Shown here one piece after another: positions 1-64,000 of a stretch of 64,000 nucleotides of DNA (position 1 is its first letter; the number at the start of each line of letters is the position of its first letter). The notes under the pieces were generated by a model, which did not search any database, was not told where the DNA came from, and worked only from the letters and a program-made list of their open reading frames with translations. Location of the stretch: assembly GCA_964524145.1 (NCBI GenBank), contig CAZGCA010000010.1, positions 13,807-77,806 on the forward strand. Direction: 5' to 3'. Origin of the DNA: an uncultured bacterium (GTDB lineage: Bacteria; Hydrogenedentota; CAZGCA01). The position numbers were made by a program, and so were the translations under genes.

Positions 1-753
1 TACCCCATCGCTCGTGTCCCGTCTCGACCTTTGCGGCGTGCAGCAGGATGCCCCGGACGTTTCTGCTCCTGCGGAACTCGTTTGCTTCATCATCCTTTGT
101 GATGTAGTTGGGTATGTTCCCGCAGACTGACGCCTTCAGAGGCTCTTCGGTCTTGTTGTGCAGGACGTATCGCAGGATAGCTACCGGTATGCCGCTCGTA
201 TCGGCGTCGCACGGAACCATAGGGTTAAACGCCTTGATGGTAACGTCGACCGGCACATCAGGGTCGGAAAGGAAAACCTGGCCCAGCGGGTAGGCGGCGG
301 CGAAAGAGCATTCACGAAACCGCGGCAGCCCGTGGTTTACGGCGGTGCTGCCGAATGCCCCTTCGTATTGCGACGCGTCAATGGCCCCCTCAATAGCTCG
401 TGTGACCGCTTGTCCGTTCTGCCCTTCCACATAGAGGGCGAAAAAAGGCGAAACTCGTTCTCCCAACGTCGGCACGAACCCTTTGGCCGGGCGGTTCATG
501 ATCTCCCAGTCCTGCAGGTTGCCCCGTCCCCCCAGCGAAACCGTGCCCGTCCCGATGCCGCCCAAGGGAAGGGCAATACGGACGATGTGGTTCTGGTCAT
601 AGCGTTTCAGGATCGGCCAGTCCGTCCGGTCAATCTCTTCGACCGGTTTCAGTTCAAGGGATGCTGGGCGTTCCGATAGCGCTGAAGCCCTGCGTAGACA
701 GAGGCTGCATCCCACGAGAAGCACTACCACTGCAATTGAAAATGGTGTTTTCA
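1..753 (-). CDS. Lipoprotein with a GH116-like (glucosylceramidase N-terminal) domain; the 3' end runs off the window
   Basis: Reverse-strand translation from the ATG at 753 gives MKTPFSIAVVVLLVGCS (lipobox LVGC) ... PLGGIGTGTVSLGGRGNLQDWEI ..., which matches the LGGIGTG motif of the GH116/GBA2 N-terminal domain. The reading frame stays open to position 1. It is absent from the ORF track because it is partial. Confidence 0.45.
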
Positions 754-986
754 TGTCTTTTTCCTCCTCCGTTCGCACGAATCCAGCCGAACACGTTTCT
801 GAAACTCCATAGTACCCGAAAAGAAGAGTCTGTGCAACGATTGACGCAGAGCTGTTGAGTTGTCTGAAACGATTGTCCCAGCGCGGATTCCTCGCTGAAA
901 CGTCGCTCCCTTGGAAGCGTTCGGCATTGGCATGAGCGGGCACGTGCGGCAACGACGATTGTGGCACGAGGCGGAAAGGGCACCCT

Positions 987-1114
987 CACCCCAGCCCTCT
1001 CCCGGCGGGAGAGGGAGAATAGTCTCCCTGCAGTAATATGCGTGAAACGGCGGTCGCGACGCTGCCCAGACAACGCTCACCGATACTCCCTCGCCCTCTG
1101 GGAGAGGGCTGGGG
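987..1114. repeat. Intergenic GC-rich inverted repeat (REP-like hairpin element)
   Basis: ccctcaccccagccctctccc at 987-1007 is the exact reverse complement of gggagagggctggggtgaggg at 1094-1114. There is an internal mini-palindrome cctctcccggcgggagagg. The small ORFs across it are artifacts. Confidence 0.5.
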
Positions 1115-1321
1115 TGAGGGAACGCTTGTTCTCCGTCTTTTTCCGAAAGAGGTTTCGCCTGCAATGAGGAGTGAGAAAACGAAGTGTCCATAACGCAATG
1201 ATTGCTGTTGCTCTGTACAGTACTGCTATGACGTAATGCGGGCGTTGTCCATTGTTGGTCCGGTGAGAAATGCGGGCTGGTCTCGGTTTTCGAGCGGCAG
1301 GCAGGAACGCTGCGGAAATGC

Positions 1322-1930
1322 TCAGTCCGTACTCTCGGGGGCGGAAGGATTCTGTTCAGGCGTGGAATCTTCTGCTCGGGAGGATCCTGCCGCGTCGCGG
1401 CTCTCTGTGCGGGACAGAATTGCGCGCGCGGGCGACTCCACCAGTTCCACTATCTTCTGTGCTCGTGCCGTGAAGGATGCCTCGACCGACGAGAACGCGC
1501 GCACTGCAAGCGTAGTGAACGACGAAACGACGATGATAATGCCGGCAGCGACCGCAGCGGTCAGAACGTACGGGACCAGCACGCGACGGATGCGGCGCAG
1601 CCGTTCCCGGAACTCCTCTGAACGTCTTGCACGTCCCGCCAGACTGCCCACGGCGTGTTCCACACGTTGGCACAGCGCCTCGTTCGGTTCCACGGCAGGG
1701 AAGGCTTCCAGCATTCCCACTATCGACCGCAGCTCAACGACTTCCGACGCGCACGCAGCGCATTGCTTGAGATGGTGCTGGACCTCCAGCGCATCCCGAC
1801 CTTTGAGATTCAGGCACACGTGGTCCACAAACAGCTCGCCCAGTCGCTCGCAATCGCTGACGGCTGCTTGATCGTCTTCCCGGGGGTCAGAGTGAAACCC
1901 TGACGCCTCTTTCTTTTTGCCAGTCATCAT
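1322..1930 (-). CDS. Anti-sigma factor (ZAS-type zinc-binding, one transmembrane segment)
   Basis: It has the HLKQCAAC (H-x3-C-x2-C) zinc-binding anti-sigma motif and a hydrophobic stretch LVPYVLTAAVAAGIIIVV. It overlaps the upstream ECF sigma gene by 4 nt. Confidence 0.55.
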   Translation of the reverse strand: MMTGKKKEASGFHSDPREDDQAAVSDCERLGELFVDHVCLNLKGRDALEVQHHLKQCAACASEVVELRSIVGMLEAFPAVEPNEALCQRVEHAVGSLAGRARRSEEFRERLRRIRRVLVPYVLTAAVAAGIIIVVSSFTTLAVRAFSSVEASFTARAQKIVELVESPARAILSRTESRDAAGSSRAEDSTPEQNPSAPESTD

Positions 1931-2643
1931 TGCTCACTTCGCCCGGGGTAGTCCCGGAATGTTTCGTGCGGCAAGATTCGCCTCAGTTCGCGAAGGCCGT
2001 AGAAGACGCGCGAACGCGCCGTACCTTCAGGACACCCGACAATCTCGCCTATCTCTCTGTACCGCAACTTGTTGTAAAAAAAGAGGACAATCACCTCTCT
2101 GTGCTTGTCATCAAGCTTCGCGATAGCCTGGCTCAGCAACCGGTTCCTTTCTTCGTTCGCTGCGGCTATACCCGGTTGGCCCCAGTCGTCCCGCCGACGC
2201 TCGCCCTGCTGCCGTACGGTTTGCACAGCTCTTGCACGCACCCCGCGTCGACGCAACTCGTCTATGCACGCGTTCCGCGCAATCTGGTAAAGCCATGTGC
2301 TGAAAGCACTTCCGGGCTTGTAGCGTGCCGCATTCTTGAACAACCGCAGAAACACCTCCTGGAATATGTCCTCTGCACACGAGTAGTCGCCAACGTAATG
2401 CAGAATAAAGCTGAAAATCCGTCTCCGATACCGGTAGAACAGCTCTTGGAACGCATCCTCGTCCCCCTTGGCGCATCTTCGCACCAGGATCTCGTCCGAA
2501 CGACCGGACGCTGCCGTCTGGCGTCTCGTATGCTTCTCAGATAGTGGATACGGACGAGTGGCGTCTTCGTTCAATAATTGTGCGGCACCTATCGGGCGAA
2601 GTCGGCTGATGTCTTGTCGAGGAACCGCCCGTACGCCCGACAT
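1927..2643 (-). CDS. ECF-family RNA polymerase sigma factor (the true start is probably internal to this ORF)
   Basis: Region-2-like sequence ILVRRCAKGDEDAFQELFYRYRRRIFSF...WLYQIARNACIDELRR and a region-4 helix-turn-helix YREIGEIVGCPEGTARSRVFYGLRELR. It is co-oriented and overlapping with the anti-sigma gene. Confidence 0.75.
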   Translation of the reverse strand: MSGVRAVPRQDISRLRPIGAAQLLNEDATRPYPLSEKHTRRQTAASGRSDEILVRRCAKGDEDAFQELFYRYRRRIFSFILHYVGDYSCAEDIFQEVFLRLFKNAARYKPGSAFSTWLYQIARNACIDELRRRGVRARAVQTVRQQGERRRDDWGQPGIAAANEERNRLLSQAIAKLDDKHREVIVLFFYNKLRYREIGEIVGCPEGTARSRVFYGLRELRRILPHETFRDYPGRSEQ

Positions 2644-2674
2644 ACGCTACCTGCCTCGTGTCGTTTTCACGTCT

Positions 2675-3547
2675 TCAGGAGTCCCTGCCGAAACCGTGGA
2701 TCTTGTCGGACGACCCGTACGTACGCATCTTCTTGACGATTGTCTCCATTTCGGCTTCCATGGCCGACCCGTATATCTCGGTGGGCACTCGGCGCGAGGG
2801 CCGTCGCGAGAGCATGTCGCGCAACCCCTCGAAAAACGCGCGTCGTATCTCCGCTCCCACGTCGATCTTGGCCGCGCCCAGACCGATGGCCTCCCAAATG
2901 TCTTCGTCGAAGATGCCCGGAAAGCTCCGAAACGCGATAGGCAAATCCTTCTCGCTCGAGACGCGTTCCATGAGCTTGAGCTCGAGCTTGGGTTCAGTCT
3001 CCAAATGGGTTTCGTCCTGGAGGAACACCATGTTCAGGGAGCATATCCCGGTCTGTTCGGCGAAAGCGACAGCCTCCGGCGGTGTCACGTTGACCCGCGA
3101 GCCGCGCCCCGAGCTGCCCGGCCCGCTGTCCGCGACAAGACGCAACGTGGCCTCGACGGTGGCGCCGTTCTCTGCTGCAAGATGCATCACATCCGACGTG
3201 AGGGATAGGGTGTCCCGGAGCTTGTGCGTCGAGATATCCACGGAAACACCGTTTGCGCCGCACTCCAAGGCGATGCGTGCATCCTCGACCGATTTCGCGC
3301 CGCCCAATATCAAGGCCGCGGGCGCGGCGGACTGCTCGACGGTGTGGCGGCACGCGAGAAAGACGTCCTCGGGCTCGACGAGAGCGAGGTCTTCGGACCG
3401 CACGCTGACGATAAGAGGCGAGTTTTCGGCCTCCGCGGCAGCCAGCGCCGCTCGGGCGGAGAAGATGTCCCACACCTCGAAACATCCCACGGCGTACCGT
3501 CGCCTGCGGGCGTCTGCCAGTATCTCGTCAAACGCTATGAGCGGCAT
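2675..3547 (-). CDS. Class II aldolase family protein (FBA/tagatose-bisphosphate aldolase fold), divergent
   Basis: The N-terminus MPLIAFDEILADARRRRYAVGCFEVWDI...SPLIVSV parallels class II aldolases (compare KbaY [27 protein letters not shown]). The canonical HLDH metal-binding motif appears to be replaced by ILGGA. Confidence 0.5.
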   Translation of the reverse strand: MPLIAFDEILADARRRRYAVGCFEVWDIFSARAALAAAEAENSPLIVSVRSEDLALVEPEDVFLACRHTVEQSAAPAALILGGAKSVEDARIALECGANGVSVDISTHKLRDTLSLTSDVMHLAAENGATVEATLRLVADSGPGSSGRGSRVNVTPPEAVAFAEQTGICSLNMVFLQDETHLETEPKLELKLMERVSSEKDLPIAFRSFPGIFDEDIWEAIGLGAAKIDVGAEIRRAFFEGLRDMLSRRPSRRVPTEIYGSAMEAEMETIVKKMRTYGSSDKIHGFGRDS

Positions 3548-3752
3548 CTGGATATCCTAGCCCATTCTCTGGACACCGGCGTGCGTCTTGACCTTTGATC
3601 CGGTGCCTCCACCTAACAGTGTGCACGATTCGCAAAGGATTTATCAAGCCGGGTGTCAAAGAGAAAACGAAGAAACGTGTCGGCAGGTGCTGCCCGAAAA
3701 GAAGCAAAGCGTTCGTTTTAATGTAGAGTCTTCGGACGCATCGCGGCTGATC

Positions 3753-5174
3753 TCAGTCTGTATCCCCTCGCCAGACAATATCGCCGGACCAGAAATCGTG
3801 TCTGCCGCCGTCGTCGATGAGGTTTTGCCCGACGCTGTACAGGAGAAACCCGTCGTCTGAAGGCTGGTAGTGGTAGGCGTTGCCGGTGAACGGATCGACG
3901 GGCGGCGACTCGCCGAGTTCGGGGGCGACGGCGTCGAGGCGTTCCGGATACGTTCCGGTGCTTGCCTTGTATTGCTCGACCAGGAGACCCATCTGCACCA
4001 GGTCGAGCATGGCTTCGTGCTGGGCTTGCGTGTGAAAGGAGGTTGTCGTGAATAGTAGTCGCGACAAAACCCTGGTCCGTGGCAGGCTTCGGACGCCCTT
4101 TTCTATCCGGCCGAGTTCGGGCGCGGCTCCATAGTAAGGAAGTTCTGCTACAGAGATGAGTTGAGTCATGATGTCAATGTACGTTGCCTCGTCCATGTCA
4201 ACCCACGGCCGTCGCAACGGACTGGAGTAGAACCGTACGCACATCCATTCCACAGGATTCGTGCTGCTGACCCTTTCAAACCAGGCGAGCCTTTCCAAGT
4301 CACCAGCCCGAAGGTCAGAGAACGTACGAAGCTCCAGATGCAACGCTCCCGCCAGGGATTCGGCGAACGCGTGCCGGTGGTCCGCCTGGGCGATATGCGA
4401 CAAGAGCTTGTCAGTAAGTTCAACCGATAGATCCCCGCCGTCGAACGAGTCTCGAAGAGCATAGATCATACCCCTATATATCTCTGTATGCATGGCTTGC
4501 GATGCGCGGACAGGTTCCAGCGTCAAAGCATCCGCGAGCTTCATTCCGGCGACAATGTCCTCGATCGCCTCGGAATGCTTGCCTTTTCCCGCTTTCATGA
4601 TGGCATCGACACCGAGCAGCCTGGCGCACCAGGATAGCGGCGAAAGATGCGGGAGTTCGAGTCCGAAGTAACCTTTTGAAAGGTCAAGAGGATAGACCGG
4701 TCCTCCGCGGTCTGCCATCAGCCTGATTTCGTCTATGAGGTCTTGATTCGCGAGCACGAACTCCGCCAGTTCGGGCATCCCAGCGACGAACCACCCTTCC
4801 GGAAGATCGTTCCGAATACCTGGACCCACTCCGAGAGGTCTGAGTCTCTCCTTTAGACTGGTAAAGAGGTCGTCGTACCGATTGATGGCACCTATGGCGT
4901 TTCTTGGGAACCCGTCGAATCCGGTAACATCCTCATGCCCGGACTCGCGTGCCGATTCGGCAACCTGTTCTCCGCGAATCTGATCGAGAAGCGCTTCGTA
5001 AGCGTCCATTGCCGCCGGTCTTCTTACCTGGGCCTGTTTCGCGGTCCGGCTTCGTTCCGCCACATTCACAAACGATACGTAGACTGCAATAACGAACCCT
5101 GCCAGAGCGGCGAATACGATCAGCAGCTTCGCGACGGACCGCTGCATCGCATGGCTCGGTTCCGCTTGTTTCAC
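3753..5174 (-). CDS. Membrane-anchored protein with a GspG-like (T2SS pseudopilin C-terminal) domain, paralog 1 of 4
   Basis: N-terminal signal anchor (AMQRSVAKLLIVFAALAGFVIAVYVSF). The C-terminus PVDPFTGNAYHYQPSDDGFLLYSVGQNLIDDGGRHDFWSGDIVW resembles the GspG C-terminus (DPWGNPY..Y...G.YDL.SLGADG..GG...DI.NW). It shares a conserved middle region with the next three genes. Confidence 0.6.
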   Translation of the reverse strand: MKQAEPSHAMQRSVAKLLIVFAALAGFVIAVYVSFVNVAERSRTAKQAQVRRPAAMDAYEALLDQIRGEQVAESARESGHEDVTGFDGFPRNAIGAINRYDDLFTSLKERLRPLGVGPGIRNDLPEGWFVAGMPELAEFVLANQDLIDEIRLMADRGGPVYPLDLSKGYFGLELPHLSPLSWCARLLGVDAIMKAGKGKHSEAIEDIVAGMKLADALTLEPVRASQAMHTEIYRGMIYALRDSFDGGDLSVELTDKLLSHIAQADHRHAFAESLAGALHLELRTFSDLRAGDLERLAWFERVSSTNPVEWMCVRFYSSPLRRPWVDMDEATYIDIMTQLISVAELPYYGAAPELGRIEKGVRSLPRTRVLSRLLFTTTSFHTQAQHEAMLDLVQMGLLVEQYKASTGTYPERLDAVAPELGESPPVDPFTGNAYHYQPSDDGFLLYSVGQNLIDDGGRHDFWSGDIVWRGDTD

Positions 5175-7042
5175 TATTCGCCTCGCCAGACGATATCGCC
5201 GGACCCGAAACTGTGTCTGCCGCCGTCATCAGTAAGATTGCTGCCGACGCTGTACAGGAGAAAACCGTCGTCTGACGGCTGGTACTGGTACGCCTTGCCG
5301 GTGAACGGATCGACGGGCAACGACCCTCCGAGCTCCGGGACGATGGCGTCCAGATCTTCCGGATACGTTCCGGTGCTTGCTTTGTATTGCTCGACCAGGA
5401 TGCCCATCTGCATCAGGTCGAGCGTTGCCTCGTGTCGGGCCTGAGCTTCGCACGTGCCGGACAGTCCGGAGACGATATGCATCTTTGCCAAAATCCGCGT
5501 GTTGGGCAGGTTTCTGGTTTCTGTCTCGAGCCGCATGAGCTGCGGTGCGGCTTCGTAGTAGGGCAGCTCGGCCGCGGAACTTGCCCGGCTCATAATGTCG
5601 ATGTACGCCGCTCCGTCCATGTTCAGCCACGGCCTCCCCAGCGTGCTCTTGTACGTGGTAAGAAAGAGCCGCTCCACGGTGTCTGAAGAGTCGATGAGCT
5701 CACTGAACAGGTCGAGCATCTCCGGGTCGCGAGTCCGCAGGTCCGAGAAGGACTGGAGCGCCATGTACAACTCTCCCGCGAGCGACTCGCCCAACGCGTG
5801 CCGGTTATACGCCTGGGCAGCGTGGGCCATCAGCCGCTGCGTCTGTTCACGGGTAAGGTCGCCGGCGTCGAACAACGATTGGAACGTGCTGGTCATGGTG
5901 GCGTATGTGTCTGTGCGTAAGCGCTGCGATGCCAGGAGAGGTTCATTCGCCAACGCGTCCCCGAGCTTCATCCCGGCGATGATGTCGTCAAACGCCTCGG
6001 ATTTGTTCCCTTGCGACGCCATGACGACGGCATCCAGCCGAAGCAGCGCGGCGCACCTGTGCAACGGCGAAATATGGTGCGGTTCCAGGTCTAACCCTTC
6101 CGAGAAATCGAGCACACAAACCGGGCCGCCGCGGTCTGCCATCTCTCTGATCTCGCCCAACAGATCGCGGTTCGCAGCCAGAACCTCCGCGATGCTCGAC
6201 AGTTCGTCGTCCGGCCACTTGTAACCGGGCCGCCGCGAAAGAGCGCTGTATAGATCCAGCCCTGGTTGCCGCGCGCGAGCGTTCAGCATCATACTCCTCA
6301 GCCTCGACGCCCTATCATCAGTTGGCTGCCGCAACCCCTCGCCCGGCCCCACAAACCCCTGTTCTCCTACCACCACGCGTTGTGGCCTCGAGGCAACCAG
6401 CCCTGGTTGCCGCGCGCGAGCGTTCAGCATCATACTCCTCAGCCTCGACGCCCTATCATCAGTTGGCTGCCGCAACCCCTCGCCCGGCCCCACAAACCCC
6501 TGTTCTCCTACCACCACGCGTTGTGGCCTCGAGGCAACCAGCCCTGGTTGCCGCGTGCGAGCGGCCTCCATCATTCTCCTCAACTGCGACGCTCTATCAT
6601 CAGTTGGCTGCCGCAACGTCAGGCCTGAAAAACCCCCAAACCCCTGTCCTCCTACCACCACGCCTTGCGGCATCGAGGCGGCCAGCACCGTTTCCAGGTG
6701 TTCGAACAGACGCTGGTATCCCACTATGATCTCCATGGCGTCTTCTGGAAACACGGCCAACTGCGAAACATCCTGCTGCCCGGGCCGCAACGCCCGCGTG
6801 GTGATATCCGAACCTTCGTCAAAGAAGAAGCTCCAGTCGCCGGAAAGTTCTGCAACAAGTGTCTGGTATGCGTCTATCGCTGCCGGTCTCCTGACCTGGG
6901 CGAGATTTGCGGCAAGCCTCTGTTCCGCCAGGTACGTGAACGAGACACCGGCCGTTATAACACATCCCAGCACAGCGACGACTATGACGAGCAGCCGCGT
7001 GGCCGACCGCTGCATCGCGTGGCTCCGTTTCTCGTCTCTCAC
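5174..7042 (-). CDS. GspG-like C-terminal domain protein, paralog 2, expanded by an internal 47-aa tandem repeat
   Basis: Same N- and C-terminal architecture as 3753..5174. It is 622 aa because of the repeats (see the repeat feature at 6260..6640). Its stop coincides with the start of paralog 1. Confidence 0.6.
   Translation of the reverse strand: MRDEKRSHAMQRSATRLLVIVVAVLGCVITAGVSFTYLAEQRLAANLAQVRRPAAIDAYQTLVAELSGDWSFFFDEGSDITTRALRPGQQDVSQLAVFPEDAMEIIVGYQRLFEHLETVLAASMPQGVVVGGQGFGGFSGLTLRQPTDDRASQLRRMMEAARTRQPGLVASRPQRVVVGEQGFVGPGEGLRQPTDDRASRLRSMMLNARARQPGLVASRPQRVVVGEQGFVGPGEGLRQPTDDRASRLRSMMLNARARQPGLDLYSALSRRPGYKWPDDELSSIAEVLAANRDLLGEIREMADRGGPVCVLDFSEGLDLEPHHISPLHRCAALLRLDAVVMASQGNKSEAFDDIIAGMKLGDALANEPLLASQRLRTDTYATMTSTFQSLFDAGDLTREQTQRLMAHAAQAYNRHALGESLAGELYMALQSFSDLRTRDPEMLDLFSELIDSSDTVERLFLTTYKSTLGRPWLNMDGAAYIDIMSRASSAAELPYYEAAPQLMRLETETRNLPNTRILAKMHIVSGLSGTCEAQARHEATLDLMQMGILVEQYKASTGTYPEDLDAIVPELGGSLPVDPFTGKAYQYQPSDDGFLLYSVGSNLTDDGGRHSFGSGDIVWRGE
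6260..6640. repeat. In-frame 141-bp tandem repeat (2 perfect copies plus 1 degenerate) inside paralog 2
   Basis: The sequence ccctggttgccgcgcgcgagcgttcagcatcatactcctcagcctcgacgccc... starts at 6260 and again at 6401; a diverged copy starts at 6542. On the minus strand it encodes the repeat RPQRVVVGEQGFVGPGEGLRQPTDDRASRLRSMMLNARARQPGLVAS. The plus-strand ORFs 6266..6628 and 6322..6729 are repeat artifacts. Confidence 0.85.
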
Positions 7043-8484
7043 TCTTCACCTCGCCATACGATATCGCCGGACCTGAACTCATGTGTGCCGCCGTCGTCGA
7101 TCAGGTTCTGCCCGATGCTGTACAGAAGGAAGCCGTCGTCTGAAGGTTGGTACAGGTACGGATTGCCGGTAAACGGGTCGACGGGCAGCGAACCGCCGAA
7201 TTCCGGGGCAATGGCATCCAGGCTTTCCGGATACGATCCGGTGCGCGCATGGTGTTGTTCCACGAGAATGCCCATTTGCATCAGGTCGAGTATGGCTTCG
7301 TGCCGTGCCTGCGACTCGTACGCGCGCATCAAGCCAGGTATCAGCCTGTCCGAGAGAACCCGCGTGGGCGCCAAGCTCGAAAAATCCATCTCTATCTGAT
7401 TCATCTCGGGTGCAGCCTCGTAATACGGTTGCTCGGCAGCCGAACAGAGTCGGCCTATGAGGTCGGCGTACGCTGCCTCGTCCATGTTCAGCCAGGGCCT
7501 TCCCAACGGACTCCTGTAGAAGTCTCGGATCAATTCATCGATCGTGTCTGGAGCTCCAGCTCCAAGGTAGAACGCCAAATCAAACGCATCCCGTTTGGCG
7601 GGGTTAGGTTCACGGAGACCGGAGAAGATCTGGAGGCCCATATGCAGTTCTCCGGCCAACGAATCGGCGAAGGCACGCCGGTCGCGCCCCCGGGCGATCT
7701 GCATCATGAGCCGGCGGGTCTGTTCCGGTGAAAGGTCCGCGCCCTCGAGCGAAACCTGCAGCCCACTGCTTAGGATGCCGTTCATCGCTATCCGCACGAA
7801 CTGGCTGATAAGCACAGGTTCCTGCTTCAACGCCTCGCCCAGTTTCATCCCGGCAATAACGTCCTCGAACGCCTCGGTCTTGTTCCCTTCCATCGCCTTG
7901 ATGATTGCGTCGGCACGAAGCAGTCTGGCGCACTCACGCATTGGAGCGAGATGCGGCAGGTCCATCGCCAACCCTTTCGAGAAATCGAGCGGATAGACGG
8001 GGCCGCCGCGCTCGGAAAGCTGCCGGATTTCGCGTACCACATCCTGGTTTTCGGCCAGCAATTCGGCAACCTGTTGCCGCGTTTCGTCACTCCAGTCATG
8101 CCACCGTTGTGGAACATCCTGCCAGGGAACGTCGCTGGCTCGTAGCGGCTTCAACGTCGTAAAGAGAAGCTGATCGTACCCTTCCATGATCTCCATCGCG
8201 TCTTCCGGAAACCCCTCGAATGGCGAGGTTCTTTGTTGCCCGGCATCGTCTGCGCTCTCCTCGGTGAAAACGCTCCAGTCGCCGGAAAGCTCAGCGTAGA
8301 GCCTCTCGTACGCGTCTATCGTTGCGGGCTTCCGAACGTTCGCAAGCTTCGAAGCGAGGTTCTTTTCCGTGACAAGCACAAATGAGACGCAGGCCGCGAT
8401 AACGAATCCTGCCACGGCGGCAAGTATGAGTACCGGCCGTCCAACGGACCGCTGCGTTCCACGTGTTGCTCTGTCGTCTTTCAC
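7039..8484 (-). CDS. GspG-like C-terminal domain protein, paralog 3
   Basis: Conserved blocks ADRGGPVYPLDFSKG...LAGELHMGLQIFSGLR and a C-terminus PVDPFTGNPYLYQPSDDGFLLYSIGQNLIDDGG. There is a 4-nt overlap with the flanking paralogs. Confidence 0.6.
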   Translation of the reverse strand: MKDDRATRGTQRSVGRPVLILAAVAGFVIAACVSFVLVTEKNLASKLANVRKPATIDAYERLYAELSGDWSVFTEESADDAGQQRTSPFEGFPEDAMEIMEGYDQLLFTTLKPLRASDVPWQDVPQRWHDWSDETRQQVAELLAENQDVVREIRQLSERGGPVYPLDFSKGLAMDLPHLAPMRECARLLRADAIIKAMEGNKTEAFEDVIAGMKLGEALKQEPVLISQFVRIAMNGILSSGLQVSLEGADLSPEQTRRLMMQIARGRDRRAFADSLAGELHMGLQIFSGLREPNPAKRDAFDLAFYLGAGAPDTIDELIRDFYRSPLGRPWLNMDEAAYADLIGRLCSAAEQPYYEAAPEMNQIEMDFSSLAPTRVLSDRLIPGLMRAYESQARHEAILDLMQMGILVEQHHARTGSYPESLDAIAPEFGGSLPVDPFTGNPYLYQPSDDGFLLYSIGQNLIDDGGTHEFRSGDIVWRGEE

Positions 8485-9818
8485 TGCTCACCCCGCCAGA
8501 CTATATCGCCCGACCTGGAGTCGTGTCTGCCGCCGTCGTCGATCAGGTTCTGCCCGATACTGTACAGAAGAAAACCGTCATCTGAGGATTGGTACAGGTA
8601 CGGCTCGCCGGTAAACGGGTCGACCGGCAGCGACGTGCCGAGGTCCCGCGCAATGACATCGAGGCTTTCCGGATACGAGCTCGTTCGCGCGTGATGTTGT
8701 TCGATCAGGATACCCAACTGTATCAGGTCAAGCATGGCTTCGTGCCGCGCCTGCGCTTGGCAGCTCTGGGCAAACGCAGGCGCCAGAATACCTTTTGCCA
8801 TCCCGGTGCGCGGCAAGAGCCAGGGACCTCCTCCTCCCTCGATCCGGTTGAGTTCCGGCGCTGCCTCGTAGTACGGCAGTCCGGCTGCAGAGATCACCCG
8901 GCTCATCACTTCGATGTGCCCTCCCTTGTCCGCGTTCAGCCACGGTCTTAACGGAACACCAAGGATCCTGCCTGCAGTCCCTCCCGATATCTCGACGTCC
9001 GGGAATTGATCGAGCCCGAGATACAATTCACCGGCGAGCGATTCGGCGAACGCGTTGCGGCGGTCGGCATGATCAATTTGGCCCATGAGCTGACTGGTGA
9101 GTTCAGGGGACAGGTCGCCCCCGTCGAGAGAGTTCTGCACGGCGTCGCACATGGTCCCGTAGAGTGCGAAGCGCACGAGCTGCGAGATGAGCATAGGTTC
9201 CTGCGCCAGCGCGTCGCCGAGCTTCATTCCGGCGATGATGTCTTCGACAGCCTCAGAGTGGTTGCCTTCGCTCGCTTTAGTGACGGCATCAGCGCGCAGC
9301 AACCTGCAGCACGATCGCAATGTATCAAGATGCTGGAGGTCGACTGCAAAACCTTGCGACAAATCGAGCGCGGATAATGGCCCGCCGCGGTTCGCCATCC
9401 GCTGGATCTCGCCAACGAGATCCTGGTGATTGCCGAGGAACTCCGCCACGCGGCGCCGCTGTTCGTCGCTCCAGTCGTCCGGAGGGTCCTGGTAAGAAGA
9501 GTCGTAATCCGCCAACCCCTCAATCCGCTCGATCCGTTTGAACAGACGATCATATCCGGCGACGATCTCTGCCGCGTCTTCCGGGAACCCTTTGAATTCC
9601 GAGTCGTCCTGCGGCCCGAACTGCGGGACCGTCCCTGCTACACCGGAAAGCTCCGCTGTGAGTTGCTGGTACGCGTCTATCACGGCAGGTTTCTTGACTT
9701 TGGCAAGCTTAGCGGCAAGGTTTCGTTCCGTAAGAGCCAGAGACAGCACGTAGAGGGTCGCCAGGCAGCCGAAGACAACCAGAGCGATTACCCACCGGAG
9801 AGATGACTTCTTCTGCAT
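8481..9818 (-). CDS. GspG-like C-terminal domain protein, paralog 4, the first gene of the operon
   Basis: Same family: the N-terminus MQKKSSLRWVIALVVFGCLATLYVL is a signal anchor, and the C-terminus is PVDPFTGEPYLYQSSDDGFLLYSIGQNLIDDGGRHDSRSGDIVWRGEQ. Confidence 0.6.
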   Translation of the reverse strand: MQKKSSLRWVIALVVFGCLATLYVLSLALTERNLAAKLAKVKKPAVIDAYQQLTAELSGVAGTVPQFGPQDDSEFKGFPEDAAEIVAGYDRLFKRIERIEGLADYDSSYQDPPDDWSDEQRRRVAEFLGNHQDLVGEIQRMANRGGPLSALDLSQGFAVDLQHLDTLRSCCRLLRADAVTKASEGNHSEAVEDIIAGMKLGDALAQEPMLISQLVRFALYGTMCDAVQNSLDGGDLSPELTSQLMGQIDHADRRNAFAESLAGELYLGLDQFPDVEISGGTAGRILGVPLRPWLNADKGGHIEVMSRVISAAGLPYYEAAPELNRIEGGGGPWLLPRTGMAKGILAPAFAQSCQAQARHEAMLDLIQLGILIEQHHARTSSYPESLDVIARDLGTSLPVDPFTGEPYLYQSSDDGFLLYSIGQNLIDDGGRHDSRSGDIVWRGEQ

Positions 9819-10015
9819 CGTGCGCCTCCAACACTCCGTTCGGGAAGGACGTCCAGGACGCTTCTGTCACTAGGATTATACGCCCCCCAACGCTGAACGT
9901 TCAAAGGAATGACGCAGGTGTCGCGCAACGAAATGACACCGTCCGGGTGGCACAGGCTTCCAGCCTGTGTCTGAAGTCTGGGCTTGTCCATCCAATCGGC
10001 CAGACCAGACTCCCT

Positions 10016-10119
10016 GAAGCGGAGCAATTTGCATGGCCACCTCCCGTTCGTATGGTTCTTGGGCAAGATGCCCAAGCCACGGGGAAGATGCTCCCCGAAG
10101 GGGAGCAATTTGAATAGCC
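10016..10119. promoter_or_regulatory. Divergent intergenic region with two 23-bp direct repeats flanking an 8-bp perfect palindrome
   Basis: gaagcggagcaatttgcatggcc (10016-10038) and gaaggggagcaatttgaatagcc (10097-10119) are direct repeats. cttgggca-aga-tgcccaag (10057-10075) lies between them. The region sits between the paralog operon (minus) and the DUF2851 gene (plus). Confidence 0.3.
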
Positions 10120-10294
10120 GCAGGTGTAACCTGTGGAAACGATGCGAACAAGAGTATCAACCCTGAAAGGGTTGAACGTGGAAACCGCAAAGCGCGGATC
10201 GAAACGTCCGATCACACGGTTGATCGTCGTGCCGTGCCGTGGTAGCATGTGGTGGAAGAAACCGGTTTGGCAGAACGCTTATTGGGGAGGTGGG

Positions 10295-11851
10295 ATGGCG
10301 AGGGAGACGCCCGCACGGTTCTCGGACGCGTACCCGCACACGGTACGCCGCACGTTCCTTGTGAGGGAAGCCCCGACCGCTCGCGAGACGGGTCAGAGAC
10401 GGAATCTTCCCGAGAAGATCGTAAGCTGCCTCTGGTACGAGGGAAGGTTCAGCGGCCACGAGCTTGTCTGCGACGACGGGACGAAAGCCGAGGTGGTGTC
10501 GCCGGGCTGGTGGAACCTCGAGGGAGGACCGGATTTCCACGATGCCCAGATACGGTTCGTCACGCCGGGCGGCTCGCGACTGGTGACGGGCGACGTCGAG
10601 ATACATCTCACGGCAGGCGACTGGCGCGCTCACGGCCATCATACCGACCCGCGCTACGACAACGTGGCACTGATCGCGACGCTCTACGAGCCGCGACGCG
10701 TTCCGGCAGCGAAGAACAGCAAAGGCGACCGGCTGCGGCAGGTCTTTCTCGAAAAACAGTTTCTCGACCTGGTCAGGCGCGAGGCACGGCGTATCGATCC
10801 CGACGACTACCCGTATTCGCGGCCCGACAACGTCGGCCACTGCTGCTTGACGCTCGCGCAGTCCGGCACGGAACGTATCAAGCAGGTGCTCGATCTCGCG
10901 GGCGACTGGCGTATGGTGGCGAAATCCGAATCGTTTGCCGAGATGATAGCCGGCGACGGTCTCGACCAGACCTATTACGCGGGGATAATGCGGGCGCTCG
11001 GGTACAAAAGCTTCAAACGGGAGTTCGGTGAGCTTGCGTCGCGGGCGCCGTACGCGCTCCTTCGCGAACTTGGCCGTTCCGCCGGTGTCGCCGCCGATCC
11101 GGTGCTGACCATCCAATCCATTCTGTTCGGTGTGGCGGGTCTGACACCGAAACGCCTGAAAACGGAAAAGGACGATCTCCAGCTCGCCAGGCATGTTAGG
11201 GATATCCGGTCGAGCTGGCGTCAGCTGAAGAAGTACTTCTCCGACGCGGACAGTATGGACAGGGCTGCATGGTCCGGACGAGCCGTGAGGCCCGCAAACA
11301 CGCCCGCGAGACGTATTGCGGGCGCTGCGCACCTCCTTGCCCGGTTCGGTGACGTCGGCATCTCGCAGAAGATTATCGAGACCGTTCGCTCTTCCACCAA
11401 CAAACGCGGAGGCACGAAGGCGTTGCAGGACCTGTTCACGGTAGACGCGCCGGGCGATTACTGGACGTCGCACAGCAAGTGGGGCGGCGCGAGGCTCGGT
11501 CGTCCGCTGAAGCTCATCGGAAAGAGCCGCGCGCTCGCGATCATCGTCAACGCGGTAGTTCCTGCGACCCTTGCTCACGCCCGCCGGTCGAAGGACAGGG
11601 AACTCGAAACGAAGCTCTTTGAACTATACTCGGGGCTGCCGCGACTGCCTGCGAATTCCGTGACCCGGCTCATGACGCACAGGATATTCGGCATGCAGAC
11701 GAAATCGTCAGAAGATCCCGCCGCCTGCGATACAAGGAAGGTACTCTGCAACGCGCGTCGCGAACAGGGTCTCATCCAGCTGTTTAACGATTGGTGCTCG
11801 CAAAACCCCACCTGCGCGAACTGCGCCGTTCTGCCGTTGCTCTCAAACTGA
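10295..11851 (+). CDS. DUF2851-family protein
   Basis: CLWYEGRF...LVCDDGTKAEVVSPGWWNLEGGPDFHDAQIRF...GDVEIHLTAGDWRAHGHHTDPRYDNVALIATL follows the DUF2851 pattern (DG..V.V.PG..N...GPDF.A.I....GDVEIH...SDW..H.H..D..YDNV). The likely start is ATG 10295, preceded by GGGGAGGTGGG. The antisense ORF 10157..11578 is spurious. Confidence 0.6.
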   Translation: MARETPARFSDAYPHTVRRTFLVREAPTARETGQRRNLPEKIVSCLWYEGRFSGHELVCDDGTKAEVVSPGWWNLEGGPDFHDAQIRFVTPGGSRLVTGDVEIHLTAGDWRAHGHHTDPRYDNVALIATLYEPRRVPAAKNSKGDRLRQVFLEKQFLDLVRREARRIDPDDYPYSRPDNVGHCCLTLAQSGTERIKQVLDLAGDWRMVAKSESFAEMIAGDGLDQTYYAGIMRALGYKSFKREFGELASRAPYALLRELGRSAGVAADPVLTIQSILFGVAGLTPKRLKTEKDDLQLARHVRDIRSSWRQLKKYFSDADSMDRAAWSGRAVRPANTPARRIAGAAHLLARFGDVGISQKIIETVRSSTNKRGGTKALQDLFTVDAPGDYWTSHSKWGGARLGRPLKLIGKSRALAIIVNAVVPATLAHARRSKDRELETKLFELYSGLPRLPANSVTRLMTHRIFGMQTKSSEDPAACDTRKVLCNARREQGLIQLFNDWCSQNPTCANCAVLPLLSN

Positions 11852-11898
11852 ACTGCACCGATGGTTCCGGTAGAGCTGTGGTGAGAAATGCGGCTGAG

Positions 11899-13290
11899 TC
11901 AGTCGGAGCTGCTGTCCTGGAGCACCGGGTAGAACCACACGATACAGAGAGCCACCAGTCCGAACAGCGAACCGATGGGGCCGACGAGAAGGATTCCCAT
12001 AGGCGACTCGATCGAGTTGCCCCATATGTCCATCGGGATCGTGGCCACGTACACCGCCAGGGCCTGGCCACTCTTCCACGAGACGCCGCTGAGACCGCAA
12101 TAGATGCCTTCCCGGCGTTCGCCGGTGAGCCGTTCGTCCAGATCGATGATCTCTCCTATCAGAGGCATGTACAGCATGAACAGAGCGCCCTGGCCGACAC
12201 CGACCAGGCTGAACGCGGCCACACTCAGAAAGGTCTTGACCGTCGTCGAGCAGGGAAGCATTGAAATCACGTACAGCCCCGGCATCAGGATCGTGATAAG
12301 CGCCATGGCCATGAACAACAACCATTTGTTCGGTATCCGTTTCGAGAGCACGGGCATCAACGGGAGTGCCAGCAAGGCCGCGCCGACGAACGGGCCCATT
12401 AACAGCGACACCGTTGTTTCGTCGCCGCCAAGACTGACTTCAACCCAGTAAGGCAGCGTTTTCTGGACCGCCAGGAACCCGATATTGAAACATAGCGTGG
12501 CCGCGATCCACATGAGAAACACCCGGTTCTTGAGAGCCGCCAGCAGTTGGCCAAGCGGGGGCATCCTGGCCTCGTCCTGAACGGGCCGATGGCGTTCGCG
12601 CAACACCCATGCCGGCACCTGGAGCAGAAGCAGTGCGGACACGCACAGAATGATGGCCGTCCGCTGATACCCCAGGTTGGAATAGGTCGGCGGATCAACG
12701 TGGCGGGCCGGATCAAGTGCGTCGATCATGATTCCGGGCAGAACCGCCGTGCACGTTATCCCTATCATCATGCCCGCGGCAAGGTACGTCCCGAGCTTGA
12801 CCCGGTCTTCGCGTGACCGGGCGATCTCGGGTCCCAACGAGTTCAACGGCACCGAGTATATGGTCAGAAACAGCCAGTGCAGGCATATCACCGTCGCGCC
12901 ATAGAGAAAGTTCTGCCCGGATTCCCCTTGAACCGGGGGATACCAGAATGCGATGCCCGTGCCCGTCATCAGGATCGAGCCCCAGAAGATGAAGGGACGC
13001 CGGCGCCCGGCGATGGGCACGAGGCGGTACCAGCTCGGCCTAGTGCTGGTCCGGTCCGACCAGATCCCCACGAGCGGGTCGGTGATAGCGTCAAACACCA
13101 TCCCGATGAAGAAGATGGTGCCCACCGTAGACACCGCGACATAGATCGTGCGGCCGGCGTTCTGCGAAGGCGAGTAGAAGTATGCACCCCACTGGTGGAT
13201 GACCTCTCCTGACACCGCCATGCCGACCGCGGCTATGGCGAAGGTGAGCCCCTCAACCCACGAGAACTCCTTCTCAGATCGGTGCACCAT
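11899..13290 (-). CDS. MFS/GPH-family (glycoside-pentoside-hexuronide:cation symporter-like) sugar transporter
   Basis: About 12 hydrophobic segments. It carries the GPH signature FDAITDPLVGIWSDRT...GRRRPFIFWG. Confidence 0.7.
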   Translation of the reverse strand: MVHRSEKEFSWVEGLTFAIAAVGMAVSGEVIHQWGAYFYSPSQNAGRTIYVAVSTVGTIFFIGMVFDAITDPLVGIWSDRTSTRPSWYRLVPIAGRRRPFIFWGSILMTGTGIAFWYPPVQGESGQNFLYGATVICLHWLFLTIYSVPLNSLGPEIARSREDRVKLGTYLAAGMMIGITCTAVLPGIMIDALDPARHVDPPTYSNLGYQRTAIILCVSALLLLQVPAWVLRERHRPVQDEARMPPLGQLLAALKNRVFLMWIAATLCFNIGFLAVQKTLPYWVEVSLGGDETTVSLLMGPFVGAALLALPLMPVLSKRIPNKWLLFMAMALITILMPGLYVISMLPCSTTVKTFLSVAAFSLVGVGQGALFMLYMPLIGEIIDLDERLTGERREGIYCGLSGVSWKSGQALAVYVATIPMDIWGNSIESPMGILLVGPIGSLFGLVALCIVWFYPVLQDSSSD

Positions 13291-13419
13291 ACTCCTTCTG
13301 GACGAGCGTCGGACGCAGGGGCAACGTTAATAGAACCCTTCCCTCTTCTTGGTCGGGGGCTAATGGTATCATGGCGGCGCGGCAGCGTCAAATCGAGCCG
13401 CAAAGACCGGCTACCACGC

Positions 13420-13490
13420 ACTGGACGATGTTAGAACTCTGGCAGCGCCTCTCAGGTCCGCTGCTTAGTTGAAGCTCGATTGTCTTGTTC
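13420..13490. mobile_element. Short remnant of the IS transposase 3' coding end (copy F)
   Basis: gcactggacgatgttagaactctggcagcgcctctcagg...gcttagttgaagctcg is homologous to 17445-17500 and to the coding end of the 45905..46204 transposase fragment (ctggaagcgagaagagaactcgaggctgag). Confidence 0.4.
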
Positions 13491-13492
13491 GG

Positions 13493-14941
13493 TCAGACTT
13501 CTTCTACAACCTTCATTCCAGTCAGGTGGGCCAGGTGGCGGATCGTTCGTGTGTGGTCGCCGTAGTAGGCCACCCGATGCAAAGAGGCATAATAGTCCTT
13601 GGCGCTCGCGCCCAGCGCCCCACCGCCCCAGTTGTCCAGCAGCTTCCCTGCGTCATCTACCTCGGCGACGATTTCCGTCCGGCAACCCCGCTCTTTGCCT
13701 TTAGGAACCTCGGGGACTTCGATGATCTTCCCTGTAAACACCAACAGGGTGTCGAGGTGGACCAGCTTGGTGAAGGTGACTTTCTGTCCGATGCGATAAC
13801 GGACTTCGGTCACTGCACCACCACGGACCTCCGCATGCCGGCGAAGCAGGTAGGGCGACCTGGGACTCTCAGGACCTTCCATTCGCAACGGTGCCGAGCA
13901 GTGGGAGAGGTGAAACGCGTTCTTGGACGTATCCACACCCGCCGCATTGCCCAGGAAACCGGCCCGGTTCAGCGCGTGCTGGAAGATCAGCATTGTCAAG
14001 AGGCAGTCCATGTCCCCGTCGCAGGCGGCGGGGATCCCCCGGTCGTTAAGGCGCGAGAAGCCCAGGCATGGGAAACCGCGGTCGAGCCATCCCATGCACG
14101 TCCCGACGCATAATCCGTCAGCACGGTTCTCGGCGATCAACCGGTCCAGGGTCAGGCTTGCCCTGGCAGCCTTGACCACGTCTTCCCGGGCCGGTTCGAC
14201 GACACTCTCTGCCTCGTCGAGCCATGTTTTCGCCTCGGTTTCCGCGGCGGCAGCGTCCACCTTCGCCATGACCTGGTCATAACGCGCTTCGGCGATCTGC
14301 ACGAGTTCTACCCCCAGCCGATCTTTCACCTTATCCGGCGCGTAGGATTCGGGCGTGCCCTTGAACGGCGGAGAAACGAGTACTCGGCTTCGCCGCAACA
14401 GCGGAACCACCCTCAGCAGTGCCGCTGCCCGCTCCAGTTCGTTGTAGTCGGTGCTGTTAAAGAGCGTGATCCGGTGTCCCTCCTCGCGCCACGGTTTCAC
14501 GAGGCACCAGTCGTGCCCGCCAACGACAGGGAGGTGAAACAAGGCTACCGGTCGGTGCTGGTCGAAGATCGCCGGCATCACTCTTCTCGGGCCGAAGATG
14601 TCCGCGCTGATTGCCAGCACGGGAGCGTCGGGACCGGCTTTGTTAAGCAACTGAACAGTCTGCCCGGCATTATTCGCTTGGCCGACAACGAACTCGACGT
14701 TGCCAAGGTTCTTCTCTGCTGCGGTCAGGCGCTCGCGTACGGCCGCGATCTCCGCTTCTGACGGGGTCCAACTGCGTTCCCCCGGCTTGCCGGCAATAAT
14801 GGCGCAAATTCGGACCTTTGAATCAGTAGCGGACGCGGAACGCGACGCGTTGGCCCCGGCCGCCAAATGGCCCGTAGCCAGCGCTATCCCGCTCGCCACG
14901 CTTGCCTCTAGAAAATGCCGACGAGTGCAATGCGTACACAT
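13493..14941 (-). CDS. TAT-signal secreted protein of unknown function; weak resemblance to a sugar isomerase (FucI/AraA-like) catalytic region
   Basis: Twin-arginine motif TRRHFLEASVASGIALATG. The C-terminal block ACDGDMDCLLTMLIFQHALNRAGFLGNAAGVD...HLSHCSAPLRMEG is only loosely similar to sugar isomerases. Confidence 0.45.
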   Translation of the reverse strand: MCTHCTRRHFLEASVASGIALATGHLAAGANASRSASATDSKVRICAIIAGKPGERSWTPSEAEIAAVRERLTAAEKNLGNVEFVVGQANNAGQTVQLLNKAGPDAPVLAISADIFGPRRVMPAIFDQHRPVALFHLPVVGGHDWCLVKPWREEGHRITLFNSTDYNELERAAALLRVVPLLRRSRVLVSPPFKGTPESYAPDKVKDRLGVELVQIAEARYDQVMAKVDAAAAETEAKTWLDEAESVVEPAREDVVKAARASLTLDRLIAENRADGLCVGTCMGWLDRGFPCLGFSRLNDRGIPAACDGDMDCLLTMLIFQHALNRAGFLGNAAGVDTSKNAFHLSHCSAPLRMEGPESPRSPYLLRRHAEVRGGAVTEVRYRIGQKVTFTKLVHLDTLLVFTGKIIEVPEVPKGKERGCRTEIVAEVDDAGKLLDNWGGGALGASAKDYYASLHRVAYYGDHTRTIRHLAHLTGMKVVEEV

Positions 14942-15084
14942 AAATCATCCCTCCTTCTCTGTCACCGAACGGCGCGGACCAAGCGCGGTTATTTGTCGGC
15001 GCCGCCATCCGACTCTTCCCATTTGCACCTGTGCTTTGTAGAAGCGCACTATAGCGGGGCCGGGATTCCAACCCGCGACCTCTG

Positions 15085-15200
15085 GTTGGTAGAGATTCGG
15101 CTTCGTTCCCAGGTTAGCGGCCTTCCTTCAAACTAACGTTTGAGCCTTCAGTTTCGTTCGTGCTTCAAGTATCGCCTCCCTTCTTCCGTAGTATACATCA
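15085..15200. mobile_element. IS transposase 3'-end remnant (copy C), terminus truncated
   Basis: ggtagagattcggcttcgttcccaggttagcggccttccttcaaactaacg...agtatcgcctcccttcttccgtagtatacatc aligns with 25395-25525 and, in reverse complement, with 17480-17560. Confidence 0.5.
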
Positions 15201-15601
15201 GTATACATCGTCATGGATGACGTTGGAAAGTGCTTCGGAGTGGAACCAGAGTAGCAGCCTGTTGCATACCCCCCGCCTCTTGTGTCTAATCATACTCGGC
15301 ATACAACCGGATGTGGTGGGTGCAGTGAGAGTTGCGACAGCTAACTCCCCGTAGTGCGAACTCAGCGAAACATTGCCCGGGGATGGCTCGTGGTCCCGGT
15401 CTATCGAAACTTCTGTGACCGCAACGTGACATACACGGTGACACCTCCGAATGAGCAGCAAATGCAATAGAAACGGAACCACTCAGCAGGGAGGGAACCT
15501 CGGATCAAATGTGCGCAACTTGACACACACTACCCAACGGGTGCTACACTTTTACACCGCCACCGCCAAACCTAAACGTACGTACCTGAAAGGAAACGCA
15601 C

Positions 15602-16906
15602 TTGACAAACTCAAGGAACAAAACAGTCCTCTTTGTGTGTACGGGGAACGCGGGACGGAGCCAGATTGCCGAGGCCCTTTTCACTCCGTTGACAGCGAGC
15701 GATGTATACGTTATCAGTGCGGGCGTGGATCCGTGGCGGGACTTACACCCCGTTGCCGGATGTCTCCTCCAGGAAAGAGGCATAGAAACGAGCGGGCTTC
15801 ACCCAAAGCACGTGAAAGACTTCGTGGACACACCGGTCGATTGGGTAGTTACTATTGGTGACCGTGCGAGGAGTGAAACGCCGAGGGTGGGTGCGAATCC
15901 GACCCGCATTCATTGGGACATTTCCGATCCAGCGGATGCCGATGGGACTGGACGCGAGGATGCCGTATTCCGCGATACCCTCAAGGACATCGAGGACCGA
16001 CTGCCCTGTCTTCTCTCTCAGGTTGGGGATAGTCCGTCTGCGGTGGAATTGCATTTCGAGCCAGGAATATCCACCTGTGTTGTTCGGCCGAATCGGTTTC
16101 AGCCATCTAAGCATTTGGCCGCGATTGCCGCGGCCGGATTTAAATGTATTGAGCTGAACTGCTTTTGCGGTAGTGATGATTTCCCTTGGGACATGGCTTC
16201 CCAGGTGGACGAGTTGCGCCAGAGCTTGGTCGATACGGGGGTCCGCCTATACTCCGTTCATGCCGCAGGCGGAATCGGCGGGATGCGTGGAGGGCGATCC
16301 GAACGGCTATCCGTGGACTTGTGTAAAGCGTATGCTGACTTGGCGGCGGAGCTGGGGGCTCCCATAGTGACTATGCACGCGGGGTTGCCTCCTGATGGGG
16401 AAAAGGTTGCCGAGACAAGACAACTGCGCCGGTCCCTCGATGAACTTTGTCGTCATGTTCTGGGCATGCCCTGTAGGTATGCTTGGGAAAACATTCCCTG
16501 GCGACTGTCTGTAGCGGAACATTCTGAATGGATCCGTGAACTTGACCCAGGCGCATTCAGCTTTGTGCTCGATTGTGGGCACTCACACATTGATGGCACG
16601 ACCGAAGCGTATCTCGAAACCTGCCAGGGGCTCCTCTCCAACCTGCACCTTAATGACAACAATGGAAAGCATGACGAACACGAGATTCCCGGCGTCGGCA
16701 GTCTTCGGTGGAAGGAGTTCATGACACTGTTGGAAAGCAGTGGATACATTGGTCCGCTTATGCTGGAAATCGAGGCCCGAGAGCGCCAGGATTGTCTGCA
16801 TGCTGTACTCGCTGAAGCACACGCGTCGGTTGATTGGCTCAAGAGCCTTCAGCAACCGGGTTCGCCCCTAGCGGAGGCAGGATTCGAACCGCCGAAATTG
16901 GGATGA
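15602..16906 (+). CDS. Fusion protein: low-molecular-weight phosphotyrosine phosphatase/ArsC-like domain plus a xylose-isomerase-like TIM-barrel domain (sugar phosphate isomerase/epimerase)
   Basis: N-terminal VLFVCTGNAGRSQIAEALF (CX5R(S) P-loop of LMWPc/ArsC). The C-terminal roughly 280 aa carries an AP-endonuclease-2/xylose-isomerase-like TIM pattern (ELNCF..., VTMHAG, WENIP, LDCGHSHIDG, LHLNDNNGKHDEHEIPGVGSL). Confidence 0.6.
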   Translation: MTNSRNKTVLFVCTGNAGRSQIAEALFTPLTASDVYVISAGVDPWRDLHPVAGCLLQERGIETSGLHPKHVKDFVDTPVDWVVTIGDRARSETPRVGANPTRIHWDISDPADADGTGREDAVFRDTLKDIEDRLPCLLSQVGDSPSAVELHFEPGISTCVVRPNRFQPSKHLAAIAAAGFKCIELNCFCGSDDFPWDMASQVDELRQSLVDTGVRLYSVHAAGGIGGMRGGRSERLSVDLCKAYADLAAELGAPIVTMHAGLPPDGEKVAETRQLRRSLDELCRHVLGMPCRYAWENIPWRLSVAEHSEWIRELDPGAFSFVLDCGHSHIDGTTEAYLETCQGLLSNLHLNDNNGKHDEHEIPGVGSLRWKEFMTLLESSGYIGPLMLEIEARERQDCLHAVLAEAHASVDWLKSLQQPGSPLAEAGFEPPKLG

Positions 16907-16979
16907 ATGGCTCCCCGGATAGCGCATGCTGCGGCATCTCGGCTTCGCCTTGACAGCTTAAATCGCACCGCCGCGACAG

Positions 16980-17440
16980 GATGGTTAATCCCGCTGGGGC
17001 CGGGACTCTGTGTTGAGCGTCAGCTGGCCGAGCTCAAACAGAATGTGGAAAACTGGCTTGACTTGATCGGAAGCGGCACGGCGAGAAAGACCGGGTCAGC
17101 TGAGAGTCTGCTCGAGAAGATCGGACACGCCGAAAAGCAGGGTAAGCAAATCGAGCATGAGCTTATTGTGCTGGAGCTCGAACAGGGCGAACTTGAGAAG
17201 CAGGTCCTTAACGCGGAAGTCATGCAGGACTCGCTTATCCGGTTCCGAGACCTCTTTGATTTGGCTACCGATGAGGAAAAAGAGTACCTGTTCCAGTTGA
17301 TGATCGGGCGGATTATCTGGACTCCTGAGGGAATAAAGAAGGGCCTGTACGATCGACCGACCGATACAGGGCGCTTGTCCAAGCCTCATGATGTTAACCA
17401 GAACAGCGATTCTTCGCTGAGAACCGCAATATGCCTCCCC
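16980..17440 (+). pseudogene. C-terminal fragment of a large serine recombinase (coiled-coil and terminal helix), degenerate
   Basis: ORF 16907..17491 encodes a coiled-coil segment (LAELKQNVENWL...ELIVLELEQGELEKQV) followed by LFDLATDEEKEYLFQLMIGRIIWTPEG, the characteristic extreme C-terminus of large serine recombinases. There is no catalytic N-terminal domain. It abuts an IS remnant. Confidence 0.4.
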
Positions 17441-17444
17441 GCAC

Positions 17445-17586
17445 TGGACGATGTTAGAACTCTTGAGGTAGCACTCAGGAAGGTGGCTTAGTTCAAACGC
17501 TGGCTCGAAGGAAGGCTGCTCACCTGGGAACGAAGCCGAATCTCTACCCTAATTCGACCCGGCCACTGTCCCAAATGTTCTGAAGA
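17445..17586 (+). mobile_element. IS transposase 3'-end remnant with terminal repeat (copy D)
   Basis: ...cgaaggaaggctgctcacctgggaacgaagccgaatctctaccctaattcgacccggccactgtcccaaatgttctgaaga. The terminus gtcccaaatgttctgaaga is shared with the copies at 46189-46207 and, in reverse complement, 25366-25384. Confidence 0.55.
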
Positions 17587-17760
17587 CGCACACTGACAGC
17601 CTTTCAGCCCGGCGCGCGTGAGCGTCACGATCCATTTCCCTTTTTCCGCAAGTGTTGCTTAGCCCCAGGTCGGAGTTTTGTAACCGGGAAGAAGCCGTTC
17701 GCGATGCGCTTTCGGACTATTATCTGCTCTGCTATTGCTCGTAATCGAAATATGATCTTT

Positions 17761-19017
17761 CTAGTCTACCGGGAACATGAGCTTGCTTGAGACCACCGTC
17801 TTGCGCTCATCCATCACAGTCAAGAACCAGATCTGGGCGTTTTCCGGGGGGCGCTTCGAGGTGATAACGTCCTGCTCAATGGTCGCCGGTTGCTTTAACC
17901 ACTTGCGGGTTCGGGGATTCCCCGGAAGCGCGTCCAACGTGTAGTGAAGCTCCGCTGCAACCAATTTCGTCTTTGTGTCGACCTTTGCCGATACGAGCGT
18001 TTCTGTGATTTCCGGCGAGGAGATCCTGGCCAGCGGCATTCCATTTTCGAGGTGATGTCTGATAAAGACCTCGACTGCCTTTGGACGGTCAAAGATGTGT
18101 CCATGCGGCATGTCCGGCACGAACCGAATGTTCTTTTCCGACCGAACCAGATCATAGGTCCTGGCATAACTGTCTGGCGGATATGCGAAGTCCTTTCCAC
18201 CGTTTGCAAACAATATCGGCATCGTTGCGGAACCAACATATTGGGAAGGATCCCAGAGCTGAATCCATTTGGCCCTGCTTTCAGCCGACATCTTCTCGAA
18301 CTCATTGAGCCACGTGCTGTTTTCATGCAGAAACCCACAGCCGTATACCGGAACCGCAGCTTTGAAACGACTGTCGAGCCCCGCCACAATGCAAGTAAGG
18401 TACCCGCCCCAACTGATGCCGGTGATGGCTGTCCGCTCGTCATCGACTTCAGGAAACGAGAGTATGAGCGAATGGGCGCGCATCACATTGGCGACGGCAT
18501 GATAGGTCCATTGCTCAGTGGGCGACTGGTCGATAGTTTCAAACTTCATGTCATGGCCCTGGCCCGGCCCGCCATCCGGCAACCGCACATCCTTCTTCGG
18601 GCCGCAACCGGCCAGGTCCATCGCGATGGCCGCGTACCCCCGCTTTGCCCAGAGCCGGACCCAGTTGGGAAATGCGGTTCCGCCACCGCCATGAACAAGA
18701 ACGACTGCCGGAAGCTGCTTGTCTCGGGTTGGATCACCCGAAACCGTCCCCGGAGTTGCATAGTATGAGAACACACGGGTTGTAATTCCCTTGTATGGTT
18801 CGCTCTTATAGTACAATGATCGGACTTCCTTCCCCTCGGCCCACTCAAACTCGGGGGGCTTGCTCAGCTCTTCGAGATCCCACGGTGTTGTTCCGGGCAA
18901 CGAATTTGCTCGGCGGATGGGTTTGGTGTCGGCAGTGACGACGCACTGCGCACTCACGGCCAAGATCGCGCCGAAGACCAGCCAGAAACGGCTACGTAAT
19001 ATCTTTTTCATCTCCAT
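17761..19017 (-). CDS. Secreted alpha/beta hydrolase (acetyl xylan esterase / dienelactone hydrolase-like)
   Basis: The signal peptide MEMKKILRSRFWLVFGAILAVSAQ starts at the internal ATG 19017, which has an upstream AGGAAGG. VVLVHGGGGTAFPNW and a GISWGG nucleophile elbow are present. Confidence 0.65.
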   Translation of the reverse strand: MEMKKILRSRFWLVFGAILAVSAQCVVTADTKPIRRANSLPGTTPWDLEELSKPPEFEWAEGKEVRSLYYKSEPYKGITTRVFSYYATPGTVSGDPTRDKQLPAVVLVHGGGGTAFPNWVRLWAKRGYAAIAMDLAGCGPKKDVRLPDGGPGQGHDMKFETIDQSPTEQWTYHAVANVMRAHSLILSFPEVDDERTAITGISWGGYLTCIVAGLDSRFKAAVPVYGCGFLHENSTWLNEFEKMSAESRAKWIQLWDPSQYVGSATMPILFANGGKDFAYPPDSYARTYDLVRSEKNIRFVPDMPHGHIFDRPKAVEVFIRHHLENGMPLARISSPEITETLVSAKVDTKTKLVAAELHYTLDALPGNPRTRKWLKQPATIEQDVITSKRPPENAQIWFLTVMDERKTVVSSKLMFPVD

Positions 19018-19152
19018 TCTCCACCTTCCTATCCATAACGCTTGCCATGACGGGCAGGCAATGGCCGTGCGATGCGCGGCTATGGCTTGTCGTGGTCGAT
19101 GGCTTTGATCGGCCTCCTCGGGATGGACGGCTTCGCACAAGCGCGGGGCTCA

Positions 19153-19860
19153 CTAGGAACCCTCGGATTCCTTGTGCTTGATGGGCAGCAGCTTGATATT
19201 CTTGAACCAGCACTCGCTACCGTGGTCTTGGAAGCCGATATAACCGCTCCGGGGATGGTCCTTGTAGTTCTGATCCGTGAATTTGTGCCTGGTGCCGTCG
19301 GGGCGCATGTTCGGCTCGGCGAATTCATCCAGGTCCATGTGTATCACGTGCTCGCCGTTGAAGACCACGTCGATGATGTTCCGGTCGCAGGTAATAACGA
19401 TATGGTTCCATTTGCCCGCGGGTTTCATGGCGTTCTTCGTCGGCTTCACCAGGTCATAAATGGCGCCCGTATCGTGATAGCCTGCGCCGGTGGTGTCGTC
19501 GATGGCCACTTCGATCCCGTTATAACCCACGTCCTTCCCACGCTGGCGTTTCAAGGAGAAGGTGCGCAGGAAGATCCCCGTGTTGCAGCCGGGCTCGATC
19601 GCGAAATCCAGCGACAACACGAAGTCCGACCACATTTCCTTGTGAATCATCATGTACCCGCCGCATTTACGTGGGTTGATACAGCCGTCCTCAACAGGAC
19701 GCCGGCTCGCGCGCCGGCTGCTGGTCATCCATCCGTCCAGGGTCTTCCCGTCGAACAGAAGGAGCCACCCATCTTCCTTTTCCTGTGCGGTTAGTTCGTT
19801 GTCCGCAGCCAACGCAGCGCCACACAGGGACAGCATCATGATTGCGATTATCGTTTTCAT
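19153..19860 (-). CDS. DUF1080 (3-keto-disaccharide hydrolase / LamG-like) secreted protein
   Basis: The signal peptide MKTIIAIMMLSLCGAALA is at the internal start. EDGWLLLFDGKTLDGWM...GIFLRT...GYNGIEVAIDD...TGAIYDL...GKWNHIVITC...NGEHV...GYIGFQDHGSECWFKNIKL is the classic DUF1080 pattern. Confidence 0.75.
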   Translation of the reverse strand: MKTIIAIMMLSLCGAALAADNELTAQEKEDGWLLLFDGKTLDGWMTSSRRASRRPVEDGCINPRKCGGYMMIHKEMWSDFVLSLDFAIEPGCNTGIFLRTFSLKRQRGKDVGYNGIEVAIDDTTGAGYHDTGAIYDLVKPTKNAMKPAGKWNHIVITCDRNIIDVVFNGEHVIHMDLDEFAEPNMRPDGTRHKFTDQNYKDHPRSGYIGFQDHGSECWFKNIKLLPIKHKESEGS

Positions 19861-20109
19861 GTCCGCTCCTCGATGAACGCGACGAGACCGCCGCGTATTG
19901 GGCCAAAGGCCAGGCGTCTCTCCTCTTGACGGGTCCTCAGAAGGGCAGAGACCCATACTCTATTCTCTGATTCACTCTAGACGGGAAGTTCCTATTCCTT
20001 ACTGACAATGGCACCCGGGTCACTCGCGTTAGTGACCACGCCATTCTAACATTTTCTGGAGCCCAAGTGCATTCGAGATGTTCTTCGCGACGCGTCCCAC
20101 TAAAGACCG

Positions 20110-20395
20110 ACTATACGTATTCGGAACATCTGGGAAAGATTGGAGCCGGTGGTAGAGTAGATATTCGGCCTCTGGCAACCGCCCAGGTTGAGAGCTTCGC
20201 GTCGTGCTAGCGTCCGGGCCCTGAGTTCCATTCCTGTTGTACCCCCCAGCGTGCCCGAATAGTCGATTTCTTCCTTGACACCCCATCTCAATGCAGGTAT
20301 GCGACCTATAGAGTAGATCTTCCGGTCAGAATATCTACAGAAGTTGGATGCTCCATATCTGGCTTCCCGTACTGGACGATGTTAGAACTATGGAG
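20110..20395. mobile_element. IS transposase 3'-end remnant (copy E), internally deleted
   Basis: ttcggaacatctggga...ggtagagtagatattcggcctctggcaaccgcccaggttgagagcttcgcgtcgtgc aligns with 25375-25470. atttcttccttgacaccccatctcaatgcaggtatgcgacctatagagtagatcttccggtcagaatatctacagaag (20262-20343) is near-identical to 25748-25826. The tggacgatgttagaact block at 20374-20394 matches copy F. Confidence 0.55.
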
Positions 20396-20477
20396 GCGAG
20401 GGCAGACACGAGTCCAATCGATAACGCCGTGGCGCTTGTTGCTTGGGTATGATGATCAGATGACCAGTTCGCAACCT

Positions 20478-21413
20478 TCACTTCTGAAGAATCAACGGCT
20501 TCGACTCTAGTGTCTGCCTGATCCCCTTGGCGACATCACTGAAGCCCTGATCTTGATTTTTCCACCCGCCAGCGACAGGTTTTCCGTCGGTAGGCAATGC
20601 CTTTAACTTGGAAAACGGTGCTTTATGCCAGTCACAATCTCTCAAGATGACAGGTATCACTATCGCACGTTTCAGTTGATGCTGCTGGAGTGCGAATTTC
20701 ATCTCTACCCCAGTACAGTACTCTGACGCCATAAAGCTCCGACTTACAAGAAGTAGAATCATTCGAGCTTTCTTCAGATTCTCGTCGATCTCATTGTCGA
20801 CCTCTCCGCCAGGAAGAATCTGACGATCATACCACTCGGATATGTAACCTTGGTTCTTCAAGAGACTCAAGTGGTCGTCCAACTTTTTCAGCATCCTCTT
20901 GTCTTCGTGGGAATACGAATAGAAAAGGAGTATTGGATCCTGGTTGGCCCTGCCGTTCTCTCCGGACACGATACTAGTCACGCCATCTGGTGCGTGTACG
21001 GCACCGGGCTGCGCTGGCTGGATGGGCACCCCGCTGTTCCCAAGACGCTCAATGAACAAGTTCCGCTCACCGTAAGTGCTGTAGTGGGAATAAATGGCGC
21101 TGAGCTGATCGTGGCTTATGGGCTCGCTGAGCCCCGCCAAGAATCTCACTGACTTCCCGATGATCTCATCGAAATCGTTGCCCATCAATTGAACAGAAAC
21201 GCAAAGGAGAACCTTGTGAAAACCGACAGGGTCCACATCCCATGTCGGCAATTCTTCAAGCAAACGGTCGATGAAATGGGATGGGTCCAAATGAGGAACG
21301 TTGAAATTCTTTTGGCTATGATACCAATCCAATGCTAGGAATCCCCACAGATCCCCGTCGAGATAGCTCTTGATGTACGACAGCCAATCCTTCATTTTAT
21401 TCTTATCCCACAC
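20478..21413 (-). CDS. TIR-domain protein (unknown roughly 150-aa N-terminal domain, C-terminal TIR_2-like domain with the catalytic Glu motif)
   Basis: The C-terminal ILLFYSYSHEDKRMLKKLDDHLSLLKNQGYISEWYDRQILPGGEVDNEIDENLKKARMILLLVSRSFMASEYCTGVEMKFALQQHQLKRAIVIPVILRDCDWH follows the bacterial TIR pattern (FISYSHED...W.DR.I.PG......I...A...ILLVS..F..S.YC..E). It is the last gene of the 4-gene operon. It is AT-rich relative to its surroundings. Confidence 0.7.
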   Translation of the reverse strand: MWDKNKMKDWLSYIKSYLDGDLWGFLALDWYHSQKNFNVPHLDPSHFIDRLLEELPTWDVDPVGFHKVLLCVSVQLMGNDFDEIIGKSVRFLAGLSEPISHDQLSAIYSHYSTYGERNLFIERLGNSGVPIQPAQPGAVHAPDGVTSIVSGENGRANQDPILLFYSYSHEDKRMLKKLDDHLSLLKNQGYISEWYDRQILPGGEVDNEIDENLKKARMILLLVSRSFMASEYCTGVEMKFALQQHQLKRAIVIPVILRDCDWHKAPFSKLKALPTDGKPVAGGWKNQDQGFSDVAKGIRQTLESKPLILQK

Positions 21414-23169
21414 AAGGGCACTCGTGAGCGCGCCGAGGCGGAGATGCCCATGAATAGAGTGCTACGTAGTGAGAATCATGGAGAAACTCACCAATCGAGA
21501 AGCCATTAGCGGTTCTGTCCAAAAAGACGGCGAAGGACAGAATGTTGGCATCGTAGAACTCACAGATTGCACGCAAAGCGGATAGTGTTTTGAAGTGATG
21601 TGCTGCTTGATCAACAATCAGTACCGAAGCCGCCGTTAGTGCCTCAGATCCATAGGTGTCGTTGATGAAATCGACCACCTCCGAACCAACGTGCTGTCCA
21701 GCTACCATAGCAAGGAGATCGCGTGGTATACCAATCACGCTGTCCGGTCGCAGACCTAGAACGTCGCTGATAGCCAAACCGAGTCTTTTGGCCTCAGGCT
21801 CGTCGGGAATCACGATCTTACGAATCCACCGCGGGATTATGCCCCGCGTCGTAAGCGCATTGCGAATCCGGAGCGCAAGGTCGAAGCTATGCCTCCCAAA
21901 AATCGGCTCTGTCATAACCCGAAAGTGATAGTGATTGGGAGTCCGGTCTGACGGCCAGTGCCCCACACTATAGAAATCATCGTGCTGCGCCACCAATTCC
22001 CAAAACGTCACAGGGTCGAAGCTCTCGACCTGACGAGCGAAAGCATCGAAATACTGACCCTTAATGGGTGGTATGCCCTGGTCGCAGTACTTGCAGGAAG
22101 CGTCGACCGTATTGATAGCTGAAAAAGGCACATCAAAGTAAAAGAGGGTGCTAGCTTCCACGAAATGGGGCGTATTCCGAAAACGACCGATGCCAGCGAC
22201 CACTATATTTCTGCAACCGCTTGAATGCAATTTCCGAACGGTGTCATTGAGGGGATACATGGGCCCAATGAAATCGCATAAAACAGCAGTGCTGTTGGCC
22301 GGTGTTCTTGTGGCGTCATCTTCGGATGCCAAGAGACGTTCGCTGCTACCCTCGACGAGTTCTATCGCCAGTTCACGAATCCCGCCCATTGGGATGCCAA
22401 AGGGCCATACAGCGAAACTGGAATCGTGCATCCTAACACTAAGATCTTGCCGAAGCTGATTAACGAATGTCGCATTCTCTGCAAGCTTGCGGACAGAAGC
22501 CACGATAGGCAGGTGGAAGATGCGACCGCTGCAGTCCAATTCAAAATGGCCAAACAAGCATCCCATCATCGACTCGATCTCGGGTGCAGAGAGAGTAGGT
22601 CCTGGTTCACTTGCTCTTTCTGGCCTATCGTATTCAGCTTCCAGCGGCGGCAGACCAACGATACTTGTGAGAGATCCATGACACAGCAGTTCCGGCGAAT
22701 GTTCGGGATTGTCAGAAAGCAAAATAAGGGTGATCTTTTTCTTGTTACATAAAGGCATAAGTTTCTGTCGCAGAAAAACGGATTCCAGAAAGGCAAAAGG
22801 GTTTGCCACGGCGACGGTTATGTACCGAGGCGCAACAGCTTTCTCCCTACCGAGTGTAACGAAGAGCGAGTTACAGAAGTCGTCGTATAAATCAACGTCT
22901 GCATTTGGGTCCAGAAACTCGAGAAGCAGTGCGTGACAGGGAACCTTCCGCTTCCTGCAAAGTATCGCGGCCAATCCATCCAGCAAGGGACCAAGATCTG
23001 ACGAAAGCACGATTTCTCTTGGCTGCCTGAACTGCATTCGCGTTGCTGAGGACCCATCGATCAACGACAAGAAAGATCGATAACTATCTGTTGGAATTAC
23101 CGTGTAGACAACCGAATCTGGGCGATAGACTTTTGCTGCGTAGACAGGAAGCCTGTCTGCACTAGGCAT
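21403..23169 (-). CDS. Large protein with a C-terminal phosphoribosyltransferase (PRTase)-like domain and a terminal Cys/His cluster
   Basis: The C-terminal VLIVDQAAHHFKTLSALRAICEFYDANILSFAVFLDR resembles the PRPP-binding loop of type I PRTases (hydrophobic4-D-x6-T-L; compare AGAKVVAIAVLIDR in PyrE/Apt). CKYCDQG and HECPC motifs are present. Its start overlaps the GHKL gene stop by 8 nt and its stop overlaps the TIR gene start by 11 nt. Confidence 0.5.
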   Translation of the reverse strand: MPSADRLPVYAAKVYRPDSVVYTVIPTDSYRSFLSLIDGSSATRMQFRQPREIVLSSDLGPLLDGLAAILCRKRKVPCHALLLEFLDPNADVDLYDDFCNSLFVTLGREKAVAPRYITVAVANPFAFLESVFLRQKLMPLCNKKKITLILLSDNPEHSPELLCHGSLTSIVGLPPLEAEYDRPERASEPGPTLSAPEIESMMGCLFGHFELDCSGRIFHLPIVASVRKLAENATFVNQLRQDLSVRMHDSSFAVWPFGIPMGGIRELAIELVEGSSERLLASEDDATRTPANSTAVLCDFIGPMYPLNDTVRKLHSSGCRNIVVAGIGRFRNTPHFVEASTLFYFDVPFSAINTVDASCKYCDQGIPPIKGQYFDAFARQVESFDPVTFWELVAQHDDFYSVGHWPSDRTPNHYHFRVMTEPIFGRHSFDLALRIRNALTTRGIIPRWIRKIVIPDEPEAKRLGLAISDVLGLRPDSVIGIPRDLLAMVAGQHVGSEVVDFINDTYGSEALTAASVLIVDQAAHHFKTLSALRAICEFYDANILSFAVFLDRTANGFSIGEFLHDSHYVALYSWASPPRRAHECPCVG

Positions 23170-24250
23170 TCGATACGTTCTCCAGCGGCGTTTGGATCCT
23201 GAGTAACGTTCCCGGACTCTCTAACAGTGCGTCGTTCGCATCCGTCTTCCGGGACGTGAAGTCAACGCAGGCTTTCCCGGCACGAATACGGAGCTCACCC
23301 TTCTGTTTCAGTACGTGGGACTTCAGGTAGTATAGTCCGACGCCTGCGCGTTCAGACTCGGAACTGACGCCTTTCTCGGTGGAAATCCTGATTAGCTTTG
23401 AGTCCAGTATCATTTCCGGCTCAGTGAAATACTTGATAAGGTCAGCGTCACTATACTTTAGCAGCTTCTTTCGGGCGCCCGATTCCTGAAACGCGGCTCT
23501 CAAGACGCGAGGTATACCTGCGCCATTGTCAGATATGGCCAGTGTCAGGTTCTTAGCATCCAGACGCATCGAGAGATTAACGAAAGACCCCTTCGCATGG
23601 AGCAATGAGTTCCGTATGCCCTCGCGTAAAACGCGCTGCATAAAGGTGCGTGTGACCTGGTTATCCCATCCGCACATCTGGCTAAGAGCACCAACAATGA
23701 CTTGGCCCTCAAGTTTGTCGAATTGTCGCTGCTGCTTTTCGACTTGCTCGGGGTCCTTTTCTTCGGCCGAAAAGGTAGATATCTCGAGTATCCTGAGGGT
23801 GTGAAGGACAGTCTCATCGCCAAACTGATCTGTTCCCTTTGCGTGACGGTATTGGGACACTCGGTCTAGGTGTGATAACTGTTTACGGCTCAGCAGATTC
23901 GCGGGTTGATCAACACACAGCGAGAGCGCATGGAAGAACTGCCAACGAAGCAGAAAATCCCAGAGTTTCTCGCCTTTGCTGTCCGTAGGCTCAGGAAAGA
24001 TGAGTTGGATGTCATTCCCTTGAATCCTCAGTTTGTGAAGAACAGCAATGAGCCAGAGCAACGTACCCAAGTCGTGCCAGTATGATCGCGACAAGTCAAA
24101 GATAATATATCTGCCGCATGCCTTGTCAAGACCGTCGATATGTTCTGCTTGAAACGCCTTGGCAATAGTCTTCTCCAATTTCAACTGCTTCAGGTAGTAT
24201 TCTGTTCGAATCTTCAGAGGCGTTCCTATTGCCTGTTCGTCAATTGGCAT
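23162..24250 (-). CDS. GHKL-superfamily ATPase (HATPase_c-like) with an N-terminal STAS-like segment
   Basis: N-box REGIRNSLLHAKG, G1 ISDNGAGIP and G2 GVGLYYLKS are present. The N-terminal YIIFDLSRSYWHDLGTLLWLIAVLHKLRIQGNDIQLIFPEP is STAS-like. There is no obvious His-kinase H-box or dimerisation domain. Confidence 0.55.
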   Translation of the reverse strand: MPIDEQAIGTPLKIRTEYYLKQLKLEKTIAKAFQAEHIDGLDKACGRYIIFDLSRSYWHDLGTLLWLIAVLHKLRIQGNDIQLIFPEPTDSKGEKLWDFLLRWQFFHALSLCVDQPANLLSRKQLSHLDRVSQYRHAKGTDQFGDETVLHTLRILEISTFSAEEKDPEQVEKQQRQFDKLEGQVIVGALSQMCGWDNQVTRTFMQRVLREGIRNSLLHAKGSFVNLSMRLDAKNLTLAISDNGAGIPRVLRAAFQESGARKKLLKYSDADLIKYFTEPEMILDSKLIRISTEKGVSSESERAGVGLYYLKSHVLKQKGELRIRAGKACVDFTSRKTDANDALLESPGTLLRIQTPLENVSNA

Positions 24251-24271
24251 GGCTTTCTCCCATGTAACCGG

Positions 24272-24973
24272 CTATAGGCGGCTTATCAGAGACTCTACTG
24301 CCTTCTGCAGGTCGTGTGCTTCATATATGGCACGTCCAACAATTGCATGCCAACGGGAACCCGCAGCTTGTGCAGCTTCGCTTATTTTGCCTCCTTGCGA
24401 AATGAAACCGGGGGCATAGAAAACGGGGTCCACCCCATGAGATGAGAGCAAATCCCTAATGTGGCTGATTACCCCTGGCTTGTTCCCCGGAACAACGTAA
24501 TCTTCAATTCCAAGAAAGGCGGAATTGGTGAACATCTTGTCAACGGCACGGTCTTCGATGTAACCACCGTCGGATGATAGGTATCTCTCGTGAGTCATAT
24601 GGCCGCCTGCTATGATTGTCAGTCCGATCTCTTGGGCTGACTGAATCCAAGCTGTCTGTGTAGCTGGACCCGACAGCGGGAACACAATCATCGCATCTAT
24701 ACCACTCTCCTTAATGGTCTTGGCGAAACCACGGCCCATATCAGGTATATCTGTGCACGCCTTTTGGTGGTCGTAAATCAGCGGCTTCTCTGTGTACCTC
24801 CGAGCAATCTCAACCAAGCTTGGGAGACCCGAAGATAGCGCCAGCGCAGCACCTATCTTGTACGCACCAATCCGAAGGATTGACTGTGTTTCTTTTATAA
24901 TGTCTTCGTAGCGCTCTTTGCTTACGTCGCATGCAGGAACAATACTGCGATCGATCTTAATTATGGTCGACAT
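24272..24973 (-). CDS. Orotidine-5'-phosphate decarboxylase (OMPDC) superfamily protein, PyrF-like fold; first gene of the operon
   Basis: IIKIDRSIVPACDV...GAYKIG, then LIYDHQKACTDIPDM (compare PyrF D-x-K-x-x-D-I-P-N-T), and the C-terminal IVGRAIYEAHDLQKAVESL (compare VIGRPVTQ...). Its 233 aa matches PyrF length. Confidence 0.55.
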   Translation of the reverse strand: MSTIIKIDRSIVPACDVSKERYEDIIKETQSILRIGAYKIGAALALSSGLPSLVEIARRYTEKPLIYDHQKACTDIPDMGRGFAKTIKESGIDAMIVFPLSGPATQTAWIQSAQEIGLTIIAGGHMTHERYLSSDGGYIEDRAVDKMFTNSAFLGIEDYVVPGNKPGVISHIRDLLSSHGVDPVFYAPGFISQGGKISEAAQAAGSRWHAIVGRAIYEAHDLQKAVESLISRL

Positions 24974-25365
24974 GATCAGCTACCTTTCTAAGGGCATGCC
25001 CACACTGGAGAGATGAAGAGGTCTGCGCACATCAGACTTTTCATTCCTCCCGTCTCCAAACAAAACAGCCGTTAAGTCTCACATTACCCGTAGGAACGGC
25101 GGCAATAGTGCCTGGAAACACCCGGGCCTATCAAACCGCCAACGCATCCACACCAATTGGGGGATACTAGTGTTGTAATTCGTCGTGAAAACCACCAGTT
25201 CTCGCCTGCTTTATCCCAGTCGTTGTGAGCGATACTGGGAACGACGGGTTACACTGTTCCTTACAGACTGACACTGTACCACCGCTCTGAATTCAATTCA
25301 ACCACTTCCCGGTTTCACCGAATACTTCGAAACACAAACGCATCACCCAAGGTCGAACGGTGTAC

Positions 25366-25830
25366 GTCTTCAGAACATTTGGGACAAATTAAAACCAGTA
25401 ATAGAGTAGAGATTCGGCCTTTGTATCCCAGTTTGGGAACCTCAGGTCGTGCTCGGGTCTGTGCCTTGAGCCTCCTCCGAGCCTCAAATATCGCTTCCCT
25501 TCTCTTGTAGTATGCATCATCAGGGGTAACGTGTCCCAAATTCAGTTCCCGAGGCTTTTGTAAGGGGCGCCTGCGCAAGATGCTGCAATGCGAGCCTTGC
25601 CTGGCTATCCATATGTTCTCTACTTAGTAGACGCGAAAACACCCTCTTTTCTTTCACCTTCGCTCCGAATTTGTGCCATCGCGTTCACTTGGCCAGATAT
25701 GTGCCGCTAAGGAATGGGTCTTCTCCCCCTCCGTTCCCATATAGTAGATTTCTTCCTTGACACCGCATCTCTTTGCAGGCATGCGACTTATAGAGTAGAT
25801 CTTCCGATTCAAATATCTACAGAAAGGCGG
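25366..25830 (-). mobile_element. IS transposase 3'-end remnant with terminal repeat (copy B); the rve integrase-core C-terminus is detectable
   Basis: ORF 25315..25578 translates to ...LGHVTPDDAYYKRREAIFEARRRLKAQTRA, homologous to ...[31 protein letters not shown] at 45905..46204. The end tcttcagaacatttgggac at 25366 is the reverse complement of the shared terminus. Confidence 0.6.
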
Positions 25831-26071
25831 TGCTGCAAAACCGGCTCCCCGGGTTCGTTTTCGCAGAGCAGTAATTCGAACAAACACGCCTCGCGGCTGA
25901 GTGTAGCCAAGATAAGACGTACTTGGCCTGCCGTCATGGGAGTTACGTTGAGAACCCACTGCGGAGGGAACATTGACCCTCGATTTACCGTCATGCTAGA
26001 ATCCGAACCGCACAGAGAAGCGTACCTAATTGGGTGATAGAAAAAGCACAGGAAGAGGAGCCAGGACACTC

Positions 26072-28837
26072 ATGACAAATTACAGCCGTTGGTGCGCAGT
26101 AGCGCTGGTTGCTGTCGGGCTTATTGTGTGGTTGACCATGCCGGTGTGTCACGCACAGCCGGGCGGAACGGAGATACCGCGCCCTGAACATCCGAGACCG
26201 GACTTTCACCGGGCCGAATGGCAGAATCTGAACGGTGTGTGGCGGTTCCGGTTCGATCCGGACGATGCCGGCGAAAAAGAGGGATGGTTCGAGAAGGATA
26301 CGGACCATTTCACCCGCACGATTGTCGTGCCGTTCCCCTGGCAGAGCGAGCTGTCCGGGGTCAACGACAAGGAGTATGGCGGTGCAGCATGGTACAGACG
26401 CGAGTTCTCGGTGCCGCGTGAGTGGGACGGGAAACGGGTCTTTGTGAAGTTCTGCGCGGTGGACTGGGAGGCGAAAGCGTGGTTGAACGATGAGTATCTC
26501 GGCAGCCACGAAGGCGGCTATTCGCCGTTCGAGTTCGATGTCACCAAACACGTTCGATTCGACCAGCCGAACGTGTTGACGGTACGAGCATTCGACGAGA
26601 CTCACCGCGAGCTCCCGTCGGGCAAACAGACGGGGTGGTACACCGAGACCGGCGGGATATGGCAGACGGTATACATCGAGGCGCACGGAGCACCGCATCT
26701 GAAGCTGGCATCTATCACGCCTGATATCGACAAGAAGACAGCCCGGTTTGACCTCGTGATAGAGTCCGCGAAACGTGTCTCGGCGTGCGACGTGACCGTC
26801 ACCGTGACCGAGCCAGGGCAGCTCAAGACGGAAAAGACCGTCCGCCTGAAAGCGGGCGAAAATCAGGCAAGCGTGGTACTCGATATCCCCGAACCGAAAC
26901 CGTGGGAGCCGGACTCGCCTACACTCTACATGACGGAGATAGCGCTGCACGTGGGCGGACAGGTGACGGACACCGTAAACACCTATTTCGGCATGCGGAA
27001 GGTCTCGACAGGCAAGTGGGGCGATAACGAGTTCACCTATGTCTACCTCAACAACCGGCCCATCTACCTGCTCGGCGCGTTACACCAGTCCTTCACCCCG
27101 GAGGGCGTGCATACCTACCCGTCCGACGACTACATCCGGCGGGATATGGAGAAGGCGAGACGTCTCGGGCTGAACTTCCTCCGGATCCATATCAAGGTGG
27201 ACGAACCGCGCGTGCTGTACTGGGCTGACCGGTTGGGCGTGATGCTGATGTGCGACATGCCGAATTTCGCAAAGCATACCCCGCGCGCTCGGCAGGCGTG
27301 GGAGCAGATGTTGCGCGACGTCGTCGCGCGCGATTACAACCATCCGTCGATGATCTCGTGGTGCGATTTCAACGAGACGTGGGGACTGAGGACCGCTCGC
27401 AGGTACACCGAGGCGAACCAGCAGTGGGTTCGCGAGATGTACCTGCTCACAAAACAGCTCGACCCGACCCGGCTGGTCGAGGACAACTCGGCGAATCGAC
27501 GCGACCACGTCGCGACCGATATCAATAGCTGGCACTTTTATATCGACGACTATGAGATGACGAGAAGGCATATCGACGATGTCGTCGCGAAAACCTATCC
27601 GGGCTCGACATTCAACTTCGCGAAGGGCGAGAAACAGGGCGACGAGCCGCTTATCAACAGCGAGTACGGCGGCGTCAGCGCCGGTGGCGGCGACCGCGAC
27701 ATCTCGTGGTGTTTCAAGTATCAGACGAACCTGCTGCGGTCTCATCCGAAGGTCTGCGGCTACGTCTACACGGAACTGACCGATATCGAGTGGGAACATA
27801 ATGGGTTCATGAACTACGACCGCAGCGATAAGGAGTACGGGTACGACGAGATGTTCCCCGGATTCGAGCTCAGCTACCTGAACAACCTCGATTTTGTCGT
27901 GATTGACGCGCCGCCCTATTCCGAGACGCAACCGCAGGGCACCTGGCGGACACGCCTGTTCCTGAGCCATTTTTCCGAACGGAATCCGCAACAGCTGACG
28001 CTCAAATGGCAGCTTACGGGCGTGGATTCGCTCGGCACACAGCACAACTACCTGGACGGTGAGCAAGCGGCGACGTGGAAGCCGTATGAGGTGGTCGAGC
28101 TGCCGGAGTTCGAGACCCAACTGCCCGGTGAGCCGGCGCTCTGCACGTTGGGGTTCCGCCTCGAGGACGGGTCCGGCGAGGCGATAGCTGCGAACTACGT
28201 CAACATCAACGTGATGGGCAACGCGCCGAGCGTCGAGCTACTGGGTGATCAGACGTGCGCCGTGCGGTTCCGGCCGAACGAGGTCACGGATTCTAACTGG
28301 AACACGATGGATGTCAGCTCGGAGCATGCCGCCGGAAAAGTGTTCGGCACGGGCGCCGGCTATTTCGAATACGAGGTCAAGGTGCCTGAAACTACCGACA
28401 TTGCGGCCATCACAGAAATCACGCTGCTCGCCGAGCTCGGCGCAAAGGCGACTACCGAGAAACATGACTGGCCAAAACGGGTCACACCGGCAGATTATCC
28501 GCAGACCGACGCGAAGAAATGGCCGACCGACGTGACCGTGCAGTTCCAGGGCGTTGAAGTCGCGCAAATCGCCTTGCCGGACGATCCGGCGGACGCTCGC
28601 GGCGTGCTCTCCCACGCGGCAGCCTACCACCACGGATCGTACGGGTACCTGCAGAAGATTGCGGTCAAGGGCGAGACGTTGGACAAGATCAAGGGGTCTC
28701 TTGCCGCCGGCCGCGTGATGAAAATCAGGTTGTCCGTCGAACCAACCGCTCAACACAAAGGCGGACTTGCCGTCTACGGCGCTACCATGGGCCGTTATCC
28801 GATGAATCCCACCGTGCTGATACGGACGGCGGGCTAG
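26072..28837 (+). CDS. Glycoside hydrolase family 2 (beta-galactosidase/beta-mannosidase/glucuronidase-like), secreted
   Basis: The signal peptide MTNYSRWCAVALVAVGLIVWLTMPVCHAQ begins at ATG 26072 (GGAGG at 26056-26060). It has a GH2 sugar-binding N-domain (WQNLNGVWRFRFDP...GGAAWYRREF), NHPSMISWCDFNETWG, and a TIM barrel. The antisense ORFs 25991..26950 and 27080..28120 are spurious. Confidence 0.8.
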   Translation: MTNYSRWCAVALVAVGLIVWLTMPVCHAQPGGTEIPRPEHPRPDFHRAEWQNLNGVWRFRFDPDDAGEKEGWFEKDTDHFTRTIVVPFPWQSELSGVNDKEYGGAAWYRREFSVPREWDGKRVFVKFCAVDWEAKAWLNDEYLGSHEGGYSPFEFDVTKHVRFDQPNVLTVRAFDETHRELPSGKQTGWYTETGGIWQTVYIEAHGAPHLKLASITPDIDKKTARFDLVIESAKRVSACDVTVTVTEPGQLKTEKTVRLKAGENQASVVLDIPEPKPWEPDSPTLYMTEIALHVGGQVTDTVNTYFGMRKVSTGKWGDNEFTYVYLNNRPIYLLGALHQSFTPEGVHTYPSDDYIRRDMEKARRLGLNFLRIHIKVDEPRVLYWADRLGVMLMCDMPNFAKHTPRARQAWEQMLRDVVARDYNHPSMISWCDFNETWGLRTARRYTEANQQWVREMYLLTKQLDPTRLVEDNSANRRDHVATDINSWHFYIDDYEMTRRHIDDVVAKTYPGSTFNFAKGEKQGDEPLINSEYGGVSAGGGDRDISWCFKYQTNLLRSHPKVCGYVYTELTDIEWEHNGFMNYDRSDKEYGYDEMFPGFELSYLNNLDFVVIDAPPYSETQPQGTWRTRLFLSHFSERNPQQLTLKWQLTGVDSLGTQHNYLDGEQAATWKPYEVVELPEFETQLPGEPALCTLGFRLEDGSGEAIAANYVNINVMGNAPSVELLGDQTCAVRFRPNEVTDSNWNTMDVSSEHAAGKVFGTGAGYFEYEVKVPETTDIAAITEITLLAELGAKATTEKHDWPKRVTPADYPQTDAKKWPTDVTVQFQGVEVAQIALPDDPADARGVLSHAAAYHHGSYGYLQKIAVKGETLDKIKGSLAAGRVMKIRLSVEPTAQHKGGLAVYGATMGRYPMNPTVLIRTAG

Positions 28838-29029
28838 GAGGCGATTGACAGTTTGCGGCGGTACTGGATACAATTCAAGTTGTCGGGAAACAGCACGGCG
28901 GGTAGCCGTTGAGCATTGTGCGTGGCTCATCTGCACGGCAGGGAAAGGAGGCGATGATACGGAAGACCAAAACACCCCGTCGTTTGTTCTGTCTGCAAAC
29001 TGGCTCGAAAGAAGCAAGGAGGCTGCACG

Positions 29030-29941
29030 ATGAAAAGGAACTCCGGATTTACGCTGATTGAGCTGCTCGTGGTTATCGCCATCATCGGCATACTGGCCGC
29101 GATTCTGCTGCCGGCGCTGGCGCGGGCACGCGAAGCGGCGCGGCGTGCCACCTGCGCAAACAACCTTAAACAACAGGGGTTGGTGTTCAAGATGTACGCC
29201 AACGAGTGGAACGGCCGCTTCCCGCCGGTAGCGATCGACCAGTGTGTGAAAGTCGAAGGGAACGGTATCGTGTACACAGGTGAACCGGCGGCCGTTGTCG
29301 CACCCAACGGGCCGTCAATCTATCCCGAGTACCTGACGGACGCCAAGGTTCTCGTATGCCCGTCGGACAGGGAGGGTATGGAGTATTTCGAGGGCGGCTG
29401 GTGGTCGGATGATAACGGCAATATCCAGCCGTGCCTGTTCCACACGATGAGCTACGTGTATCTCGGCTGGATTCTTATGGGACACGAGTTTATATGGGGC
29501 GGTGTTAACGGCAAGGACCCGAATGATCCGACGTTCGTTTTTGAAGATGTAAGACTCGGCGGGTTGTTCGATTTCGCTATGGCTATAGGCCGATTCCCGG
29601 ATACTAACCCTGATAACCCCTCTTGGCCGACGTCAACGGACGTTGATTTGACATTCCCGGCAGGTTACGGAAACGTCCCTCCGAACGGGAGAACCATCTA
29701 CCGTCTGAGAGAAGGCATTGAGCGCTTCATGATCACCGACATCAACAATCCTGCAGCAAGTGCGAAAGCGCAGAGCGAGGTGGCGGTGACGTGGGATATG
29801 GTGAGCGCAGACGCGGACAATTTTAACCACATCCCGGGTGGCTCCAACGTGCTTTTTATGGACGGGCACGTCGAGTTCATAAAGTACCCCGGGAAGCATC
29901 CGGTTACGAAGGCAATGGCATTCGCGTCTTCTTGGTTCTAG
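29030..29941 (+). CDS. DUF1559 protein (prepilin-type N-terminal methylation motif plus H-X9-DG C-terminal motif), Planctomycetota-type
   Basis: [48 protein letters not shown] at the N-terminus and [16 protein letters not shown] at the C-terminus. AAGGAGG precedes the ATG. Confidence 0.85.
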
Positions 29942-29998
29942 GACGAGGAGCCGGCAGAAGAGCCGCCCAGTCAGGTGAAAGGTAGAGGAAGGAGGAGC

Positions 29999-30436
29999 AT
30001 GAGTTCAAGAAGAGTCACCGTATGCGGCGTGGCGTTCGTCGGGCTGATTGTCGCGCTGGTGAGCGGGTGCGCGACAACGGCGCAACAACCTGCGCTGTCA
30101 GATGCGAAAGTTGTCCCGGCGAAAGCGTCGCCCGGCGATAAGACGCTCGTCCAGGTGAAACTGGTAGATCCGCAGGGGCTCGTCTCGGTAGTCGTCGCCA
30201 GCGTGAGGGAGTTTCCTCAAATATCCTTCGATCTCAAGGACAATGGCGAAAACGGAGACGCGGTAGCGGGCGACGGCATCTGGTCACACGCCATGGAAGT
30301 TCCCGCGGCAGCGCCAGCCGGCGAGTACACCTGGGATTTCGAGGCGTATGATGCCGACATTAGCCCGGTGGAAGTTACCGGCGAAGACGGCGAGACGGTA
30401 CCTCTGACGGCCGAAGCAACCGCCGAAGTCTTGTGA
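29999..30436 (+). CDS. Small lipoprotein of unknown function
   Basis: MSSRRVTVCGVAFVGLIVALVSGCAT (lipobox). The start ATG 29999 is directly preceded by AGGAGG. The product is acidic and Gly/Asp-rich. Confidence 0.5.
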   Translation: MSSRRVTVCGVAFVGLIVALVSGCATTAQQPALSDAKVVPAKASPGDKTLVQVKLVDPQGLVSVVVASVREFPQISFDLKDNGENGDAVAGDGIWSHAMEVPAAAPAGEYTWDFEAYDADISPVEVTGEDGETVPLTAEATAEVL

Positions 30437-30501
30437 AGCCCTGTGAGGGTCGGACCGCTTAAGGCGGGTTCTCCCGGGCGTCAGAAGAAGTGAACATCCG
30501 G

Positions 30502-30540
30502 CCGGTCGCCGATCTGAAAAGTCTGCGACCGGCTTTCTGT
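30502..30540. terminator. Bidirectional rho-independent terminator-like hairpin between convergent genes
   Basis: Stem ccggtcgc (30502-30509) and gcgaccgg (30525-30532) with a 15-nt loop, followed by ctttctgt. Confidence 0.45.
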
Positions 30541-30612
30541 AAGGCCAAGCGGGGGGGATCTATGTTGAGCGCATCGTCCGTGGTAGAGAGCTCAACACGC
30601 CGATTTCAAGCG

Positions 30613-32919
30613 TCAGTACCCGATGTCCTTTGACCACTCTGCCCGGTACAGCCAGGCCGTGTTCCTATAGAGGCCCTGAGTATAGTCAGCCCGTTTGGTA
30701 ACGTCCGCGTCGAAGCCGCCGGTGTAGAAAACGCGGCCCTCGTGTTCCGGGAACGGCGATTTCATGAAATACCTTGCACCACGCAGACTGCACCCGCTGG
30801 TACACGCCTGGTGTGCAGCCTCGTAGTCATAGATCAGGCTCAACTCGTATTTCCGGGTCTCCACGTCGCGTGTCAGCAGAAACGTGCCGTTCCAGGGCGC
30901 TCTTGTCAACTCATACTTGTGCGGGAAACAATGGGCCCAGGTGCCGCTCAAATGTTGCAGCCGCCCGGTTCTGAGATCTTTGTGAGGCTCGAAGTAGTTG
31001 TAGCCCGAGAAGAAGTGGGAACCTCTTCGGGATACCGGTCCGTATGTCTCATCCATGAACTTACTGCCGTTGAGCTCCTCCACGAATGTGAGGGGGTCGG
31101 TACGATTGTCGATCCGGAGGACAACGCCGTTCAAAATGAGCGTGGCCAGGAACTCCTGGCCGGATCCGTCAGCTGCTGGTACGGCGGTAAAGGCGCGTGG
31201 AGCGTTGGCCAGGTTCTCGCTCGGCAGGCTGAGCACTTCCGACCACGTGCTCGTCTCGTCGTCTCGCCGGAACACCTTGCCGGCCATTCCAATAAGGTTC
31301 TGCCCGTTGATGTTGAGTTCAGTGATTGGGCGCCCGACGGGGTTGTCGGTGTCGTCGATGTCGAACTCAGGTGTCGTGTCCCAACGGATGTATCCGGCCG
31401 CCTTCCGATCATAAACTCCTCGGTAAATCTTGCCGGGCGCTGTGCCCGCAAAGGCTTCATGCACGCCTGTCACGGAATTGACAGCGGTCCAATAGTTGCG
31501 CACGAAGGGGGCTTGCGTATACTTGCCCGCTCCAGCGCCGCCCGGCGGAACTACCGAGTCTTCATCCAGCAGGAACTTCCCCCACTCGCCCGTGGAGGGG
31601 TCCTTCCAGTACGTGTTGACAAATCCTCTGTAAATATCCGTCACTCCGGCATACAGGATCTTGAACGGCTCGGGCAGCGGGCTCCCTTCCTTGTCCGTCG
31701 TGAGCTCGAGCACCGCCATCTCATCCACCCGCATAGTGCCCGTTCCGAAATAGTGGTCCACCTTCCAGGGTGCCTCAGCGCTCTCCTTCACCACAATCAA
31801 CGCGCCGTAATAGCCGTTGTGGTCTCCCGGCGGGAGGCTGTTGATCTCATCAGTAACAGGCAGCGGCATCTTCAATAACGCCCGGTCGTTCCAGTTTCCG
31901 AGCCCGGCATATAACTTACCCTGGAAGGTTGCGAGATGGTCCATTTCCGTCGCTTGGATAACTTTGCCGTTCTCATCGGGTTCGCCCATCCGGATTTCCT
32001 CGGTGTAGACCCAAGCGCCCTGGACGGCCCGAAGGAAGTCGAGCTGCACCTGTGTGACCGGCTCGTTGAATACGCCGACATCAGACACGATGGTCTCGTC
32101 GGTTTCGTCAGTCGCCCAAGAGCGCGCCACCCATTTGGATTCCCTGAGCTTCGTTTTCAGAATCAAGGCTTGAGCTTTGGCATCTGCATTCTCCGGCACG
32201 AACTGGATCAAGAAAGGAAGCCTCGACCGGTTACTTGACTTGTCCCCCTCTTTCCCGTTCCACTCGTTCAGATATGTAATCGGCGAGGCGCTTTCCCGGC
32301 TCGATGAGCTATTGCCGATCGCTTGTTTAATCTGACGCTGCAACTCTTTGTTGACGGTGCTGCTTACGACGGCTTGAACGTCGAAGGCCAGCCCGTTATA
32401 CACGCTCAGGCTCGTGACAGGCTTCATGCCTTTCACGCGCTCTCGCTCGAAGTAGACTGGATTGAGCGTGGCAAGCGCAGCGAGGTGAGCACCCGCTTCG
32501 TATCCCATCATGCTTATTTGATCGGGGTCGCCACCGTAACTGCGGATGTTTTCCTGGGCCCAACGAACGGCTGCTGCCACATCTTGGGCCATGTTGTCGA
32601 ATCCGGCTTTAGGAGCAAGCCTGTAGTTGATACTGACGTAGATCCATCCCTGGTTCGTGAACCATGGGACCTGGTTCTTCGTCACTTCAGCATCGGCTTT
32701 GTCTCCGGCCTCCCATCCACCGCCGTGCACCATGATCATCACCGGCGCGAGCTGATCGCATGCCTCGGGGAGATAGATGTCCAGGGAAGTGAGCGAGGCA
32801 GGTGTATTGGGTCGATCTGCATAGCGGATATCCTTGGTTGGCTTTGCAGCCCAGGCACCGCCAACAAGTATGGTTGATGAGAGAATTGTCAAAACCAGGT
32901 GCTTAATAAGCGACCTCAT
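30613..32919 (-). CDS. Secreted two-domain protein: N-terminal esterase/lipase-like alpha/beta hydrolase domain (atypical nucleophile elbow) plus a roughly 450-aa C-terminal domain
   Basis: Signal peptide, MIMVHGGGWEAGDK (HGGG oxyanion motif), then DQISMMGYEAGAHLAAL, where the GxSxG Ser position is Glu. The antisense ORF 30742..31878 is spurious. Confidence 0.55.
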   Translation of the reverse strand: MRSLIKHLVLTILSSTILVGGAWAAKPTKDIRYADRPNTPASLTSLDIYLPEACDQLAPVMIMVHGGGWEAGDKADAEVTKNQVPWFTNQGWIYVSINYRLAPKAGFDNMAQDVAAAVRWAQENIRSYGGDPDQISMMGYEAGAHLAALATLNPVYFERERVKGMKPVTSLSVYNGLAFDVQAVVSSTVNKELQRQIKQAIGNSSSSRESASPITYLNEWNGKEGDKSSNRSRLPFLIQFVPENADAKAQALILKTKLRESKWVARSWATDETDETIVSDVGVFNEPVTQVQLDFLRAVQGAWVYTEEIRMGEPDENGKVIQATEMDHLATFQGKLYAGLGNWNDRALLKMPLPVTDEINSLPPGDHNGYYGALIVVKESAEAPWKVDHYFGTGTMRVDEMAVLELTTDKEGSPLPEPFKILYAGVTDIYRGFVNTYWKDPSTGEWGKFLLDEDSVVPPGGAGAGKYTQAPFVRNYWTAVNSVTGVHEAFAGTAPGKIYRGVYDRKAAGYIRWDTTPEFDIDDTDNPVGRPITELNINGQNLIGMAGKVFRRDDETSTWSEVLSLPSENLANAPRAFTAVPAADGSGQEFLATLILNGVVLRIDNRTDPLTFVEELNGSKFMDETYGPVSRRGSHFFSGYNYFEPHKDLRTGRLQHLSGTWAHCFPHKYELTRAPWNGTFLLTRDVETRKYELSLIYDYEAAHQACTSGCSLRGARYFMKSPFPEHEGRVFYTGGFDADVTKRADYTQGLYRNTAWLYRAEWSKDIGY

Positions 32920-32959
32920 AGTATCCCTCCTTCATTGTCAACGGCGGAGCAACAGTGAA

Positions 32960-32993
32960 GCGGTTGGCGCTCCAAGAGTGAAGCGCCAACCGC
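32960..32993. terminator. Strong 12-bp stem hairpin downstream of the oxidoreductase gene
   Basis: gcggttggcgct (32960-32971) is the reverse complement of agcgccaaccgc (32982-32993). Confidence 0.35.
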
Positions 32994-33050
32994 CTGGATT
33001 ACGCGATCTGCCAGGTAACATGCATCCGCTACCCGCGTCTCCAATTCGCT

Positions 33051-34442
33051 CTACACGGGAAGTTCCCAACCCTTACGGTATTCCTTGCTCACAATGGCAC
33101 CCGGGTTGCTCACGTTAGTGACCACGCCCTTCTTGTTGTCCCAGTGCAGTTTCTCCCCGGATTTCACGACGAGGTTGCCGAAATTCACCATCTCGGTGAA
33201 GGGTCCGGCGTAGTCGAAATTCGAGCACGCCGGCTCGCCGCCTTTGCAGGCATCAAGCCAGTTCTGATAGTGGCTCTGGCCCTTGACGCGAGGCAGCCAT
33301 GGGTCGGGTTTCTTGTAGTCGGCCATCTTCTCATCCGGCATGAGGCGTGACCGCCCTCCGTACTCGCCCGTCGTGATGATGCCCTCATCGCCGATCAAGA
33401 ACGACCCGTTCATGTTGTCGTCGCCCAGCACTTGATCTGCGGGTATGCCCTCGGGACGCTTGGGCCTGTTGTACACGCGCTCGCCGCCCTCCTGCCAATG
33501 CCCGTCATACCAGTACACATCCACCGGCGCCATCCCGGCCCGGGCGGGGAAGGAGTACTTTATCGTTGTGGTGAGCGGGAAGGTCTGCTCGTTCCTGCCG
33601 CGCTGCATGACCACCTCGACGGTGTAGTCCGGCGCCTCGACGAGCTTGAGCGACCAGAATATCGGGTCCATGATGTGGCAGGCCATGTCGCCCAGCGACC
33701 CGCCGCCGAAGTCCAGCCAGGCGCGCCAGTCATGGGGTGCATAGCCTGCGCCGTACGGGCGCATGGGCGCCGATCCGATCCAGCGATCCCAGTCCATATT
33801 TTCCGGCGTGACACTCGGTGGAAGAGGGTCCGGTCGGCCCTGGTTCTCCCAGACGGGCCGGTGGGTCCAGACGTGGGCTTCGCGCACCTCGCCGATGGCG
33901 CCGCGCCAAATCATCTCGCAGAGCTCACGCACCCCATTGCCCGAGTGGCCCTGGTTCCCCATCTGCGTGGCTACGCCCGCCTCACGCGCCGTCTCGGTCA
34001 ACAACCGTGCTTCGGCGACCGTGTGTGTCAGGGGCTTCTGCACGTACACGTGTTTGCCGAGTTTCATCGCCATATAGGCCGCCGGGGCATGGGTGTGGTC
34101 CGGTGTTGAGATCGTCACCGCGTCGATCTCCTTCATGCGCTCCAGCATATTGCGATAGTCTCTGTACTTCTTCGCGTTGGGGAAGGTCTTGAAGGACCTG
34201 GCGGCCCGGCTCCAATCCACGTCGCACAGGGCCACAACGTTCTCACGCCTGCACGAAGCAATATCGCCCCCCCCCTGGCCCCCCGCACCAATAGCCGCCA
34301 CATTCAGCTTCTCGTTGGGCGACACCTTCTTCGGCACGACCTGCGCCGTACTCAGCCTCGTGGCACACCCTGAAGCGGCGACTGCCGCCGTCGTCGCCCC
34401 GGTCAAGAACGCCCGCCGGGTCATATCTTTCTTATCGCTCAT
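33051..34442 (-). CDS. Gfo/Idh/MocA-family oxidoreductase with a TAT signal
   Basis: TRRAFLTGATTAAVAASG (twin-arginine) and a Rossmann motif NVAAIGAGGQGGGD. This is the typical Planctomycetota periplasmic oxidoreductase architecture. Confidence 0.8.
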   Translation of the reverse strand: MSDKKDMTRRAFLTGATTAAVAASGCATRLSTAQVVPKKVSPNEKLNVAAIGAGGQGGGDIASCRRENVVALCDVDWSRAARSFKTFPNAKKYRDYRNMLERMKEIDAVTISTPDHTHAPAAYMAMKLGKHVYVQKPLTHTVAEARLLTETAREAGVATQMGNQGHSGNGVRELCEMIWRGAIGEVREAHVWTHRPVWENQGRPDPLPPSVTPENMDWDRWIGSAPMRPYGAGYAPHDWRAWLDFGGGSLGDMACHIMDPIFWSLKLVEAPDYTVEVVMQRGRNEQTFPLTTTIKYSFPARAGMAPVDVYWYDGHWQEGGERVYNRPKRPEGIPADQVLGDDNMNGSFLIGDEGIITTGEYGGRSRLMPDEKMADYKKPDPWLPRVKGQSHYQNWLDACKGGEPACSNFDYAGPFTEMVNFGNLVVKSGEKLHWDNKKGVVTNVSNPGAIVSKEYRKGWELPV

Positions 34443-34611
34443 GTCACACTTCCTCCATGGTTCTCGCTGCAGTCCTACCAGTCCGACTCGTTGGTTCCTT
34501 TCCGTGGGCTCCGGCTACCGGCCACGCGCACCGCCCACGCGAAGCGCATGGCTCAAACGTTGGATTCGAAGCCGTATTCTTTCGGCATAGGCTGGTTTAC
34601 AAAAGGCCCGT

Positions 34612-34800
34612 TCAGAAACCCCTGCCAACGGCTGCATTGCCCGGCGACGCTGGAAATTCGCCTGGGTACCTGACAAATTCCACATGCCCGTCGAGGTAAA
34701 GCGCATTCACACCACCCGGAATATGAGCAAACCGGCCCTTGGCGCCGGTAATCCTGCCCCCTTCAATGTAGTCCCACATGCTGTACAACAAGGGAACTGC
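34612..34800 (-). pseudogene. C-terminal fragment of a DUF1559 (H-X9-DG) gene
   Basis: ORF 34612..34926 ends ...GGVNALYLDGHVEFVRYPGEF, matching the DUF1559 C-terminus. The prepilin-like N-terminus is absent and the upstream part of the ORF is nonsense. Confidence 0.45.
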
Positions 34801-35129
34801 CGGCAAGAAACGTGAAGTTTCGCCGTTCAACCACCTCCTTTCAGCTTGCGACAAACATATACAACGTCTAATCGGGACTATAAGACAAGAATGTTGCATT
34901 GTCAAGGGTGACGTTGGTCGGCGCAATCATGATAATGCTGAGAAGGCCGACCGAGTGCGACGCAGTAGACGGGGGCAAATCCGGTGTCGCAGTAGAGCTG
35001 TGGTGAGAAAAGCGGGTTAAACACACCCGGGACACCCTTAATCGTTCAGCAATCCAATGAAGACATACCTGTAAAGCACTATGGATAGCAAGAAACACGA
35101 CAAACAGGCTTTCACCCACCAGGTGAGCC

Positions 35130-35440
35130 AAGCCATAACGACACCGCGAAGTCCCGCAGGGACGGTTGAGAATAGCCCAGGGGTTCACTGTGGTCGAAGC
35201 TATAACGACACGCCGAAGTCCCGCAGGGACGGTTGAGAATAGCCCAGGAGTTCACTCCTGGGAATCGGTATGATGCAACGGCCTTCAGTCCCGTAGGGAC
35301 GGCTGAACCCATTTCTTGAGGTCAAAGTCTTTCAGCCGTCCCTCCGGGACTCGATATGTTGAGGGAACGCCGGTGAACCGCAGGAATAAATTCCTGGGCT
35401 ATTGTCGTTCGTCCCTGCGGGACTCTGCAAAAACGTTCCG
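35130..35440. repeat. Cluster of direct and inverted repeats built on the palindromic core gtcccgcagggac
   Basis: The unit ataacgacacNgcgaagtcccgcagggacggttgagaatagcccagg occurs at 35130-35176 and 35196-35243. Degenerate direct copies (cagtcccgtagggacggctgaa) and inverted copies (agccgtccctccgggactcg; cctgggctattgtcgttcgtccctgcgggact) follow. It is intergenic, upstream of comM. Confidence 0.7.
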
Positions 35441-35563
35441 GCGACTCCCGGCTGCTGGAGTTCTCGTCCACCCAGCCATTAGCTGAACGATTAAGGGACA
35501 CGCAGCCCTGTTGACGCGGGGGAGCGACTCTGGTAGCATGCTGTTGCTACTCACTGCGAACCC

Positions 35564-37126
35564 TTGTGGCATGGTGGAGGTGCCGAGGTGCTTGCCCGGG
35601 TCTATTCCGCGGCGGTAATGGGCGTCCACGCGTACCAGGTGGACGTCGAAGTGGACACGTCACGCGGTCTGCCTTCGTTCTCGACCGTTGGTCTGCCAGA
35701 CGCTTCCGTCAAAGAGAGCAAGGACCGGGTGCGTGCGGCGATACGGAACTCGGGCTACTTCTTTCCCGGCGGCGTGATAACCGTCAACCTTGCCCCGGCT
35801 GACGTCAAGAAGGAGGGCCCGGTCCACGACCTGCCTATCGCGGTGGCGGTCGTCATGGCCACGGGCCAGTGCGGCGCGCAATCCGTCGACGAGTACGCCA
35901 TGGTCGGCGAGCTGTCGCTCGACGGCACCGTCCGGCCGGTCAACGGGGTGCTCTGCATGGCGATGGGAGCCAAGGAGGCCGGCCGTCGAGGCGTCATCGT
36001 CGCCGAGGAGAACGCTGCGGAAGCAGGCGTCGTCGACGGTTTCGACGTGATACCCGTCAAACACCTGCGCGATGCCGTCGGGTTCATCGAGGGTTCGGTC
36101 GAGATCGAGCCCGTCCGCGTGGATATCGCCGAGGTGTTCCGGGAAAGCGCCAGGTACAGGGTCGATTTCTCCGACGTGAAAGGCCAGGCGCACGTCAAAC
36201 GCGCGCTCACCGTCGCCGCCGCCGGAGGCCATAACCTGTTGATGGTGGGCCCGCCCGGTTCCGGCAAGACGATGCTTGCGCGCCGGTTGGCCTCGATCCT
36301 GCCCGATATGACGCTCGACGAAGCGCTCGACACCACCAAGGTACACAGCATCACCGGCCTTACGAGCGGGAAGAACTGGCTGGTTGCTACGAGACCGTTC
36401 CGGTCGCCGCACCACACGACGTCCGGCGCGGCAATGGCGGGCGGCGGCGTGCCGCCGAAACCCGGCGAGGTCAGCCTGGCGCACAACGGCGTGCTCTTTC
36501 TCGACGAGTTCCCGGAGTTTAAGCGCGACGTGCTCGAGGTGTTGCGCCAGCCTGTTGAGGACGGTATCGTCTACATATCACGGGCGAGCTACGCGGTCGC
36601 GTACCCGTCGCGGTTCATGCTCGTTGCGGCGATGAACCCGTGCGTATGCGGCCATCTCGGCGACCCGTACAAGGCGTGTTCCTGCACGCCGGGCCAGATC
36701 CACCGGTACCGGTCACGGATAAGCGGGCCGCTGCTGGACAGGATAGACCTGCACGTCGAGGTGCCGGCACTGAGCTACAAGGAGATGTCCGCACGAGGCC
36801 CTTCCGGCGACGAGTCTTCGACCATCCGCGCGCGGGTGCAGGCGGCACGCGAACGGCAACGCGCACGCTACAGCGACGACGATATCGCCCAAAACGCGGA
36901 CCTGCAGCCGGGCCAGCTCAGAAAATACTGCGTGCTGTCGCCCGAGGCCGAAGAGATGATCAAGACCGCCGTCACACGGCTCGGGCTCTCGGCTCGGGCA
37001 TACGACAAGATATTCAAAGTGTCGCGAACGATAGCCGACCTCGCCGACGAACCCGACATAGGCATCGAGCACGTCTCCGAAGCCATCCAGTACCGCTCGC
37101 TCGACCGCGAATCTGCCCTGGTCTGA
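35564..37126 (+). CDS. comM: YifB/ComM-family Mg-chelatase-like AAA+ ATPase
   Basis: LARVYSAAVMGVHAYQVDVEVD...GLPDASVKESKDRV (N-terminal Lon-like domain), Walker A MVGPPGSGKTM, VLFLDEFPEF, and a C-terminal ComM domain. The antisense ORFs 35660..36484 and 35755..36486 are spurious. Confidence 0.85.
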   Translation: MWHGGGAEVLARVYSAAVMGVHAYQVDVEVDTSRGLPSFSTVGLPDASVKESKDRVRAAIRNSGYFFPGGVITVNLAPADVKKEGPVHDLPIAVAVVMATGQCGAQSVDEYAMVGELSLDGTVRPVNGVLCMAMGAKEAGRRGVIVAEENAAEAGVVDGFDVIPVKHLRDAVGFIEGSVEIEPVRVDIAEVFRESARYRVDFSDVKGQAHVKRALTVAAAGGHNLLMVGPPGSGKTMLARRLASILPDMTLDEALDTTKVHSITGLTSGKNWLVATRPFRSPHHTTSGAAMAGGGVPPKPGEVSLAHNGVLFLDEFPEFKRDVLEVLRQPVEDGIVYISRASYAVAYPSRFMLVAAMNPCVCGHLGDPYKACSCTPGQIHRYRSRISGPLLDRIDLHVEVPALSYKEMSARGPSGDESSTIRARVQAARERQRARYSDDDIAQNADLQPGQLRKYCVLSPEAEEMIKTAVTRLGLSARAYDKIFKVSRTIADLADEPDIGIEHVSEAIQYRSLDRESALV

Positions 37127-37128
37127 CG
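36968..37128. repeat. Direct repeat copy 1: the authentic 3' end of comM
   Basis: About 160 bp that reappears at roughly 93 % identity at 38466..38629 (gccg[tc]c[at]cac[ga]cggctcgg[gc]c[tc]ctcggctcg[ga]gcatacgacaagatattcaaagtgtcgcgaacgatagccgacctcgccgacgaacc...cgaatctgccctggt[ct]tgacg). Confidence 0.85.
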
Positions 37129-37204
37129 ATGAACCTCACCCTATCCTGGGTAGGAATAGGAGAATGATAGCTGCCCCTTTTCCCCAGACAACAAGATTCA
37201 GCTG

Positions 37205-37233
37205 TTGACACCTTTCCGGAAAAGGAGTAGACT
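37205..37233 (+). promoter_or_regulatory. Sigma-70-like promoter candidate upstream of the DUF433 gene
   Basis: TTGACA (37205-37210), then 17 nt, then TAGACT (37228-37233). It is flanked by the inverted repeats gcccctttcccc and ggggaaaagg. Confidence 0.4.
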
Positions 37234-37339
37234 CGCAGATCAGAAAGGGGAAAAGGTGCCGTGATGGGGACGTTCATGGACAACCCTACAGGGGCGTCAT
37301 GAATCCTCAAGACAGCGACTATGTGGAGGTGAAGGTCTC

Positions 37340-38047
37340 GTGACACACCCAAAGACGACCACCCAAACCGATAGGCCAGAATTGGATACGCCCACGTACC
37401 CGGCTGCTGAGGCCGCACGGCTCGTGGACATAAGCGCCACGCGGGTGCGCCGGTGGCTGAAAGGATATCACTACTGGTACAGGGCTGGGGTGCGCCATCA
37501 GCGCCCCGTAATTCGTCGTAGAGGAACGGCTGGCACGAACTACGCCTCTTTCTTAGACTTGGTTGACTTGTTGTTCGTCAAGCGATTCCTGGATGAAAAG
37601 ATTAGTCTTCAGAAAGTGCGAAGAGCCCTAGATGAGGCCGCGCGGATCCTCGGCACAGACCACTTCGCGCGCCAGCGCTTCTTCACAGACGGAAGCGACA
37701 TCTATCTGCAAGTGAAGGAAGAGGGAGATGCGATTCTGCAGCTTCTTGCTGGCGGACAGTGGGTAATAGCCGAGATCATAAAACAGCTTGCCCAGCAAAT
37801 CGACTTTGACGAGCCCACTGGCCTTGCCCGTCGCTGGTATCCGTTGGGCCGTGAAGGTCTAATTGTGCTGGACCCCCTCATCTCCTTCGGGCGTCCTTCG
37901 ATCATTGGGAGGGGGGTCGCAACTGCAAATGTCTACGACCTTTTCATTGCCGAGGCACTAAGGTCAGACCGAGTCTGCACTTGGATGGACCTCAGCCCCA
38001 AAGAACTAGACGCGGCAGTCCGGTTCGAACAACAGCTGGCAGCGTGA
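37340..38047 (+). CDS. DUF433-domain protein (putative antitoxin) with a long N-terminal extension
   Basis: The C-terminal SFGRPSIIGRGVATANVYDLFIAEALRSDRVCTWMDLSPKELDAAVRFEQQL fits DUF433 (RP.I.GTRI.V.DV...L..G.S.EEI...YP.LT.E.I.AAL). GTG start at 37340. At 235 aa it is far longer than typical roughly 80-aa DUF433 proteins. Confidence 0.5.
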   Translation: MTHPKTTTQTDRPELDTPTYPAAEAARLVDISATRVRRWLKGYHYWYRAGVRHQRPVIRRRGTAGTNYASFLDLVDLLFVKRFLDEKISLQKVRRALDEAARILGTDHFARQRFFTDGSDIYLQVKEEGDAILQLLAGGQWVIAEIIKQLAQQIDFDEPTGLARRWYPLGREGLIVLDPLISFGRPSIIGRGVATANVYDLFIAEALRSDRVCTWMDLSPKELDAAVRFEQQLAA

Positions 38048-38427
38048 AATTCTTCATTGACAACAATCTAAGCCAGCAGCTTGCCAACGGGATGAAGGCG
38101 TTTGGAGAGCCTGTCGAACATCTCAAGGAAAAATTTCCCGAGAACACAGACGACCTAGTTTGGCTCAAGTATGTAGGGCAGCAGAAGATATTCCTTGTGA
38201 CACGGGACGACCGCATGCGACATAACCAAATGGAGCTTCAGTCCCTTAAGAAACACAAGGTAGGCGCGTTCTTTCTCGGCGGGAAGAACCTGAACCGTTG
38301 CCGGTTGATTCAACAGTTGGTTAGAAACTGGCCCCGAATGAAGGACTACGCCAAAAAGGAAAGGCGACCGTTCGCCTTTCGTGTCCCGCCAACAGGGACG
38401 AAATTCATGCGGATTTCTCTGAGATGA
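38044..38427 (+). CDS. DUF5615-like (Mut7-C/PIN-like putative toxin) protein, partner of DUF433
   Basis: VKFFIDNNLSQQLANGMKAFGEPVEHL...DDLVWLKYVGQQKIFLVTRDDRM matches the DUF5615 pattern (MKFL.DENLP..L...L...GHDV.HV...DEEI...A...GRVLVTKDKDF). The GTG start overlaps the upstream stop (GTGA). Confidence 0.5.
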   Translation: MKFFIDNNLSQQLANGMKAFGEPVEHLKEKFPENTDDLVWLKYVGQQKIFLVTRDDRMRHNQMELQSLKKHKVGAFFLGGKNLNRCRLIQQLVRNWPRMKDYAKKERRPFAFRVPPTGTKFMRISLR

Positions 38428-38465
38428 GAACGGCCAACGTCTTGTAGCCAACTCAGGCCATCTGT

Positions 38466-38629
38466 GCCGCCCTCACCCGGCTCGGCCTCTCGGCTCGAGC
38501 ATACGACAAGATATTCAAAGTGTCGCGAACGATAGCCGACCTCGCCGACGAACCGGACATAGGGACCGAGCACGTCTCCGAAGCCATCCAGTATCGCTCT
38601 CTCGACCGCGAATCTGCCCTGGTTTGACG
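38466..38629. repeat. Direct repeat copy 2: the displaced duplicate of the comM 3' end
   Basis: See 36968..37128. The copy is out of any long ORF context. Confidence 0.85.
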
Positions 38630-38781
38630 TCCAATTGGGCGATAGTCAAGGCATCTTCGGGCAAGAAAAGCGGCCTTCGCCAATTCCTTCGGAACTCAGA
38701 AATCGCGTTCTTGTCCCCCTCTTGCTCCGCATATGTCAAGAGCCGAATCTAGGAGCAGCGAGGGCGGCGCAACGTCTTATG

Positions 38782-39048
38782 CTAGTTAAGGCTAATGACG
38801 CCGATTCTTGCGCGAACAGAACCGGCTAGGCCGTCCAAGTCCACGACTACGTGCCACCGGCCACCATGAGGGGCAGCGACCCGACACGGCGAGACCTTCG
38901 TCCATCCGCCATAAAAGCGAAAACGTCGTCCAGACCGGTAGTTCGAGTAGTTGCCTTGATCCATGAGCATCACTCGTGCCTGCCTGTCGAGCGTGACCTC
39001 GATCGCATCGTTATTGCCTAAGGTCAACGTTGAATGGATGTACTGCAT
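38782..39048 (-). CDS. DUF1883-like small protein
   Basis: MQYIHSTLTLGNNDAIEVTLDRQARVMLMDQGNYSNYRSGRRFRFYGGWTKVSP...GGRWHVVVDLDG follows the DUF1883 pattern. Confidence 0.45.
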   Translation of the reverse strand: MQYIHSTLTLGNNDAIEVTLDRQARVMLMDQGNYSNYRSGRRFRFYGGWTKVSPCRVAAPHGGRWHVVVDLDGLAGSVRARIGVISLN

Positions 39049-39346
39049 GATTCTCTCCTTTGAGTCTGGGCAGCCTGTATCTACCAGTGTCTACTGTGTA
39101 GTATCGCGGATGAGGTGCCGAGCCGAGCGCCCAGTTTACCGACCAGCACTCTCATCGTTCGTCAACCGCATTTGGGGCTTCAAGCGCTTGTGTGGCCGCA
39201 CGCGAACAGTCTTGGGACCTGGCTTACCAGGACCGTAACATCTGGGACCCGGTTTCGACCGGCGGTGCCGTCGAACTCGCAAGCTCTCGAGCCCGAGCCC
39301 ACGTGACCGTCCACATTCTCTACTCATATCATACGCCCTCCCGTGT

Positions 39347-39502
39347 CTATCTGACCGGAATGCGCCAAGCGCGTAGGCCGTAGTCTCGCGCCCACAACTT
39401 CTCGCCCGTCTTTGGGTGACGCCGCCAAGCCCTATAGACGTACTTGGCATTCTTGCCGTTAGCACGGGCATTGTGCATGTGTCTTCTTACTGACTCTTTC
39501 AT
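39347..39502 (-). CDS. Small basic protein (51 aa) with a strong Shine-Dalgarno site; unknown function
   Basis: Not in the ORF track (below 60 aa). Reverse-strand translation gives MKESVRRHMHNARANGKNAKYVYRAWRRHPKTGEKLWARDYGLRAWRIPVR. AAGGAGTGA lies 5 nt upstream of the ATG. Confidence 0.3.
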   Translation of the reverse strand: MKESVRRHMHNARANGKNAKYVYRAWRRHPKTGEKLWARDYGLRAWRIPVR

Positions 39503-39632
39503 CGCTATCACTCCTTTCTACTTGAAAGAATACGTATATGATGCTACCCTTATATGCCGATGACGGATCAGAATTTGCCGTTGGTCTCATGATCTTGGTT
39601 AATGGCAAATTACCCTACTCGACAGGCATATA

Positions 39633-40295
39633 ATGTGGGCGGACTTCTTGCAAGGTAGGGCACGTTGGTGGAATCGAAACATGGATGAGAACCTCGCTGA
39701 AAAAGTCAGGCAAGAGTTGACAAACGAGGTCTATAGCAAGTTGATCGTCTTCGCTACGAGACTGGCAAAAAGATACGTGTGGCGCGGTGGAGACTTATCT
39801 GCCTGTGAGCCCGGCGATATAGCACTGCCTCAAGGCAACAGTGTGAGAGGTATCGTGTCGAATGCTATCATAAAGGTCATGGAGGGACGAAATAAGTGGG
39901 ACCCCCAACGGGTAAAGCTGACAACGTGCTTGATGTACAACATCCGTCGTGATATTTGCCACCTATACGAGAAGAAGGCAGCCCAACATGAACGCCAAGC
40001 CGTGGCTATGCCGGATACTTTCGTCGACGGAAGCACTGAGCCTGGGCGATATCGCCCGGCCCTACCTTCTGATCCACGTGCGCTTGCTGTGGAGAACGAA
40101 CTTCTTGAAGACATCTACTGCAGTCTTGATGGTGAGGATGACCTGATCGCGGTTTTCGAAAGGATGCTCGAAGGTAAGTCGCGAAAAGAAGTCGCTACGG
40201 AATTGCATCTCACACCAGACGAAATCACCAACACACGTAAGCGCCTTAGCAAGCGGCTAGAAGCTGTTTACAGGCGACACTGCGATGAACAGTGA
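39633..40295 (+). CDS. Sigma-70 region-4-like HTH protein (ECF-sigma-like regulator) in an accessory segment
   Basis: The C-terminal LEGKSRKEVATELHLTPDEITNTRKRLSKRLEAV is a sigma region 4 / LuxR-like HTH. The N-terminal region is loosely region-2-like. Confidence 0.4.
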   Translation: MWADFLQGRARWWNRNMDENLAEKVRQELTNEVYSKLIVFATRLAKRYVWRGGDLSACEPGDIALPQGNSVRGIVSNAIIKVMEGRNKWDPQRVKLTTCLMYNIRRDICHLYEKKAAQHERQAVAMPDTFVDGSTEPGRYRPALPSDPRALAVENELLEDIYCSLDGEDDLIAVFERMLEGKSRKEVATELHLTPDEITNTRKRLSKRLEAVYRRHCDEQ

Positions 40296-40741
40296 GCCTA
40301 CGGGTTTGGAAAGGGGCCATTGATATGTGCCACAGGGAAAATCGAAGAAGTCAGTTCGAGACCTTCTTGGATTTCGTTTTTGGCGATCCCGACGAGGTCG
40401 ATTCCATGTCCTCCGAGGAGTTGCGTGACGAGATCGCGTTGTGCGGTGGAGACATGGACAAGATTGTCGAATTGGTGCAGACAGATGTGCACAATGCAAT
40501 GGGGAGAAACCGCAGAGAAGAGGCTCGGAACATTTACCAAGAGTACAGAGAAAGGATCAAAGAGTTGCCAGAAGCAATACGGGGGAAGGTTGACCGTGTC
40601 TTGCGTAGAGATCCTCGATTGGCCCCCGTGATGATGCGGAAATTTGAGGGGGTCAGTGCAGAAGATCTTGCCAGTATGGAAGAGGATCTCGCCCTGCTCG
40701 ATCACCTAGATGAGTCGGATCATGAAGACGAAGCCTCGTGA
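40292..40741 (+). CDS. Hypothetical acidic protein
   Basis: The ORF has only a 4-nt overlap with the upstream gene. It is rich in charged residues. No recognised motif. Confidence 0.3.
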   Translation: MSLRVWKGAIDMCHRENRRSQFETFLDFVFGDPDEVDSMSSEELRDEIALCGGDMDKIVELVQTDVHNAMGRNRREEARNIYQEYRERIKELPEAIRGKVDRVLRRDPRLAPVMMRKFEGVSAEDLASMEEDLALLDHLDESDHEDEAS

Positions 40742-41522
40742 GACGCTGGCAAGAGCAAAGGCTCGAGAAATCCTCAACTACTTCTGTGTAGGCGACGCCA
40801 GCGAGATAAGCGTCCGTCATTTCGCTGCCCATCGCGGCGCTGTTGTGTTGGAGTCACCCCTCGCATGCGCTGAAGCTCGGCTCGTACATAAGAATGGGGC
40901 AAGAGCAGTCATTCGCGTGAGTAATGACATCCCGCAACAGGGGCGAAAGCGCTTCGCTGTCGCCCACGAGCTGGGTCACTGGGAGCTTCACCGGAGTGAA
41001 TCACAATTTGATCTATTTACTGGCAAAGATGCCGTCTATTCCTACGGCAAGAGCACCCTTGAGATTGAGGCCAACGTTTTTGCGAGCGAGCTTCTGATGC
41101 CTGAGTCGTTGTTTAGGCCCAGGTGTGATAGGTCCGATCCTTCGATACAGGTCATTTCGAATCTTTCACAGGAATTCACGACCACTTTGACTGCGACGGC
41201 AGTGAGATACGTGGATTCGTGTAGTGAATGTTGCGCTGCCGTCTTCTCAAAGGACGGAAAAGTGACATGGTTTCGGTGCCGAAAAGAATGGGGGCTTTGG
41301 ATTCGGGCTGGCACACGAATAGGCCCAAACACATATGCAAGGGATTGTTTCGTTGGCAGCCGTGTCCCCACGACAATGGAGCGTGTCCCCCTTGAGTCTT
41401 GGTTTCCAGAGCGCGTTGATCTCGGGCGACAACCGTTGCTCGAGACATCGATGGTTTTGGGACTTTACGGAACGGTGTTGACCCTGCTTTGGATAAAGGG
41501 AGGTATTGATCCCAGGCAATGA
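40722..41522 (+). CDS. ImmA/IrrE-family metallopeptidase (DUF955-type, mobile-element regulatory protease)
   Basis: HEXXH AVAHELGHWELH and EIEANVFASELLMPESLF. Confidence 0.6.
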   Translation: MKTKPRETLARAKAREILNYFCVGDASEISVRHFAAHRGAVVLESPLACAEARLVHKNGARAVIRVSNDIPQQGRKRFAVAHELGHWELHRSESQFDLFTGKDAVYSYGKSTLEIEANVFASELLMPESLFRPRCDRSDPSIQVISNLSQEFTTTLTATAVRYVDSCSECCAAVFSKDGKVTWFRCRKEWGLWIRAGTRIGPNTYARDCFVGSRVPTTMERVPLESWFPERVDLGRQPLLETSMVLGLYGTVLTLLWIKGGIDPRQ

Positions 41523-41663
41523 TGGGCACGCGCGTGTTTGTCCCCTCTGACCGGCGGTTGCTCAAATCTGTGATCCACAGTCGTAGCCTTGCAGGCTTAG
41601 TTGGTTTGGCGATTCGACGACGAAAGCCGCGGACTGCGCTCGCTAATCTCCGGTCTGGAGTCA

Positions 41664-41820
41664 GCGGTCAGTTGCTAGTGGCCAGCTGCTGGTGGCAGAG
41701 GGCTGGCTTCGTCCGTGCTCGTAATCGTGCGCTCGGCTTGTTCTCTGTCCGCAGATTAACGCAGATAGACGCAGACTTGGCAGTAGTCAGTGGTCAGTTG
41801 GTGGTTGTCGGTAGTCAGGC
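41664..41820. repeat. About 160-bp direct repeat, copy 1, flanking the hicBA module
   Basis: gtcagttgctagtgg...cttcgtccgtgctcgtaatcgtgcgc...gtccgcagattaacgcagatagacgcagacttggcagtagtcagtggtcagttgg is repeated with small indels at 42504..42662. Confidence 0.8.
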
Positions 41821-41933
41821 CGGGGCCATGGGTTCTTGCCCTCGTGGGACGAGGATCTCAGGCCGGACTCCCGGTGTCATCGCGGGCGACGGCGGAACAG
41901 TGTTCACGGATAGCGCTCGGATGTCCGCCGTTT

Positions 41934-42179
41934 TCATGACTGCTTTCTCTTGTAAGCCTCCAAGAATTCATCTCTCGGGATACGGGCCTGACTACAGATC
42001 GTTCTCAGAGTGGAAGCCTTGATCTTCGAATGATTAGGCATTGTCAATGGGGTTGTGTTGCCGTCGGCATTCTCGCGCACCATAGAAACGTGTTCTTTTT
42101 CGCGTACCATTCGAAAGCCCAAGTTCTCCAGCGCCTTAATCACTCTCCGTTTTGGCGCATCAACAGGGAACTTCGTCAT
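41934..42179 (-). CDS. hicA: HicA-family toxin (YcfA-like mRNA interferase)
   Basis: ALENLGFRMVREKEHVSMVRENADGNTTPLTMPNHSKIKASTLRTICSQARIPRDEF fits the HicA pattern (GSHH.F......TVP.H.KDL..GTL..IL.QAG). Confidence 0.65.
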   Translation of the reverse strand: MTKFPVDAPKRRVIKALENLGFRMVREKEHVSMVRENADGNTTPLTMPNHSKIKASTLRTICSQARIPRDEFLEAYKRKQS

Positions 42180-42403
42180 CAGTCTTCTATTCCAGCTTCA
42201 GCAACAAACGCCTCGAGGATTGGCGGCTCCACATCCAGCACCGCCTCCCCAAAGCTCTCTATGTGAAAGCGTATTGCTGATTTCACATCCGAGAGGGCTT
42301 CCTCATAGGTGTCTCCCTGACCCACCACAACACCTTTGAGCCCCAAAGGATACGCTACGCATCCATCAGGATGTTTCTCGACGATGATCTTGAACTGTCT
42401 CAT
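42179..42403 (-). CDS. hicB: HicB-family antitoxin (UPF0150 fold)
   Basis: MRQFKIIVEKHPDGCVAYPLGLKGVVVGQGDTYEEALSDVKSAIRFHIE (compare YKIVIEKDEDGGYVA..PELPGC.TQGDTLEEAL.N.KEAI). Its stop abuts the hicA start. Confidence 0.65.
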   Translation of the reverse strand: MRQFKIIVEKHPDGCVAYPLGLKGVVVGQGDTYEEALSDVKSAIRFHIESFGEAVLDVEPPILEAFVAEAGIED

Positions 42404-42503
42404 TGGCCTTCCTTTCTGCCGACACATTGTCCATCCAAATAGGATGATAACGTTCCGCTGTGTGCGCTGTCAAACAGAAATGCGGTAGACGGGGCGGAAA
42501 GCA

Positions 42504-42662
42504 GCAGTCAGTTGCTCGTGGCGGAGGGTTGGGTTCGTCCGTGCTCGTGCTCGTAATCGTTATCGTGCGCCCGGGTCGGGTTCTGTCCACAGATTAACGC
42601 AGATAGACGCAGATTCGGTAGTAGTCAGTAGTCAGTTGCTAGTTGTCAGTTGCTGGTGGCGG
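42504..42662. repeat. About 160-bp direct repeat, copy 2, flanking the hicBA module
   Basis: See 41664..41820. Confidence 0.8.
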
Positions 42663-42715
42663 GGGGCGGGGTTCATTCGTGTTCGAGCCCTTGCCCCCCG
42701 TTTTCGCAGCGAACG

Positions 42716-43927
42716 TTACCGGCGGCCCAACAGGCTGCGCGGGCGGCGGGTTCTGGTTCGGCCTTTCGTGACGGACCGGTGCCCGGCAGGATGGTAGAGC
42801 GACAGCACCGGTACGGCACCTTCCCATTCGTGGCGCGGCAGGTTCTTGCCCAACGCTTTCTCAATGGCGCTCAATGCCATGTACTCGTTCGGGCACACGA
42901 ACGTTATCGCGTCACCTTTTGCGCTGGCGCGTGCGGTCCGGCCGATACGGTGAATGTAGTCGTCGGAAGTCTTGGGGATATCGAAATTGACCACGTGAGA
43001 GATGCCCTCGACGTCAAGGCCGCGTGCCGCGACATCGGTAGCCACCAGGATCTTGTAACGTCCGTCCCGAAACCCGTCGAGCGCCTGCTGACGTTGGTGT
43101 TGCGTGCGGTCTCCATGGATGGCCTGGACCTTGAACCCTTCCTTGCGCAACGATTTGGCGAGACTGGCAGTGCGCCGTTTCGTGCGCAGAAAAACCAGCG
43201 CGGACCGGACGTGCGGCTCGCGCAGAATCTTCGCGAGAAGCCTCTGCTTCCGCGTCTGATCCACCGTGTAAATCCCCTGCTGTACGGTCTCGACAGGCGC
43301 GGCGACAGCGCCCACTTCTATGCGAAGCGGGTTGCGTTGCATGTCGGCGGCCAACCGGCTGATACTGTGTGGGAACGTCGCGGAGCACATCAACGTCTGG
43401 CGGTTCTTGGGAAGCGTTTTCAGAATGCGCCTGATATCGGGCAGGAACCCCATGTCAAGCATCCGGTCCGCCTCATCCAGCACGAGTATCGACAGGTTGT
43501 TGAACCGGACGTTGCCGCGCGTGATATGGTCGAGCAACCGCCCGGGTGTGGCCACAACGATCGCGCTCCCTCGTTTCAAGGCCCGGGACTGCGGTTCGAT
43601 ACCGACCCCGCCATAGACGCACGTGGTACGAAGTCCGACCGCTCTTCCAAATGGTTCGATGACCGCGTGCACCTGCTGGGCCAGTTCGCGCGTGGGCGTG
43701 ACCACGAGCATGCTGTTGCGTCCCGACCGCTGGGCCCCGAGACGTGTCAGCGACGGCAACGCAAAGGCAAGCGTCTTGCCCGTGCCCGTTTGCGCAACGG
43801 CTGTCACGTCCCGACCCTCGAGCGCCGGCGGTATTGCCTGCGCCTGAACGGGCGTCGGTTCCGAGATCCGCTGGGTCTTCAGCACGCTGAGACACCGCGG
43901 ATCTATTTTGAATTGTTCAAAGGACAT
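42716..43927 (-). CDS. DEAD-box ATP-dependent RNA helicase
   Basis: Start at the internal ATG 43927 (MSFEQFKID). Motifs AQTGTGKT, PTRELA, VLDEADRMLDMGF, SAT and HRIGRTARA are present. The plus-strand ORFs 42650..44086 and others are antisense artifacts. Confidence 0.85.
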   Translation of the reverse strand: MSFEQFKIDPRCLSVLKTQRISEPTPVQAQAIPPALEGRDVTAVAQTGTGKTLAFALPSLTRLGAQRSGRNSMLVVTPTRELAQQVHAVIEPFGRAVGLRTTCVYGGVGIEPQSRALKRGSAIVVATPGRLLDHITRGNVRFNNLSILVLDEADRMLDMGFLPDIRRILKTLPKNRQTLMCSATFPHSISRLAADMQRNPLRIEVGAVAAPVETVQQGIYTVDQTRKQRLLAKILREPHVRSALVFLRTKRRTASLAKSLRKEGFKVQAIHGDRTQHQRQQALDGFRDGRYKILVATDVAARGLDVEGISHVVNFDIPKTSDDYIHRIGRTARASAKGDAITFVCPNEYMALSAIEKALGKNLPRHEWEGAVPVLSLYHPAGHRSVTKGRTRTRRPRSLLGRR

Positions 43928-44198
43928 CGTTATTTCCCTTTCGTTTTGCCGGTCAACACCGGTCAATGGCTGATTCTGCCTACGCAGCACCGGCAAAGTG
44001 GGAAACAACACACATGTGGGTACCCAGTCTTGAAGGTGAGGACAGTGTGGAATGCAGGACTACCTAGAGTCCGTCTGCTTACCTAACCAGCTTCTCTTTC
44101 TTTTCTTTGGTGTCATTATACCCGGTGGCCGCCCAAAAGTCAAGTGGCGTTTTGCGCCTCTTGAGATTGCCGGGGATCGTGTCCTGTCGACCGCACGA

Positions 44199-45827
44199 TC
44201 ATCTCCGCGCGAATCCGTCCGGGACTTTGGTTGCGCGGAGGATGCTCATCAGTTCATCACGAAGTCGCTTTGCGGTTCCCGCATGTCTCGGCACGCCTGC
44301 CAGGTTGGTCCACTCGTGCGGATCGGTGTCGTGGTCGTAGAGCTCTTCTTCACCATTCGCGCAGAGCGTGTATCGGTACCGGTGCGAACGAACCGAGAAA
44401 TGAGGAATCTCCTCACCATCCCGGACGGCCATCAGGGCTACCGGTGGTCCGTCCCATGTTTCGCGGTCAGGTTCCTCCAACAACGGCCGCAGCGAACAGC
44501 CATCCAGACGCGCGTCGCTGCGGCCTTCGTTCGGTTGACCGGGCAGCCCGCACAAGTCCACCAGCGTGGGGTAGAGGTCTATCAATGAAACGGGATGGTT
44601 GCAGGTCCGACCGTTTGCCGGGGAGCCCGGAACGTGAACAAGCAGCGGCACCCGCGTGGACTCGTCCCACAGATGCCACTTCTGGATGCAATCCTTCTCG
44701 CCGACATGGTATCCGTTGTCGCCGGTCAACACCACGATCGTGTTGTCCCGGTACGGGCTGGTATCCAGCGCTTGCAACACGTTGCCCACCTGGTCGTCCA
44801 CGAACGCCGTGCAGGCAAGATACGCCTGTACCCATTCTTTCCACGCTTTTTCGCCTCCGGCCTCAATCAACGCCTCGTACTTCTTGAAGCCCCACTCCCA
44901 TCGGTTGCGCAGGACGGAAGCACAATCGTCGAGATCGTTCTTCAAATACGGCGGGAGGTGAATGCGTTCCAGAGGAAACATGTCAAAGTACTTCTTGGGA
45001 GCGTAGAGCGGCGTGTGCGGACGGATGAAACCGACGCCCAGGTAGAAAGGCCGATCATGCTGCTTCTTCAACACGTCCACTGCCCAGTCGGCGGAGACTT
45101 CGTCGGGCATTCTGTCGCGATCATTGTCGTCAACGTACCTGAACGGTGTCCCATTCTCGGAATACCACCCTTTTGCTCCGGGTATGCCGTTTGCGGGGGC
45201 TGCCTGCCACTCCGGCACGTTCGAGAGGGGACCGTAGTTGAGATCACGATGCATCTTCATCGGAAGGACCTGTTCCCATACCTCAAACTGTGTCGGGTGC
45301 GGCGTGTTACGCGGTTTGCCTTTCCCTTGCCACGGCCAGGGACCGTAGTCGGGACTTATGCCGTAACCGGCATAGAAATCGCCGCCTGCTCCCTCGTGTA
45401 ACAACTTGCCCGTGCCATACGAGCTATATCCGTTGCTGCGAAAATGTTGGGGGAGCGGCACACACTCCTGAAGCAAAGGGACTGCTGCCCATCGATCAAA
45501 CCCGTAGTCATCCAATCGCTGGGGATACAACCCCGAGAACAGGCATTTGCGCGAGGGGCCGCACACCGGTACGACAACGTGTGCATTGGTGAAACTCACA
45601 CTTCTCTGCCGAAGCCGGTCGATGTTCGGGACTCTTGCCTTCGGGTGTCCCGGTGGATGCAACGCCCAATCGTTCAGGTCGTCACAGATGATCAACAACA
45701 CGTTCGGCCGCCTCACCGAGCCTTCCGCTGCGTACGTGAGCCGACCGCAGGCGAGTGCCGTCAACCCGAGTCCGGCCGATTTCAGAAATCCCCTTCGTTC
45801 CATTCTGTGAGCGCTATGATCCATCAT
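44199..45827 (-). CDS. Sulfatase (formylglycine-dependent arylsulfatase family) with a TAT signal
   Basis: RRGFLKSAGLGLTALA (TAT), VLLIICDDLNDW, and CGPSRKCLFSGLYP (the C-x-P-x-R signature). Confidence 0.8.
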   Translation of the reverse strand: MMDHSAHRMERRGFLKSAGLGLTALACGRLTYAAEGSVRRPNVLLIICDDLNDWALHPPGHPKARVPNIDRLRQRSVSFTNAHVVVPVCGPSRKCLFSGLYPQRLDDYGFDRWAAVPLLQECVPLPQHFRSNGYSSYGTGKLLHEGAGGDFYAGYGISPDYGPWPWQGKGKPRNTPHPTQFEVWEQVLPMKMHRDLNYGPLSNVPEWQAAPANGIPGAKGWYSENGTPFRYVDDNDRDRMPDEVSADWAVDVLKKQHDRPFYLGVGFIRPHTPLYAPKKYFDMFPLERIHLPPYLKNDLDDCASVLRNRWEWGFKKYEALIEAGGEKAWKEWVQAYLACTAFVDDQVGNVLQALDTSPYRDNTIVVLTGDNGYHVGEKDCIQKWHLWDESTRVPLLVHVPGSPANGRTCNHPVSLIDLYPTLVDLCGLPGQPNEGRSDARLDGCSLRPLLEEPDRETWDGPPVALMAVRDGEEIPHFSVRSHRYRYTLCANGEEELYDHDTDPHEWTNLAGVPRHAGTAKRLRDELMSILRATKVPDGFARR

Positions 45828-45904
45828 GCAATCCCCATTGCCGACTTGGAAGCTCCGCCACGGGCACCGGCTGTTCTCTCTCCTGCCAAATGATAGTAAT
45901 TCAG

Positions 45905-46207
45905 GGGCCGCAATTCAAGCAATCCAGGGCCGGACTGGAATGGCACCTAGCATACAAGGCCCCGTGGGAGCTGGCCGAAGAGATCGGTGCGTTTGTGGTC
46001 TACTACAATAGCCGGCGGTACCACGAAGCCCTGGGCAACGTCACGCCCGATGATGTATACTTTGGAAGAAGGGACGCGATACTGGAAGCGAGAAGAGAAC
46101 TCGAGGCTGAGACGCCGGCACGACGCAAAACTCTCAACCAGGGCGGTTGGAAGAGGTCAAATCTCTACCCTGGTATGGGCTCCAATGTGCCCCAAATGTT
46201 CTGAAGA
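45905..46207 (+). pseudogene. 3' fragment of a DDE (rve integrase-core) IS transposase gene with the element terminus (copy A)
   Basis: ORF 45755..46204 ends ...AYKAPWELAEEIGAFVVYYNSRRYHEALGNVTPDDVYFGRRDAILEARRELEAETPARRKTLNQ, the characteristic C-terminus of IS3/IS481-type DDE transposases. It is followed by the terminus gccccaaatgttctgaaga. No catalytic core lies upstream. Confidence 0.55.
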
Positions 46208-46461
46208 ATTACATTTTTCGAGAAGCAGATCCTGCGCGCCCGGCAAGTCGAACCGGCCATCATTTTCATATCGGGTTGGCACGACTGGCACTACGGAAAT
46301 CAAATCGAGCCAGCGGTGGAATACGGATACCAATACGTCGATCTCGCCGCACGGCTGTTGGGGCGCTCGGAAGAAACCCGCTCCTACAGGGAATCGGACT
46401 GAGCGACGGGCACTTTGAAGCATGGTGCGTCATCGGGAACGACGGAGAAAGGGCAAGCTGA

Positions 46462-48561
46462 ATGCGCCTGGAGAATGACCAATACCGCGTGACAATCAAC
46501 CCCGAGAACGGGTCGATCGTGTCGTTCTTCGACAAGAAGGGCGTTGGCGAGGTGATCGCCGAGCCGCGCCTTGCGGGCAGTTTTCGCCTGCTTCTCCCGC
46601 GTCCGGGCCATCACAGCAACTATGTGCTGGGGAAGGAACAACGCGTCACGTCCATCAAGAAGACCGGGGACCAAGCGACTATCCGATGGGACGGCCCCCT
46701 CGTGAATGCGCGTGGAACCTACGACCTGGCCGCGGCCATGACGATCACATTTGAAGAGGGGGGCGTGACGTTTCGGTTCGAGGCCGAGAACCGCAGCGAA
46801 CTTGAACTGGCCGAGGCGTGGTATCCCATGCTGGGCGGACTTATGGGACTTGGTCCCGAAGAGATTCGCCGGGACACGCATATGGCGGCGGGATTCGACC
46901 CGCTTCTCGACATGCCGCTTTTCCGCCATTTCGGAGCGCCTAATGAACTGGGCACGCCGCTGCCGGAATGGCTCCTTACGTATCCCACGCCGATGTCCAT
47001 GGCCTGGTGCGATCTCTACAACCGCCACCTGGACCGGGGGCTCTACTTTGCCAGCCACGATCCGGTGGCGCGGTACAAGGGGATCCGCTTTGCGCTGCAC
47101 CCGGGCTTGGGCCGGGGGCGGCACGGGGACGATTGGCCGCGCCCGGGCGAAGTGCCAGAGGATACGCCCGTTGGGGTGGTTGCGAACTGGTTCCATTTCC
47201 CGTACACACCGCCTAGGGGGCGGTTCGAGGGCCCGCCCGTCGTGGTGCGGCATCACCACGGCGACTGGCACGAGGCGGCCCGATTCTATCGCGAGTGGTT
47301 CACCATGCAGTTTCCCGTGGTCGATCCGCGCGGGAGCTGGATGCGCCGCGACATGACCGCCTTTCAGAACACGATGTTCTTGCTCCCGGAGGACACCGTC
47401 AATCTGACGTTCAAAGATATTACGCGCTGGGCAAGAGACGCCCTGGACCACGGGGTGCCGCACGTGCTCATCAGCGGCTGGAACGTCGGCGGACACGACC
47501 GGGGCTACCCAGAGTACGAACCGGACCCGCGCCTGGGGACCTGGGAAGAACTTGAGGAGGCGGTACACGCCTGCCACGAAATGGGTGTGCGTGTCTTCTT
47601 CTTCGTCAATATCCATGTGGTCGACATGACCACGGACCAGTATCGCCGCAAACTCCACCGCTACACGGTGCGCAACGATGACGGCGTGCCGTATCAGGCG
47701 GTGGGTTGGGGCATGGGCACGCTCGGAGCGCGGCTCGGCCTAACGCATGCGATGCTGGGGCAGGTGAGTGCGGGATTACCGGAAGTGCGTGAGCTCTTCG
47801 TGCGGCAGGTGCGTAAGCTGGCGGAGATTGGCGCCGACGGCATACACATTGACAAGTGCCATCCCCTTCCCCTGGACTTCAACCCGCGCCGGGACGGCGG
47901 CCCGGATTCGTCCCCCTGGGAAGGCACGCTGCGCTGTATTGAGGAAACGCTTGAGACCTGCCGCGCCATCAACCCCGAATTCGCCCTCTCCGTCGAGAGC
48001 AACTGGGACCGTATGCTGTCCTACACAGACGTCGCCTGGTGGGCCGCGCTTGGCCACCGTTCCTCGCTGAGAGACACCTTTCCCCAATGGACGCTCACGG
48101 GGTCCGTGAACCAGCCGTTCAGTTACAACGTGGTCAACCTGCTGGTTTGGCACGGTTACGCCATGCTCGTCGGTCCCGGGCACTACACGATCTCGATGAA
48201 CGACACGCTTTGGCGGCCGCTCTCGGCCTACATCAAGGAAGTCCAGCGCATTCGTCAGGATCTCAAAGACGTGCTCTTCCTTGGGGAACTCCTCTGGACC
48301 GATCCCGTGGTCGTTGGTGGGCCCTTCGCGGCACATGTAGGTGCGCGGCGGAGCACGTTTCGCAACAACGAGACGGGCAAACGGGCATGCGTGCTCGTTA
48401 ACCTGAGCGATGAACCGCTTGAAGCGGAATCGGTGGCGCTGGCAGACAATGCGGACGGTGTCGTAACGGTGTGTCAGCCTTGTGAGCCGGACCAAACGGC
48501 CCGGCTTCCCATGACAATCACCATTCCGCCGGAACGGCTCATCGTCTTCGCCGAGACGTGA
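46462..48561 (+). CDS. Hypothetical protein, possibly a glycoside-hydrolase-like TIM-barrel enzyme
   Basis: A long ORF with the codon bias of its neighbours. The segment GVPHVLISGWNVGGHDRGYPEYEPDPRLGTWEELEEAVHACHEMGVRVFFFVNIH looks like a GH-type catalytic barrel. The antisense ORF 46384..47658 is spurious. Confidence 0.4.
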   Translation: MRLENDQYRVTINPENGSIVSFFDKKGVGEVIAEPRLAGSFRLLLPRPGHHSNYVLGKEQRVTSIKKTGDQATIRWDGPLVNARGTYDLAAAMTITFEEGGVTFRFEAENRSELELAEAWYPMLGGLMGLGPEEIRRDTHMAAGFDPLLDMPLFRHFGAPNELGTPLPEWLLTYPTPMSMAWCDLYNRHLDRGLYFASHDPVARYKGIRFALHPGLGRGRHGDDWPRPGEVPEDTPVGVVANWFHFPYTPPRGRFEGPPVVVRHHHGDWHEAARFYREWFTMQFPVVDPRGSWMRRDMTAFQNTMFLLPEDTVNLTFKDITRWARDALDHGVPHVLISGWNVGGHDRGYPEYEPDPRLGTWEELEEAVHACHEMGVRVFFFVNIHVVDMTTDQYRRKLHRYTVRNDDGVPYQAVGWGMGTLGARLGLTHAMLGQVSAGLPEVRELFVRQVRKLAEIGADGIHIDKCHPLPLDFNPRRDGGPDSSPWEGTLRCIEETLETCRAINPEFALSVESNWDRMLSYTDVAWWAALGHRSSLRDTFPQWTLTGSVNQPFSYNVVNLLVWHGYAMLVGPGHYTISMNDTLWRPLSAYIKEVQRIRQDLKDVLFLGELLWTDPVVVGGPFAAHVGARRSTFRNNETGKRACVLVNLSDEPLEAESVALADNADGVVTVCQPCEPDQTARLPMTITIPPERLIVFAET

Positions 48562-48908
48562 GCCGACGCGTTGGCCTTCCATCTCGACATCTACTCCTGG
48601 AAATGCGCCTGGCGCTCATCGGACGGCGCCCGCGCAAAGGGTGGAACGCAATCGAACTCCCGCTGAGGTCAACTTCGCAGCGCCCCGGCAGGGGGTTGGT
48701 TGAACCATCAGGACGAACCTGCTACGATGAAGCTGCCCAATACGAAAGGCGGGCAGAAACGCGACCCCGGTCGGGACATCGGTCCGTTTATTTCTGTTAA
48801 TGATAAGGGTGAAACCACCTTATCGCGGCGCGGTTCCTGTCCAACAGATGGGGGAGGTTCACAGGAGGATGTGCGATTCACAAGCGTCCCGCACTTGTCG
48901 CAGTACTG

Positions 48909-51470
48909 ATGGCTCTGGTCTCTGTCACGGCATACGCTGAGAACGTTTGGATTTCGTCAGACGCATACGGGGATTTGCAGGTTGTGGTTTCCGACAGAGC
49001 GTCGGAGTCGGAGAAGTTCGCGGCTACAGAGTTCCAGAAGTATTGGAGGGAAACGACCGGGCACGATATCGGTATATCCAACCGGGCGGAGCCCGGCAAA
49101 ACACACGTTTCGATTGGCCGCGAAGGAGCGGAACTTGTCGAACAAGACGATCTCGACGGGTTGGGTGACGACGGATATCTGATCCGCACTGTTCAGCCCG
49201 AGTCCATGCCTGCGATTGACGCCCTTCAGGAAGACGCCGGGCGAACCGTTTCTGCCGATAGCTACAGCCTCGTGATTGTAGGTGGGCAAAAGCGTGGCAC
49301 ACTGTACGGTGTCCACGAGTTTTTCAAGAACTACCTGGGTGTCCGGTGGCTTACCCCGGAGTTCACCCATGTCCCGCAGGCCCCGTCATCTCTGCCGAGG
49401 ATCGATTTTCGCTATGTTCCTCCCTTCATGTACCGTGATATCTCGTATCGAGCCTTCATGCAGGACGCTCATTACGCGGTGTTCCACAAGGTCAACGGAC
49501 ACTCCGTGTCTGCCATCCCTGAGCGAATGGGTGGCAACATAAGATTTGTTGGCGCCGGCGGAGGTCATACCTTCTTCGATTGTGTATCCCCCAAGGAATA
49601 CGGTGAAACGCACCCGGAGTACTTCTCTGAGATCAACGGCGAACGTGTGGCGGAACAGATCGGCTCACAACTGTGCCTGTCAAACCCGGACGTCTTGCGG
49701 CTCACAATCGACGGGGTGCGGCAGTACCTGCGCAACAGCCCCCCAGAGTTTCGTCTGGTAAGCGTAGCACAAATGGACTTCTGGGGCTGGTGCACGTGCG
49801 AGAAGTGCAAAGCGATAGATGACCGTGAGGGAAGCCCGGCTGGTTCGATAATCACATTCGTGAACAAGGTTGCCGCGGCCATCGAAGAGGAATTCCCCGA
49901 AGCGTATATCCATACGTTTGCATACCTCTATTCGCGCAAGCCACCCAAGCACGTCAAGCCGCGCGACAACGTGATCGTTCAGCTGTGCTCGATCGAATGC
50001 GATTTCAGCCGTCCGTTGTCCGACGCCAAGAGCCCGTTGAATCGCGCGTTCCAGAAGGACATAAAGGTCTGGAACAAGATCACCAAGAACCTTTTCATTT
50101 ACGATTACACACAGAACTGGTGGTGTTTCCAACAACCGCACCCCAATTTCCATGTCTTTCAGCCGAACGCCAAGTTCTTTGCCGAGAACGGTGCGATCGG
50201 CGTTTACGAGCAATCCAGTCCATTCTCGCCGCACAGCGACTATGAGTACCTGAAAGGCTATATCGTGTCCGAAAGCCTTTGGGATCCTGATGTCGATTGG
50301 CGCGAACTCTACGACGAGTTCGTTGACCTGTACTACGGCAAGGCGGCCCCGTTCATCCGGGAATATCACCAGCTCATTACCGACAAGGTTCATAAGGAGA
50401 ACTACGTGCTCGAGATCTTCTCGCGCATGGAGTGGATGGACTACGAGACCGTTGTCAAAGCCCAGGAACTGTTCGCAGAAGCGTTTAATGCGGTCAGAGG
50501 TGATGAAACGGCGACGACACGCCTCGATTCCGCGTACCTGCCCGTCCAGTATGCCGCGCTGTTTTGTCCGCCACGGGTGAGACAGACATCCGATGCCTAT
50601 ATTCTGACGCGCCCACCTTCTCAGGCCTTCGACGAATACTGGGACATGATCAGAGGCTATGGCGTTACATTCCTTGCAGACCAACTCATCTTCGACCTGA
50701 AGGATCGAGCAGAAGGCGAGACTCCTCCTCGTTATGAGAGACTCGATATCGAAAAGATCGAGAATGAGAACTACGAGGTCTGGATTGTTCCTGCGAAGAA
50801 GGGTTCTATCGTACGGTTCAAGGCAAAATCCACAAGCCAAGACCTTCTGGCCGGCTACAAGGATATCGCAGGCGCTTCGGGTATGTGGCAAGACTGGTCT
50901 ATTGCCGATCCTGATGCAGAGGAACCAGTAGGCGAAACCTGCATTGCTGAGAAGTTCGAAGTGATCAGCAGAACGAGCAGCTCTGTGACGATCCAATGCA
51001 GAACCGAAAACGAGTTGCTCGTAACACGCCGGATGTCCCTGAAACCGGGGTCAGACGTATTTGAGGTTACACTGGAGATCAAAAACGCCGGTGACGAACC
51101 CGTCGTGCCGCGCATCAAGATACATCCCGAATTCTGGACACACGGTGAGGCAATGCCTCGCATCTGGATCGAGCGCGACGGAGCCTGGGAGAAGGTCAAG
51201 ATGGCAATGCTGCCTGATGGAGGCGCCGGTGGAGGCAGCATTGAACCCGATGGTGTTACGGCTTGGGCCTACAGAATTCCAAAGCGACCTCTCACTCTGA
51301 TCAACGCGATCGAGTCCGACGAGGTCGATAGTCTATTCTACTTCTACCACCGGACCAATCAGCACGTAAACCTGGAACTGATTCCCGTACAGACTCCCCT
51401 GGCGCCTGGCGAGACAAGGATGCTCCACAGCACTTACGCCGTCACCCAAAAGCGACCGGGAAAGTCCTGA
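48909..51470 (+). CDS. Large secreted protein, DUF4838-like (putative glycoside hydrolase-like); the true start is probably upstream of 48909
   Basis: A signal-peptide-like sequence KRPALVAVLMALVSVTAYA-ENVW lies in frame immediately upstream of ATG 48909, with no in-frame ATG. The Cys cluster WGWCTCEKCKAIDD and the general architecture resemble DUF4838. The antisense ORF 49680..50996 is spurious. Confidence 0.45.
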   Translation: MALVSVTAYAENVWISSDAYGDLQVVVSDRASESEKFAATEFQKYWRETTGHDIGISNRAEPGKTHVSIGREGAELVEQDDLDGLGDDGYLIRTVQPESMPAIDALQEDAGRTVSADSYSLVIVGGQKRGTLYGVHEFFKNYLGVRWLTPEFTHVPQAPSSLPRIDFRYVPPFMYRDISYRAFMQDAHYAVFHKVNGHSVSAIPERMGGNIRFVGAGGGHTFFDCVSPKEYGETHPEYFSEINGERVAEQIGSQLCLSNPDVLRLTIDGVRQYLRNSPPEFRLVSVAQMDFWGWCTCEKCKAIDDREGSPAGSIITFVNKVAAAIEEEFPEAYIHTFAYLYSRKPPKHVKPRDNVIVQLCSIECDFSRPLSDAKSPLNRAFQKDIKVWNKITKNLFIYDYTQNWWCFQQPHPNFHVFQPNAKFFAENGAIGVYEQSSPFSPHSDYEYLKGYIVSESLWDPDVDWRELYDEFVDLYYGKAAPFIREYHQLITDKVHKENYVLEIFSRMEWMDYETVVKAQELFAEAFNAVRGDETATTRLDSAYLPVQYAALFCPPRVRQTSDAYILTRPPSQAFDEYWDMIRGYGVTFLADQLIFDLKDRAEGETPPRYERLDIEKIENENYEVWIVPAKKGSIVRFKAKSTSQDLLAGYKDIAGASGMWQDWSIADPDAEEPVGETCIAEKFEVISRTSSSVTIQCRTENELLVTRRMSLKPGSDVFEVTLEIKNAGDEPVVPRIKIHPEFWTHGEAMPRIWIERDGAWEKVKMAMLPDGGAGGGSIEPDGVTAWAYRIPKRPLTLINAIESDEVDSLFYFYHRTNQHVNLELIPVQTPLAPGETRMLHSTYAVTQKRPGKS

Positions 51471-51541
51471 ATGGTGCGTTCGGAGCGATTCATCGTCCTT
51501 GTCGAGACGTGACCCGACGTGTCCCTCTGCCGTCCCGGAAT

Positions 51542-52612
51542 CTAGTCCTGGAAATTCACCTCGCGCTCGGCGGGCGGCGCCAATGCCGGGAGGTTTTCAT
51601 TGACGCCCCGTTGGTACCAGAACGCACAGCTTGCGTAGTCATTGGCCTTGTCGTTGCCGTGGCCGTGCTCGAGCGTCACGCGGATTGACTTGCGGAACCG
51701 CAGGGGGTCGGCCAGGTAGAAGCGGTACATGGCGTTCGTGCCCCACCACCGATAGCCGGCACGGTTCTCGACGCAATGGAACCCGGTATACGGCCCCGTG
51801 TATTCCACGTCCGGGCCCGCGCCACCGCCGAAAATCTCCTCCGTTCCCGTGCCGTGAATCGAGGGCGGGAATTCTTCGCCGTCAATGAAGACCATGTCGT
51901 CGCCCTCGCCATACCAATCACGTTCGTGGTTGACGACCGTCAGGAAATATCCCGCGAACTGCCCGTCGCCTGCGACGTCGAGGATGACATAGTTGTCGTC
52001 GCCGCTGAGGTTCTTGATCTCGTCCTGTCCTTCGGGCAGCGCGACGGCCTCCGTACAGCGTTCCCGGTTCCACCGGGCGTGGAGCCTGCCGGCGTTGTCG
52101 GGGACGGCCGCGGGCGCGTCGTACAACTCGTAGTCAATGTGGTACCAACAGCCGGAGCCCAACTCATCGCTCTGGTTCTCGAGTTCGATGCGGGCGCCGC
52201 TGGTGAACGGCATAGGCAAGTAGCAGTTGAATCCCCACGACGAAACGACCTGACGGTCACAGCCTGGATTGATGGTGAAAGCCAGCGATTGTATTGGCCT
52301 CACCCGCCCATTGCAGACGCCAAAGAAATCCCCGAACGGCACTTCGATACTCGGCCTCTCCGACCCGTCCCAGAAGGCCCGCAGCACCACGTTCCGGAAC
52401 AGGTTCATGCGCAGGTTTTCCTGCGGCATGATGTAGGTCCAATAGAAATGCTTGATGCAACCGGCCCCCTTCTCCTCCATCAACACCTTCGTCTCGCCGG
52501 GACCGAACTCGATCCAATCCCGGTTCCCTCCCGTACGGTCCCAGCTCGATGCGCGCTTACTCCGATAGTCGTGTAACAGACACGCTTGCGACAGAATCCC
52601 GTTCGATACCAT
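51542..52612 (-). CDS. DUF2961 / GH172-like protein
   Basis: SWDRTGGNRDWIEFGPGETKVLMEEKGAGCIKHFYWT matches the DUF2961 N-terminal pattern (S.D.TGGN.D). The internal start MVSNGIL is at 52612. Confidence 0.55.
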   Translation of the reverse strand: MVSNGILSQACLLHDYRSKRASSWDRTGGNRDWIEFGPGETKVLMEEKGAGCIKHFYWTYIMPQENLRMNLFRNVVLRAFWDGSERPSIEVPFGDFFGVCNGRVRPIQSLAFTINPGCDRQVVSSWGFNCYLPMPFTSGARIELENQSDELGSGCWYHIDYELYDAPAAVPDNAGRLHARWNRERCTEAVALPEGQDEIKNLSGDDNYVILDVAGDGQFAGYFLTVVNHERDWYGEGDDMVFIDGEEFPPSIHGTGTEEIFGGGAGPDVEYTGPYTGFHCVENRAGYRWWGTNAMYRFYLADPLRFRKSIRVTLEHGHGNDKANDYASCAFWYQRGVNENLPALAPPAEREVNFQD

Positions 52613-52689
52613 GGGTGATTCTCCTTTCCTGCCAGGGTCTCCGGCCCAGAACTCACGACCCGCCAAGCATATCATGTACGGCTCCGAGA

Positions 52690-53312
52690 TTCACCTGTAC
52701 GTCTTCAGACTGTTTGCTGTTGAAGTGAACGGGACTCTCCAGGTCATCGTCAACGCGAGCAAACGAGTTCGAAGCTACGACGCCGAGACGGGCGACCTGA
52801 TCTGGGAGTGCGGGGGACAGACGATCAATGCCATTCCGTCGCCGGTCAGCGGTTTCGGAAACGTATTCTGCACCAGCGGTTATCGGGGCAGCGCATTGCA
52901 GGCCATCGAATTGGGCCGCACGGGCGACCTGACGCGCACCGATGCCATTAGCTGGGAGGTGAAAGAGGCCACCCCCTATACACCTTCCCCGCGGCTCTAC
53001 GGCGACAAGATCTATGTCTGTGCGGTCAACAAGGCCGTCATTTCGTGCTACCAGGCCGAGACGGGCAAGGCCAACTTCGTGAAACAGCGGCTCGAAGGGA
53101 TGAAGGAGATCTATGCATCACCCGTCGGGGCAGCCGACCGCGTGTATTTCGTCGGCCGGGACGGTAAGGCTACAGTCATCAAACGGTCAGAGAAAGTCGA
53201 AGTGCTGGCCACGAACACCCTCGACGATGAGATTGACGCCTCCCCCGCCGTCGCGGGCAATGAACTGTTTCTGAAAGGCAGAACCTACCTCTATTGCATC
53301 GCCGGTTCGTAA
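52690..53312 (+). pseudogene. 5'-truncated PQQ-like beta-propeller (BamB-like) gene: 3' blades only
   Basis: ORF 52611..53312 encodes propeller blades (VNASKRVRSYDAETGDLIWE...IYVCAVNKAVISCYQAETGK...VYFVGRDGKATVI...NELFLKG) without a signal peptide or N-terminal blades. Its 5' end runs into the convergent DUF2961 gene. Confidence 0.45.
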
Positions 53313-53335
53313 AGGAGATCGGCCTTTTACTTCTG
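53064..53335. repeat. Direct repeat copy 1: the 3' end of the PQQ-propeller gene
   Basis: About 270 bp repeated at roughly 90 % identity at 54846..55120. ORF 54862..55095 re-encodes MKQRLEGMKEIFASPVGAAGRVYFVGRDG...LFLKGKTYLYCIA. Confidence 0.85.
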
Positions 53336-53503
53336 GAATAGACGTGGTCGCCGGCTGGACCCACCCGTGGATCAACGGTGGCCCATGCTCATTGACCGCC
53401 ATGCGTCGTTTAAGCCAGCGTTGTCATCTGTTGATGCCTGTGCCGCTGCACGTAGAGACGAATTAAGTGTGATGTCCCCTGAATCACTGTTGCAGCTGGC
53501 CAA

Positions 53504-54682
53504 TCAAATGAGCCTGTTGCTAATCAGAAAGCTCCTACCTTTCTGGTGAATGCCGTACAAAGGCGGGCGCCCCCTGCCGTGGCTAGTATGGATATAGTCT
53601 TGCTCCTGAAGCGATCTTAAGTGGTAGCGAGTTACTAGCACAGAGAATCCCGTTGAGTGCGATATCTCGGAATCCTCCATCCGCTCTCGACCGGACTCTT
53701 CTGCCGCTGCAAGTAGCTTAAGAATCTTGACCTTTTCTTCCTCCAACCCACCTACCTGAGTCGTCTGCTCTGGAGGCGGTTCTTTGTAGGCAACTTGACC
53801 GATAATATCTCTTAACGATGCGAAGACTCCGTCGCCTGTTTCCCAAAACTCCCCATACGACTTACCGCCATCTACATAAAGCTGATGATCTTTTAGCCTT
53901 TTCAGGTTGGAGATCTGAGTCTCTATACCCTGCAGCACGGGTTGATCTGCAACGCCTTCCAGATTTGCGCCGAAATCGATGAGGTCTGATGTAAGCCGTT
54001 TTAATATGTACTTGGCGTCGTCAATACTAACAGGTTTGCTATCACGTTCGGTCGTCCAATCCACTTCAGCTCGTGTGACAAGAGCCTGCAGCTGTTGCTT
54101 CACGGAATCAACTGAACGAAGATCCTCATCGATACCTATAGTAACAAACGAGGGCTCGCCATGGAGTTGTCGGACTACCCTTGTTAGATGTCTAAGGAGC
54201 TTTTCCCTCAGACCAGAAACTGAATCATATTTATCAGGAAGACCCGCAGCCTGGCATTTCTCTTTAAAATCGGTAAGGAGCTTATATTGCTCGCGATCGA
54301 CACTGTCAAGCGCTACGGGAACTGATGAAAAATACAACAATACTGGTTTCCCTGCTTTCTCCATTTCCTGGATTTCTTCAACGGTACCCGACTCTGCGAC
54401 GCCGGTGTGAGTCCCTATTCTTGTCCAGAACGCGCCCACCAGCATGTCACAAGCGCCGACGAGTTGTTTGTTTATAATGGCCTGTGGCCTGTCTCCCAAT
54501 TCCGGAGTGGAATGAGTCTCCCACATAACCGGCATAAGCACTACGCCGTAGTCTTCTGAGTGAGTAGCATTCCACGCGCTGACAACTTCGGGTATCGCTT
54601 TCCGCTCAGCGATCACATCGCTGGGAGAAGCAATTAGGATTCTGTAAACTGTCGCTTCATATGCCATTTCTTGTTTTCCCAA
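53504..54682 (-). CDS. Protein with an N-terminal DUF4062-like (TIR/SLOG-like Rossmannoid) domain; cargo of the repeat-flanked insertion
   Basis: YRILIASPSDVIAERKAIPEVVSAWNATHSEDYGVVLMPVMWETHSTPELGDRPQAIINKQLVGACDMLVGAFWTRIGTHTGVAESGTVEEIQEMEKAGKPVLLYFSS matches the DUF4062 pattern (VFISSTF.DL.EER..V.E.I...G..PV.ME.F.A......I..CD..I.I.G.RYG). This segment is lower in GC than its flanks. Confidence 0.5.
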   Translation of the reverse strand: MGKQEMAYEATVYRILIASPSDVIAERKAIPEVVSAWNATHSEDYGVVLMPVMWETHSTPELGDRPQAIINKQLVGACDMLVGAFWTRIGTHTGVAESGTVEEIQEMEKAGKPVLLYFSSVPVALDSVDREQYKLLTDFKEKCQAAGLPDKYDSVSGLREKLLRHLTRVVRQLHGEPSFVTIGIDEDLRSVDSVKQQLQALVTRAEVDWTTERDSKPVSIDDAKYILKRLTSDLIDFGANLEGVADQPVLQGIETQISNLKRLKDHQLYVDGGKSYGEFWETGDGVFASLRDIIGQVAYKEPPPEQTTQVGGLEEEKVKILKLLAAAEESGRERMEDSEISHSTGFSVLVTRYHLRSLQEQDYIHTSHGRGRPPLYGIHQKGRSFLISNRLI

Positions 54683-54845
54683 TGTGATCGAACATGCGCC
54701 TCTTCACTGGGTCACCCCCCACAGAGGTCTCCCTTTACAGTTGTCGGTTCTCAACCCGTCATCATGGTATCCCGAAAGGCCCCGTCTGTCAAGGCGAAAG
54801 ACGTTAACCAGGCGGTTGGTGCTTCACTCTTATTCCGCCGTTTAC

Positions 54846-55120
54846 AGGCAAGGCCAACTTCGTGAAGCAACGGCTCGAAGGGATGAAGGAGATCTTCGCA
54901 TCACCCGTCGGGGCAGCCGGCCGCGTGTATTTCGTCGGCCGGGACGGTACGACTGCGGTCATCAAACGGTCGGAGACGTTCGAACTGCTGGCCACCAACA
55001 CCCTCGACGATGAAATCGACGCCTCCCCCGCCATCGTGGGCGATGAACTGTTTCTGAAAGGCAAGACCTACCTCTATTGCATCGCCGACGTCTAAAGGAG
55101 CAATGCCGTTTACTTTTCGA
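54846..55120. repeat. Direct repeat copy 2: the displaced duplicate of the PQQ-propeller gene 3' end
   Basis: See 53064..53335. Confidence 0.85.
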
Positions 55121-55938
55121 CCATAGGTGGTCCCTTTACCGTGATTCTCCCAGGTGCCTGTCTCCTGTTTTTCTCATCGCACCTTCAGATCAAGGGAAAT
55201 AGGTGTGGTGTCCCTGCGAAGGGAGATGCCTACCAGGTCAAAAAGTGTTCACCTGCCAGCGATTATTGGAGTGACAAGCAGAACAGGGTCAGGGAGTGGG
55301 AGAGCCATGTGCCCGAGTTGTGCCTGAGACGCGACAACTCGGATGGTCTTTCGCATGTGAAGGACAGCGCAGCACAGAACCCTCCGCAACCCTCTAGACG
55401 TTTCCTACCTCTCCGGCAGGCGCAGCCCTAAGGCTGACGCTTCGAACGGCACGGCGAAGCCGAACGCTACCACTTTGTTTAGAATATGGATTCTCACAAA
55501 TATAAATCAATCCCACGATATGAAAGAAGTTTTGTGCACCCTCTCAGCTCCCTTAGGTTTCCCCCTTCCCGGACTCTACCCCCTTCCCGTGAGGCCTGAA
55601 ACAGCGCGCCCAATCTTGATGGGGTCAAGCTTGTGAATCGTGCGCTGATCCTGCAGGCTCGTTCCTTGTCCCAGGCGAAACTCGCCCGCTCCCTTTAGTG
55701 ACCTAGACAATTTGAGATTGGCCCATCTCCGAGCATGCGGTCGTCGTGCGGTCGTCGTGCGTGAGTTTGTCCACGGCGCTTTTGCATGCTCCCCTCTCGT
55801 TGCCGGCCTGCCGTGAAAACCGTTAGACGGCCACGGGCCTCGGCAGCTTCCGCTTGCGCGCACCTGACCACACTGCCCAGCGTGGCCCGTACCCCTGAAT
55901 CTTGTATCAGGATAAGAAGACGGAGAGCACCGGTTAAT

Positions 55939-56223
55939 AGAGGTCAACTGCTGCAGCCGCTACGGACTCAAGGCCGTCAAAAGTCCAGGGTGACGCCGGG
56001 AATTCGCTTGACGTAACTGGTAAGGGAGGCGTATCATTTGGTCAGAGGGATGCAAAGAGGACAATGGTCTATGCTCGTACGCGCAGTCGAGGTGTGCGCA
56101 GCCCTTTAGACGGGTTATGAGGGGATGAGTTACGCGTGTTGCACGGCAAAATCGCCAAATAGAGGTGTTACACGGAAACCATGTAACACGTAGTTAGCTC
56201 AAGATGGAAAGGAGGTAAGGCGA
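55939..56223. repeat. Duplicated roughly 300-bp upstream regulatory region, copy 1, with an operator-like palindrome
   Basis: ctgcagccgctacggactcaaggccgtcaaaagtccagggtgacgccgggaattcgcttgacgtaactggtaagggaggcgta...ggtgttacacggaaaccatgtaacacgtagttag is homologous to 57684..58022. The palindrome gtgttaca-N9-tgtaacac sits at 56165-56190. Confidence 0.75.
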
Positions 56224-56553
56224 ATGACGAAGCAAGCGAAGATACTGATTGGAGTTGGGCTCTTGGTGCTGACGCTAGTTCTTGGTTTCTTCGCGTACCG
56301 CGCACAAGCGAAGTACAATCAGGCTATCGGGCGCACCGTAAGCGTAGCATCAGGTCAGACGGGGCCGATCACTGACAACACGCTGGTCCAGGTCCAGCTT
56401 TTTGGTCCACAGCGGAGGGAAGAAGACGCAGCAAAGAACAACCGCAATATGCTGGTAGTTGTCACTGTGCTTGCAGGAGTAGGAGCTGTTCTGTTCATCA
56501 TCCTAGGCATCGCCAGTAAGGGCGCAGTTCCACAGCCGGGAAAGGAGGGCTAA
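56224..56553 (+). CDS. Small membrane protein (two transmembrane segments), unknown function
   Basis: MTKQAKILIGVGLLVLTLVLGFFAY...LVVVTVLAGVGAVLFIILGIA. GGAAAGGAGG precedes the ATG. Confidence 0.4.
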   Translation: MTKQAKILIGVGLLVLTLVLGFFAYRAQAKYNQAIGRTVSVASGQTGPITDNTLVQVQLFGPQRREEDAAKNNRNMLVVVTVLAGVGAVLFIILGIASKGAVPQPGKEG

Positions 56554-56641
56554 CTCCCCGTAGAGCACGGCTGTCAAGGCCGCATGCCAAGCGCAGCCCT
56601 TGGCAGCGGCTTAGCCGGCTCGTTAGGGTAGGAAGCTTACA

Positions 56642-57613
56642 ATGCCAGTCTGCAAACGCTGCAACGAAAAAGTGGGCCTTCTTGCGTCCCTCAAAGCGCA
56701 CTGTGGATTATGTGAGGCGCGCCGTCAGAAAGCGAGCGAACTAGCGAACACCTATGAAGAGCGAGGGGCAACAGCATGCATCGATGAATTGGTGGATGTC
56801 GCCCGCAATTTAATTAGAGTCGCGCCCTGGCACTCGGCTTCCGGTGATGATATGGAACCAGTTGTTAACAGTCTTATCTGCGTCGGGCGTTTGGACGAAG
56901 CGCGTGAGCTTGTCCGGCGAGAGATGAAGATTGAGAGGTGCGAACGTGCGTTCCTAGCCTATGATGCCGTCGAGCGTCCGGAGGTCCTCACAGAAAAGCT
57001 CCTGCATGATTTTCCTCCAGACGAGGACTTTGACCCGTTCCGTTTGTTCCGTTTGGCCAGGGCTTTCGTAGTACTCGCATACTTCGAAATAGCATCCGAC
57101 AACGTGCTCGATCGTAAGGGACTCGTGCGTTGGTCTCAGGAGAGAGCTGCCGAGCTTGGGTATGCGCCGTACGCTGAAGACATTAGCAACCGGGTGAAGA
57201 ATCTATGGACGCAGTACCCCGCGTTATTGTGCGACGCTTGTCAACGGTTCGGCCATCTCCATAATGCAGAGGAGATGTTGGCCCGGGCATTGGAAGACGC
57301 CGGCCCTTTGCCAGATCACCAAGCGAACTGCTGCCGCTGCCTGACTCTCATTGGCATGGGGCGACTAAGCGAAGCACAGGATATTCTCGCAAGACACGAA
57401 CTTTCGTATCACACAGCGCGCGTAACTGCACTTCTGGCCAACGCATATCTGCAAAAGCAAGACACAGTCGGCGCTTTTTGGACCGCGCTGGGGATAGGTA
57501 ATGAGTTCTTCTCGAGCGGTATCTTGCGCTTTGCGCCGCACTTGGTGCGTGAGGCCAGCAAGGTGGCTTCGTTCTTTGCTTTGAACACGCTACTGCGTGA
57601 TTGGTGGGTATGA
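56642..57613 (+). CDS. Hypothetical protein with an N-terminal zinc-ribbon-like CxxC...CxxC
   Basis: MPVCKRCNEKVGLLASLKAHCGLCE. The rest is helical and uncharacterised. Confidence 0.4.
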   Translation: MPVCKRCNEKVGLLASLKAHCGLCEARRQKASELANTYEERGATACIDELVDVARNLIRVAPWHSASGDDMEPVVNSLICVGRLDEARELVRREMKIERCERAFLAYDAVERPEVLTEKLLHDFPPDEDFDPFRLFRLARAFVVLAYFEIASDNVLDRKGLVRWSQERAAELGYAPYAEDISNRVKNLWTQYPALLCDACQRFGHLHNAEEMLARALEDAGPLPDHQANCCRCLTLIGMGRLSEAQDILARHELSYHTARVTALLANAYLQKQDTVGAFWTALGIGNEFFSSGILRFAPHLVREASKVASFFALNTLLRDWWV

Positions 57614-57683
57614 AAACCAATCGGGGTACGCCCTGACAAGCGCATGCACGCACCTGTCCACGCTGCCAAGCATGGAAGCGAAC

Positions 57684-58022
57684 TGCTGTAGCCGCTGCGA
57701 ACGCAAGGCCGTCAAAAGTCCAGGGTGATGCCGGGAATCCGCTTGACGTAACTGGTACGAGAGGCGTACCATTCGGTCAGAGGGATGCAAGGAGCACAGT
57801 GGTGCATGCTCGTGCGCTCAATGGCGGTGGTCGAAGTGTGCGGAGCTCCGTTGACGCGTCATGAGGGGATCGGTTACGCGTGTTACGTAGAAACTATGTA
57901 AGACGCGTGGTAAATGGTGAGGGAGCTGTAATCCCCTCTCTTGAAATGGGTTTTGCAGGTCGCGTTTGTACGTGTTACCCGGAAACCATGTAACACGTAG
58001 TTAGGCCTAAAAATCCGTAAAG
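57684..58022. repeat. Duplicated upstream regulatory region, copy 2
   Basis: See 55939..56223. The palindrome cgtgttacccggaaaccatgtaacacg is at 57971-57997. A second partial palindrome ttacgcgtgttacgtagaaactatgtaagacgcgtggtaa lies upstream. Confidence 0.75.
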
Positions 58023-58484
58023 ATGGAGACCGGTGGCGACATGGAATTTTCAAAATTGCTCCGGGGTCTAAAACGCAAGATCTCCTGCCCTTTTTGCGGT
58101 GGCAAGAGGTCAGTCTACGTTGCCGGGAAGTGCCCGCGTTGTGGGTTCAACTTGCTGTGTCCGATTTGCGCTCGCCCCTTCGAGTTCGATTGGGGAATGA
58201 CACGCGTTGCCAACATGTTCGTTCGAGGGAAGACACTTCAGTGCCGTGACTGCGATCTCTACATCGGGATCGACTCGTACAGAGGTACGGCTGATGTCGA
58301 TTCCTTGTGCTTTTGCCCAAAATGTCGGGACTCACTCCTTCGGTGGCAGGATCTCCGCAAGTCGCGTGATCCGTTCTCACGGCAGCAGCCGTTTTCTGCG
58401 GTGCCAAAAACGGAACTGATTCACGGTACGCTCGTGTGCGAGAAATGTGATTTCACATGGTCCAAGGACATGCCGAAAGACTAA
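58023..58484 (+). CDS. Multi-zinc-ribbon small protein
   Basis: Repeated CPxCG/CxxC pairs: CPFCGGK...CPRCGF...CPICAR...CRDCD...CFCPKCRD...CEKCDF. Confidence 0.4.
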   Translation: METGGDMEFSKLLRGLKRKISCPFCGGKRSVYVAGKCPRCGFNLLCPICARPFEFDWGMTRVANMFVRGKTLQCRDCDLYIGIDSYRGTADVDSLCFCPKCRDSLLRWQDLRKSRDPFSRQQPFSAVPKTELIHGTLVCEKCDFTWSKDMPKD

Positions 58485-59427
58485 CGGAACAAGAGCAGGA
58501 ATCAGCGAACAAGCCAGTCGAGCTGACCGCCAGAATTGCCAATGCTCTGTAAACCAGGGGACGTATGTAAAAACGCAAAAAACTCATCGTACTCCCAAAA
58601 GTTTGTCTTTTAAACGACTACTGTTGCTGAATAGAGGGTGTGCCTAACAAATCGCTGAAGCTGACGGCGGTTCCCGCCGCAGCTTAGCTCAGTCGTTATG
58701 CCCGATCCGTAATAGCACAAGAAGCATCCTCCTTCTCCAATACCCTAAAAAACTGACTTGCCAAACCCCTTCCATGGCAGGTAGCTATCAACCCGATCGG
58801 CCAAACCCACGAAAGTGCCGTGAATGTCTCTGTGGGATTGAGAATGACAGAGGAATCTGGTGTGCGAAATTCAAGAAGATTCCGAATCCAAGGGAGATCA
58901 AGCGCTGTCGCCACTTTTGCCCCAAGGTGATACTTAATGATGTCCAAATCGATAGCTAGACGCCCACACACGTCTTCACACTGAAGTCGGACACGCGAGG
59001 CTGTCCGGCTTTGTCTTAACACCAAAAGGAGGTATTCCATGAGAGGAACTATTGACCAGATTTGGGAGAACGAGAGCCGTAACGGCCAGAAATACCTTGC
59101 GGTACAGATAGATGGAGAGCGATATAGCGCATGGGACACAGAGTACTTCGAACTAATTCAAGAGGCGCAATTAGGGGGACACCACAGTCATTGCACTGCG
59201 TTTTCGGTGTTCTGTCCCCCGAGTTCGAACCGCGTAGCTCCGGCCTGACTTCGCTTCATACAGTTTCCGCCGGCTTTCTTGGTCGGAGCCCCCACGTCCC
59301 CCTAACGACACGGCAGACTATATTCCTTTAGCGTACGCCTTGCCAAGAGGAACTGTTTGGTGTCCTTCGTTCTTGGAATAAACGTGGTTTCACCCTGCTT
59401 GGGCTCACCGGACCGGGAAACCGCGGT

Positions 59428-62400
59428 TCATTCATGCCTCAATGCAGGCAGGGTGTCTTTCTCCAACGCTGCAAGTATCGAAACGGCCATGCATGCACCG
59501 CTGCACAACAGAACCAGAAACAGCAGTGCGAGCTGAAACGGAATGGAGACGTCCGAGCCGGCGGACAGTATGGCGGGCGCCATGGACACCGCGGCGGCTA
59601 TCACGCCGACTCCGATGCCGGCCAGGAGCAGAAGACCGTGTTCGGTAAACAGCATTCGTAGAACCGTGCGGCGTTGGTAGCCGAGAGCGTGCAGCACGGC
59701 GATCTCGCGTCGCCGCTCGAGAACGTTGCGCAATACGACGATGCCCATGCCCGCGCCGCCGAGCGTCAGGCCCAGTCCGCCGAGCACCAGAAACATGGCG
59801 AGATACGTGCTTTGGACAACGTAGAATTCGCGCAGGCGTTCCACCGCAGGCACCACGTCCAGTCCGTGACGCTCGTACACCTGTTTGAGTGTGTTTGCAG
59901 CGTCTTCGGCTCCCTCGGTAGCCGTATCGATGAGGAATATCCGGAAACCGCTTTCGGAAGGGTACAACCGCGCGAACGCTTCATCGGAGACCAGTATCGT
60001 TCCCTGGAAGACCGACAGCCGCATCGGTAGCTGTCCCACCAGCTTCACGGTCACCTCGTTCCCGGACTCGTCGCGATAGAGAAGAGTATCTCCGTCGTCG
60101 ACGCCCGTCTTCTTGCGCAATCCCCACATGGCGGTGTCCGCGTCGCCGACGAGCGCAGGCACGAGATCGCCCTCAAGCTCGAGGTCGAGCAGGGTCCACA
60201 GGTCCTCATCTCGATCGTGATGCATGAAGGCGCGAAGTTCTGAGAACGTGTCCGGGTTAACCCCGAGCACACGCGGGGTCCGGGCGTAATTGAGGTTGAG
60301 GCAGCTTGCATCATCGCCGTCGCGGACGCGAACGGGTACAACCTTGACGTCTTCATCGCCGAGTGCCGCGGCCGGATCATCTTGCAAGGGGACGGTCGCC
60401 TCGGCGTAGAGTTCGAATCCCCCGGTTCCCGACCATCGCTCGCCCGAATGGGCGGCGAGATCCTCTCTCATGGAGGATACGGAGAACACCAGGAAACACC
60501 CGCATGCAAGCAGGCCGGCCACGCTCAGGCTGCGGCCGCGCCGGCGCGCGACGTTCTGTATCGAGACACTTGTCACCGTGGGCTGTTTCGCGGACCGTTT
60601 GGACGCCTGGGCGATCAGAACAAAACGCCAGAAACCCAGTCCCGAGAGCAAGAGAAGGGATCCTACGCCGAAGAAAGGCAGCACAATGTTGCCGGGTTTC
60701 GTGGCGATGACAGCAATGGCGACAATGATTGCCGACACAAATCCGCATACCGGCAAAGCGAGCGAACGCAGGTACGGGACGCGGCGTTGCCCGGCCACAC
60801 GTTCTTCGAGCGTGAAGTCGGCAGAGAGCAGTTCCCGAGCAGTGTGGCGGGTTTGACGCCATGAAGCAACCGCCATCGTGACGATCGCGCAACAGCATCC
60901 TGCCGCCCCGCCCATAAGCGCCGTGCCGGGTTCCGCGTGGTAGCTGATCGCGGCATTCGCTATCGCGCCCTGCCAGAACCGGCCGAGACCGAAGATGAGC
61001 GCGCGTGTGTAGGCGGTTCCGGCCAGAACGCCGACGGCGGAGGCCAAGACCGCGACCGCGCCCGCTTCGGCCAATACGATCAGGCGGATCTGGCCGGGTC
61101 GGAATCCCAGGGCAAGCAACGTACCGAACTCTGCGGCGCGTTGCTGCAGGGTGAAGACGAACAGCAGACCGGTCAGAATCAGCGCCGCAATGATGAGGAA
61201 GAAGCTCATCCCGAGAAAGAGTCCGCCAAAATCCATGGCTTGCGACACGGCCTCGAGGGCCTGCTCGCGGACCGGCTGAAACGCTATACCCATCTTCCCG
61301 GGATCAATCTCGCGGGTGAGCACGTGCCGGATATCAGCAACACGGTCAGCGGCCGCGTCAAACCGCACCGCGGTCAGGCGACCGAACCGGTTGCCCCACA
61401 TCGACTGGCCCGCGTCGAGGCCGACGAACAGTTTCGGTGTTTGTCCGAACTGTTGCCAGTACGACTCGTTGTCCGGGTCTCTGAGGAGCGCTTCCTCCAT
61501 AGGCATGCCGATTTCCCAATCGCGGCACCTGTTGACGTTGCTCAAGCCGGGTAACACGGGCATGAGGTCGCGTTCGACGCGCAGGCGATCCATCTCGACG
61601 ACGCCTCGCACGGTGAACGTCCGCGCGGCCTCAACGAACTTGTTGTTGGCAAGGAGTTGGTAGTACGTCACACGGAGCCGGTCTCCCTCGCGGGCATCCA
61701 AGTGTTCGGCCAGCCACCGGTTGATGACGGTTTCGTCGTCACCCAACTCCCCGTATGCGCCTCCGGCCAGCGCAAACGAATAGGGTGTGGTCTTATCGCT
61801 TTTGGAGACGGTGTTCACAAGGTAGGCCAACGCACCACGAGCCCCGGGTATCGCGAGCGCGGCCCGGGCAGCTTCATCGTCCAGGAACACGCGATCAGAT
61901 TCGAGTTGGACGACGCCGGAGGAGTGCTCGCGCAGCCGCAGGCCGAGATGCTCCAGTTCCCAGCTTTTTCGAACCGCTTCCCCGAGCGCTTCCGGGGTCA
62001 CGTCCCCACGCGACACGAGTGTGTTGACGCGTCCTTCCATAGAAACCTGTTCCTGGAGCCAGCGCAGGCTGACAAACGCATTGTAAGGCGCGATCTGGCC
62101 GGCGGTCAGAGCGTATCGCCCCAGCCCGGTATCCGGTACGATCTGTTTCACGGTGCAGAGCGCACGGACAACGGGTTCATTCTCGCGCGAAGAGAGCGGG
62201 GCATCCCGCACCATGAGGTCGGGCCGGATGATGCGCAACGACATCTCGTCGCCCGGAGCGAGGCCAAGCGCCGCGGCAAGTTTCTCGTTGACCGCCACCT
62301 CATAGTCGGCAAGCTCGAGCGCGATATCGGGGCTGAAGTCCCAGAACCGGGAGTTGACGCCGAGCACCTGCACCTGGTTGATCTGTGTTGTCGAGCCACC

Positions 62401-62706
62401 GGGGAGCCGGGCAATAGCCATGCCGCGCAGGTGCAACAAAGGGGTTACTGGCGCACGGACGCGGCTTTGAATCGCATCGGGCAATTCTTGTGCAACAAAA
62501 CGGTTCTGGAGATCAACGGCGTGCCCAATGTCGCCCAGACGTGCGAGCGCCGTCTGATGTAATGAGTACTCTACCGAGTCGCCGACCAGCAACGCGCCGG
62601 TAAGTATGGCCGAGGCCAGCACGACGCCGCACGATACGCCCGTGTAGATGCGCCAATAGTGGCGCAGACTGCTGCGTATCAACCGTCCTCTCGACACAGT
62701 CTTCAT
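59428..62706 (-). CDS. ABC transporter permease with duplicated FtsX (DUF214) domains (MacB/LolE-like, large periplasmic loops)
   Basis: Two blocks of four transmembrane segments, each preceded by a long extracytoplasmic domain. There is a 4-nt overlap with the upstream ATPase gene. Confidence 0.75.
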   Translation of the reverse strand: MKTVSRGRLIRSSLRHYWRIYTGVSCGVVLASAILTGALLVGDSVEYSLHQTALARLGDIGHAVDLQNRFVAQELPDAIQSRVRAPVTPLLHLRGMAIARLPGGSTTQINQVQVLGVNSRFWDFSPDIALELADYEVAVNEKLAAALGLAPGDEMSLRIIRPDLMVRDAPLSSRENEPVVRALCTVKQIVPDTGLGRYALTAGQIAPYNAFVSLRWLQEQVSMEGRVNTLVSRGDVTPEALGEAVRKSWELEHLGLRLREHSSGVVQLESDRVFLDDEAARAALAIPGARGALAYLVNTVSKSDKTTPYSFALAGGAYGELGDDETVINRWLAEHLDAREGDRLRVTYYQLLANNKFVEAARTFTVRGVVEMDRLRVERDLMPVLPGLSNVNRCRDWEIGMPMEEALLRDPDNESYWQQFGQTPKLFVGLDAGQSMWGNRFGRLTAVRFDAAADRVADIRHVLTREIDPGKMGIAFQPVREQALEAVSQAMDFGGLFLGMSFFLIIAALILTGLLFVFTLQQRAAEFGTLLALGFRPGQIRLIVLAEAGAVAVLASAVGVLAGTAYTRALIFGLGRFWQGAIANAAISYHAEPGTALMGGAAGCCCAIVTMAVASWRQTRHTARELLSADFTLEERVAGQRRVPYLRSLALPVCGFVSAIIVAIAVIATKPGNIVLPFFGVGSLLLLSGLGFWRFVLIAQASKRSAKQPTVTSVSIQNVARRRGRSLSVAGLLACGCFLVFSVSSMREDLAAHSGERWSGTGGFELYAEATVPLQDDPAAALGDEDVKVVPVRVRDGDDASCLNLNYARTPRVLGVNPDTFSELRAFMHHDRDEDLWTLLDLELEGDLVPALVGDADTAMWGLRKKTGVDDGDTLLYRDESGNEVTVKLVGQLPMRLSVFQGTILVSDEAFARLYPSESGFRIFLIDTATEGAEDAANTLKQVYERHGLDVVPAVERLREFYVVQSTYLAMFLVLGGLGLTLGGAGMGIVVLRNVLERRREIAVLHALGYQRRTVLRMLFTEHGLLLLAGIGVGVIAAAVSMAPAILSAGSDVSIPFQLALLFLVLLCSGACMAVSILAALEKDTLPALRHE

Positions 62707-63425
62707 CGGCTCGGCAACAAGAGACCGTCGTGGAGTTCCAACACGCGGTTCATCCGCTGCGCAACATGGAGAGAATGCGTCACGACGAGGAGCGCCATGC
62801 CCTCTTCGCGGTTCAGTTCCAGGAGGAGCGCGGTCAGGTTGTCGGCGCCTTCCTCGTTGAGCGACCCCGTCGGTTCATCGGCCAACAGCAAGCTCGGTTC
62901 GTTTATGAGGGCGCGAACCACGGCAACGCGCTGCCGTTCGCCGCCCGAAAGCTGGCCCGGACGGTAGTCCGCCCGGTCGGCAAGACCCACCCGTTCGAGA
63001 AGGCTCCGGGCGCGTTCTCCCGCCTCCCGCGTCGCCGGGTTGACCAGTGTTGGGACCAGCACGTTTTCGAAGACGGTACACTGCGGCAGCAGGTGGTGAA
63101 GCTGGAACACAAACCCAATCTCACGGTTGCGAAACTGTGCGGCATCGGTGGGCGTAAGCTCGAGCACGTCGCGCCCTTTAAATGTCACCGAACCCGACGT
63201 CGGTCGGTCCAGTGCACCGATGATGTTGAGCAGCGTGCTTTTCCCGCAACCGGACGGTCCGACAACCGCGACGGCCTCTCCCGGGTCGAGCCGCAGATCG
63301 ACACCTTTGAGAACCTTGGCGGGCATTGGGAACGCGTCGTATTGCTTGCTGACCCGGCTCAGTTCGAGTAATGGGCTTGTCTCTTCCACAGTAGCTGTTT
63401 CCCCGCTATTCCGCTGGCTCGCCAA
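62703..63425 (-). CDS. ABC transporter ATP-binding protein (LolD/MacB-type)
   Basis: Walker A GPSGCGKST, signature LSGGERQRVAVVRAL, and Walker B LLLADEPTGSLN. Confidence 0.85.
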   Translation of the reverse strand: MASQRNSGETATVEETSPLLELSRVSKQYDAFPMPAKVLKGVDLRLDPGEAVAVVGPSGCGKSTLLNIIGALDRPTSGSVTFKGRDVLELTPTDAAQFRNREIGFVFQLHHLLPQCTVFENVLVPTLVNPATREAGERARSLLERVGLADRADYRPGQLSGGERQRVAVVRALINEPSLLLADEPTGSLNEEGADNLTALLLELNREEGMALLVVTHSLHVAQRMNRVLELHDGLLLPSR

Positions 63426-64000
63426 ACGCCGTTACGGTTCCATCCTCACTCGCCACGATGATCTTTCGGCCGACCACGGCAGGCCCCGTGATCGTGTCGC
63501 TCACCTCGTACGACCACACCGGGACGCCGTCATCGAGCCGCACCATATGGAGAACTCCGTCCGCGGCGATAACCACCTTGTCCCCTGCAATCACGGGCGA
63601 CGAAGGCGTGCCCTCTGTATCGAACGTCCAACGCCGGACGCCTGTCTCGCGGTCGAGCGCGTAGACGTATCCGTCGTTCGAAGCAAACACGACATGGTCG
63701 CGGCTGACCGCGGGAGTCGTGAACACCTCGCCCTCACAATCGTCGTTTACCCATAGCGTATCCCCTGTCCGGAGGTTCGCGTGCAGCACGCGACCGCTTC
63801 GAGACCCCGTGACAACCGTATCGCCGTCAACGGCAACCCCTCCGGCAACTTCAGAGTCAGTGCCGACTTCGACGTCGCGTTCCAATCGACCGTCGGCGGT
63901 CGAGAAGACGTGAAGAGCGGCGACACAACTGCCGAACACCACGAACCCGTCACCCACCGCGGGCGAACCGTCGCAGCGGCTGACGCCTTCCGTCTTCCAG
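63406..64000 (-). CDS. PQQ-like beta-propeller repeat protein (BamB-like); the 5' end is outside the window
   Basis: Propeller blades (GRVLHANLRTGDTLW, GYVYALDRETGVRRW, VLHMVRLDDGVPVW). The frame is open to the window edge. It overlaps the ATPase gene start by 20 nt. Confidence 0.55.
   Translation of the reverse strand, partial: WKTEGVSRCDGSPAVGDGFVVFGSCVAALHVFSTADGRLERDVEVGTDSEVAGGVAVDGDTVVTGSRSGRVLHANLRTGDTLWVNDDCEGEVFTTPAVSRDHVVFASNDGYVYALDRETGVRRWTFDTEGTPSSPVIAGDKVVIAADGVLHMVRLDDGVPVWSYEVSDTITGPAVVGRKIIVASEDGTVTAFGEPAE

Follow-up and report, generated by a model that had tools for sequence, protein, structure and literature searches.

A two-gene hicBA toxin-antitoxin cassette lies between two long direct repeats in the window, the 64-kb stretch of DNA analysed here, and host-derived direct repeats are statistically in excess around this hicBA family in other genomes. 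The lineage is widely transferred and is bracketed by such long repeats in about one-sixth of its loci, and what appears to be the same scar encloses three further inserts in a 20-kb section of this genome, one of them a PIN-type gene pair. [quoted passage not shown] Repeat-flanked hicBA suggests that recombination is a means by which cassettes of this kind gain entry to genomes.

The hicBA cassette and its flanking repeats

The hicA gene (41934-42179, minus strand) encodes a predicted 81-aa toxin of the HicA mRNA interferase family, as judged from its match to the Pfam profile HicA_toxin (PF07927; E=5.2e-10, 39.7 bits at a cut-off of 27). The hicB gene (42179-42403, minus strand), whose ATG is preceded by a GGAAGG ribosome-binding site, encodes a short antitoxin of 74 aa. 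Its stop codon overlaps the hicA start at 42179, and the two adjacent, co-oriented genes form a bicistronic unit with the same gene calls in 10 contigs. Both genes had been read as canonical, which applies to hicA, whereas HicB is short, matches the HicB_lk_antitox profile (PF15919) below threshold (E=0.02) and is predicted to lack the C-terminal DNA-binding domain (RHH or HTH). The AlphaFold model of HicB (pLDDT 77.8) comprises a beta-beta-beta-alpha arrangement, a short second helix and a disordered tail. The 11 best matches of the model in the PDB are all HicB antitoxins (among them 6g26, 4p7d and 6hpb; probability at least 0.97, TM ~0.6), and they are limited to the N-domain of full-length targets of 132-139 aa and to N-domain constructs of 81-86 aa. 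On this model, the antitoxin would adopt the HicB N-terminal (partial RNase H-like) fold and consist of that domain only. With the C-terminal DNA-binding domain predicted to be missing, autoregulation via operators is not expected. A candidate hicBA promoter, recognised by its match to the consensus (TTGACA-18-TATCAT, 11 of 12 positions; 42444-42473, minus strand), is located between the helicase-proximal repeat and hicB, outside the repeat. The short-HicB subfamily is unusually conserved across phyla, with HicB at 84-96% identity.

Composition separates the cassette from its surroundings: G+C is 49-52% and GC3 53-57% for hicBA (48.8% and 57% for hicA), compared with 62-65% and 75-83% for the helicase and comM genes. 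In addition, proteins from Planctomycetota, Nitrospirota, Zixibacteria, Thermodesulfobacteriota, Chloroflexi and Firmicutes match HicB at 84-96% and HicA at 75-83% identity. Judged by composition and by identity across phyla, hicBA is foreign to the host, and its horizontal transfer is evident. The bracketed insert of ~680 nt holds only hicB and hicA and no mobility gene, and the gene calls between 31.9 and 52.2 kb include neither an integrase nor a transposase. On one side lies a host core gene for an RhlE-like DEAD-box RNA helicase (42716-43927, minus strand; G+C 62.4%, GC3 75%), whose stop codon is 31 nt from the repeat region; its best non-self match is 77% identical and its named relatives are Hydrogenedentes. 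On the other side, a gene for an M78/IrrE-type peptidase (40722-41522, plus strand) is convergent with hicA and belongs to a low-G+C accessory stretch (38630-41658). We rejected the idea that the repeat is a decayed C-terminal tail of the helicase, as the tails of its relatives are equally long.

The sequence-only reading had reported two imperfect copies of ~160 bp on either side of hicB and hicA, and this description is confirmed: copy A (41659-41819, helicase-distal, G+C 58.0%) and copy B (42500-42656, helicase-proximal, G+C 57.5%), neither assigned to a strand, share orientation, measure ~140-160 nt and are ~80% identical. Each is a mosaic of short tandem repeats. The gtcagttg sub-repeats noted earlier correspond to heptamers present in both copies, but they are one of three distinct modules, namely heptamers (GTCAGTN), hexamers (CGTGCT/CGTAAT) and decamers (CGCAGATNNN), and a third partial unit had been overlooked. 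In copy A, heptamers (41659-41681) are followed by a G-rich block X (from ~41682) that runs into a hexamer run (41711-41734), by decamers (41750-41775, reading CGCAGATTAA/CGCAGATAGA/CGCAGA) and by further heptamers (41782-41819). Copy B has the same order, with a heptamer stub from ~42503, block X at 42517-42549, hexamers at ~42536-42571, decamers at 42588-42613 and heptamers at 42620-42656. The third partial unit (42623-42685, likewise without strand) consists of heptamers and block X1 in tandem with copy B, from which it is spaced by 138 nt start to start, and it matches the start of copy A at 81% identity. Read on the minus strand, block X1 contributes to a G+C-rich hairpin (42700-42660) just past the helicase stop codon.

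A repeat search returned a 99-nt pair (41714-41812 and 42552-42650, 83% identity) and a 63-nt family with three members (41659-41721, 42485-42547 and 42623-42685), the first of which ends within copy A at 41721. MAFFT aligned ~140-150 nt of copies A and B at ~80% identity with a single 12-nt indel, which equals the two hexamer units by which the run in copy B is longer than that in copy A. The exact 24-mer CAGATTAACGCAGATAGACGCAGA occurs twice in the window compared with 0.00 times in shuffles, and GTCAGTTGCT, allowing at most one mismatch, occurs eight times in 64 kb where 3.4 are expected, with five of the eight inside copies A and B. The G+C content of the repeats (57.5-58.0%) equals the window mean and is host-like, unlike that of hicBA. 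Between the hicA stop codon and copy A lies a spacer of 113 nt (41821-41933, minus strand), in which similarity to any other hicBA locus is limited to the first 46 nt (41933-41888). A search for further copies of the repeat, proposed by the sequence-only reading, covered the 64-kb window and 8.9 kb beyond it (~73 kb of the genome) and returned none besides this locus. Patterns of the repeat junctions had no matches in viral contigs, and plasmid and phage collections yielded none; the patterns also had none in metagenome contigs, which carries little weight as that collection lacks the window's own locus too.

Direct repeats at related loci and at neighbouring inserts

We surveyed 67 related hicBA loci from metagenomes for direct repeats of at least 30 nt across the module. 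Such repeats are present at 11 of the 67 loci (10 of them independent), where they measure 31-193 nt and are 84-100% identical, while inverted repeats across the module are found at none. The controls, 470-nt pseudo-inserts placed at random positions rather than at matched small-gene boundaries, yielded direct repeats in 2/346 and inverted repeats in 3/346 cases, corresponding to a direct base rate of 0.6% versus 16% for hicBA. When 300-nt flanks were considered, 6/55 hicBA loci had a direct repeat compared with 0/407 controls. About 84% of the related loci have no repeat of at least 30 nt.

The repeats come from various parts of the host genomes: the 3' end of a tRNA-Ser gene (47 nt, locus L035), the first 68 nt of carB, the 5' region of a putative gltX, read directly off the sequence, and the C-terminus of a gene that is in frame in both copies. 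Among 12 hicBA loci the flanking repeats are mutually unrelated and have no common core. Conserved cassette ends were not found either: DNA similarity to the 90 related loci compared is confined to 42419-41888, and homology ends with the coding region. The present locus resembles the others in its geometry: the gap between the repeat and hicB is 24-279 nt at other loci and 72-96 nt here, depending on the boundary chosen for copy B, and the distance from the hicA stop codon to the repeat, 113 nt here, ranges over 8-291 nt elsewhere.

Three parallel cases, all placed on the plus strand, are found in the same window. In the first (36966-38629), the last 163 nt of comM (36966-37128) recur at 38467-38629 with 94% identity and bracket a toxin-antitoxin-like pair of HTH_66/DUF433 and PIN_10 genes (37340-38427). 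In the second (53061-55132), a 289-nt 3' end of a PQQ-type beta-propeller gene (53061-53349) recurs at 54844-55132 with 86.5% identity; the copy has kept its frame and stop codon, and the repeats bracket an ORF of 392 aa on the minus strand (53504-54682). In the third (55946-57884), a non-coding, promoter-like repeat of ~204 nt (~55946-56140 and 57681-57884, 82% identity) brackets ORFs at 56224-56553 and 56642-57613. All three inserts are low in G+C, and their brackets are repeats of 163-289 nt of unique host sequence.

The recurring pattern of small modules with long direct repeats that the sequence-only reading had described from the comM and propeller cases is borne out for both, and the pair at ~55946-56140 and 57681-57884 adds a fourth. 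Of the two causes offered for it, a common insertion mechanism and a miniature-element family, a recombination-based process is supported by the frequencies at hicBA loci of unrelated genomes (11/67 against 2/346 in controls) and by the four modules of the window, but a family with shared ends is not, since the repeats differ from case to case and conserved termini are absent. The same reading had held that a repeat occurring only here, as a duplicated pseudogene fragment bearing no mobility signature, would refute its proposal. In the DNA searched, the repeat is indeed confined to this locus, but a mobility signature is present across the hicBA family.

Origin of the repeat-flanked cassette

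In the explanation towards which we lean, hicBA would be a self-stabilising ("addictive") pair of genes gained by horizontal transfer, and non-site-specific recombination would have placed it in the spacer that follows the DEAD-box helicase gene. The event would leave one unit of host spacer (~140-160 bp) on either side, so that the repeats would represent an insertion scar of host DNA and their 7-, 6- and 10-nt sub-repeats slippage-prone spacer content rather than signals of an element. The sole length difference between the copies, two hexamer units, is what is expected from slippage after duplication. All 12 metagenome contigs with this locus carry hicBA and are 99.7-100% identical, and contigs with HicA or the M78 peptidase all share the arrangement. 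The nearest helicase orthologues (77%) reside in different, non-syntenic neighbourhoods with unrelated downstream spacers. Given that no empty site was found among these sequences, we can only infer that the duplication arose at insertion. Points against the explanation are the ~80% identity of the copies, which requires an old event, fast decay of the tandem repeats or the arm of a diverged donor, the large share of related loci (~84%) with no such repeat, and controls drawn from random positions.

The third tandem unit also counts against this explanation and is the basis of its main competitor, as it indicates that the spacer was already internally repetitive and copies A and B could therefore predate hicBA. 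The cassette and its promoter (~680 nt) might then have landed by chance at a unit boundary of a pre-existing array of ~2.3 copies of a 138-nt unit, with no duplication and only incidental brackets. "Chance insertions between repeated sequences" are a class recognised by Furuta et al. (PMC2853133), and an array would account for the exact spacing at which the third unit abuts copy B, for the heptamers at both ends of each unit, as in a head-to-tail array, and for copies that have diverged from each other (~80%) as they have from the third unit (67-81%). This genome does contain tandem arrays of ~140-nt units, such as a coding one at 6256-6686. We nevertheless regard this scenario as rather unlikely: random pseudo-inserts carry repeats of at least 30 nt far less often than hicBA does, no second array of the repeat unit occurs in ~73 kb, and the three other bracketed inserts of the window use unique host sequence such as gene ends rather than arrays, which makes a pre-existing tandem array implausible there.

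A larger island, integrated at an att site inside the repeat by an integrase that was lost or acted in trans and then trimmed by deletions to an unlosable toxin-antitoxin pair, would leave a CIME-like remnant or satellite. The duplicated tRNA-Ser 3' end at L035 is a classic integrase signature, integration into comM and into gene 3' ends is known, the detached 3'-end copies are in frame with mostly synonymous differences (8/10 in comM), as in surrogate gene ends, and copy A adjoins the low-G+C accessory stretch. We consider this origin distinctly improbable, however, as no integrase or transposase is called in the interval of 31.9-52.2 kb, repeats of different loci have no core sequence in common, the edges of the cassette shift by tens to hundreds of nt, hicBA lies here in a non-coding spacer of tandem repeats instead of at a gene end, and random deletion is unlikely to trim an island to hicBA, 8-35 nt from the stop codon, in many independent genomes. 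That the repeats are functional themselves, as MITE ends, iterons, HicB operators, a structured non-coding RNA or a terminator, is largely refuted and in our judgement very improbable. The sub-repeats are periodic, a gene end precedes either copy when the minus strand is read, and the decamer triplet, a 24-mer, is present in 18 genomes from at least six phyla, where it is the arm of a hairpin directly after stop codons. However, the window contains no complementary arm to the decamers anywhere, a literature search with the decamer sequence gave no match, and hairpin arms of the CGCAGAT type lie beside only one of ~90 hicBA loci (L100) and are therefore not a general cassette boundary. The iteron or MITE-end motifs proposed by the sequence-only reading do not hold up: the repeat search found no inverted repeats bounding copy A, copy B or the bracketed unit and no short fixed target duplication, the unit is not dispersed across the ~73 kb searched, no rep gene is among the genes called near the repeats, and the sub-repeats measure 6, 7 and 10 nt compared with ~17-22 bp in iterons. 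The heptamers are ordinary tandem repeats of host spacer rather than element-specific recognition sites. RNA folding, also suggested by that reading, gave energies equal to those of shuffles on both strands (z 0.25-0.55), and no Rfam match was obtained even at E up to 10. No attC-type imperfect palindrome is present at the cassette boundary, where inverted symmetry is lacking and folding is no better than in shuffles. The predicted absence of a DNA-binding domain from HicB, the likely promoter outside the repeat and the unrelated repeats at other hicBA loci argue against operators.

Under insertion with a long duplication or a carried arm, the repeats could now allow the 838-bp unit to be looped out or amplified in a RecA-dependent manner. 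Loss of the cassette would be counter-selected because HicA would outlast HicB, which would explain the survival of repeat-flanked structures around addiction modules. More tentatively, and as a possibility we rate below the insertion itself, small addiction cassettes of the toxin-antitoxin and restriction-modification types may share an enzyme-independent cycle: insertion with a long duplication, loop-out of a circle with one repeat copy, and RecA-mediated re-integration via this arm, a host-gene fragment, at the same gene end in related genomes. If true, this cycle would account for the intact frames and largely synonymous differences of detached gene-end copies, and for the movement of toxin-antitoxin modules that have no mobility genes. 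Synonymous differences make up 8/10 in comM and 4/4 in carB; a rough calculation gives p ~0.02-0.2 depending on the assumptions, which is suggestive only and does not separate de novo duplication from a carried arm.

Relation to known systems

Like MITEs and iterons, the repeats are sequences of 100-200 bp that contain short internal repeats, but they differ in having no terminal inverted repeats, fixed short target duplication, dispersed copies or replication gene. For annotation, such repeats should be taken as insertion scars, not as MITEs or iterons. The heptamers recall the TAACTGA or STRR-type repeats (MacGregor, 2015, PMC4679880), of which related arrays occur in distant phyla: on the minus strand they read CAACTGA/CTACTGA, in four to five tandem, intergenic units. 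However, the units here are CAACTGA, CTACTGA and CAACTAG and never exactly TAACTGA, they form one module of a larger duplicated mosaic, and the nearest same-strand start codon is ~190 nt away, as opposed to a few nt in MacGregor (2015).

The genes themselves resemble type II HicAB systems of E. coli, Yersinia pestis (HicA3B3) and Burkholderia pseudomallei (PMC11594946) in the HicA domain, the predicted HicB N-terminal fold, the overlapping bicistronic organisation and horizontal transfer. They differ in HicB, which has 74 aa here compared with about 135-140 aa in solved proteins and is predicted to lack the C-terminal DNA-binding domain. Flanking repeats are not mentioned in a 2024 review of HicAB. 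CIMEs and integrase-dependent elements at tRNA or comM 3' ends, reviewed in PMC5704250, likewise have direct repeats (attL/attR) around a small insert and duplicated or surrogate 3' ends that keep coding potential, but here there is no integrase in cis, no core conserved between cases, no fixed element end and no constant repeat length.

Insertion with long target duplication is known for restriction-modification gene complexes (Nobusato et al., 2000, Gene 259:99; Furuta, Abe and Kobayashi, 2010, PMC2853133). Their direct repeats exceed 30 bp, reach ~400 bp, are variable and consist of host sequence, often gene ends or tRNA genes, and Furuta et al. put forward a hypothetical life cycle in which such units insert, are amplified through their repeats and are released (PMC2853133). 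Such cases were defined by direct repeats of >30 bp, an insert of <20 kb without a mobility gene, a repeat unique to the locus and a single-copy empty site in a relative (PMC2853133); the hicBA locus has the repeat length, the insert size without a mobility gene and, across ~73 kb and the collections searched, the unique repeat. Both situations involve a small addiction unit that has no mobility gene and is flanked by long host-derived repeats differing from case to case. The target here, in contrast, is a spacer rich in tandem repeats with a third partial unit, and the cargo is an RNA-targeting toxin-antitoxin pair rather than a DNA-cutting system. The earlier idea that double-strand breaks made by the cargo drive insertion can therefore not apply to hicBA and, because HicA cuts RNA, cargo-made DNA breaks are apparently not required for insertion. 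These parallels tie the mobility of toxin-antitoxin modules to the long target duplication known from restriction-modification systems.

Structure of the hicBA locus

The hicB-hicA pair is indeed bracketed by direct repeats, as a sequence-only reading had proposed. Two copies of about 140-160 nt lie in the same orientation; the repeat search of the window returned a 99-nt pair (41714-41812 and 42552-42650, 83%), and MAFFT alignment of copy A on the hicA side (about 41680-41819) with copy B on the helicase side (about 42504-42656) gave about 80% identity with one 12-nt indel. The copies share the 24-mer CAGATTAACGCAGATAGACGCAGA, of which the 64 kb contain exactly two occurrences and shuffles none; the window has eight GTCAGTTGCT-like sites, five of them inside the two copies. 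That reading missed, as a separate member, a third partial unit (42623-42685), which adjoins copy B at 138-nt spacing and belongs to a 63-nt repeat family with three members (at 41659, 42485 and 42623). The G+C content of the repeats (57.5-58.0%) equals the window mean (57.6%).

On the minus (sense) strand, the stop codon of an RhlE-like helicase gene (42716) is followed by a G+C-rich hairpin containing block X1, the G-rich block of the partial unit, by heptamers (CAACTGA/CTACTGA) and then, in copy B, by three units of the decamer TCTGCGNNNA and by hexamers (CGAGCA/CGATTA). Block X2 separates these hexamers from a near-consensus promoter, assigned by consensus match (TTGACA-18-TATCAT, 42473-42444), after which come hicB (42403-42179), hicA (42179-41934) and a 113-nt spacer. 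Beyond the spacer, copy A presents heptamers, decamers, hexamers and block X3 before unique DNA begins. Each copy is thus a mosaic built from one G-rich block and short tandem repeats of three kinds, and the 12-nt indel corresponds to two hexamer units, a signature of slippage. An assembly artefact can be dismissed, since ten independent metagenome contigs show the locus at 99.7-100% identity; neither polymorphism nor an empty site at hicBA was seen among these contigs.

The suggested likeness to iterons or MITE ends was not borne out. The repeat search found no inverted termini at the repeats and no further copy in the window or in the 8.9 kb past its end, and viral contigs, plasmids and phages gave no match; a metagenome pattern scan likewise returned 0 matches, a weak result given that the collection is without the window's own locus. 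Folding energies were no better than those of shuffles on both strands (z 0.25-0.55), and Rfam yielded no family match even at E up to 10. A MITE, iteron, operator or RNA reading of the repeats is essentially excluded.

The decamer arrays (CGCAGATNNN, three units, at 41750-41775 and 42588-42613, and also in the comparison loci L001-L018 and L045-L072) are members of a cross-phylum hairpin family with a consensus of about TTAACCGCAGATGNACGCAGATGNACGCAGAT - loop - ATCTGCGTNCATCTGCGTNCATCTGCGGTTAA. The exact decamer-triplet 24-mer is not specific to the host, being present in 18 species-representative genomes from at least six phyla (Verrucomicrobia, Planctomycetes, Treponema, Acidobacteria, Cyanobacteria and Deltaproteobacteria). 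In 13 of these 18 it makes up a hairpin's left arm, with the right arm (ATCTGCG units) following 24-261 nt downstream; the hairpins typically stand directly past a stop codon, and a degenerate version, in many cases as arm pairs, is present in 28 viral contigs. The window holds one orientation only and no complementary arm, so that the decamers here are at most half a hairpin structure. Full hairpins have no Rfam family, and a literature search found no paper with the arm sequence in it. At some comparison loci, loops or arm pairs enclose entire small genes (L065 3464-4091; L066 960-1317; L100 2196-3669, around hicBA). The heptamers resemble the TAACTGA/STRR class of intergenic tandem repeats known from distant phyla (PMC4679880), but do not lie beside a start codon. 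A second example of a periodic-arm hairpin, with a unit different from the decamer, is found at L035 (about 2560-2640), where a terminator-like hairpin past a stop codon has arms of tandem heptamers (TAGTAGA/TAGACAG).

A foreign toxin-antitoxin pair

The description of both genes as canonical holds for HicA (PF07927, E=5e-10) and less so for HicB, which has 74 aa and scores under the HicB_lk_antitox threshold. The best 11 PDB matches to its AlphaFold model (pLDDT 77.8) are all HicB antitoxins (including 6g26, 4p7d and 6hpb; probability at least 0.97) and are confined to the N-terminal domain; the protein thus lacks the DNA-binding C-domain.

Judged by sequence comparison and composition, hicBA is foreign to the host genome. 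HicB and HicA are 84-96% and 75-83% identical, respectively, to proteins of many phyla; identity between the helicase and its relatives does not exceed 77%, and those that are named belong to Candidatus Hydrogenedentes. G+C is 49-52% (GC3 53-57%) for hicBA and 62-65% (GC3 75-83%) for helicase and comM. The 84-96% range for HicB spans the best 120 among 8,000 scored proteins, their sources being Planctomycetota, Nitrospirota, Zixibacteria, Thermodesulfobacteriota and others; conservation this unusually tight for an antitoxin implies either strong constraint or recent transfer that was very frequent. In Brocadia genomes (L029-L034, 3243-3764), the closest hicBA copy directly precedes a fragment whose translation reads as a putative IS200/RAYT-type tyrosine transposase, followed in some strains by a group II intron reverse transcriptase.

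Repeats around related cassettes and elsewhere in the window

We fetched 80 metagenome loci encoding close HicA relatives, 67 of which had usable flanks, and compared the flank upstream of hicB with that downstream of hicA. Direct repeats of at least 30 nt were present at 11 of the 67 loci (10 independent, L092 and L113 being one locus) and inverted repeats of this length at none; across 346 pseudo-inserts of 470 nt, whose positions in the fetched loci were random and not matched to gene boundaries, the identical finder returned 2 direct and 3 inverted repeats. With both flanks at least 300 nt long, the counts were 7/55 loci vs 2/346 controls (Fisher p about 2e-5), and 6/55 vs 0/407 when flanks were limited to 300 nt. 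Long repeats are lacking from 84% of related loci. One more repeat comes from a genome locus, L035, where it is a tRNA-Ser 3' end (47 nt, 98%). The repeats (31-193 nt, 84-100% identical) have another sequence in each genome, among them the first 68 nt of carB, with the downstream ORF confirmed as carB, a putative gltX 5' region read directly from sequence, and a gene C-terminus, both versions of which stay in frame up to their own stop codons. Cassette ends are not fixed either, the gaps ranging from 24 to 279 nt between upstream repeat and hicB and from 8 to 291 nt between the hicA stop and downstream repeat; the gaps in the window (72-96 nt and 113 nt) lie within these ranges. DNA similarity of the window cassette to 90 related loci is confined to 42419-41888.

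The comM and beta-propeller genes had been named as like cases, and both stand, with one more added. At 36966-38629, the last 163 nt of comM, up to the stop, recur at a distance of 1.5 kb downstream (94%), enclosing an HTH_66/DUF433 and PIN_10 toxin-antitoxin-like pair. Third-position synonymous changes make up eight of the ten differences, which gives the detached copy the look of a surrogate gene end that came from another lineage. At 53061-55132, a 392-aa ORF, which has weak matches to DUF4062 and a Csa3-like HTH, stands between two copies (86.5%) of the last 83 codons of the beta-propeller gene plus 37 nt, and the repeated copy keeps frame and stop. At 55946-57884, a repeated 204-nt promoter-like segment (82%) brackets two ORFs, one of 109 aa and one of 323 aa (TPR). 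All three inserts have a G+C of 50.5-55%, below that of core genes.

The remaining large repeats, between 3.7 and 9.8 kb, correspond to four paralogous genes in tandem (3753-9818, minus strand) unrelated to this bracketing; within one of them, a 141-nt tandem repeat runs in frame for three units (6256-6686). A 56-nt inverted repeat (15088-15143/17493-17548, 89%) spans 2.3 kb, near a three-member family of 40-60-nt direct repeats (13406-13473, 17429-17496, 20357-20396); this arrangement could represent a transposon-like unit or a further recombination scar. Just upstream of comM, two Acido-Lenti-1 RNA matches (35217-35262, minus; 35379-35424, plus), which score 51.9 and 37.5 bits, make up an inverted pair of 44 nt with 120 nt between them, adjoining a 67-nt tandem duplication (35123-35256), in a genome whose nearest named relatives, Hydrogenedentes, lie outside the phyla naming the motif. 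The otherwise 100% identical JGI contig L163 lacks a 180-nt segment (62938-63117), an indel polymorphism within or beside an ABC-transporter ATPase gene.

Route of entry and known systems

The best-supported account is that hicBA entered by non-site-specific recombination, leaving host sequence duplicated on each side. The family-wide repeat excess and the three window cases speak for the common recombination-based insertion suggested earlier; a shared core and fixed ends were not found. The strongest rival holds that the spacer already contained about 2.3 tandem units and that hicBA landed between them, a view that the third partial unit supports; it is countered by the repeat excess across the hicBA family and by the window's three cases with unique sequence. 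The remnant of an integrase-dependent element would match the tRNA and comM cases, yet this explanation fails on repeats without a shared core, a cassette without fixed ends and the absence of an integrase among the genes called from 31.9 to 52.2 kb.

Under non-site-specific recombination, the duplication could arise de novo at insertion or through Campbell-type integration of a circle whose homologous arm was derived from a related donor. Among the repeats, the coding ones favour the latter somewhat, because changes are synonymous in comM (8/10) and carB (4/4) and frames are intact in L143 and the propeller copy; the rough probabilities, about 0.02-0.2, are not decisive. The 838-bp unit could then loop out or amplify via its repeats, and its loss would be counter-selected by HicA; both steps, if correct, would account for unstable structures being seen preferentially around addiction modules.

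Reviews describe the integration route of toxin-antitoxin modules as unknown (PMC7167474), and flanking repeats go unmentioned in a review of HicAB (PMC11594946). Entry that leaves host sequence duplicated on both sides goes by the name of insertion with long target duplication and is known for restriction-modification systems of all types, where mobility genes are absent, the repeats range from over 30 to about 400 bp and the mechanism is unknown (PMC2853133; PMC3874152). Our analysis extends this signature to an RNA-targeting toxin-antitoxin family, which removes the proposed requirement for cargo-made DNA breaks.

Follow-up and report, generated by a model that had tools for sequence, protein, structure and literature searches.

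A DUF4062-family gene in a strain-variable six-kilobase island beside a duplicated propeller-gene tail

Introduction

What does a low-GC gene encode that lies between two copies of the 3' end of a beta-propeller gene, and how could such a layout have arisen? The question was raised by an initial annotation of the window (the whole stretch of 64,000 nucleotides analysed here, from an uncultured bacterium), in which the gene was taken to begin with a DUF4062-type domain and was guessed to be a single-gene defence or NAD-processing effector. DUF4062 domains are NAD+ hydrolases in the single-gene abortive-infection systems Swarozyc, Evangelion and Vulcan (10.64898/2026.05.01.722283; 10.64898/2026.06.25.731849; 10.64898/2026.09.04.749371), and NADase and defence activity has been demonstrated for KpSwz, Eva01, PsAvs2, Vulcan, Vesta and TEP1, with these three 2026 preprints among the sources. 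All of the DUF4062 proteins that tested positive convert NAD(P)+ to ADPR(P) and nicotinamide, and TEP1 forms no other isomers.

Results

The duplicated propeller tail and its cargo

As listed in Table 1, the end of a truncated propeller gene is present twice. The repeat search returns a 289-nt direct repeat, with both copies in the same orientation at a spacing of 1783 and 87% identical. The duplication reported in the initial annotation is thus confirmed, whereas its dimensions (about 270 bp, 75 aa and 90% identity) become 289 nt, 82 codons plus 37 nt and 87%. The MAFFT alignment places a sharp left edge of the repeat at 53061/54844, and the similarity fades approximately 37 nt past the two stop codons (53312 and 55095). 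Independent assemblies from JGI, ENA and Logan contain this arrangement as well, at 99.7-100% identity, which indicates that it is not an assembly artefact. A pattern taken from the flank of copy B also recurs in the JGI contigs L001, L002 and L005. The segment between the copies, described earlier as a lower-GC stretch of 1.5 kb, is indeed of low GC (50.5%, where the window has 57.6% and the flanking genes 59-62%), and no inverted repeats were found at its ends.

Table 1. Coordinates of the features of the locus (positions in the window)
Feature	Position	Strand	Description
Truncated PQQ/BamB-like beta-propeller remnant	52674..53312	plus	212-aa ORF, 5'-truncated; propeller homology from ~52716
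Repeat copy A	53061..53349	plus	last 82 propeller codons, stop codon, 37 nt of downstream flank
Left 15-nt direct repeat TGGAATAGACGTGGT	53334..53348	plus	att-like core, left edge of the island
Unique cargo between the tails	53350..54843		1494 nt, GC 50.5%
DUF4062/NIR-family gene	53504..54667	minus	387 aa, product P0001
C-terminal winged helix-turn-helix	53507..53740	minus	residues 310-387; in part of the family only
Conserved four-helix module	53795..54136	minus	residues 178-291; motif H..Y.DGGKSY..FW..G
N-terminal TIR-like NIR/DUF4062 domain	54158..54667	minus	residues 1-170, five-stranded beta/alpha fold
E97-E98 codons, motif ESGTVEE	54374..54379	minus	predicted catalytic glutamate position, N-terminus of helix alphaC; codons verified
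Promoter-like site TTGACA-17-TACCAT	54764..54792	minus	~100 nt upstream of the start codon, inside the cargo
Repeat copy B	54844..55132	plus	orphan propeller tail, 77-aa ORF 54862..55095; degenerate core TTTTCGACCATAGGTGGT at 55113-55130
Rest of the variable island	55133..59373		genes of no known family of 96, 109, 323, 153, 147 and 69 aa; two paralogous promoter-plus-leader segments; absent from L061
Right direct-repeat copy TGGAATAAACGTGGT	59374..59388	plus	island-free strain homologous again from here into the 3' end of FtsX

The interrupted propeller gene is 5'-truncated, as had been noted: its ORF covers only positions 116-229 of the 233 in the Pfam PQQ_2 profile, and related genes reach approximately 455 aa (contig L060, frameshifted into 258 + 197 aa) and, counted as an ORF, up to 465 aa (L009). 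An island-free strain (contig L061) has the truncated 212-aa form too and is identical to copy A over 53061-53166. Because that strain carries the A-type tail at this position, copy A looks native and copy B looks imported. The best protein matches of copy B are P0122 and P0123 (approximately 90%), and it has the ending "CIADV" in common with P0123. The divergence between the tails is biased toward synonymous changes (dN/dS 0.39, dS 0.22, binomial p=0.02), which suggests that copy B diverged in a functional gene elsewhere. A PQQ gene that runs off the right end of the window (stop near 63226, minus strand; complete in L001) was considered as the source of the tail and was rejected, being only 23-26% identical.

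A second cargo bracketed by a duplicated gene end had also been recognised in the window, and this is correct. The comM/yifB tail at 36966-37128 is repeated at 38467-38629 (163 nt, 94%) around a PIN-type toxin-antitoxin pair (PIN/DUF433), the whole cassette measuring 1.5 kb. The two copies differ by eight synonymous and two non-synonymous changes (dN/dS about 0.08), and no third copy of this tail was found. The repeat pair 20243-20369/25725-25851, examined as a third instance, proved to be an intergenic promoter-like element and not a gene tail.

A strain-variable island bounded by a short direct repeat

An empty site is present in a strain that is 99.8% identical upstream, and the island is bounded by a 15-nt direct repeat; the empty site is the new observation here. 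The empty site is read from one metagenomic contig of 1235 bp (L061), which matches the window at 52300-53357 and then at 59409-59576 with nothing between, so that approximately 6 kb (53358-59408) are absent. Identity is 99.8% at 52300-53166, 78% in a 122-nt patch at 53167-53288, and 88.7% in the FtsX end. With its 11% divergent right flank and the divergent tail patch, this contig may have arisen by recombination or by deletion and need not represent the ancestral state. The island itself (53349-59388, 6.04 kb) lies in the spacer that separates the propeller remnant from the FtsX gene, past the stop codon of an intact tail. The strain-variable unit is this 6-kb island and not just the 1.5-1.8 kb cassette. 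The comparison with other strains envisaged at the outset has yielded an empty site for the island, whereas none was found for the 1.78-kb unit alone; a tandem duplication common to all relatives is not borne out, the sister strain L061 being free of the segment.

The 15-nt core falls exactly at both edges of the island. It has only two matches in the window at up to two mismatches, with 0.10 expected by chance, although by BLAST statistics alone (E=1.7) it is not significant window-wide. The empty-site contigs L061 and L060 contain a single core, and two cores are seen in island-bearing contigs only; the middle core, in copy B, is degenerate. Contigs with and without the island both occur in one sample (JGI 3300007871).

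Synteny in GTDB genomes reveals a conserved propeller gene (up to 81% nucleotide identity, in L009) with neighbours that are not conserved, and no empty site could be read there. The 323-aa gene of the island was not found in any other context, all contigs having the same arrangement at 100% identity, and an Rfam search of the island returned no matches. Recombinase, integrase and transposase domains are lacking in the cargo, in the island and in approximately 30 large ORFs of the window. The DUF4062 gene has been acquired horizontally.

Domain architecture of the 387-aa protein

The cargo contains one credible gene, as first described, but its start is the ATG at 54667 and not the TTG at 54682, since P0001 is a 100% identical 387-aa product and the homologues begin at the same methionine. 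The GC content of the coding sequence is 49.3%. The promoter-like site upstream is a consensus match only, and such matches are no commoner than in shuffled sequences. A terminator or attC-like structure 3' of the gene is not supported, because the 171-nt stretch at this end, which begins barely within the coding sequence and reaches up to copy A, gives no more stable a fold than shuffled sequences do (z=-0.85). An integron gene cassette was accordingly rejected: there is no structured attC, there are no inverted repeats at the cargo ends, and there is no integrase.

The N-terminal domain has a TIR-like, flavodoxin-type fold with five parallel strands in a beta-alpha repeat. Its own match to Pfam PF13271 (17.4 bits, E=0.005) lies below the cut-off of 24.7, the Pfam model spanning only about half of the true domain. 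However, the DUF4062 assignment made in the initial annotation holds through the relatives, as 33 of the 40 aligned (42-70% identical) match PF13271 with a best E-value of 2e-6. The PGAP name for plasmid homologues at 47-50% identity (E=5e-85) is "DUF4062 domain-containing protein". Additionally, residues 7-176 match profile positions 4-178 of the N-terminus of the PADLOC candidate PDC-S60 at E=1.7e-27; the full 906-position profile is not matched, so the domain is common to both but the system is not. Searches of the PDB by sequence and by profile gave no match to any DUF4062 structure. At the start of helix alphaC, where the catalytic glutamate is expected, E97 is invariant and E98 is at least 90% conserved among the 40-48 relatives aligned.

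The C-terminal 220 aa, which had been left to be characterised, consist of the conserved helical module and the winged helix. The latter is modelled with a pLDDT of 78-87, is matched by HTH_24, HTH_5 or MarR_2 in roughly 20 of 40 relatives, and gives weak matches to CasR, Csa3 and TubR. Most of the family consists of forms of approximately 290-310 aa that have no winged helix and keep the invariant glutamates and the helical module. In other proteins the helical module also stands behind TIR_2 and CAP12/Pycsar-TIR domains, which points to effector swapping.

At least 1695 homologues were found, many with a precomputed PF13271 match, and the 387-aa protein, as judged by its sequence, belongs to a large uncharacterised lineage of the DUF4062 NADase kind. 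The relatives adjoin HSDR_N/ResIII/NERD, Mrr_cat, DruA and HATPase_c_3/AAA_13 genes, integrases and IS elements, and are also found inside a prophage-like region; several of them are named "ArsR family regulator" by JGI. Plasmid matches in tblastn are from Enterococcus, Rhodococcus, Synechococcus, Salmonella and Priestia. The immediate neighbours in the 64-kb window include no recognised defence genes. No propeller fragments were found beside close homologues, which indicates that the tail is not a conserved part of the mobile unit of the gene across lineages.

Comparison with characterised DUF4062 systems

KpSwz begins with a DUF4062 TIR-like NADase domain of approximately 165 residues, continues with a helical stalk and ends in an HTH/winged-helix sensor, and the winged-helix part binds the phage portal protein, which is the trigger, and not DNA (Osinski et al., 10.64898/2026.05.01.722283). 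Swarozyc systems lie in defence islands and spread horizontally (10.64898/2026.05.01.722283). The present protein has a like predicted architecture, with an N-terminal DUF4062 domain, a helical part and an HTH/winged part in one polypeptide (KpSwz being compared by its description). It differs in an extra four-helix module of approximately 110 residues (DGGKSY-FW motif) between the effector and the winged helix, and in that most of its family have no winged helix.

Evangelion comprises Eva01 of pMW2 and the lineages Eva02-04, each a single gene with a DUF4062 core and a variable auxiliary region; E87 of Eva01 is required for defence, and the protein also needs its Q/W/E and aromatic motifs (F11; Q50-W51-E52; E87-Y88 region) (10.64898/2026.06.25.731849). 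The hhalign alignment with Eva01 covers the N-domain only (27% identity, probability 73%) and stops at residue 166 here and 153 of Eva01, with no similarity in the auxiliary (AUX) region. The catalytic E87 aligns with E98, beside the invariant E97, and Q50 aligns with the conserved Q62, whereas F11, W51-E52 and Y88 correspond to L11, A63-I64 and I99 and are not conserved. A family-specific W49-E50-T51-H52 motif sits in a longer BB loop. Thus, the two have in common a single gene, a DUF4062 core with an auxiliary region and an aligned catalytic glutamate, but their auxiliary regions are unrelated, and the present gene is chromosomal whereas Eva01 is plasmid-borne. The host genera of the plasmid matches overlap the Evangelion-positive plasmid hosts of that study, except for Staphylococcus, its largest group (10.64898/2026.06.25.731849).

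Vulcan, Vesta and NIR-Avs2 have a NIR/DUF4062 effector with a catalytic glutamate near residue 100 and deplete NAD+ upon phage sensing (10.64898/2026.09.04.749371). The present protein resembles them in the effector and in the position of its catalytic-site glutamate. For sensing, however, they rely on HEAT repeats, an alkaline-phosphatase partner or STAND-TPR, and none of these occurs here.

Discussion

Predicted function

The fold and modular architecture of the protein, its conserved residues, the horizontal acquisition and the defence-type surroundings of the relatives lead to the proposal that gene 53504..54667 specifies an anti-phage system in a single protein, of the abortive-infection type and the DUF4062/NIR kind; the gene would be the left-most module of an island formed by tandem accretion of two elements. 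With the protein and the island readings taken together, we regard this as moderately probable. NADase activity, a trigger and an abortive outcome are ascribed to the 387-aa protein by analogy with the experimentally studied DUF4062 proteins, and the early guess of a defence or NAD-processing effector agrees with the defence NADases of the three preprints. The effector would be the N-terminal TIR-like domain (residues 1-170) with the catalytic-site glutamates E97/E98, it may be kept inactive in an oligomer via the helical module, and in the final step the infected cell would be stopped.

The protein could instead be a transcription factor with no role in defence, in which the DNA-binding part is an ArsR/MarR-like winged helix, with the island's GTGTTAC...GTAACAC palindromes as possible targets, and the TIR-like domain only binds a nucleotide ligand. 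The JGI name given to several relatives, the HTH matches in about half of those aligned, and the palindromic sites upstream of two island operons speak for such a role. We nevertheless consider it very unlikely, as most of the family retain the invariant glutamates and the helical module with no winged helix, the helical module is common to catalytic TIR effectors, the winged-helix part of KpSwz binds the phage portal, and the relatives are surrounded by defence genes and mobile elements. A defence or conflict effector with another chemistry, that is, a nucleotide or nucleoside hydrolase, a deoxyribosyltransferase (CMP-hydrolase-like) or a maker of a signalling ADP-ribose isomer, is somewhat less improbable but still quite unlikely, in view of the uniform reaction of the active DUF4062 proteins and the lack of other isomers with TEP1.

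Origin of the layout

The E. coli icd gene provides a precedent, in which the elements e14 and phage 21 are bracketed by a duplicated target 3' end (approximately 165 nt for icd). Most differences between the tail copies are synonymous, one end retains an orphan tail, and these elements of 15-40 kb encode their own integrase. The duplicated target 3' end and the synonymous-biased divergence of 3'-end replacement are found at both the propeller and the comM loci, as is cargo flanked by the duplicated end with an orphan tail. In contrast to e14 and phage 21, no element-encoded integrase or recombinase is present, the cassettes are only 1.5-1.8 kb, and the native tail is seemingly the one still attached to the gene. 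Tandem accretion and cis-mobilisable elements (CIMEs) supply a second model: head-to-tail elements with att-like repeats between them and no integrase genes, the array being present or absent among strains. The island would comprise two head-to-tail elements, and it has att-like repeats, no integrase genes and presence/absence among strains, but its cores are short and partly degenerate, and no cognate integrase was found in the 64-kb window.

Tandem accretion of integrase-less cassettes at one attachment site is favoured, their mobility being read from sequence features. Copy B would be the attachment arm of a 1.78-kb integrase-less cassette (the DUF4062 gene plus a tail from another lineage) that integrated beside a second element, giving an island of two elements at one attachment site. 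The island would have been inserted at a core of 15-18 nt, duplicated at both ends, and the whole array would also have been exchanged between strains by homologous recombination in the flanks.

A related possibility, which we hold to be real if doubtful, is that the whole island, with both tails, entered from a diverged relative through homologous recombination acting on the flanking genes, the core being chance or spacer homology and a 1.78-kb mobile cassette never having existed. The fall in identity along L061, from 99.8% through the 78% patch to 88.7%, is what a recombination tract across the island would leave, and the 15-nt match falls short of window-wide significance by BLAST statistics alone. 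On the other hand, import leaves unexplained the second tail inside the island and the same tail-cargo-tail layout at the comM locus with its mainly synonymous divergence, and the core lies exactly at both junctions. Whole-island import and cassette accretion are not mutually exclusive. In-situ tandem duplication of the gene tail, with later divergence and insertion of the cargo between the copies, would account for direct repeats in the same orientation 1.8 kb apart; it is disfavoured as extremely improbable, since the copies differ by 13% compared with 0.2% in adjacent DNA of the sister strain, and the substitutions are synonymous-biased although both copies stand in a pseudogene context.

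Going beyond tandem accretion, the 1.78-kb DUF4062 cassette and the 1.5-kb comM PIN/DUF433 cassette might represent a class of integrase-free "homology-homing" mini-elements, each a conflict gene or gene pair with a host-gene 3' tail of 160-290 nt. Such elements would form circles by tail-tail recombination and re-integrate by a single crossover at the same tail in a related strain, so that defence genes would spread with no dedicated recombinase. This would fit the mosaic tail in L061 and the mainly synonymous divergence of the tails, but we put it forward as speculation that is rather unlikely.

Implications

The locus is a natural presence/absence polymorphism within one sample, and it lies in a window with two very small cassettes that lack a recombinase and stand between diverged tails of host genes. 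Mobility of these cassettes would make them an under-appreciated means by which defence genes move; should they be only products of decay, the locus would be an ordinary defence islet. The helical sensor/stalk module common to canonical TIR and CAP12-TIR effectors is a concrete instance of effector swapping, which might be exploited in the search for the trigger of the module. With the host taken as a planctomycete, the DUF4062/NIR NADase defence family would extend into Planctomycetota, and it would gain a lineage that is large, with more than 1,600 relatives, and uncharacterised.

Duplicated propeller-gene tails around a DUF4062 gene

The tail of a PQQ-propeller gene is present on both sides of the DUF4062 gene, as the initial annotation described: a repeat search yields two 289-nt copies, A and B, at 87% identity and a spacing of 1783 nt, and the 1494 nt between them have a GC content of 50.5%, lower than in the window (57.6%) and in the flanking genes (59-62%). 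The left edge of the alignment is sharp, and similarity fades approximately 37 nt past both stop codons. For the propeller ORF ending in copy A, the PQQ_2/BamB match is limited to the C-terminal half of the profile, and relatives are longer (approximately 455 aa in the empty-site contig L060 and up to 465 aa in L009, a genome with an orthologous propeller gene), which indicates that the gene is 5'-truncated, as was also proposed initially. The truncated gene abuts a divergently oriented GH172 gene. The tail-cargo-tail layout is found at 99.7-100% identity in independent JGI, ENA and Logan assemblies and is therefore not an assembly artefact. Planctomycetota MAGs hold the best relatives of the propeller remnant; together with the presence of a DUF1559/N-methyl protein, this was read as a sign of a planctomycete host, probably a Phycisphaerae-like one.

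Positions of the repeats, cargo genes and neighbouring features in the window
Feature	Position	Strand	Remark
Copy A	53061-53349		3' end of propeller ORF 52674..53312, 212 aa
Copy B	54844-55132		orphan 77-aa ORF
DUF4062 gene	53504..54667	minus	product P0001
Left core TGGAATAGACGTGGT	53334-53348		island boundary
Degenerate core	55113-55130		inside copy B
Right core TGGAATAAACGTGGT	59374-59388		island boundary
comM/yifB Mg-chelatase-like gene	35564..37126		
HTH_66/DUF433 antitoxin-like gene	37340..38047		in 1.3-kb cargo between comM tails
PIN_10/DUF5615 toxin-like gene	37981..38427		in 1.3-kb cargo between comM tails
TIR_2 protein	20478..21413	minus	in 5.4-kb low-GC block
Unknown protein, 588 aa			in 5.4-kb low-GC block
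HATPase_c protein, 362 aa			in 5.4-kb low-GC block
OMP-decarboxylase-like protein, 233 aa			in 5.4-kb low-GC block

A polymorphic island bounded by core repeats

A contig from JGI sample 3300007871 (L061) encodes P0122, which is 94% identical to the propeller remnant and has the same truncated 212-aa form. This contig aligns to window positions 52300-53357 and, after 10 nt, continues at 59409-59576, the 3' end of the FtsX gene; on this single short contig, the segment 53358-59408, comprising the DUF4062 gene, copy B and six genes of no known family, is thus missing, and the repeat is not a tandem duplication present in all relatives. Because the same sample also yields the island-bearing contig L069, the island is polymorphic within one community, and the 5' truncation, common to both haplotypes, predates it. 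The 15-nt core at the island boundaries has only two matches in the window (0.1 expected by chance); empty-site contigs have it once, only contigs with the island have it twice, and the L061 spacer reads left part, core, right part.

Two paralogous segments of approximately 260 nt lie within the island (55937-56197 and 57672-58004, 82-84% identical). Each comprises a TTGACG-17-TATCAT promoter-like site and a long leader, and in both the near-perfect palindrome GTGTTACNCGGAAACCATGTAACAC directly precedes the ribosome-binding site. The segments precede unrelated genes of no known family (109 aa and a TPR-like 323 aa; a 153-aa zinc ribbon), do not match Rfam, and may represent a shared operator or cis-regulatory RNA. 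At the right island end, 54 nt (59298-59351, ACGACACGGCAGACTATATTCCTTTAGCG...) are 83% identical to L009 10001-10054, which lies 8.2 kb downstream of the propeller-gene orthologue, in a region that otherwise does not align; on the minus strand, this stretch reads as a TTGGCA-18-TATAGT promoter.

Other repeats in the window

The second tail-flanked cargo noted initially is likewise present: the last 163 nt of comM/yifB (36966-37128) recur at 38467-38629 with 94% identity (8 synonymous and 2 non-synonymous changes, dS approximately 0.2), enclosing the HTH_66/DUF433 and PIN_10/DUF5615 pair. DUF1883, sigma/LuxR-like and IrrE/M78 peptidase genes downstream of this cassette suggest another island. 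Just upstream of comM are two Acido-Lenti-1 RNA matches of 51.9 and 37.5 bits (35217-35262, minus; 35379-35424, plus), one of which lies within a 67-nt tandem repeat (35123-35256). CAGT/GGTG-rich direct repeats of 63-99 nt, 67-83% identical, at 41659-41812 and 42485-42685 separate the M78-peptidase region from a 478-aa ORF.

At 20243-25851, two copies of an intergenic, promoter-like 127-nt repeat (80% identical) enclose a 5.4-kb block of 50.5% GC that may be another defence cluster. The element ACTGGACGATGTTAGAACT occurs in three exact copies (13420-13438, 17443-17461 and 20371-20389; 0.01 expected by chance), each 55-300 nt past the 3' end of a minus-strand gene, and may be REP-like or terminator-associated. 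Four tandem paralogous minus-strand genes (445-622 aa, with blocks of 65-85% identity) occupy 3753-9818; a Pfam scan of two of them gave no match, and one includes a 141-nt unit repeated three times in tandem (6256-6678), with two of the copies identical and the third matching at 66%.

Divergence of the tails and origin of the arrangement

Of the 246 coding positions, 27 differ between copies A and B (dS 0.22, dN 0.087), and the resulting dN/dS of 0.39 departs from neutrality (p=0.02), which indicates that they diverged mostly in functional genes of different lineages rather than in place. An in-situ tandem duplication of the tail is accordingly disfavoured. Up to 53166, only 2 of 867 positions distinguish L061 from the window; 53167-53288 then has 27 differences over 122 positions. 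In this patch L061 often matches copy B, before A-type sequence resumes. This mosaic implies that the A-type tail is native to the lineage and that tails recombine with each other or with other alleles; together with an FtsX end only 88.7% identical to the window, it places the island polymorphism inside a larger recombination tract.

We favour a model in which two elements without a recombinase accreted in tandem at a single attachment site. The order tail A, core, cargo, tail B, core is exactly what would result if a circular element with the attachment region tail B, flank, core recombined at the chromosomal core. A second element (55131-59369) would sit behind the next core; its short flank-like arm (59340-59369) adjoins the core, with weak similarity. 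The closest classical analogue is e14/phage 21 at icd, from which the present case differs in that no integrase was found: neither cargo, the island nor the approximately 30 large ORFs of the window encode an integrase or transposase. Mobilisation of the elements would take place in trans or through homologous recombination; alternatively, they may have decayed. The array would also have been exchanged between strains through flanking homologous recombination, and the pure homologous import of a pre-assembled island is a strong alternative to accretion, given the recombination tract around the polymorphism.

The DUF4062 protein and its relatives

The gene assigned to 53504..54682 is real, although its start is the ATG at 54667; the 387-aa product is identical to P0001, which has more than 1,695 homologues. 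Among the best 120, approximately one in four is full-length (379-389 aa), and most of the others (290-310 aa) cover the first 73% of P0001. The proposed DUF4062-type N-terminal domain is borne out: P0001 itself scores 17.4 bits against Pfam DUF4062, below the cut-off of 24.7, yet 33 of 40 aligned relatives match PF13271, its N-terminus matches the PADLOC candidate PDC-S60 (E=1.7e-27), and plasmid homologues 47-50% identical to it are annotated "DUF4062 domain-containing protein". The low score is explained by the Pfam model, which spans approximately half of the true domain of about 164 residues (Swarozyc supplement, bioRxiv 10.64898/2026.05.01.722283).

In the family alignment, D17, W32-N33, Q62, D74, T82-R83 and E97 are invariant, and E98 is nearly so; the two glutamates belong to the motif ESGTVEE, where helix alphaC starts. 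A profile alignment with Eva01, the Evangelion protein of pMW2 (NC_005011 3863..4837), covers the N-domain only (27% identity, probability 73%) and places the catalytic E87 of Eva01 at E98, its D18 at D17 and its Q50 at Q62. F11 and W51-E52 of Eva01 are not conserved. Its AUX region is unrelated to the C-terminal part of P0001, which places P0001 outside the Eva01 lineage. Sequence and profile searches of the PDB with P0001 matched no DUF4062 structure. P0001 is a candidate member of a distinct DUF4062 lineage.

In the full-length model (pLDDT 75.7), residues 178-291 form long helices, whose H..Y.DGGKSY..FW..G motif is strongly conserved, and residues 310-387 form a winged helix. When residues 175-387 served as the query in an exhaustive HMMER search, 175 cluster representatives were recovered; in several of them the helical module sits behind other effectors: TIR_2 (P0246, E=4e-14), a CAP12/Pycsar-type TIR (P0267, P0284 and P0295, E from 1e-23 to 1e-26) or an NDT-like domain (P0244). 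Defence proteins typically show such exchange of effectors on a common module, which argues for a role of this module in oligomerisation or sensing. One subclade has the winged helix as an extra domain with HTH_24, HTH_5 or MarR matches, and JGI names the proteins of this subclade "ArsR regulator".

Relatives of the gene are usually solitary, in variable or defence-type surroundings. Neighbours include HNH/HIT and DruA (with IS21 and an integrase nearby), a transposase and group II intron, HATPase_c_3, AAA_13, HD and NUDIX genes with an integrase (Paenibacillus), ParB, PIF1-WYL and a methyltransferase, Mrr_cat and, in four distinct settings, an 807-aa HSDR_N protein directly before the gene, with ResIII and NERD in the vicinity. 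The HSDR_N protein always precedes P0010, a 64%-identical homologue, by 33 nt on the same strand, with outer flanks that differ among the four contigs (L073-L076) where readable; the pair may be a two-gene variant of the system. A Salmonella relative, a 49%-identical N-domain homologue (NZ_LN868944.1, 528618-529190), directly follows terminase genes at the end of a prophage-like region; an IS3 insertion cuts it off at 190 aa.

Predicted function

Three 2026 preprints show DUF4062, renamed NIR, to be a TIR-like NAD+ hydrolase in abortive-infection defence. Swarozyc combines it with a helical stalk and with an HTH/winged sensor, to which the phage portal binds, and has E97 as the catalytic residue (bioRxiv 10.64898/2026.05.01.722283); Evangelion joins it to a variable AUX region, and Eva01 requires F11, E87 and W162 (bioRxiv 10.64898/2026.06.25.731849); PsAvs2, Vulcan and Vesta also use the domain (bioRxiv 10.64898/2026.09.04.749371). 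The early suggestion of a single-gene defence or NAD effector fits this knowledge, with P0001 as a candidate, and the gene is fairly likely, in kind, to be a DUF4062/NIR NADase-type single-gene defence system. The tail-cargo-tail cassettes and the shared helical module are of most interest.

Follow-up and report, generated by a model that had tools for sequence, protein, structure and literature searches.

The locus described herein raises the question of why two unrelated small genes are each preceded by the same stretch of non-coding DNA, and what this stretch might do. An earlier note on this DNA had reported two homologous regions of about 280 bp, each upstream of a small gene, and had taken a palindrome within them for the operator of a dimeric repressor. 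In the present study, the whole 64-kb stretch of DNA (hereafter, the window) was analyzed together with homologous loci from metagenomes. The duplication is directly observed and was borne out by a repeat search and blastn alignment: copies A (55851-56197) and B (57641-58004) form a homologous element of ~350 bp, with block identities of 81-94%. The repeat search of the window aligned 165 nt at 84% (55937-56101 with 57672-57836), 55 nt at 82% (56086-56140 with 57830-57884) and 33 nt at 97% (56165-56197 with 57972-58004), and sensitive blastn gave 213 nt at 81% (E = 1e-51) plus 35 nt at 94%. The element is slightly longer than initially described because the upstream block 55851-55885 also aligns with 57641-57675 (83%, sensitive blastn). 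A 51-nt insert (55886-55936) is present in copy A only, and copy B has a 9-nt insert and a middle section ~63 nt longer than that of copy A. No further copies of this repeat were detected in the 64-kb window. The two copies, referred to as modules, are as follows.

55851..56193, plus strand: module copy A, homologous to B and ending in G56193, the G of the core site GTTAGCT
57641..58000, plus strand: module copy B, ending in G58000, the G of the core site GTTAGGC (58000-58006)

The homology between the copies ends 26 nt short of the ATG at 56224 in copy A and, in copy B, 18 nt short of that at 58023; some gene callers choose 58041 as an alternative start of the latter ORF. The repeat is non-coding, as the 27 mismatches between A and B are split 7/11/9 by codon position and stops occur in six of six frames in both copies, which eliminates a protein-coding remnant or pseudogene. 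The possibility that the duplication belongs to a longer gene fragment, which would have spoken against the earlier proposal, is likewise not borne out. A candidate leader peptide was also discarded on reading the sequence, as it is not conserved in the L111-type modules. The description of both copies as upstream elements of unrelated small genes stands, and a promoter-like site occupies the same position in each.

56008..56037, plus strand: sigma-70-like promoter of copy A, TTGACG, 18-nt spacer, TATCAT, 10/12 consensus matches
57743..57772, plus strand: sigma-70-like promoter of copy B, TTGACG, 18-nt spacer, TACCAT, 9/12 consensus matches
59273..59351, minus strand: third, truncated promoter/leader module of a related type, with TTGGCA-18-TATAGT at 59346-59317

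The promoter-like hexamers lie at equivalent positions in A and B and are present in every related module, where they read TTGACA-18-TATAAT or retain a TATAAT -10 element. A promoter consensus scan found four in 4.5 kb compared with 2.3 expected, all of them being consensus matches only. These observations suggest that the modules might carry promoter activity. The truncated third module is homologous to two repeats in the closest relative, L008 (7263-7346 and 9967-10050), and in L008 the consensus promoter, TTGACA-18-TATAAT, lies upstream of genes.

Downstream of the promoter-like hexamers, each copy contains at least one hairpin.

56165..56189, plus strand: hairpin of copy A, the palindrome of the earlier note, GTGTTAC-ACGGAAACCAT-GTAACAC
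57873..57906, plus strand: GTTACGC and first hairpin (M1) of copy B, GCGTGTTAC-GTAGAAACTAT-GTAAGACGC
57972..57996, plus strand: hairpin M2 of copy B, GTGTTAC-CCGGAAACCAT-GTAACAC, with GTA and then the core site GTTAGGC behind it

The pattern GTGTTAC-N11-GTAACAC occurs exactly twice in the 64 kb (56165-56189 and 57972-57996), with none expected from 100 shuffles, and the 24-mer AAGGCCGTCAAAAGTCCAGGGTGA likewise has two occurrences only in the window. A second palindrome built on acgcgtgttac, which had been assigned to both copies, is present in copy B (GCGTGTTAC-N11-GTAAGACGC, 57878-57906), but in copy A is reduced to a deletion remnant. Across 12 homologous hairpins, compensatory stem changes and conserved mismatches are observed; in M1, a G-G mismatch is conserved and one compensatory G-C to A-T change is found in the inner stem. 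This covariation indicates a folded DNA or RNA element. A large structured RNA was rejected, as the single-sequence folds are unremarkable (z = -0.27 for A and -2.7 for B) and upstream of the hairpin only a weak consensus fold emerged (covariation term, -1.3 kcal/mol). A known RNA family (riboswitch, leader or sRNA) was also rejected, as no Rfam 15 covariance model matched up to E = 10 on either strand of 55000-59500, or up to E = 1 in L122, L099 and L106.

The point where the module homology ends coincides with the start of sequences that have the anatomy of integron gene cassettes. An attC site carries an R'' box (RYYYAAC) at its 5' end and an R' box (GTTRRRY) at its 3' end, the two being mutually complementary, and is 57-141 nt long. 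For a circular cassette, the upstream G and the first 6 nt must complement the R'' of its own attC.

55141..55489, plus strand: possible decayed cassette, a 96-aa ORF (55141-55431) and a degenerate attC-like hairpin at ~55424-55489
56193..56199, plus strand: core site GTTAGCT; the cassette junction falls between G56193 and T56194, and the homology to all other modules ends here
56194..56622, plus strand: gene cassette 1, 429 bp, a 109-aa two-TM ORF (56224-56553) and attC X
56548-56628, plus strand: attC X, 81 nt, GGCTAAC...GTTAGGG, its R'' overlapping the stop codon of the 109-aa ORF
56642..57613, plus strand: 323-aa ORFan; N-terminal CxxC pair, Pfam giving only a weak match, to TPR_19
58001..58695, plus strand: gene cassette 2, 695 bp, a 153-aa multi-zinc-ribbon ORF (58023-58484) and attC Y
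58642-58701, plus strand: attC Y, 60 nt, GCCTAAC...GTTATGC
58696..59250, plus strand: array tail after attC Y, a 61-aa CxxC ORF (58774-58959) and a 69-aa ORF (59039-59248)

In a scan for the attC pattern plus fold over both strands of the 64 kb, attC X was the top attC-like hairpin of the whole window and attC Y was among the top sites. Both have complementary R''/R' ends, lie just 3' of a same-strand ORF, beginning at its stop codon or shortly past it, and fold into an imperfect bottom-strand hairpin (z = -3.1 for X and -4.25 for Y, with none of 200 shuffles as stable in either case); the fold of Y contains the R box and unpaired spacers, with a bulged stem and a loop of 3 nt. The junction complements R'' at 6/7 positions after module A (attC X) and at 7/7 after module B (GTTAGGC with GCCTAAC). 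A further candidate, site Z (59296-59386), was rejected as an attC, as its fold (z = -0.12) does not surpass those of shuffles, and the region turned out to share homology with a promoter repeat of L008. The 323-aa gene starts 19 nt past the junction G|TTAGGG at the end of attC X, and what comes after it is module B and not an attC; the sole database match of its product is the identical protein itself. The 109-aa and 153-aa proteins were both ORFans in the homologue search. No attC was recognized in the array tail (58696-59250), and the C-terminal part of the 69-aa ORF looks disrupted. Upstream of module A, the degenerate hairpin (GCCCTAAG...GTTTAGA, fold z = -2.9) is 73% similar to the 3' half of attC X at E = 0.7, and 55141-55489 could perhaps be a decayed cassette.

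The view of 55.1-59.4 kb as an accessory, cassette-like segment is supported, with ORFan genes and a GC content of 0.49-0.58 in 55-59.5 kb, lower than the 0.61-0.64 found rightward (59.5-64 kb). The array adjoins a PQQ-repeat gene. Clusters holding two or more attC sites with no nearby integron integrase have been termed CALINs (PMC4889954). attC X and attC Y are 2.1 kb apart on the same strand, and the segment falls under this definition because no integrase was found in the window or the examined loci.

Homologous modules were revealed by scanning with a degenerate hairpin pattern in Planctomycetota-like metagenome contigs (L093/L111, L101/L124, L122, L099 and L106); all relatives are short metagenome contigs. 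These modules match a profile made from the same sequences at nhmmer E = 1e-60 to 1e-79, copy B, from which the profile was partly made, matches it at E = 8e-43, and L008/L110, which were not among the profile-building sequences, match more weakly (7e-09). The last 64 nt of copy A are ~85-91% identical to the metagenomic modules. In the alignment, the module similarity stops exactly after GTAGTTAG, and unrelated genes begin within the next 15-30 nt. This sequence is conserved as the terminal stretch of six of the eight module types, a different cassette begins exactly there in all six, and the paralogous modules have no native downstream sequence in common. The junction complements the R'' of the following cassette at 7/7 positions in L122, L111 and L099. 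The related modules of L008/L110 and L124b have no GTTAG end. Exact 21-mers gave no match in the genome and metagenome collections, and seven contigs carrying the same locus are 99.9-100% identical.

Evidence for cassette entry comes from L111 and L122. In L111, the module passes into a methyltransferase gene at G|TTAGGCAGG with no insert. In L122, the same module and methyltransferase are separated by 411 bp with GTTAG on either side, and the insert consists of a 121-aa ORF and a 61-nt attC (ATCTAAC...GTTAGGC). This pair is a natural insertion polymorphism of a clean cassette at the G|TTAG of the module. The methyltransferase is itself a mobile cassette: the gene is followed by a 92-nt attC, it begins at the same G|TTAGGCAG behind a different attC in L126/L128, and it has more than 4000 homologues, several of which lie inside long same-strand arrays and some on contigs assigned by their source to unrelated phyla and an archaeon.

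The module ends also resemble the recombination site of integron platforms. Adjacency to intI is a defining feature of attI, and a hairpin is not known to be required in classical attI sites. In the published description, attI is a simple site in which two 7-bp domains face each other in inverse orientation, and direct repeats may accompany it, such as GTTACGC, a direct repeat of attI1 (PMC3146285). The latter heptamer is also found in copy A.

56129..56135, plus strand: core-like heptamer GTTACGC in direct orientation, identical to the attI1 direct-repeat integrase-binding site

The module 3' ends carry the attI core GTTRRRY, with the first cassette starting at G|TT. Judged by sequence, the right hairpin arm ATGTAAC and GTTAGCT of copy A would form an inverted simple site, and copy B reads ATGTAAC-ACGTA-GTTAGGC, with direct GTGTTAC and GTTACGC as candidate integrase heptamers; the homologues carry ATGTAAG at the inverse heptamer, a weaker match. 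An integrase might therefore bind the heptamers of the module. In tblastn searches with IntI1, no integron integrase was detected in the 64-kb window or within ~8 kb beyond its right end, and at the left end the contig consulted stops and adds no sequence beyond the window. No integrase was detected in ~140 loci, including the carriers of modules and cassette arrays, where the only IntI1 match was at chance level (E = 0.55) in an unrelated PQQ-gene locus. An integrase was also absent from the Pfam lists of neighboring genes and from the contigs with homologues of the methyltransferase cassette. An adjoining, specific intI, as is characteristic of attI, was therefore not seen for the modules in the window, its right flank or the ~140 loci.

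Herein, we propose, with moderate confidence, that the modules are attI-like, promoter-equipped cassette acceptors served by an integrase encoded elsewhere; a trans-acting IntI presumably exists. First, the sigma-70-type promoter of the module (56008-56037 and 57743-57772) would initiate a transcript, which would cross a leader of ~155-230 nt with one or two conserved hairpins into the downstream sequence. Second, the module end would act as a simple site, in which a 5-bp spacer separates the inverted core-like heptamer ATGTAAC from the core GTTAG(C/G)Y, with directly oriented GTTAC-type heptamers, including GTTACGC, upstream. Third, an integrase from elsewhere in the genome would join the folded attC of a circular cassette to the module between G and TT, and promoterless cassettes so placed directly behind the module promoter would be expressed. 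In the window, the 109-aa cassette follows module A, module B is followed by the 153-aa cassette, and 55.1-59.4 kb is, in this reading, a small integrase-less cassette array (CALIN). Several observations speak against this proposal, namely the lack of GTTAG in L008/L110 and L124b, the hairpin, the failure to find an intI, the restriction of all relatives to short metagenome contigs and the fact that the promoters are consensus matches. Moreover, module B and the L106 module sit in arrays behind other attC sites, where a gene-less cassette rather than an attI is expected.

The module might instead be an ORF-less mobile promoter cassette, whose hairpin region and GTTAGGC constitute an atypical or unusually long attC; copy B would then be the 3' part of a cassette consisting of the 323-aa ORF plus module, and its promoter would activate the cassettes behind it. 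Module B indeed occupies a formal cassette position between the G|TTAGGG of attC X and its own G|TTAGGC, the L106 module lies ~220 nt downstream of a canonical attC and upstream of the next cassette, and a possible decayed attC precedes module A. The hairpin stems covary, as attC stems do, and on either strand the 3' 167 nt of the L111 module form a single long hairpin with CCTAA paired to TTAGG at its base, similar to an R box. Gene-less cassettes with sense-strand promoter activity have also been documented in Vibrio and Treponema integrons (PMC11014356, PMC6557892). However, the homologous position carries no conserved RYYYAAC-type R''; it reads GAGTTAC or CGGTTAC in the two window copies and varies among the homologues (TCCTAAG in L111, TTCTGAG in L099 and L093b, TTCACGG in L106). 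The R-box pairing is absent from the folds of the window copies, and the length from any candidate R'' is 165-330 nt, above the 57-141 bp of attC sites. Furthermore, L093b, L111 and L124b lie between core genes outside arrays, and no 5' G|TT boundary was found for any module. This explanation is unlikely.

A second alternative, which we regard as quite unlikely, is that the module is an ordinary paralogous promoter and 5' leader, a regulatory sequence present in multiple copies before small accessory genes, in which cassettes landed at a fortuitous GTT through attG-type integration. The hairpin, with its conserved loop CGGAAACCA, would act on RNA through stability, processing or protein binding, and the cassettes would be retained because the resident promoter expresses them. 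The promoter-to-hairpin leader sequence is conserved across lineages, the hairpin covaries and retains its loop sequence, and the hairpin with GGA in the loop resembles CsrA-type sites. GTTAG is missing from the L008/L110 modules, and no attC was seen among the genes that follow. Integrases have been reported to insert cassettes outside att sites at GWT, with expression near resident promoters, and SALINs and small CALINs are common (10.1101/2022.09.11.507474). On the other hand, the terminal position of GTAGTTAG in six of the eight module types, with a different cassette at each of the six, is unaccounted for, and five independent insertions at one G would be surprising if only GWT were needed. 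The junction would also lie inside a full inverted simple site with GTTAC repeats, as far as can be judged from the sequence, and neither an Rfam match nor more than a weak consensus fold upstream of the hairpin speaks for an RNA function.

The operator model of the earlier note, in which a dimeric transcription factor binds the palindrome and co-regulates both downstream genes, appears very improbable. The two arms of the palindrome, each of 7-10 bp, are near-perfect inverted repeats with half-site centers ~18-21 bp apart (approximately two helical turns), it is 97% conserved between the copies and unique to them in the window, and the symmetric arm changes counted as covariation would also be expected of a palindromic operator. 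A gene located 1.2 kb upstream encodes a protein with a C-terminal winged helix.

53504-54682, minus strand: nearest HTH protein, 392 aa, PDC-S60-like with a CasR-like wHTH and the look of a defense protein

Nevertheless, about 125-225 nt separate the palindrome from the predicted -10 upstream of it, which places it at about +125 to +225 relative to the predicted promoter, the loop is better conserved than parts of the arms, and conserved G-G and C-A mismatches break the symmetry. A check for an adjacent HTH regulator returned only the 392-aa defense-like protein, whose gene is in a separate insertion with its own flanking 290-bp repeats and is absent beside the modules in other loci. Neither a palindrome at the promoter nor a conserved regulator gene was found, and the operator model does not account for the halt of homology at G|TTAG or the cassettes starting there. 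Of the refuting outcome named in the earlier note, only half applies: the palindrome does not recur in the rest of the window, yet it is present in the homologous modules of other metagenomes, and the repeat is not a gene fragment. The repressor-operator interpretation is unsupported: the palindrome is distant from the -10, its stem covaries and its right arm abuts an integron core site.

Other origins were rejected: a phage or plasmid origin, as blastn for such an origin and three patterns searched in viral contigs gave no match; a template and variable repeat pair of a DGR, as the A/B differences are not adenine-specific and no RT gene was present among the ORFs and domain matches examined around the repeat; and a retron or group II intron within attC, as an RT gene was likewise not seen there and Rfam gave no match on either strand.

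The usual picture of an integron comprises a single integrase with one attI and one array, and the origin of CALINs and SALINs is debated between decayed integrons and secondary-site insertion. Building on the proposal of attI-like acceptors, we tentatively suggest that Phycisphaerae-like bacteria might run a "distributed integron", in which a conserved, structured docking module, made up of promoter, covarying hairpin and core site, is present in several copies per genome away from any integrase gene, and one trans-acting IntI serves many promoter-equipped landing pads with one or two cassettes each. If this were true, the mismatch-bearing hairpin would make the module a hybrid of a double-stranded attI and a folded attC, and recombination may spread the module too. 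Cassettes would then reach dedicated docking sites at scattered chromosomal positions, ready for expression, and a conserved, promoter-carrying acceptor heading several mini-arrays would be a third answer to the origin of CALINs and SALINs. The modules would also provide attI-like sequences for a phylum with none described. With these, metagenomes could be searched for cassette-capture hot spots, and integrase assays addressing hairpin-containing attI function and the need for GTTAC repeats would gain a DNA substrate.

Compared with known systems, the modules share with the class 1 integron platform (Pc and attI) a promoter, here a predicted one, reading into cassettes, a terminal GTTRRRY and the G|TT crossover, together with the entry of new cassettes at the core site (L111 versus L122). 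Judged by sequence, the putative second inverse heptamer and the upstream direct GTTAC-type heptamers, including GTTACGC, would also be common to the modules and attI1 as described (PMC3146285). However, no intI was found next to the modules or in the window; at least two module copies occur within 2 kb here and at least three are dispersed in the L093/L124 lineage; and the module is ~350 bp long with a covarying hairpin and a conserved loop, compared with the 65 bp of attI1. In class 1 integrons, genes with a downstream attI copy replacing attC are known and are recombination-proficient, and these delta-attI-type cassettes resemble the 323-aa ORF plus module B (PMC12901181). The array shares with CALINs and SALINs at least two same-orientation attC sites, ORFan cassettes and the absence of a nearby integrase (PMC4889954), a SALIN being a single attC without an integron integrase (10.1101/2022.09.11.507474). 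CALINs are defined by attC alone, and the passages of the integron literature consulted here do not mention a conserved promoter-bearing head shared by several such mini-arrays. The gene-less cassettes of Vibrio and Treponema are similarly non-coding in-array units with a sense-strand promoter (PMC11014356, PMC6557892), but they end in a normal attC, whereas the module has no conserved R'' or R-box pairing, and the modules of L093, L111 and L124 lie outside arrays in ordinary intergenic regions beside core genes, with one or two different cassettes each. Finally, attG insertion likewise places cassettes outside classical att sites, where resident promoters express them (10.1101/2022.09.11.507474); in contrast to attG sites, which share GWT only and are not conserved, the module site is conserved and reused in paralogous modules.

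The segment is an integrase-less integron-type mini-array, in which cassettes dock behind a conserved module of promoter, hairpin and core site, a finding more specific than an earlier note on this DNA could reach. That note had described a duplicated region 5' of two unrelated small genes, and the duplication is real. A repeat search of the window returned three blocks of homology between the copies (165 nt at 84%, 55 nt at 82% and 33 nt at 97%), which sensitive blastn merged into 213 nt at 81% (E = 1e-51) and 35 nt at 94%, with an extra upstream block (55851-55885 versus 57641-57675, 83%). The features concerned are as follows:

52611-53312, PQQ-repeat gene, upstream of the low-GC segment
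55851-56197, module copy A, full extent
57641-58004, module copy B, full extent

Copy A has a 51-nt insert, and copy B has a 9-nt insert and a longer middle section. The 27 mismatches between the copies are distributed 7/11/9 across codon positions and stops occur in every frame; thus, both copies are non-coding, and the duplicated gene fragment considered in the earlier note is discarded. A promoter-like site, TTGACG-18-TA(T/C)CAT, identified by consensus match only, occupies equivalent positions in both copies, and the ~150 nt 5' of the -35 are common to copies A and B only and contain an invariant 25-mer. This invariant block of 24-25 nt, AAGGCCGTCAAAAGTCCAGGGTGA (55970-55993 and 57705-57728), precedes the -35 by ~15-40 nt in each copy, is missing in the modules of other lineages, and could be an activator or UP-type site. 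The palindrome GTGTTAC-N11-GTAACAC was observed in the window only at 56165-56189 and 57972-57996, with 0 matches in 100 shuffles. In copy A, two GCGT(G/C)TTACACGG repeats are joined, which makes this copy look as though it arose by deletion from the form with two hairpins found in copy B and in the metagenome locus L111.

The genes behind copies A and B are integron gene cassettes. When the whole window was scanned on both strands for RYYYAAC...GTTRRRY pairs folding as a hairpin, attC X (56548-56628) and attC Y (58642-58701) ranked top, and these sites begin at or just past the stop codons of the 109-aa and 153-aa ORFs behind copies A and B, respectively. The bottom-strand folds beat shuffles by far (z = -3.1 for attC X and -4.25 for attC Y), and the layout of attC Y is textbook, with R box, unpaired 5-nt spacers, bulged stem and 3-nt loop. 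For circular-form consistency, R'' of a cassette's own attC must be complementary to the heptamer made of the upstream-site G and the 6 bases with which the cassette opens. In this decisive internal test, the match was 7/7 positions behind copy B (GTTAGGC versus GCCTAAC) and 6/7 behind copy A (GTTAGCT versus GGCTAAC), so that each repeat copy ends on the G of an integrase crossover site. The junction behind attC X (56622-56628) reads GTTAGGG, for which the expected partner R'' is CCCTAAC; the sole match in the next 2.9 kb to the R'' of a unit starting G|TTAGGG is at 59300-59306. The surrounding region is attC-like by eye and folds no better than shuffles, and this match could be chance (~0.2) or the remnant of an older, larger cassette.

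Exact-word searches for relatives of the module found none; a degenerate hairpin pattern retrieved true homologues in metagenome contigs. The loci L093/L111, L101/L124, L122, L099 and L106 gave nhmmer E-values of 1e-60 to 1e-79 against a profile built from these same sequences, and L008/L110, the locus of the closest relative, which was not in the profile, gave a weaker match (E = 7e-09). The palindrome, for which the earlier note had proposed a genome scan, is absent from the rest of the window but present in homologous modules elsewhere. All homologues are built in one order: the promoter-like site comes first, the conserved leader next, then the hairpin in one or two copies (GTGTTAC-ACGGAAACCAT-GTAAG..) and last GTAGTTAG; the similarity ends exactly past GTAGTTAG, and differing genes follow within 15-30 nt. 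By consensus match only, L008-type modules carry a perfect TTGACA-18-TATAAT and L111-type modules a perfect TATAAT. Among 12 copies of the hairpin, standard pairs fill 80.8% of cells across 13 pairs, both sides have changed in 5 pairs, none of 500 shuffles matches the covariation score, and slid controls collapse; conservation extends to G-G and C-A mismatches and to the loop CGGAAACCA. This pattern argues that the palindrome is under selection as a folded or symmetric element, beyond mere inheritance.

The metagenome loci L111 and L122 are one locus in two versions. In L111 the order is module-G|TTAGGCAGGCTGAGG...methyltransferase, and in L122 it is module-G|TTAGATGCC...121-aa ORF...attC(ATCTAAC...G)|TTAGGCAGGCTGAGG...methyltransferase; the two differ by a clean 411-bp cassette, with 7/7 circular-form consistency, gained or excised at the module G|TT. 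The methyltransferase (257 aa, SAM-dependent, L111 2708-3567, also in L126, L128, L132, L133 and L137) is a cassette in its own right, with a 92-nt attC (GCCTAAC...GTTAGGC). In L126 and L128 it starts at the same G|TTAGGCAG behind a different attC. It has thousands of close homologues, with 80-96% identity across many metagenomes, the named ones including contigs source-assigned to Desulfobacterales, Eisenbacteria, Phycisphaerae and a Methanosarcinaceae archaeon; it always lies within same-strand cassette arrays, several of them long. As an integron cassette, the methyltransferase seems to have travelled widely. Some of these arrays also hold BrnT/BrnA or MazE modules.

Two canonical cassettes follow the module in L099. 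In L124, a 118-aa membrane-protein gene is followed by a fossil attC (3549-3608; TCCTAAG AAATC ... GAGCTCAGC GTCAGGC) with both core triplets mutated (AAC to AAG, GTT to GTC), and the module ahead of the gene no longer ends in GTTAG, an arrangement that resembles a cassette immobilised in situ. On the minus strand of L106 (3660-3780), a unit consisting of a core-like site and a similar ~18 nt (GCGTTAGCCaaagggctaccccccc / GCGTTGAGAcaaggggctgcccccc / GGGTTGAGGcaaggggctgcagcccc) is present three times in tandem directly upstream of the module, an unusual local reiteration of an attC R' end.

The accessory nature of the segment, suggested in the earlier note, holds; its GC content is below that of the sequence to the right, and its proteins are ORFans. 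The identical locus was found in several metagenome assemblies, without useful variation. The window was attributed to a Planctomycetota bacterium, and the closest relatives of the PQQ-repeat protein are from Phycisphaerae/Sedimentisphaerales MAGs. The final ~290 bp and tail of its gene (53066-53360) are duplicated at 54849-55140 with ~90% identity, and the tail recurs a third time, in part only (ttcttggaataaacgtggt), at 59377. The two tail repeats enclose a single gene (392 aa, 53504-54682, minus strand), whose product matches the candidate defence family PDC-S60 at its N-terminus (E = 1.7e-27) and has a CasR/Csa3-like winged helix at its C-terminus; the arrangement resembles an independent insertion of one gene with a long target duplication. 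Downstream of the same PQQ gene, L008 contains a 206-nt unit in 2.3 tandem copies (7601-8070) with a diverged fourth copy 2.4 kb off (10240-10445), and a 109-nt repeat at 92% (7486-7594 and 10124-10232); in both genomes, this stretch is a hot spot rich in repeats. The minus strand of the window carries a further promoter-like site, TTGGCA-18-TATAGT, with the start of a conserved leader (59273-59351). Its homologue (76-83%) in L008 is a promoter/leader repeat present twice (7263-7346 and 9967-10050; TTGACA-18-TATAAT, ahead of unrelated genes); in the window, the site reads antisense into a truncated 69-aa ORF and is apparently a remnant. Near the ends of the low-GC segment lies a perfect inverted repeat of 11 bp, TGTGGTGTCCC / GGGACACCACA (55204-55214 and 59176-59186), which is probably not meaningful, because chance would yield ~5 matches of this kind in the region. 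Two divergently oriented matches to Acido-Lenti-1 RNA (Rfam; gathering score 37) lie further off, at 35217-35262 (-) and 35379-35424 (+), scoring 51.9 and 37.5 bits.

Herein, we lean towards the modules being attI-like, promoter-equipped cassette acceptors, a somewhat probable reading in which an integrase coded elsewhere would insert promoterless cassettes at the module G|TTAG and the module promoter would express them. Searches of the window, of the ~8 kb past its right end and of every fetched locus turned up no integrase. The modules do not qualify as attC sites: they exceed the attC length range, R'' is not conserved, and R-box pairing is absent in the window copies. It is unlikely that the module is itself a mobile, ORF-less promoter cassette, although such gene-less cassettes are documented in PMC11014356 and PMC6557892, module B and the L106 module are located within arrays, and the L111 module can form a single long hairpin, closed at its base by CCTAA/TTAGG; the variable R'' position and the core genes flanking the copies in L093, L111 and L124 speak against it. 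An ordinary leader struck by secondary insertion of the attG type, as outlined in 10.1101/2022.09.11.507474, might account for single events, but leaves unexplained that all GTTAG-bearing modules have their junction at one and the same G of a conserved simple site, and we regard it as distinctly improbable. The dimeric repressor operator favoured in the earlier note is very unlikely, neither position nor any regulator supporting a palindrome bound in this way.

Of the attI criteria, the acceptor modules lack adjacency to intI. In view of this and the departures from attC, the modules are described as working like attI plus Pc and not as members of a known attI class. The module end, ATGTAAC-ACGTA-GTTAGGC, comprises two core-like heptamers in inverse orientation, with GTGTTAC and GTTACGC upstream in direct orientation. 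According to PMC3146285, attI is a simple site of that kind with optional direct repeats, and GTTACGC, identical to the heptamer observed here, is cited as a direct repeat of attI1. Moreover, the arrangement of module B with the 323-aa ORF between attC X and this module resembles the delta-attI-type cassettes of class 1 integrons, as described in PMC12901181.
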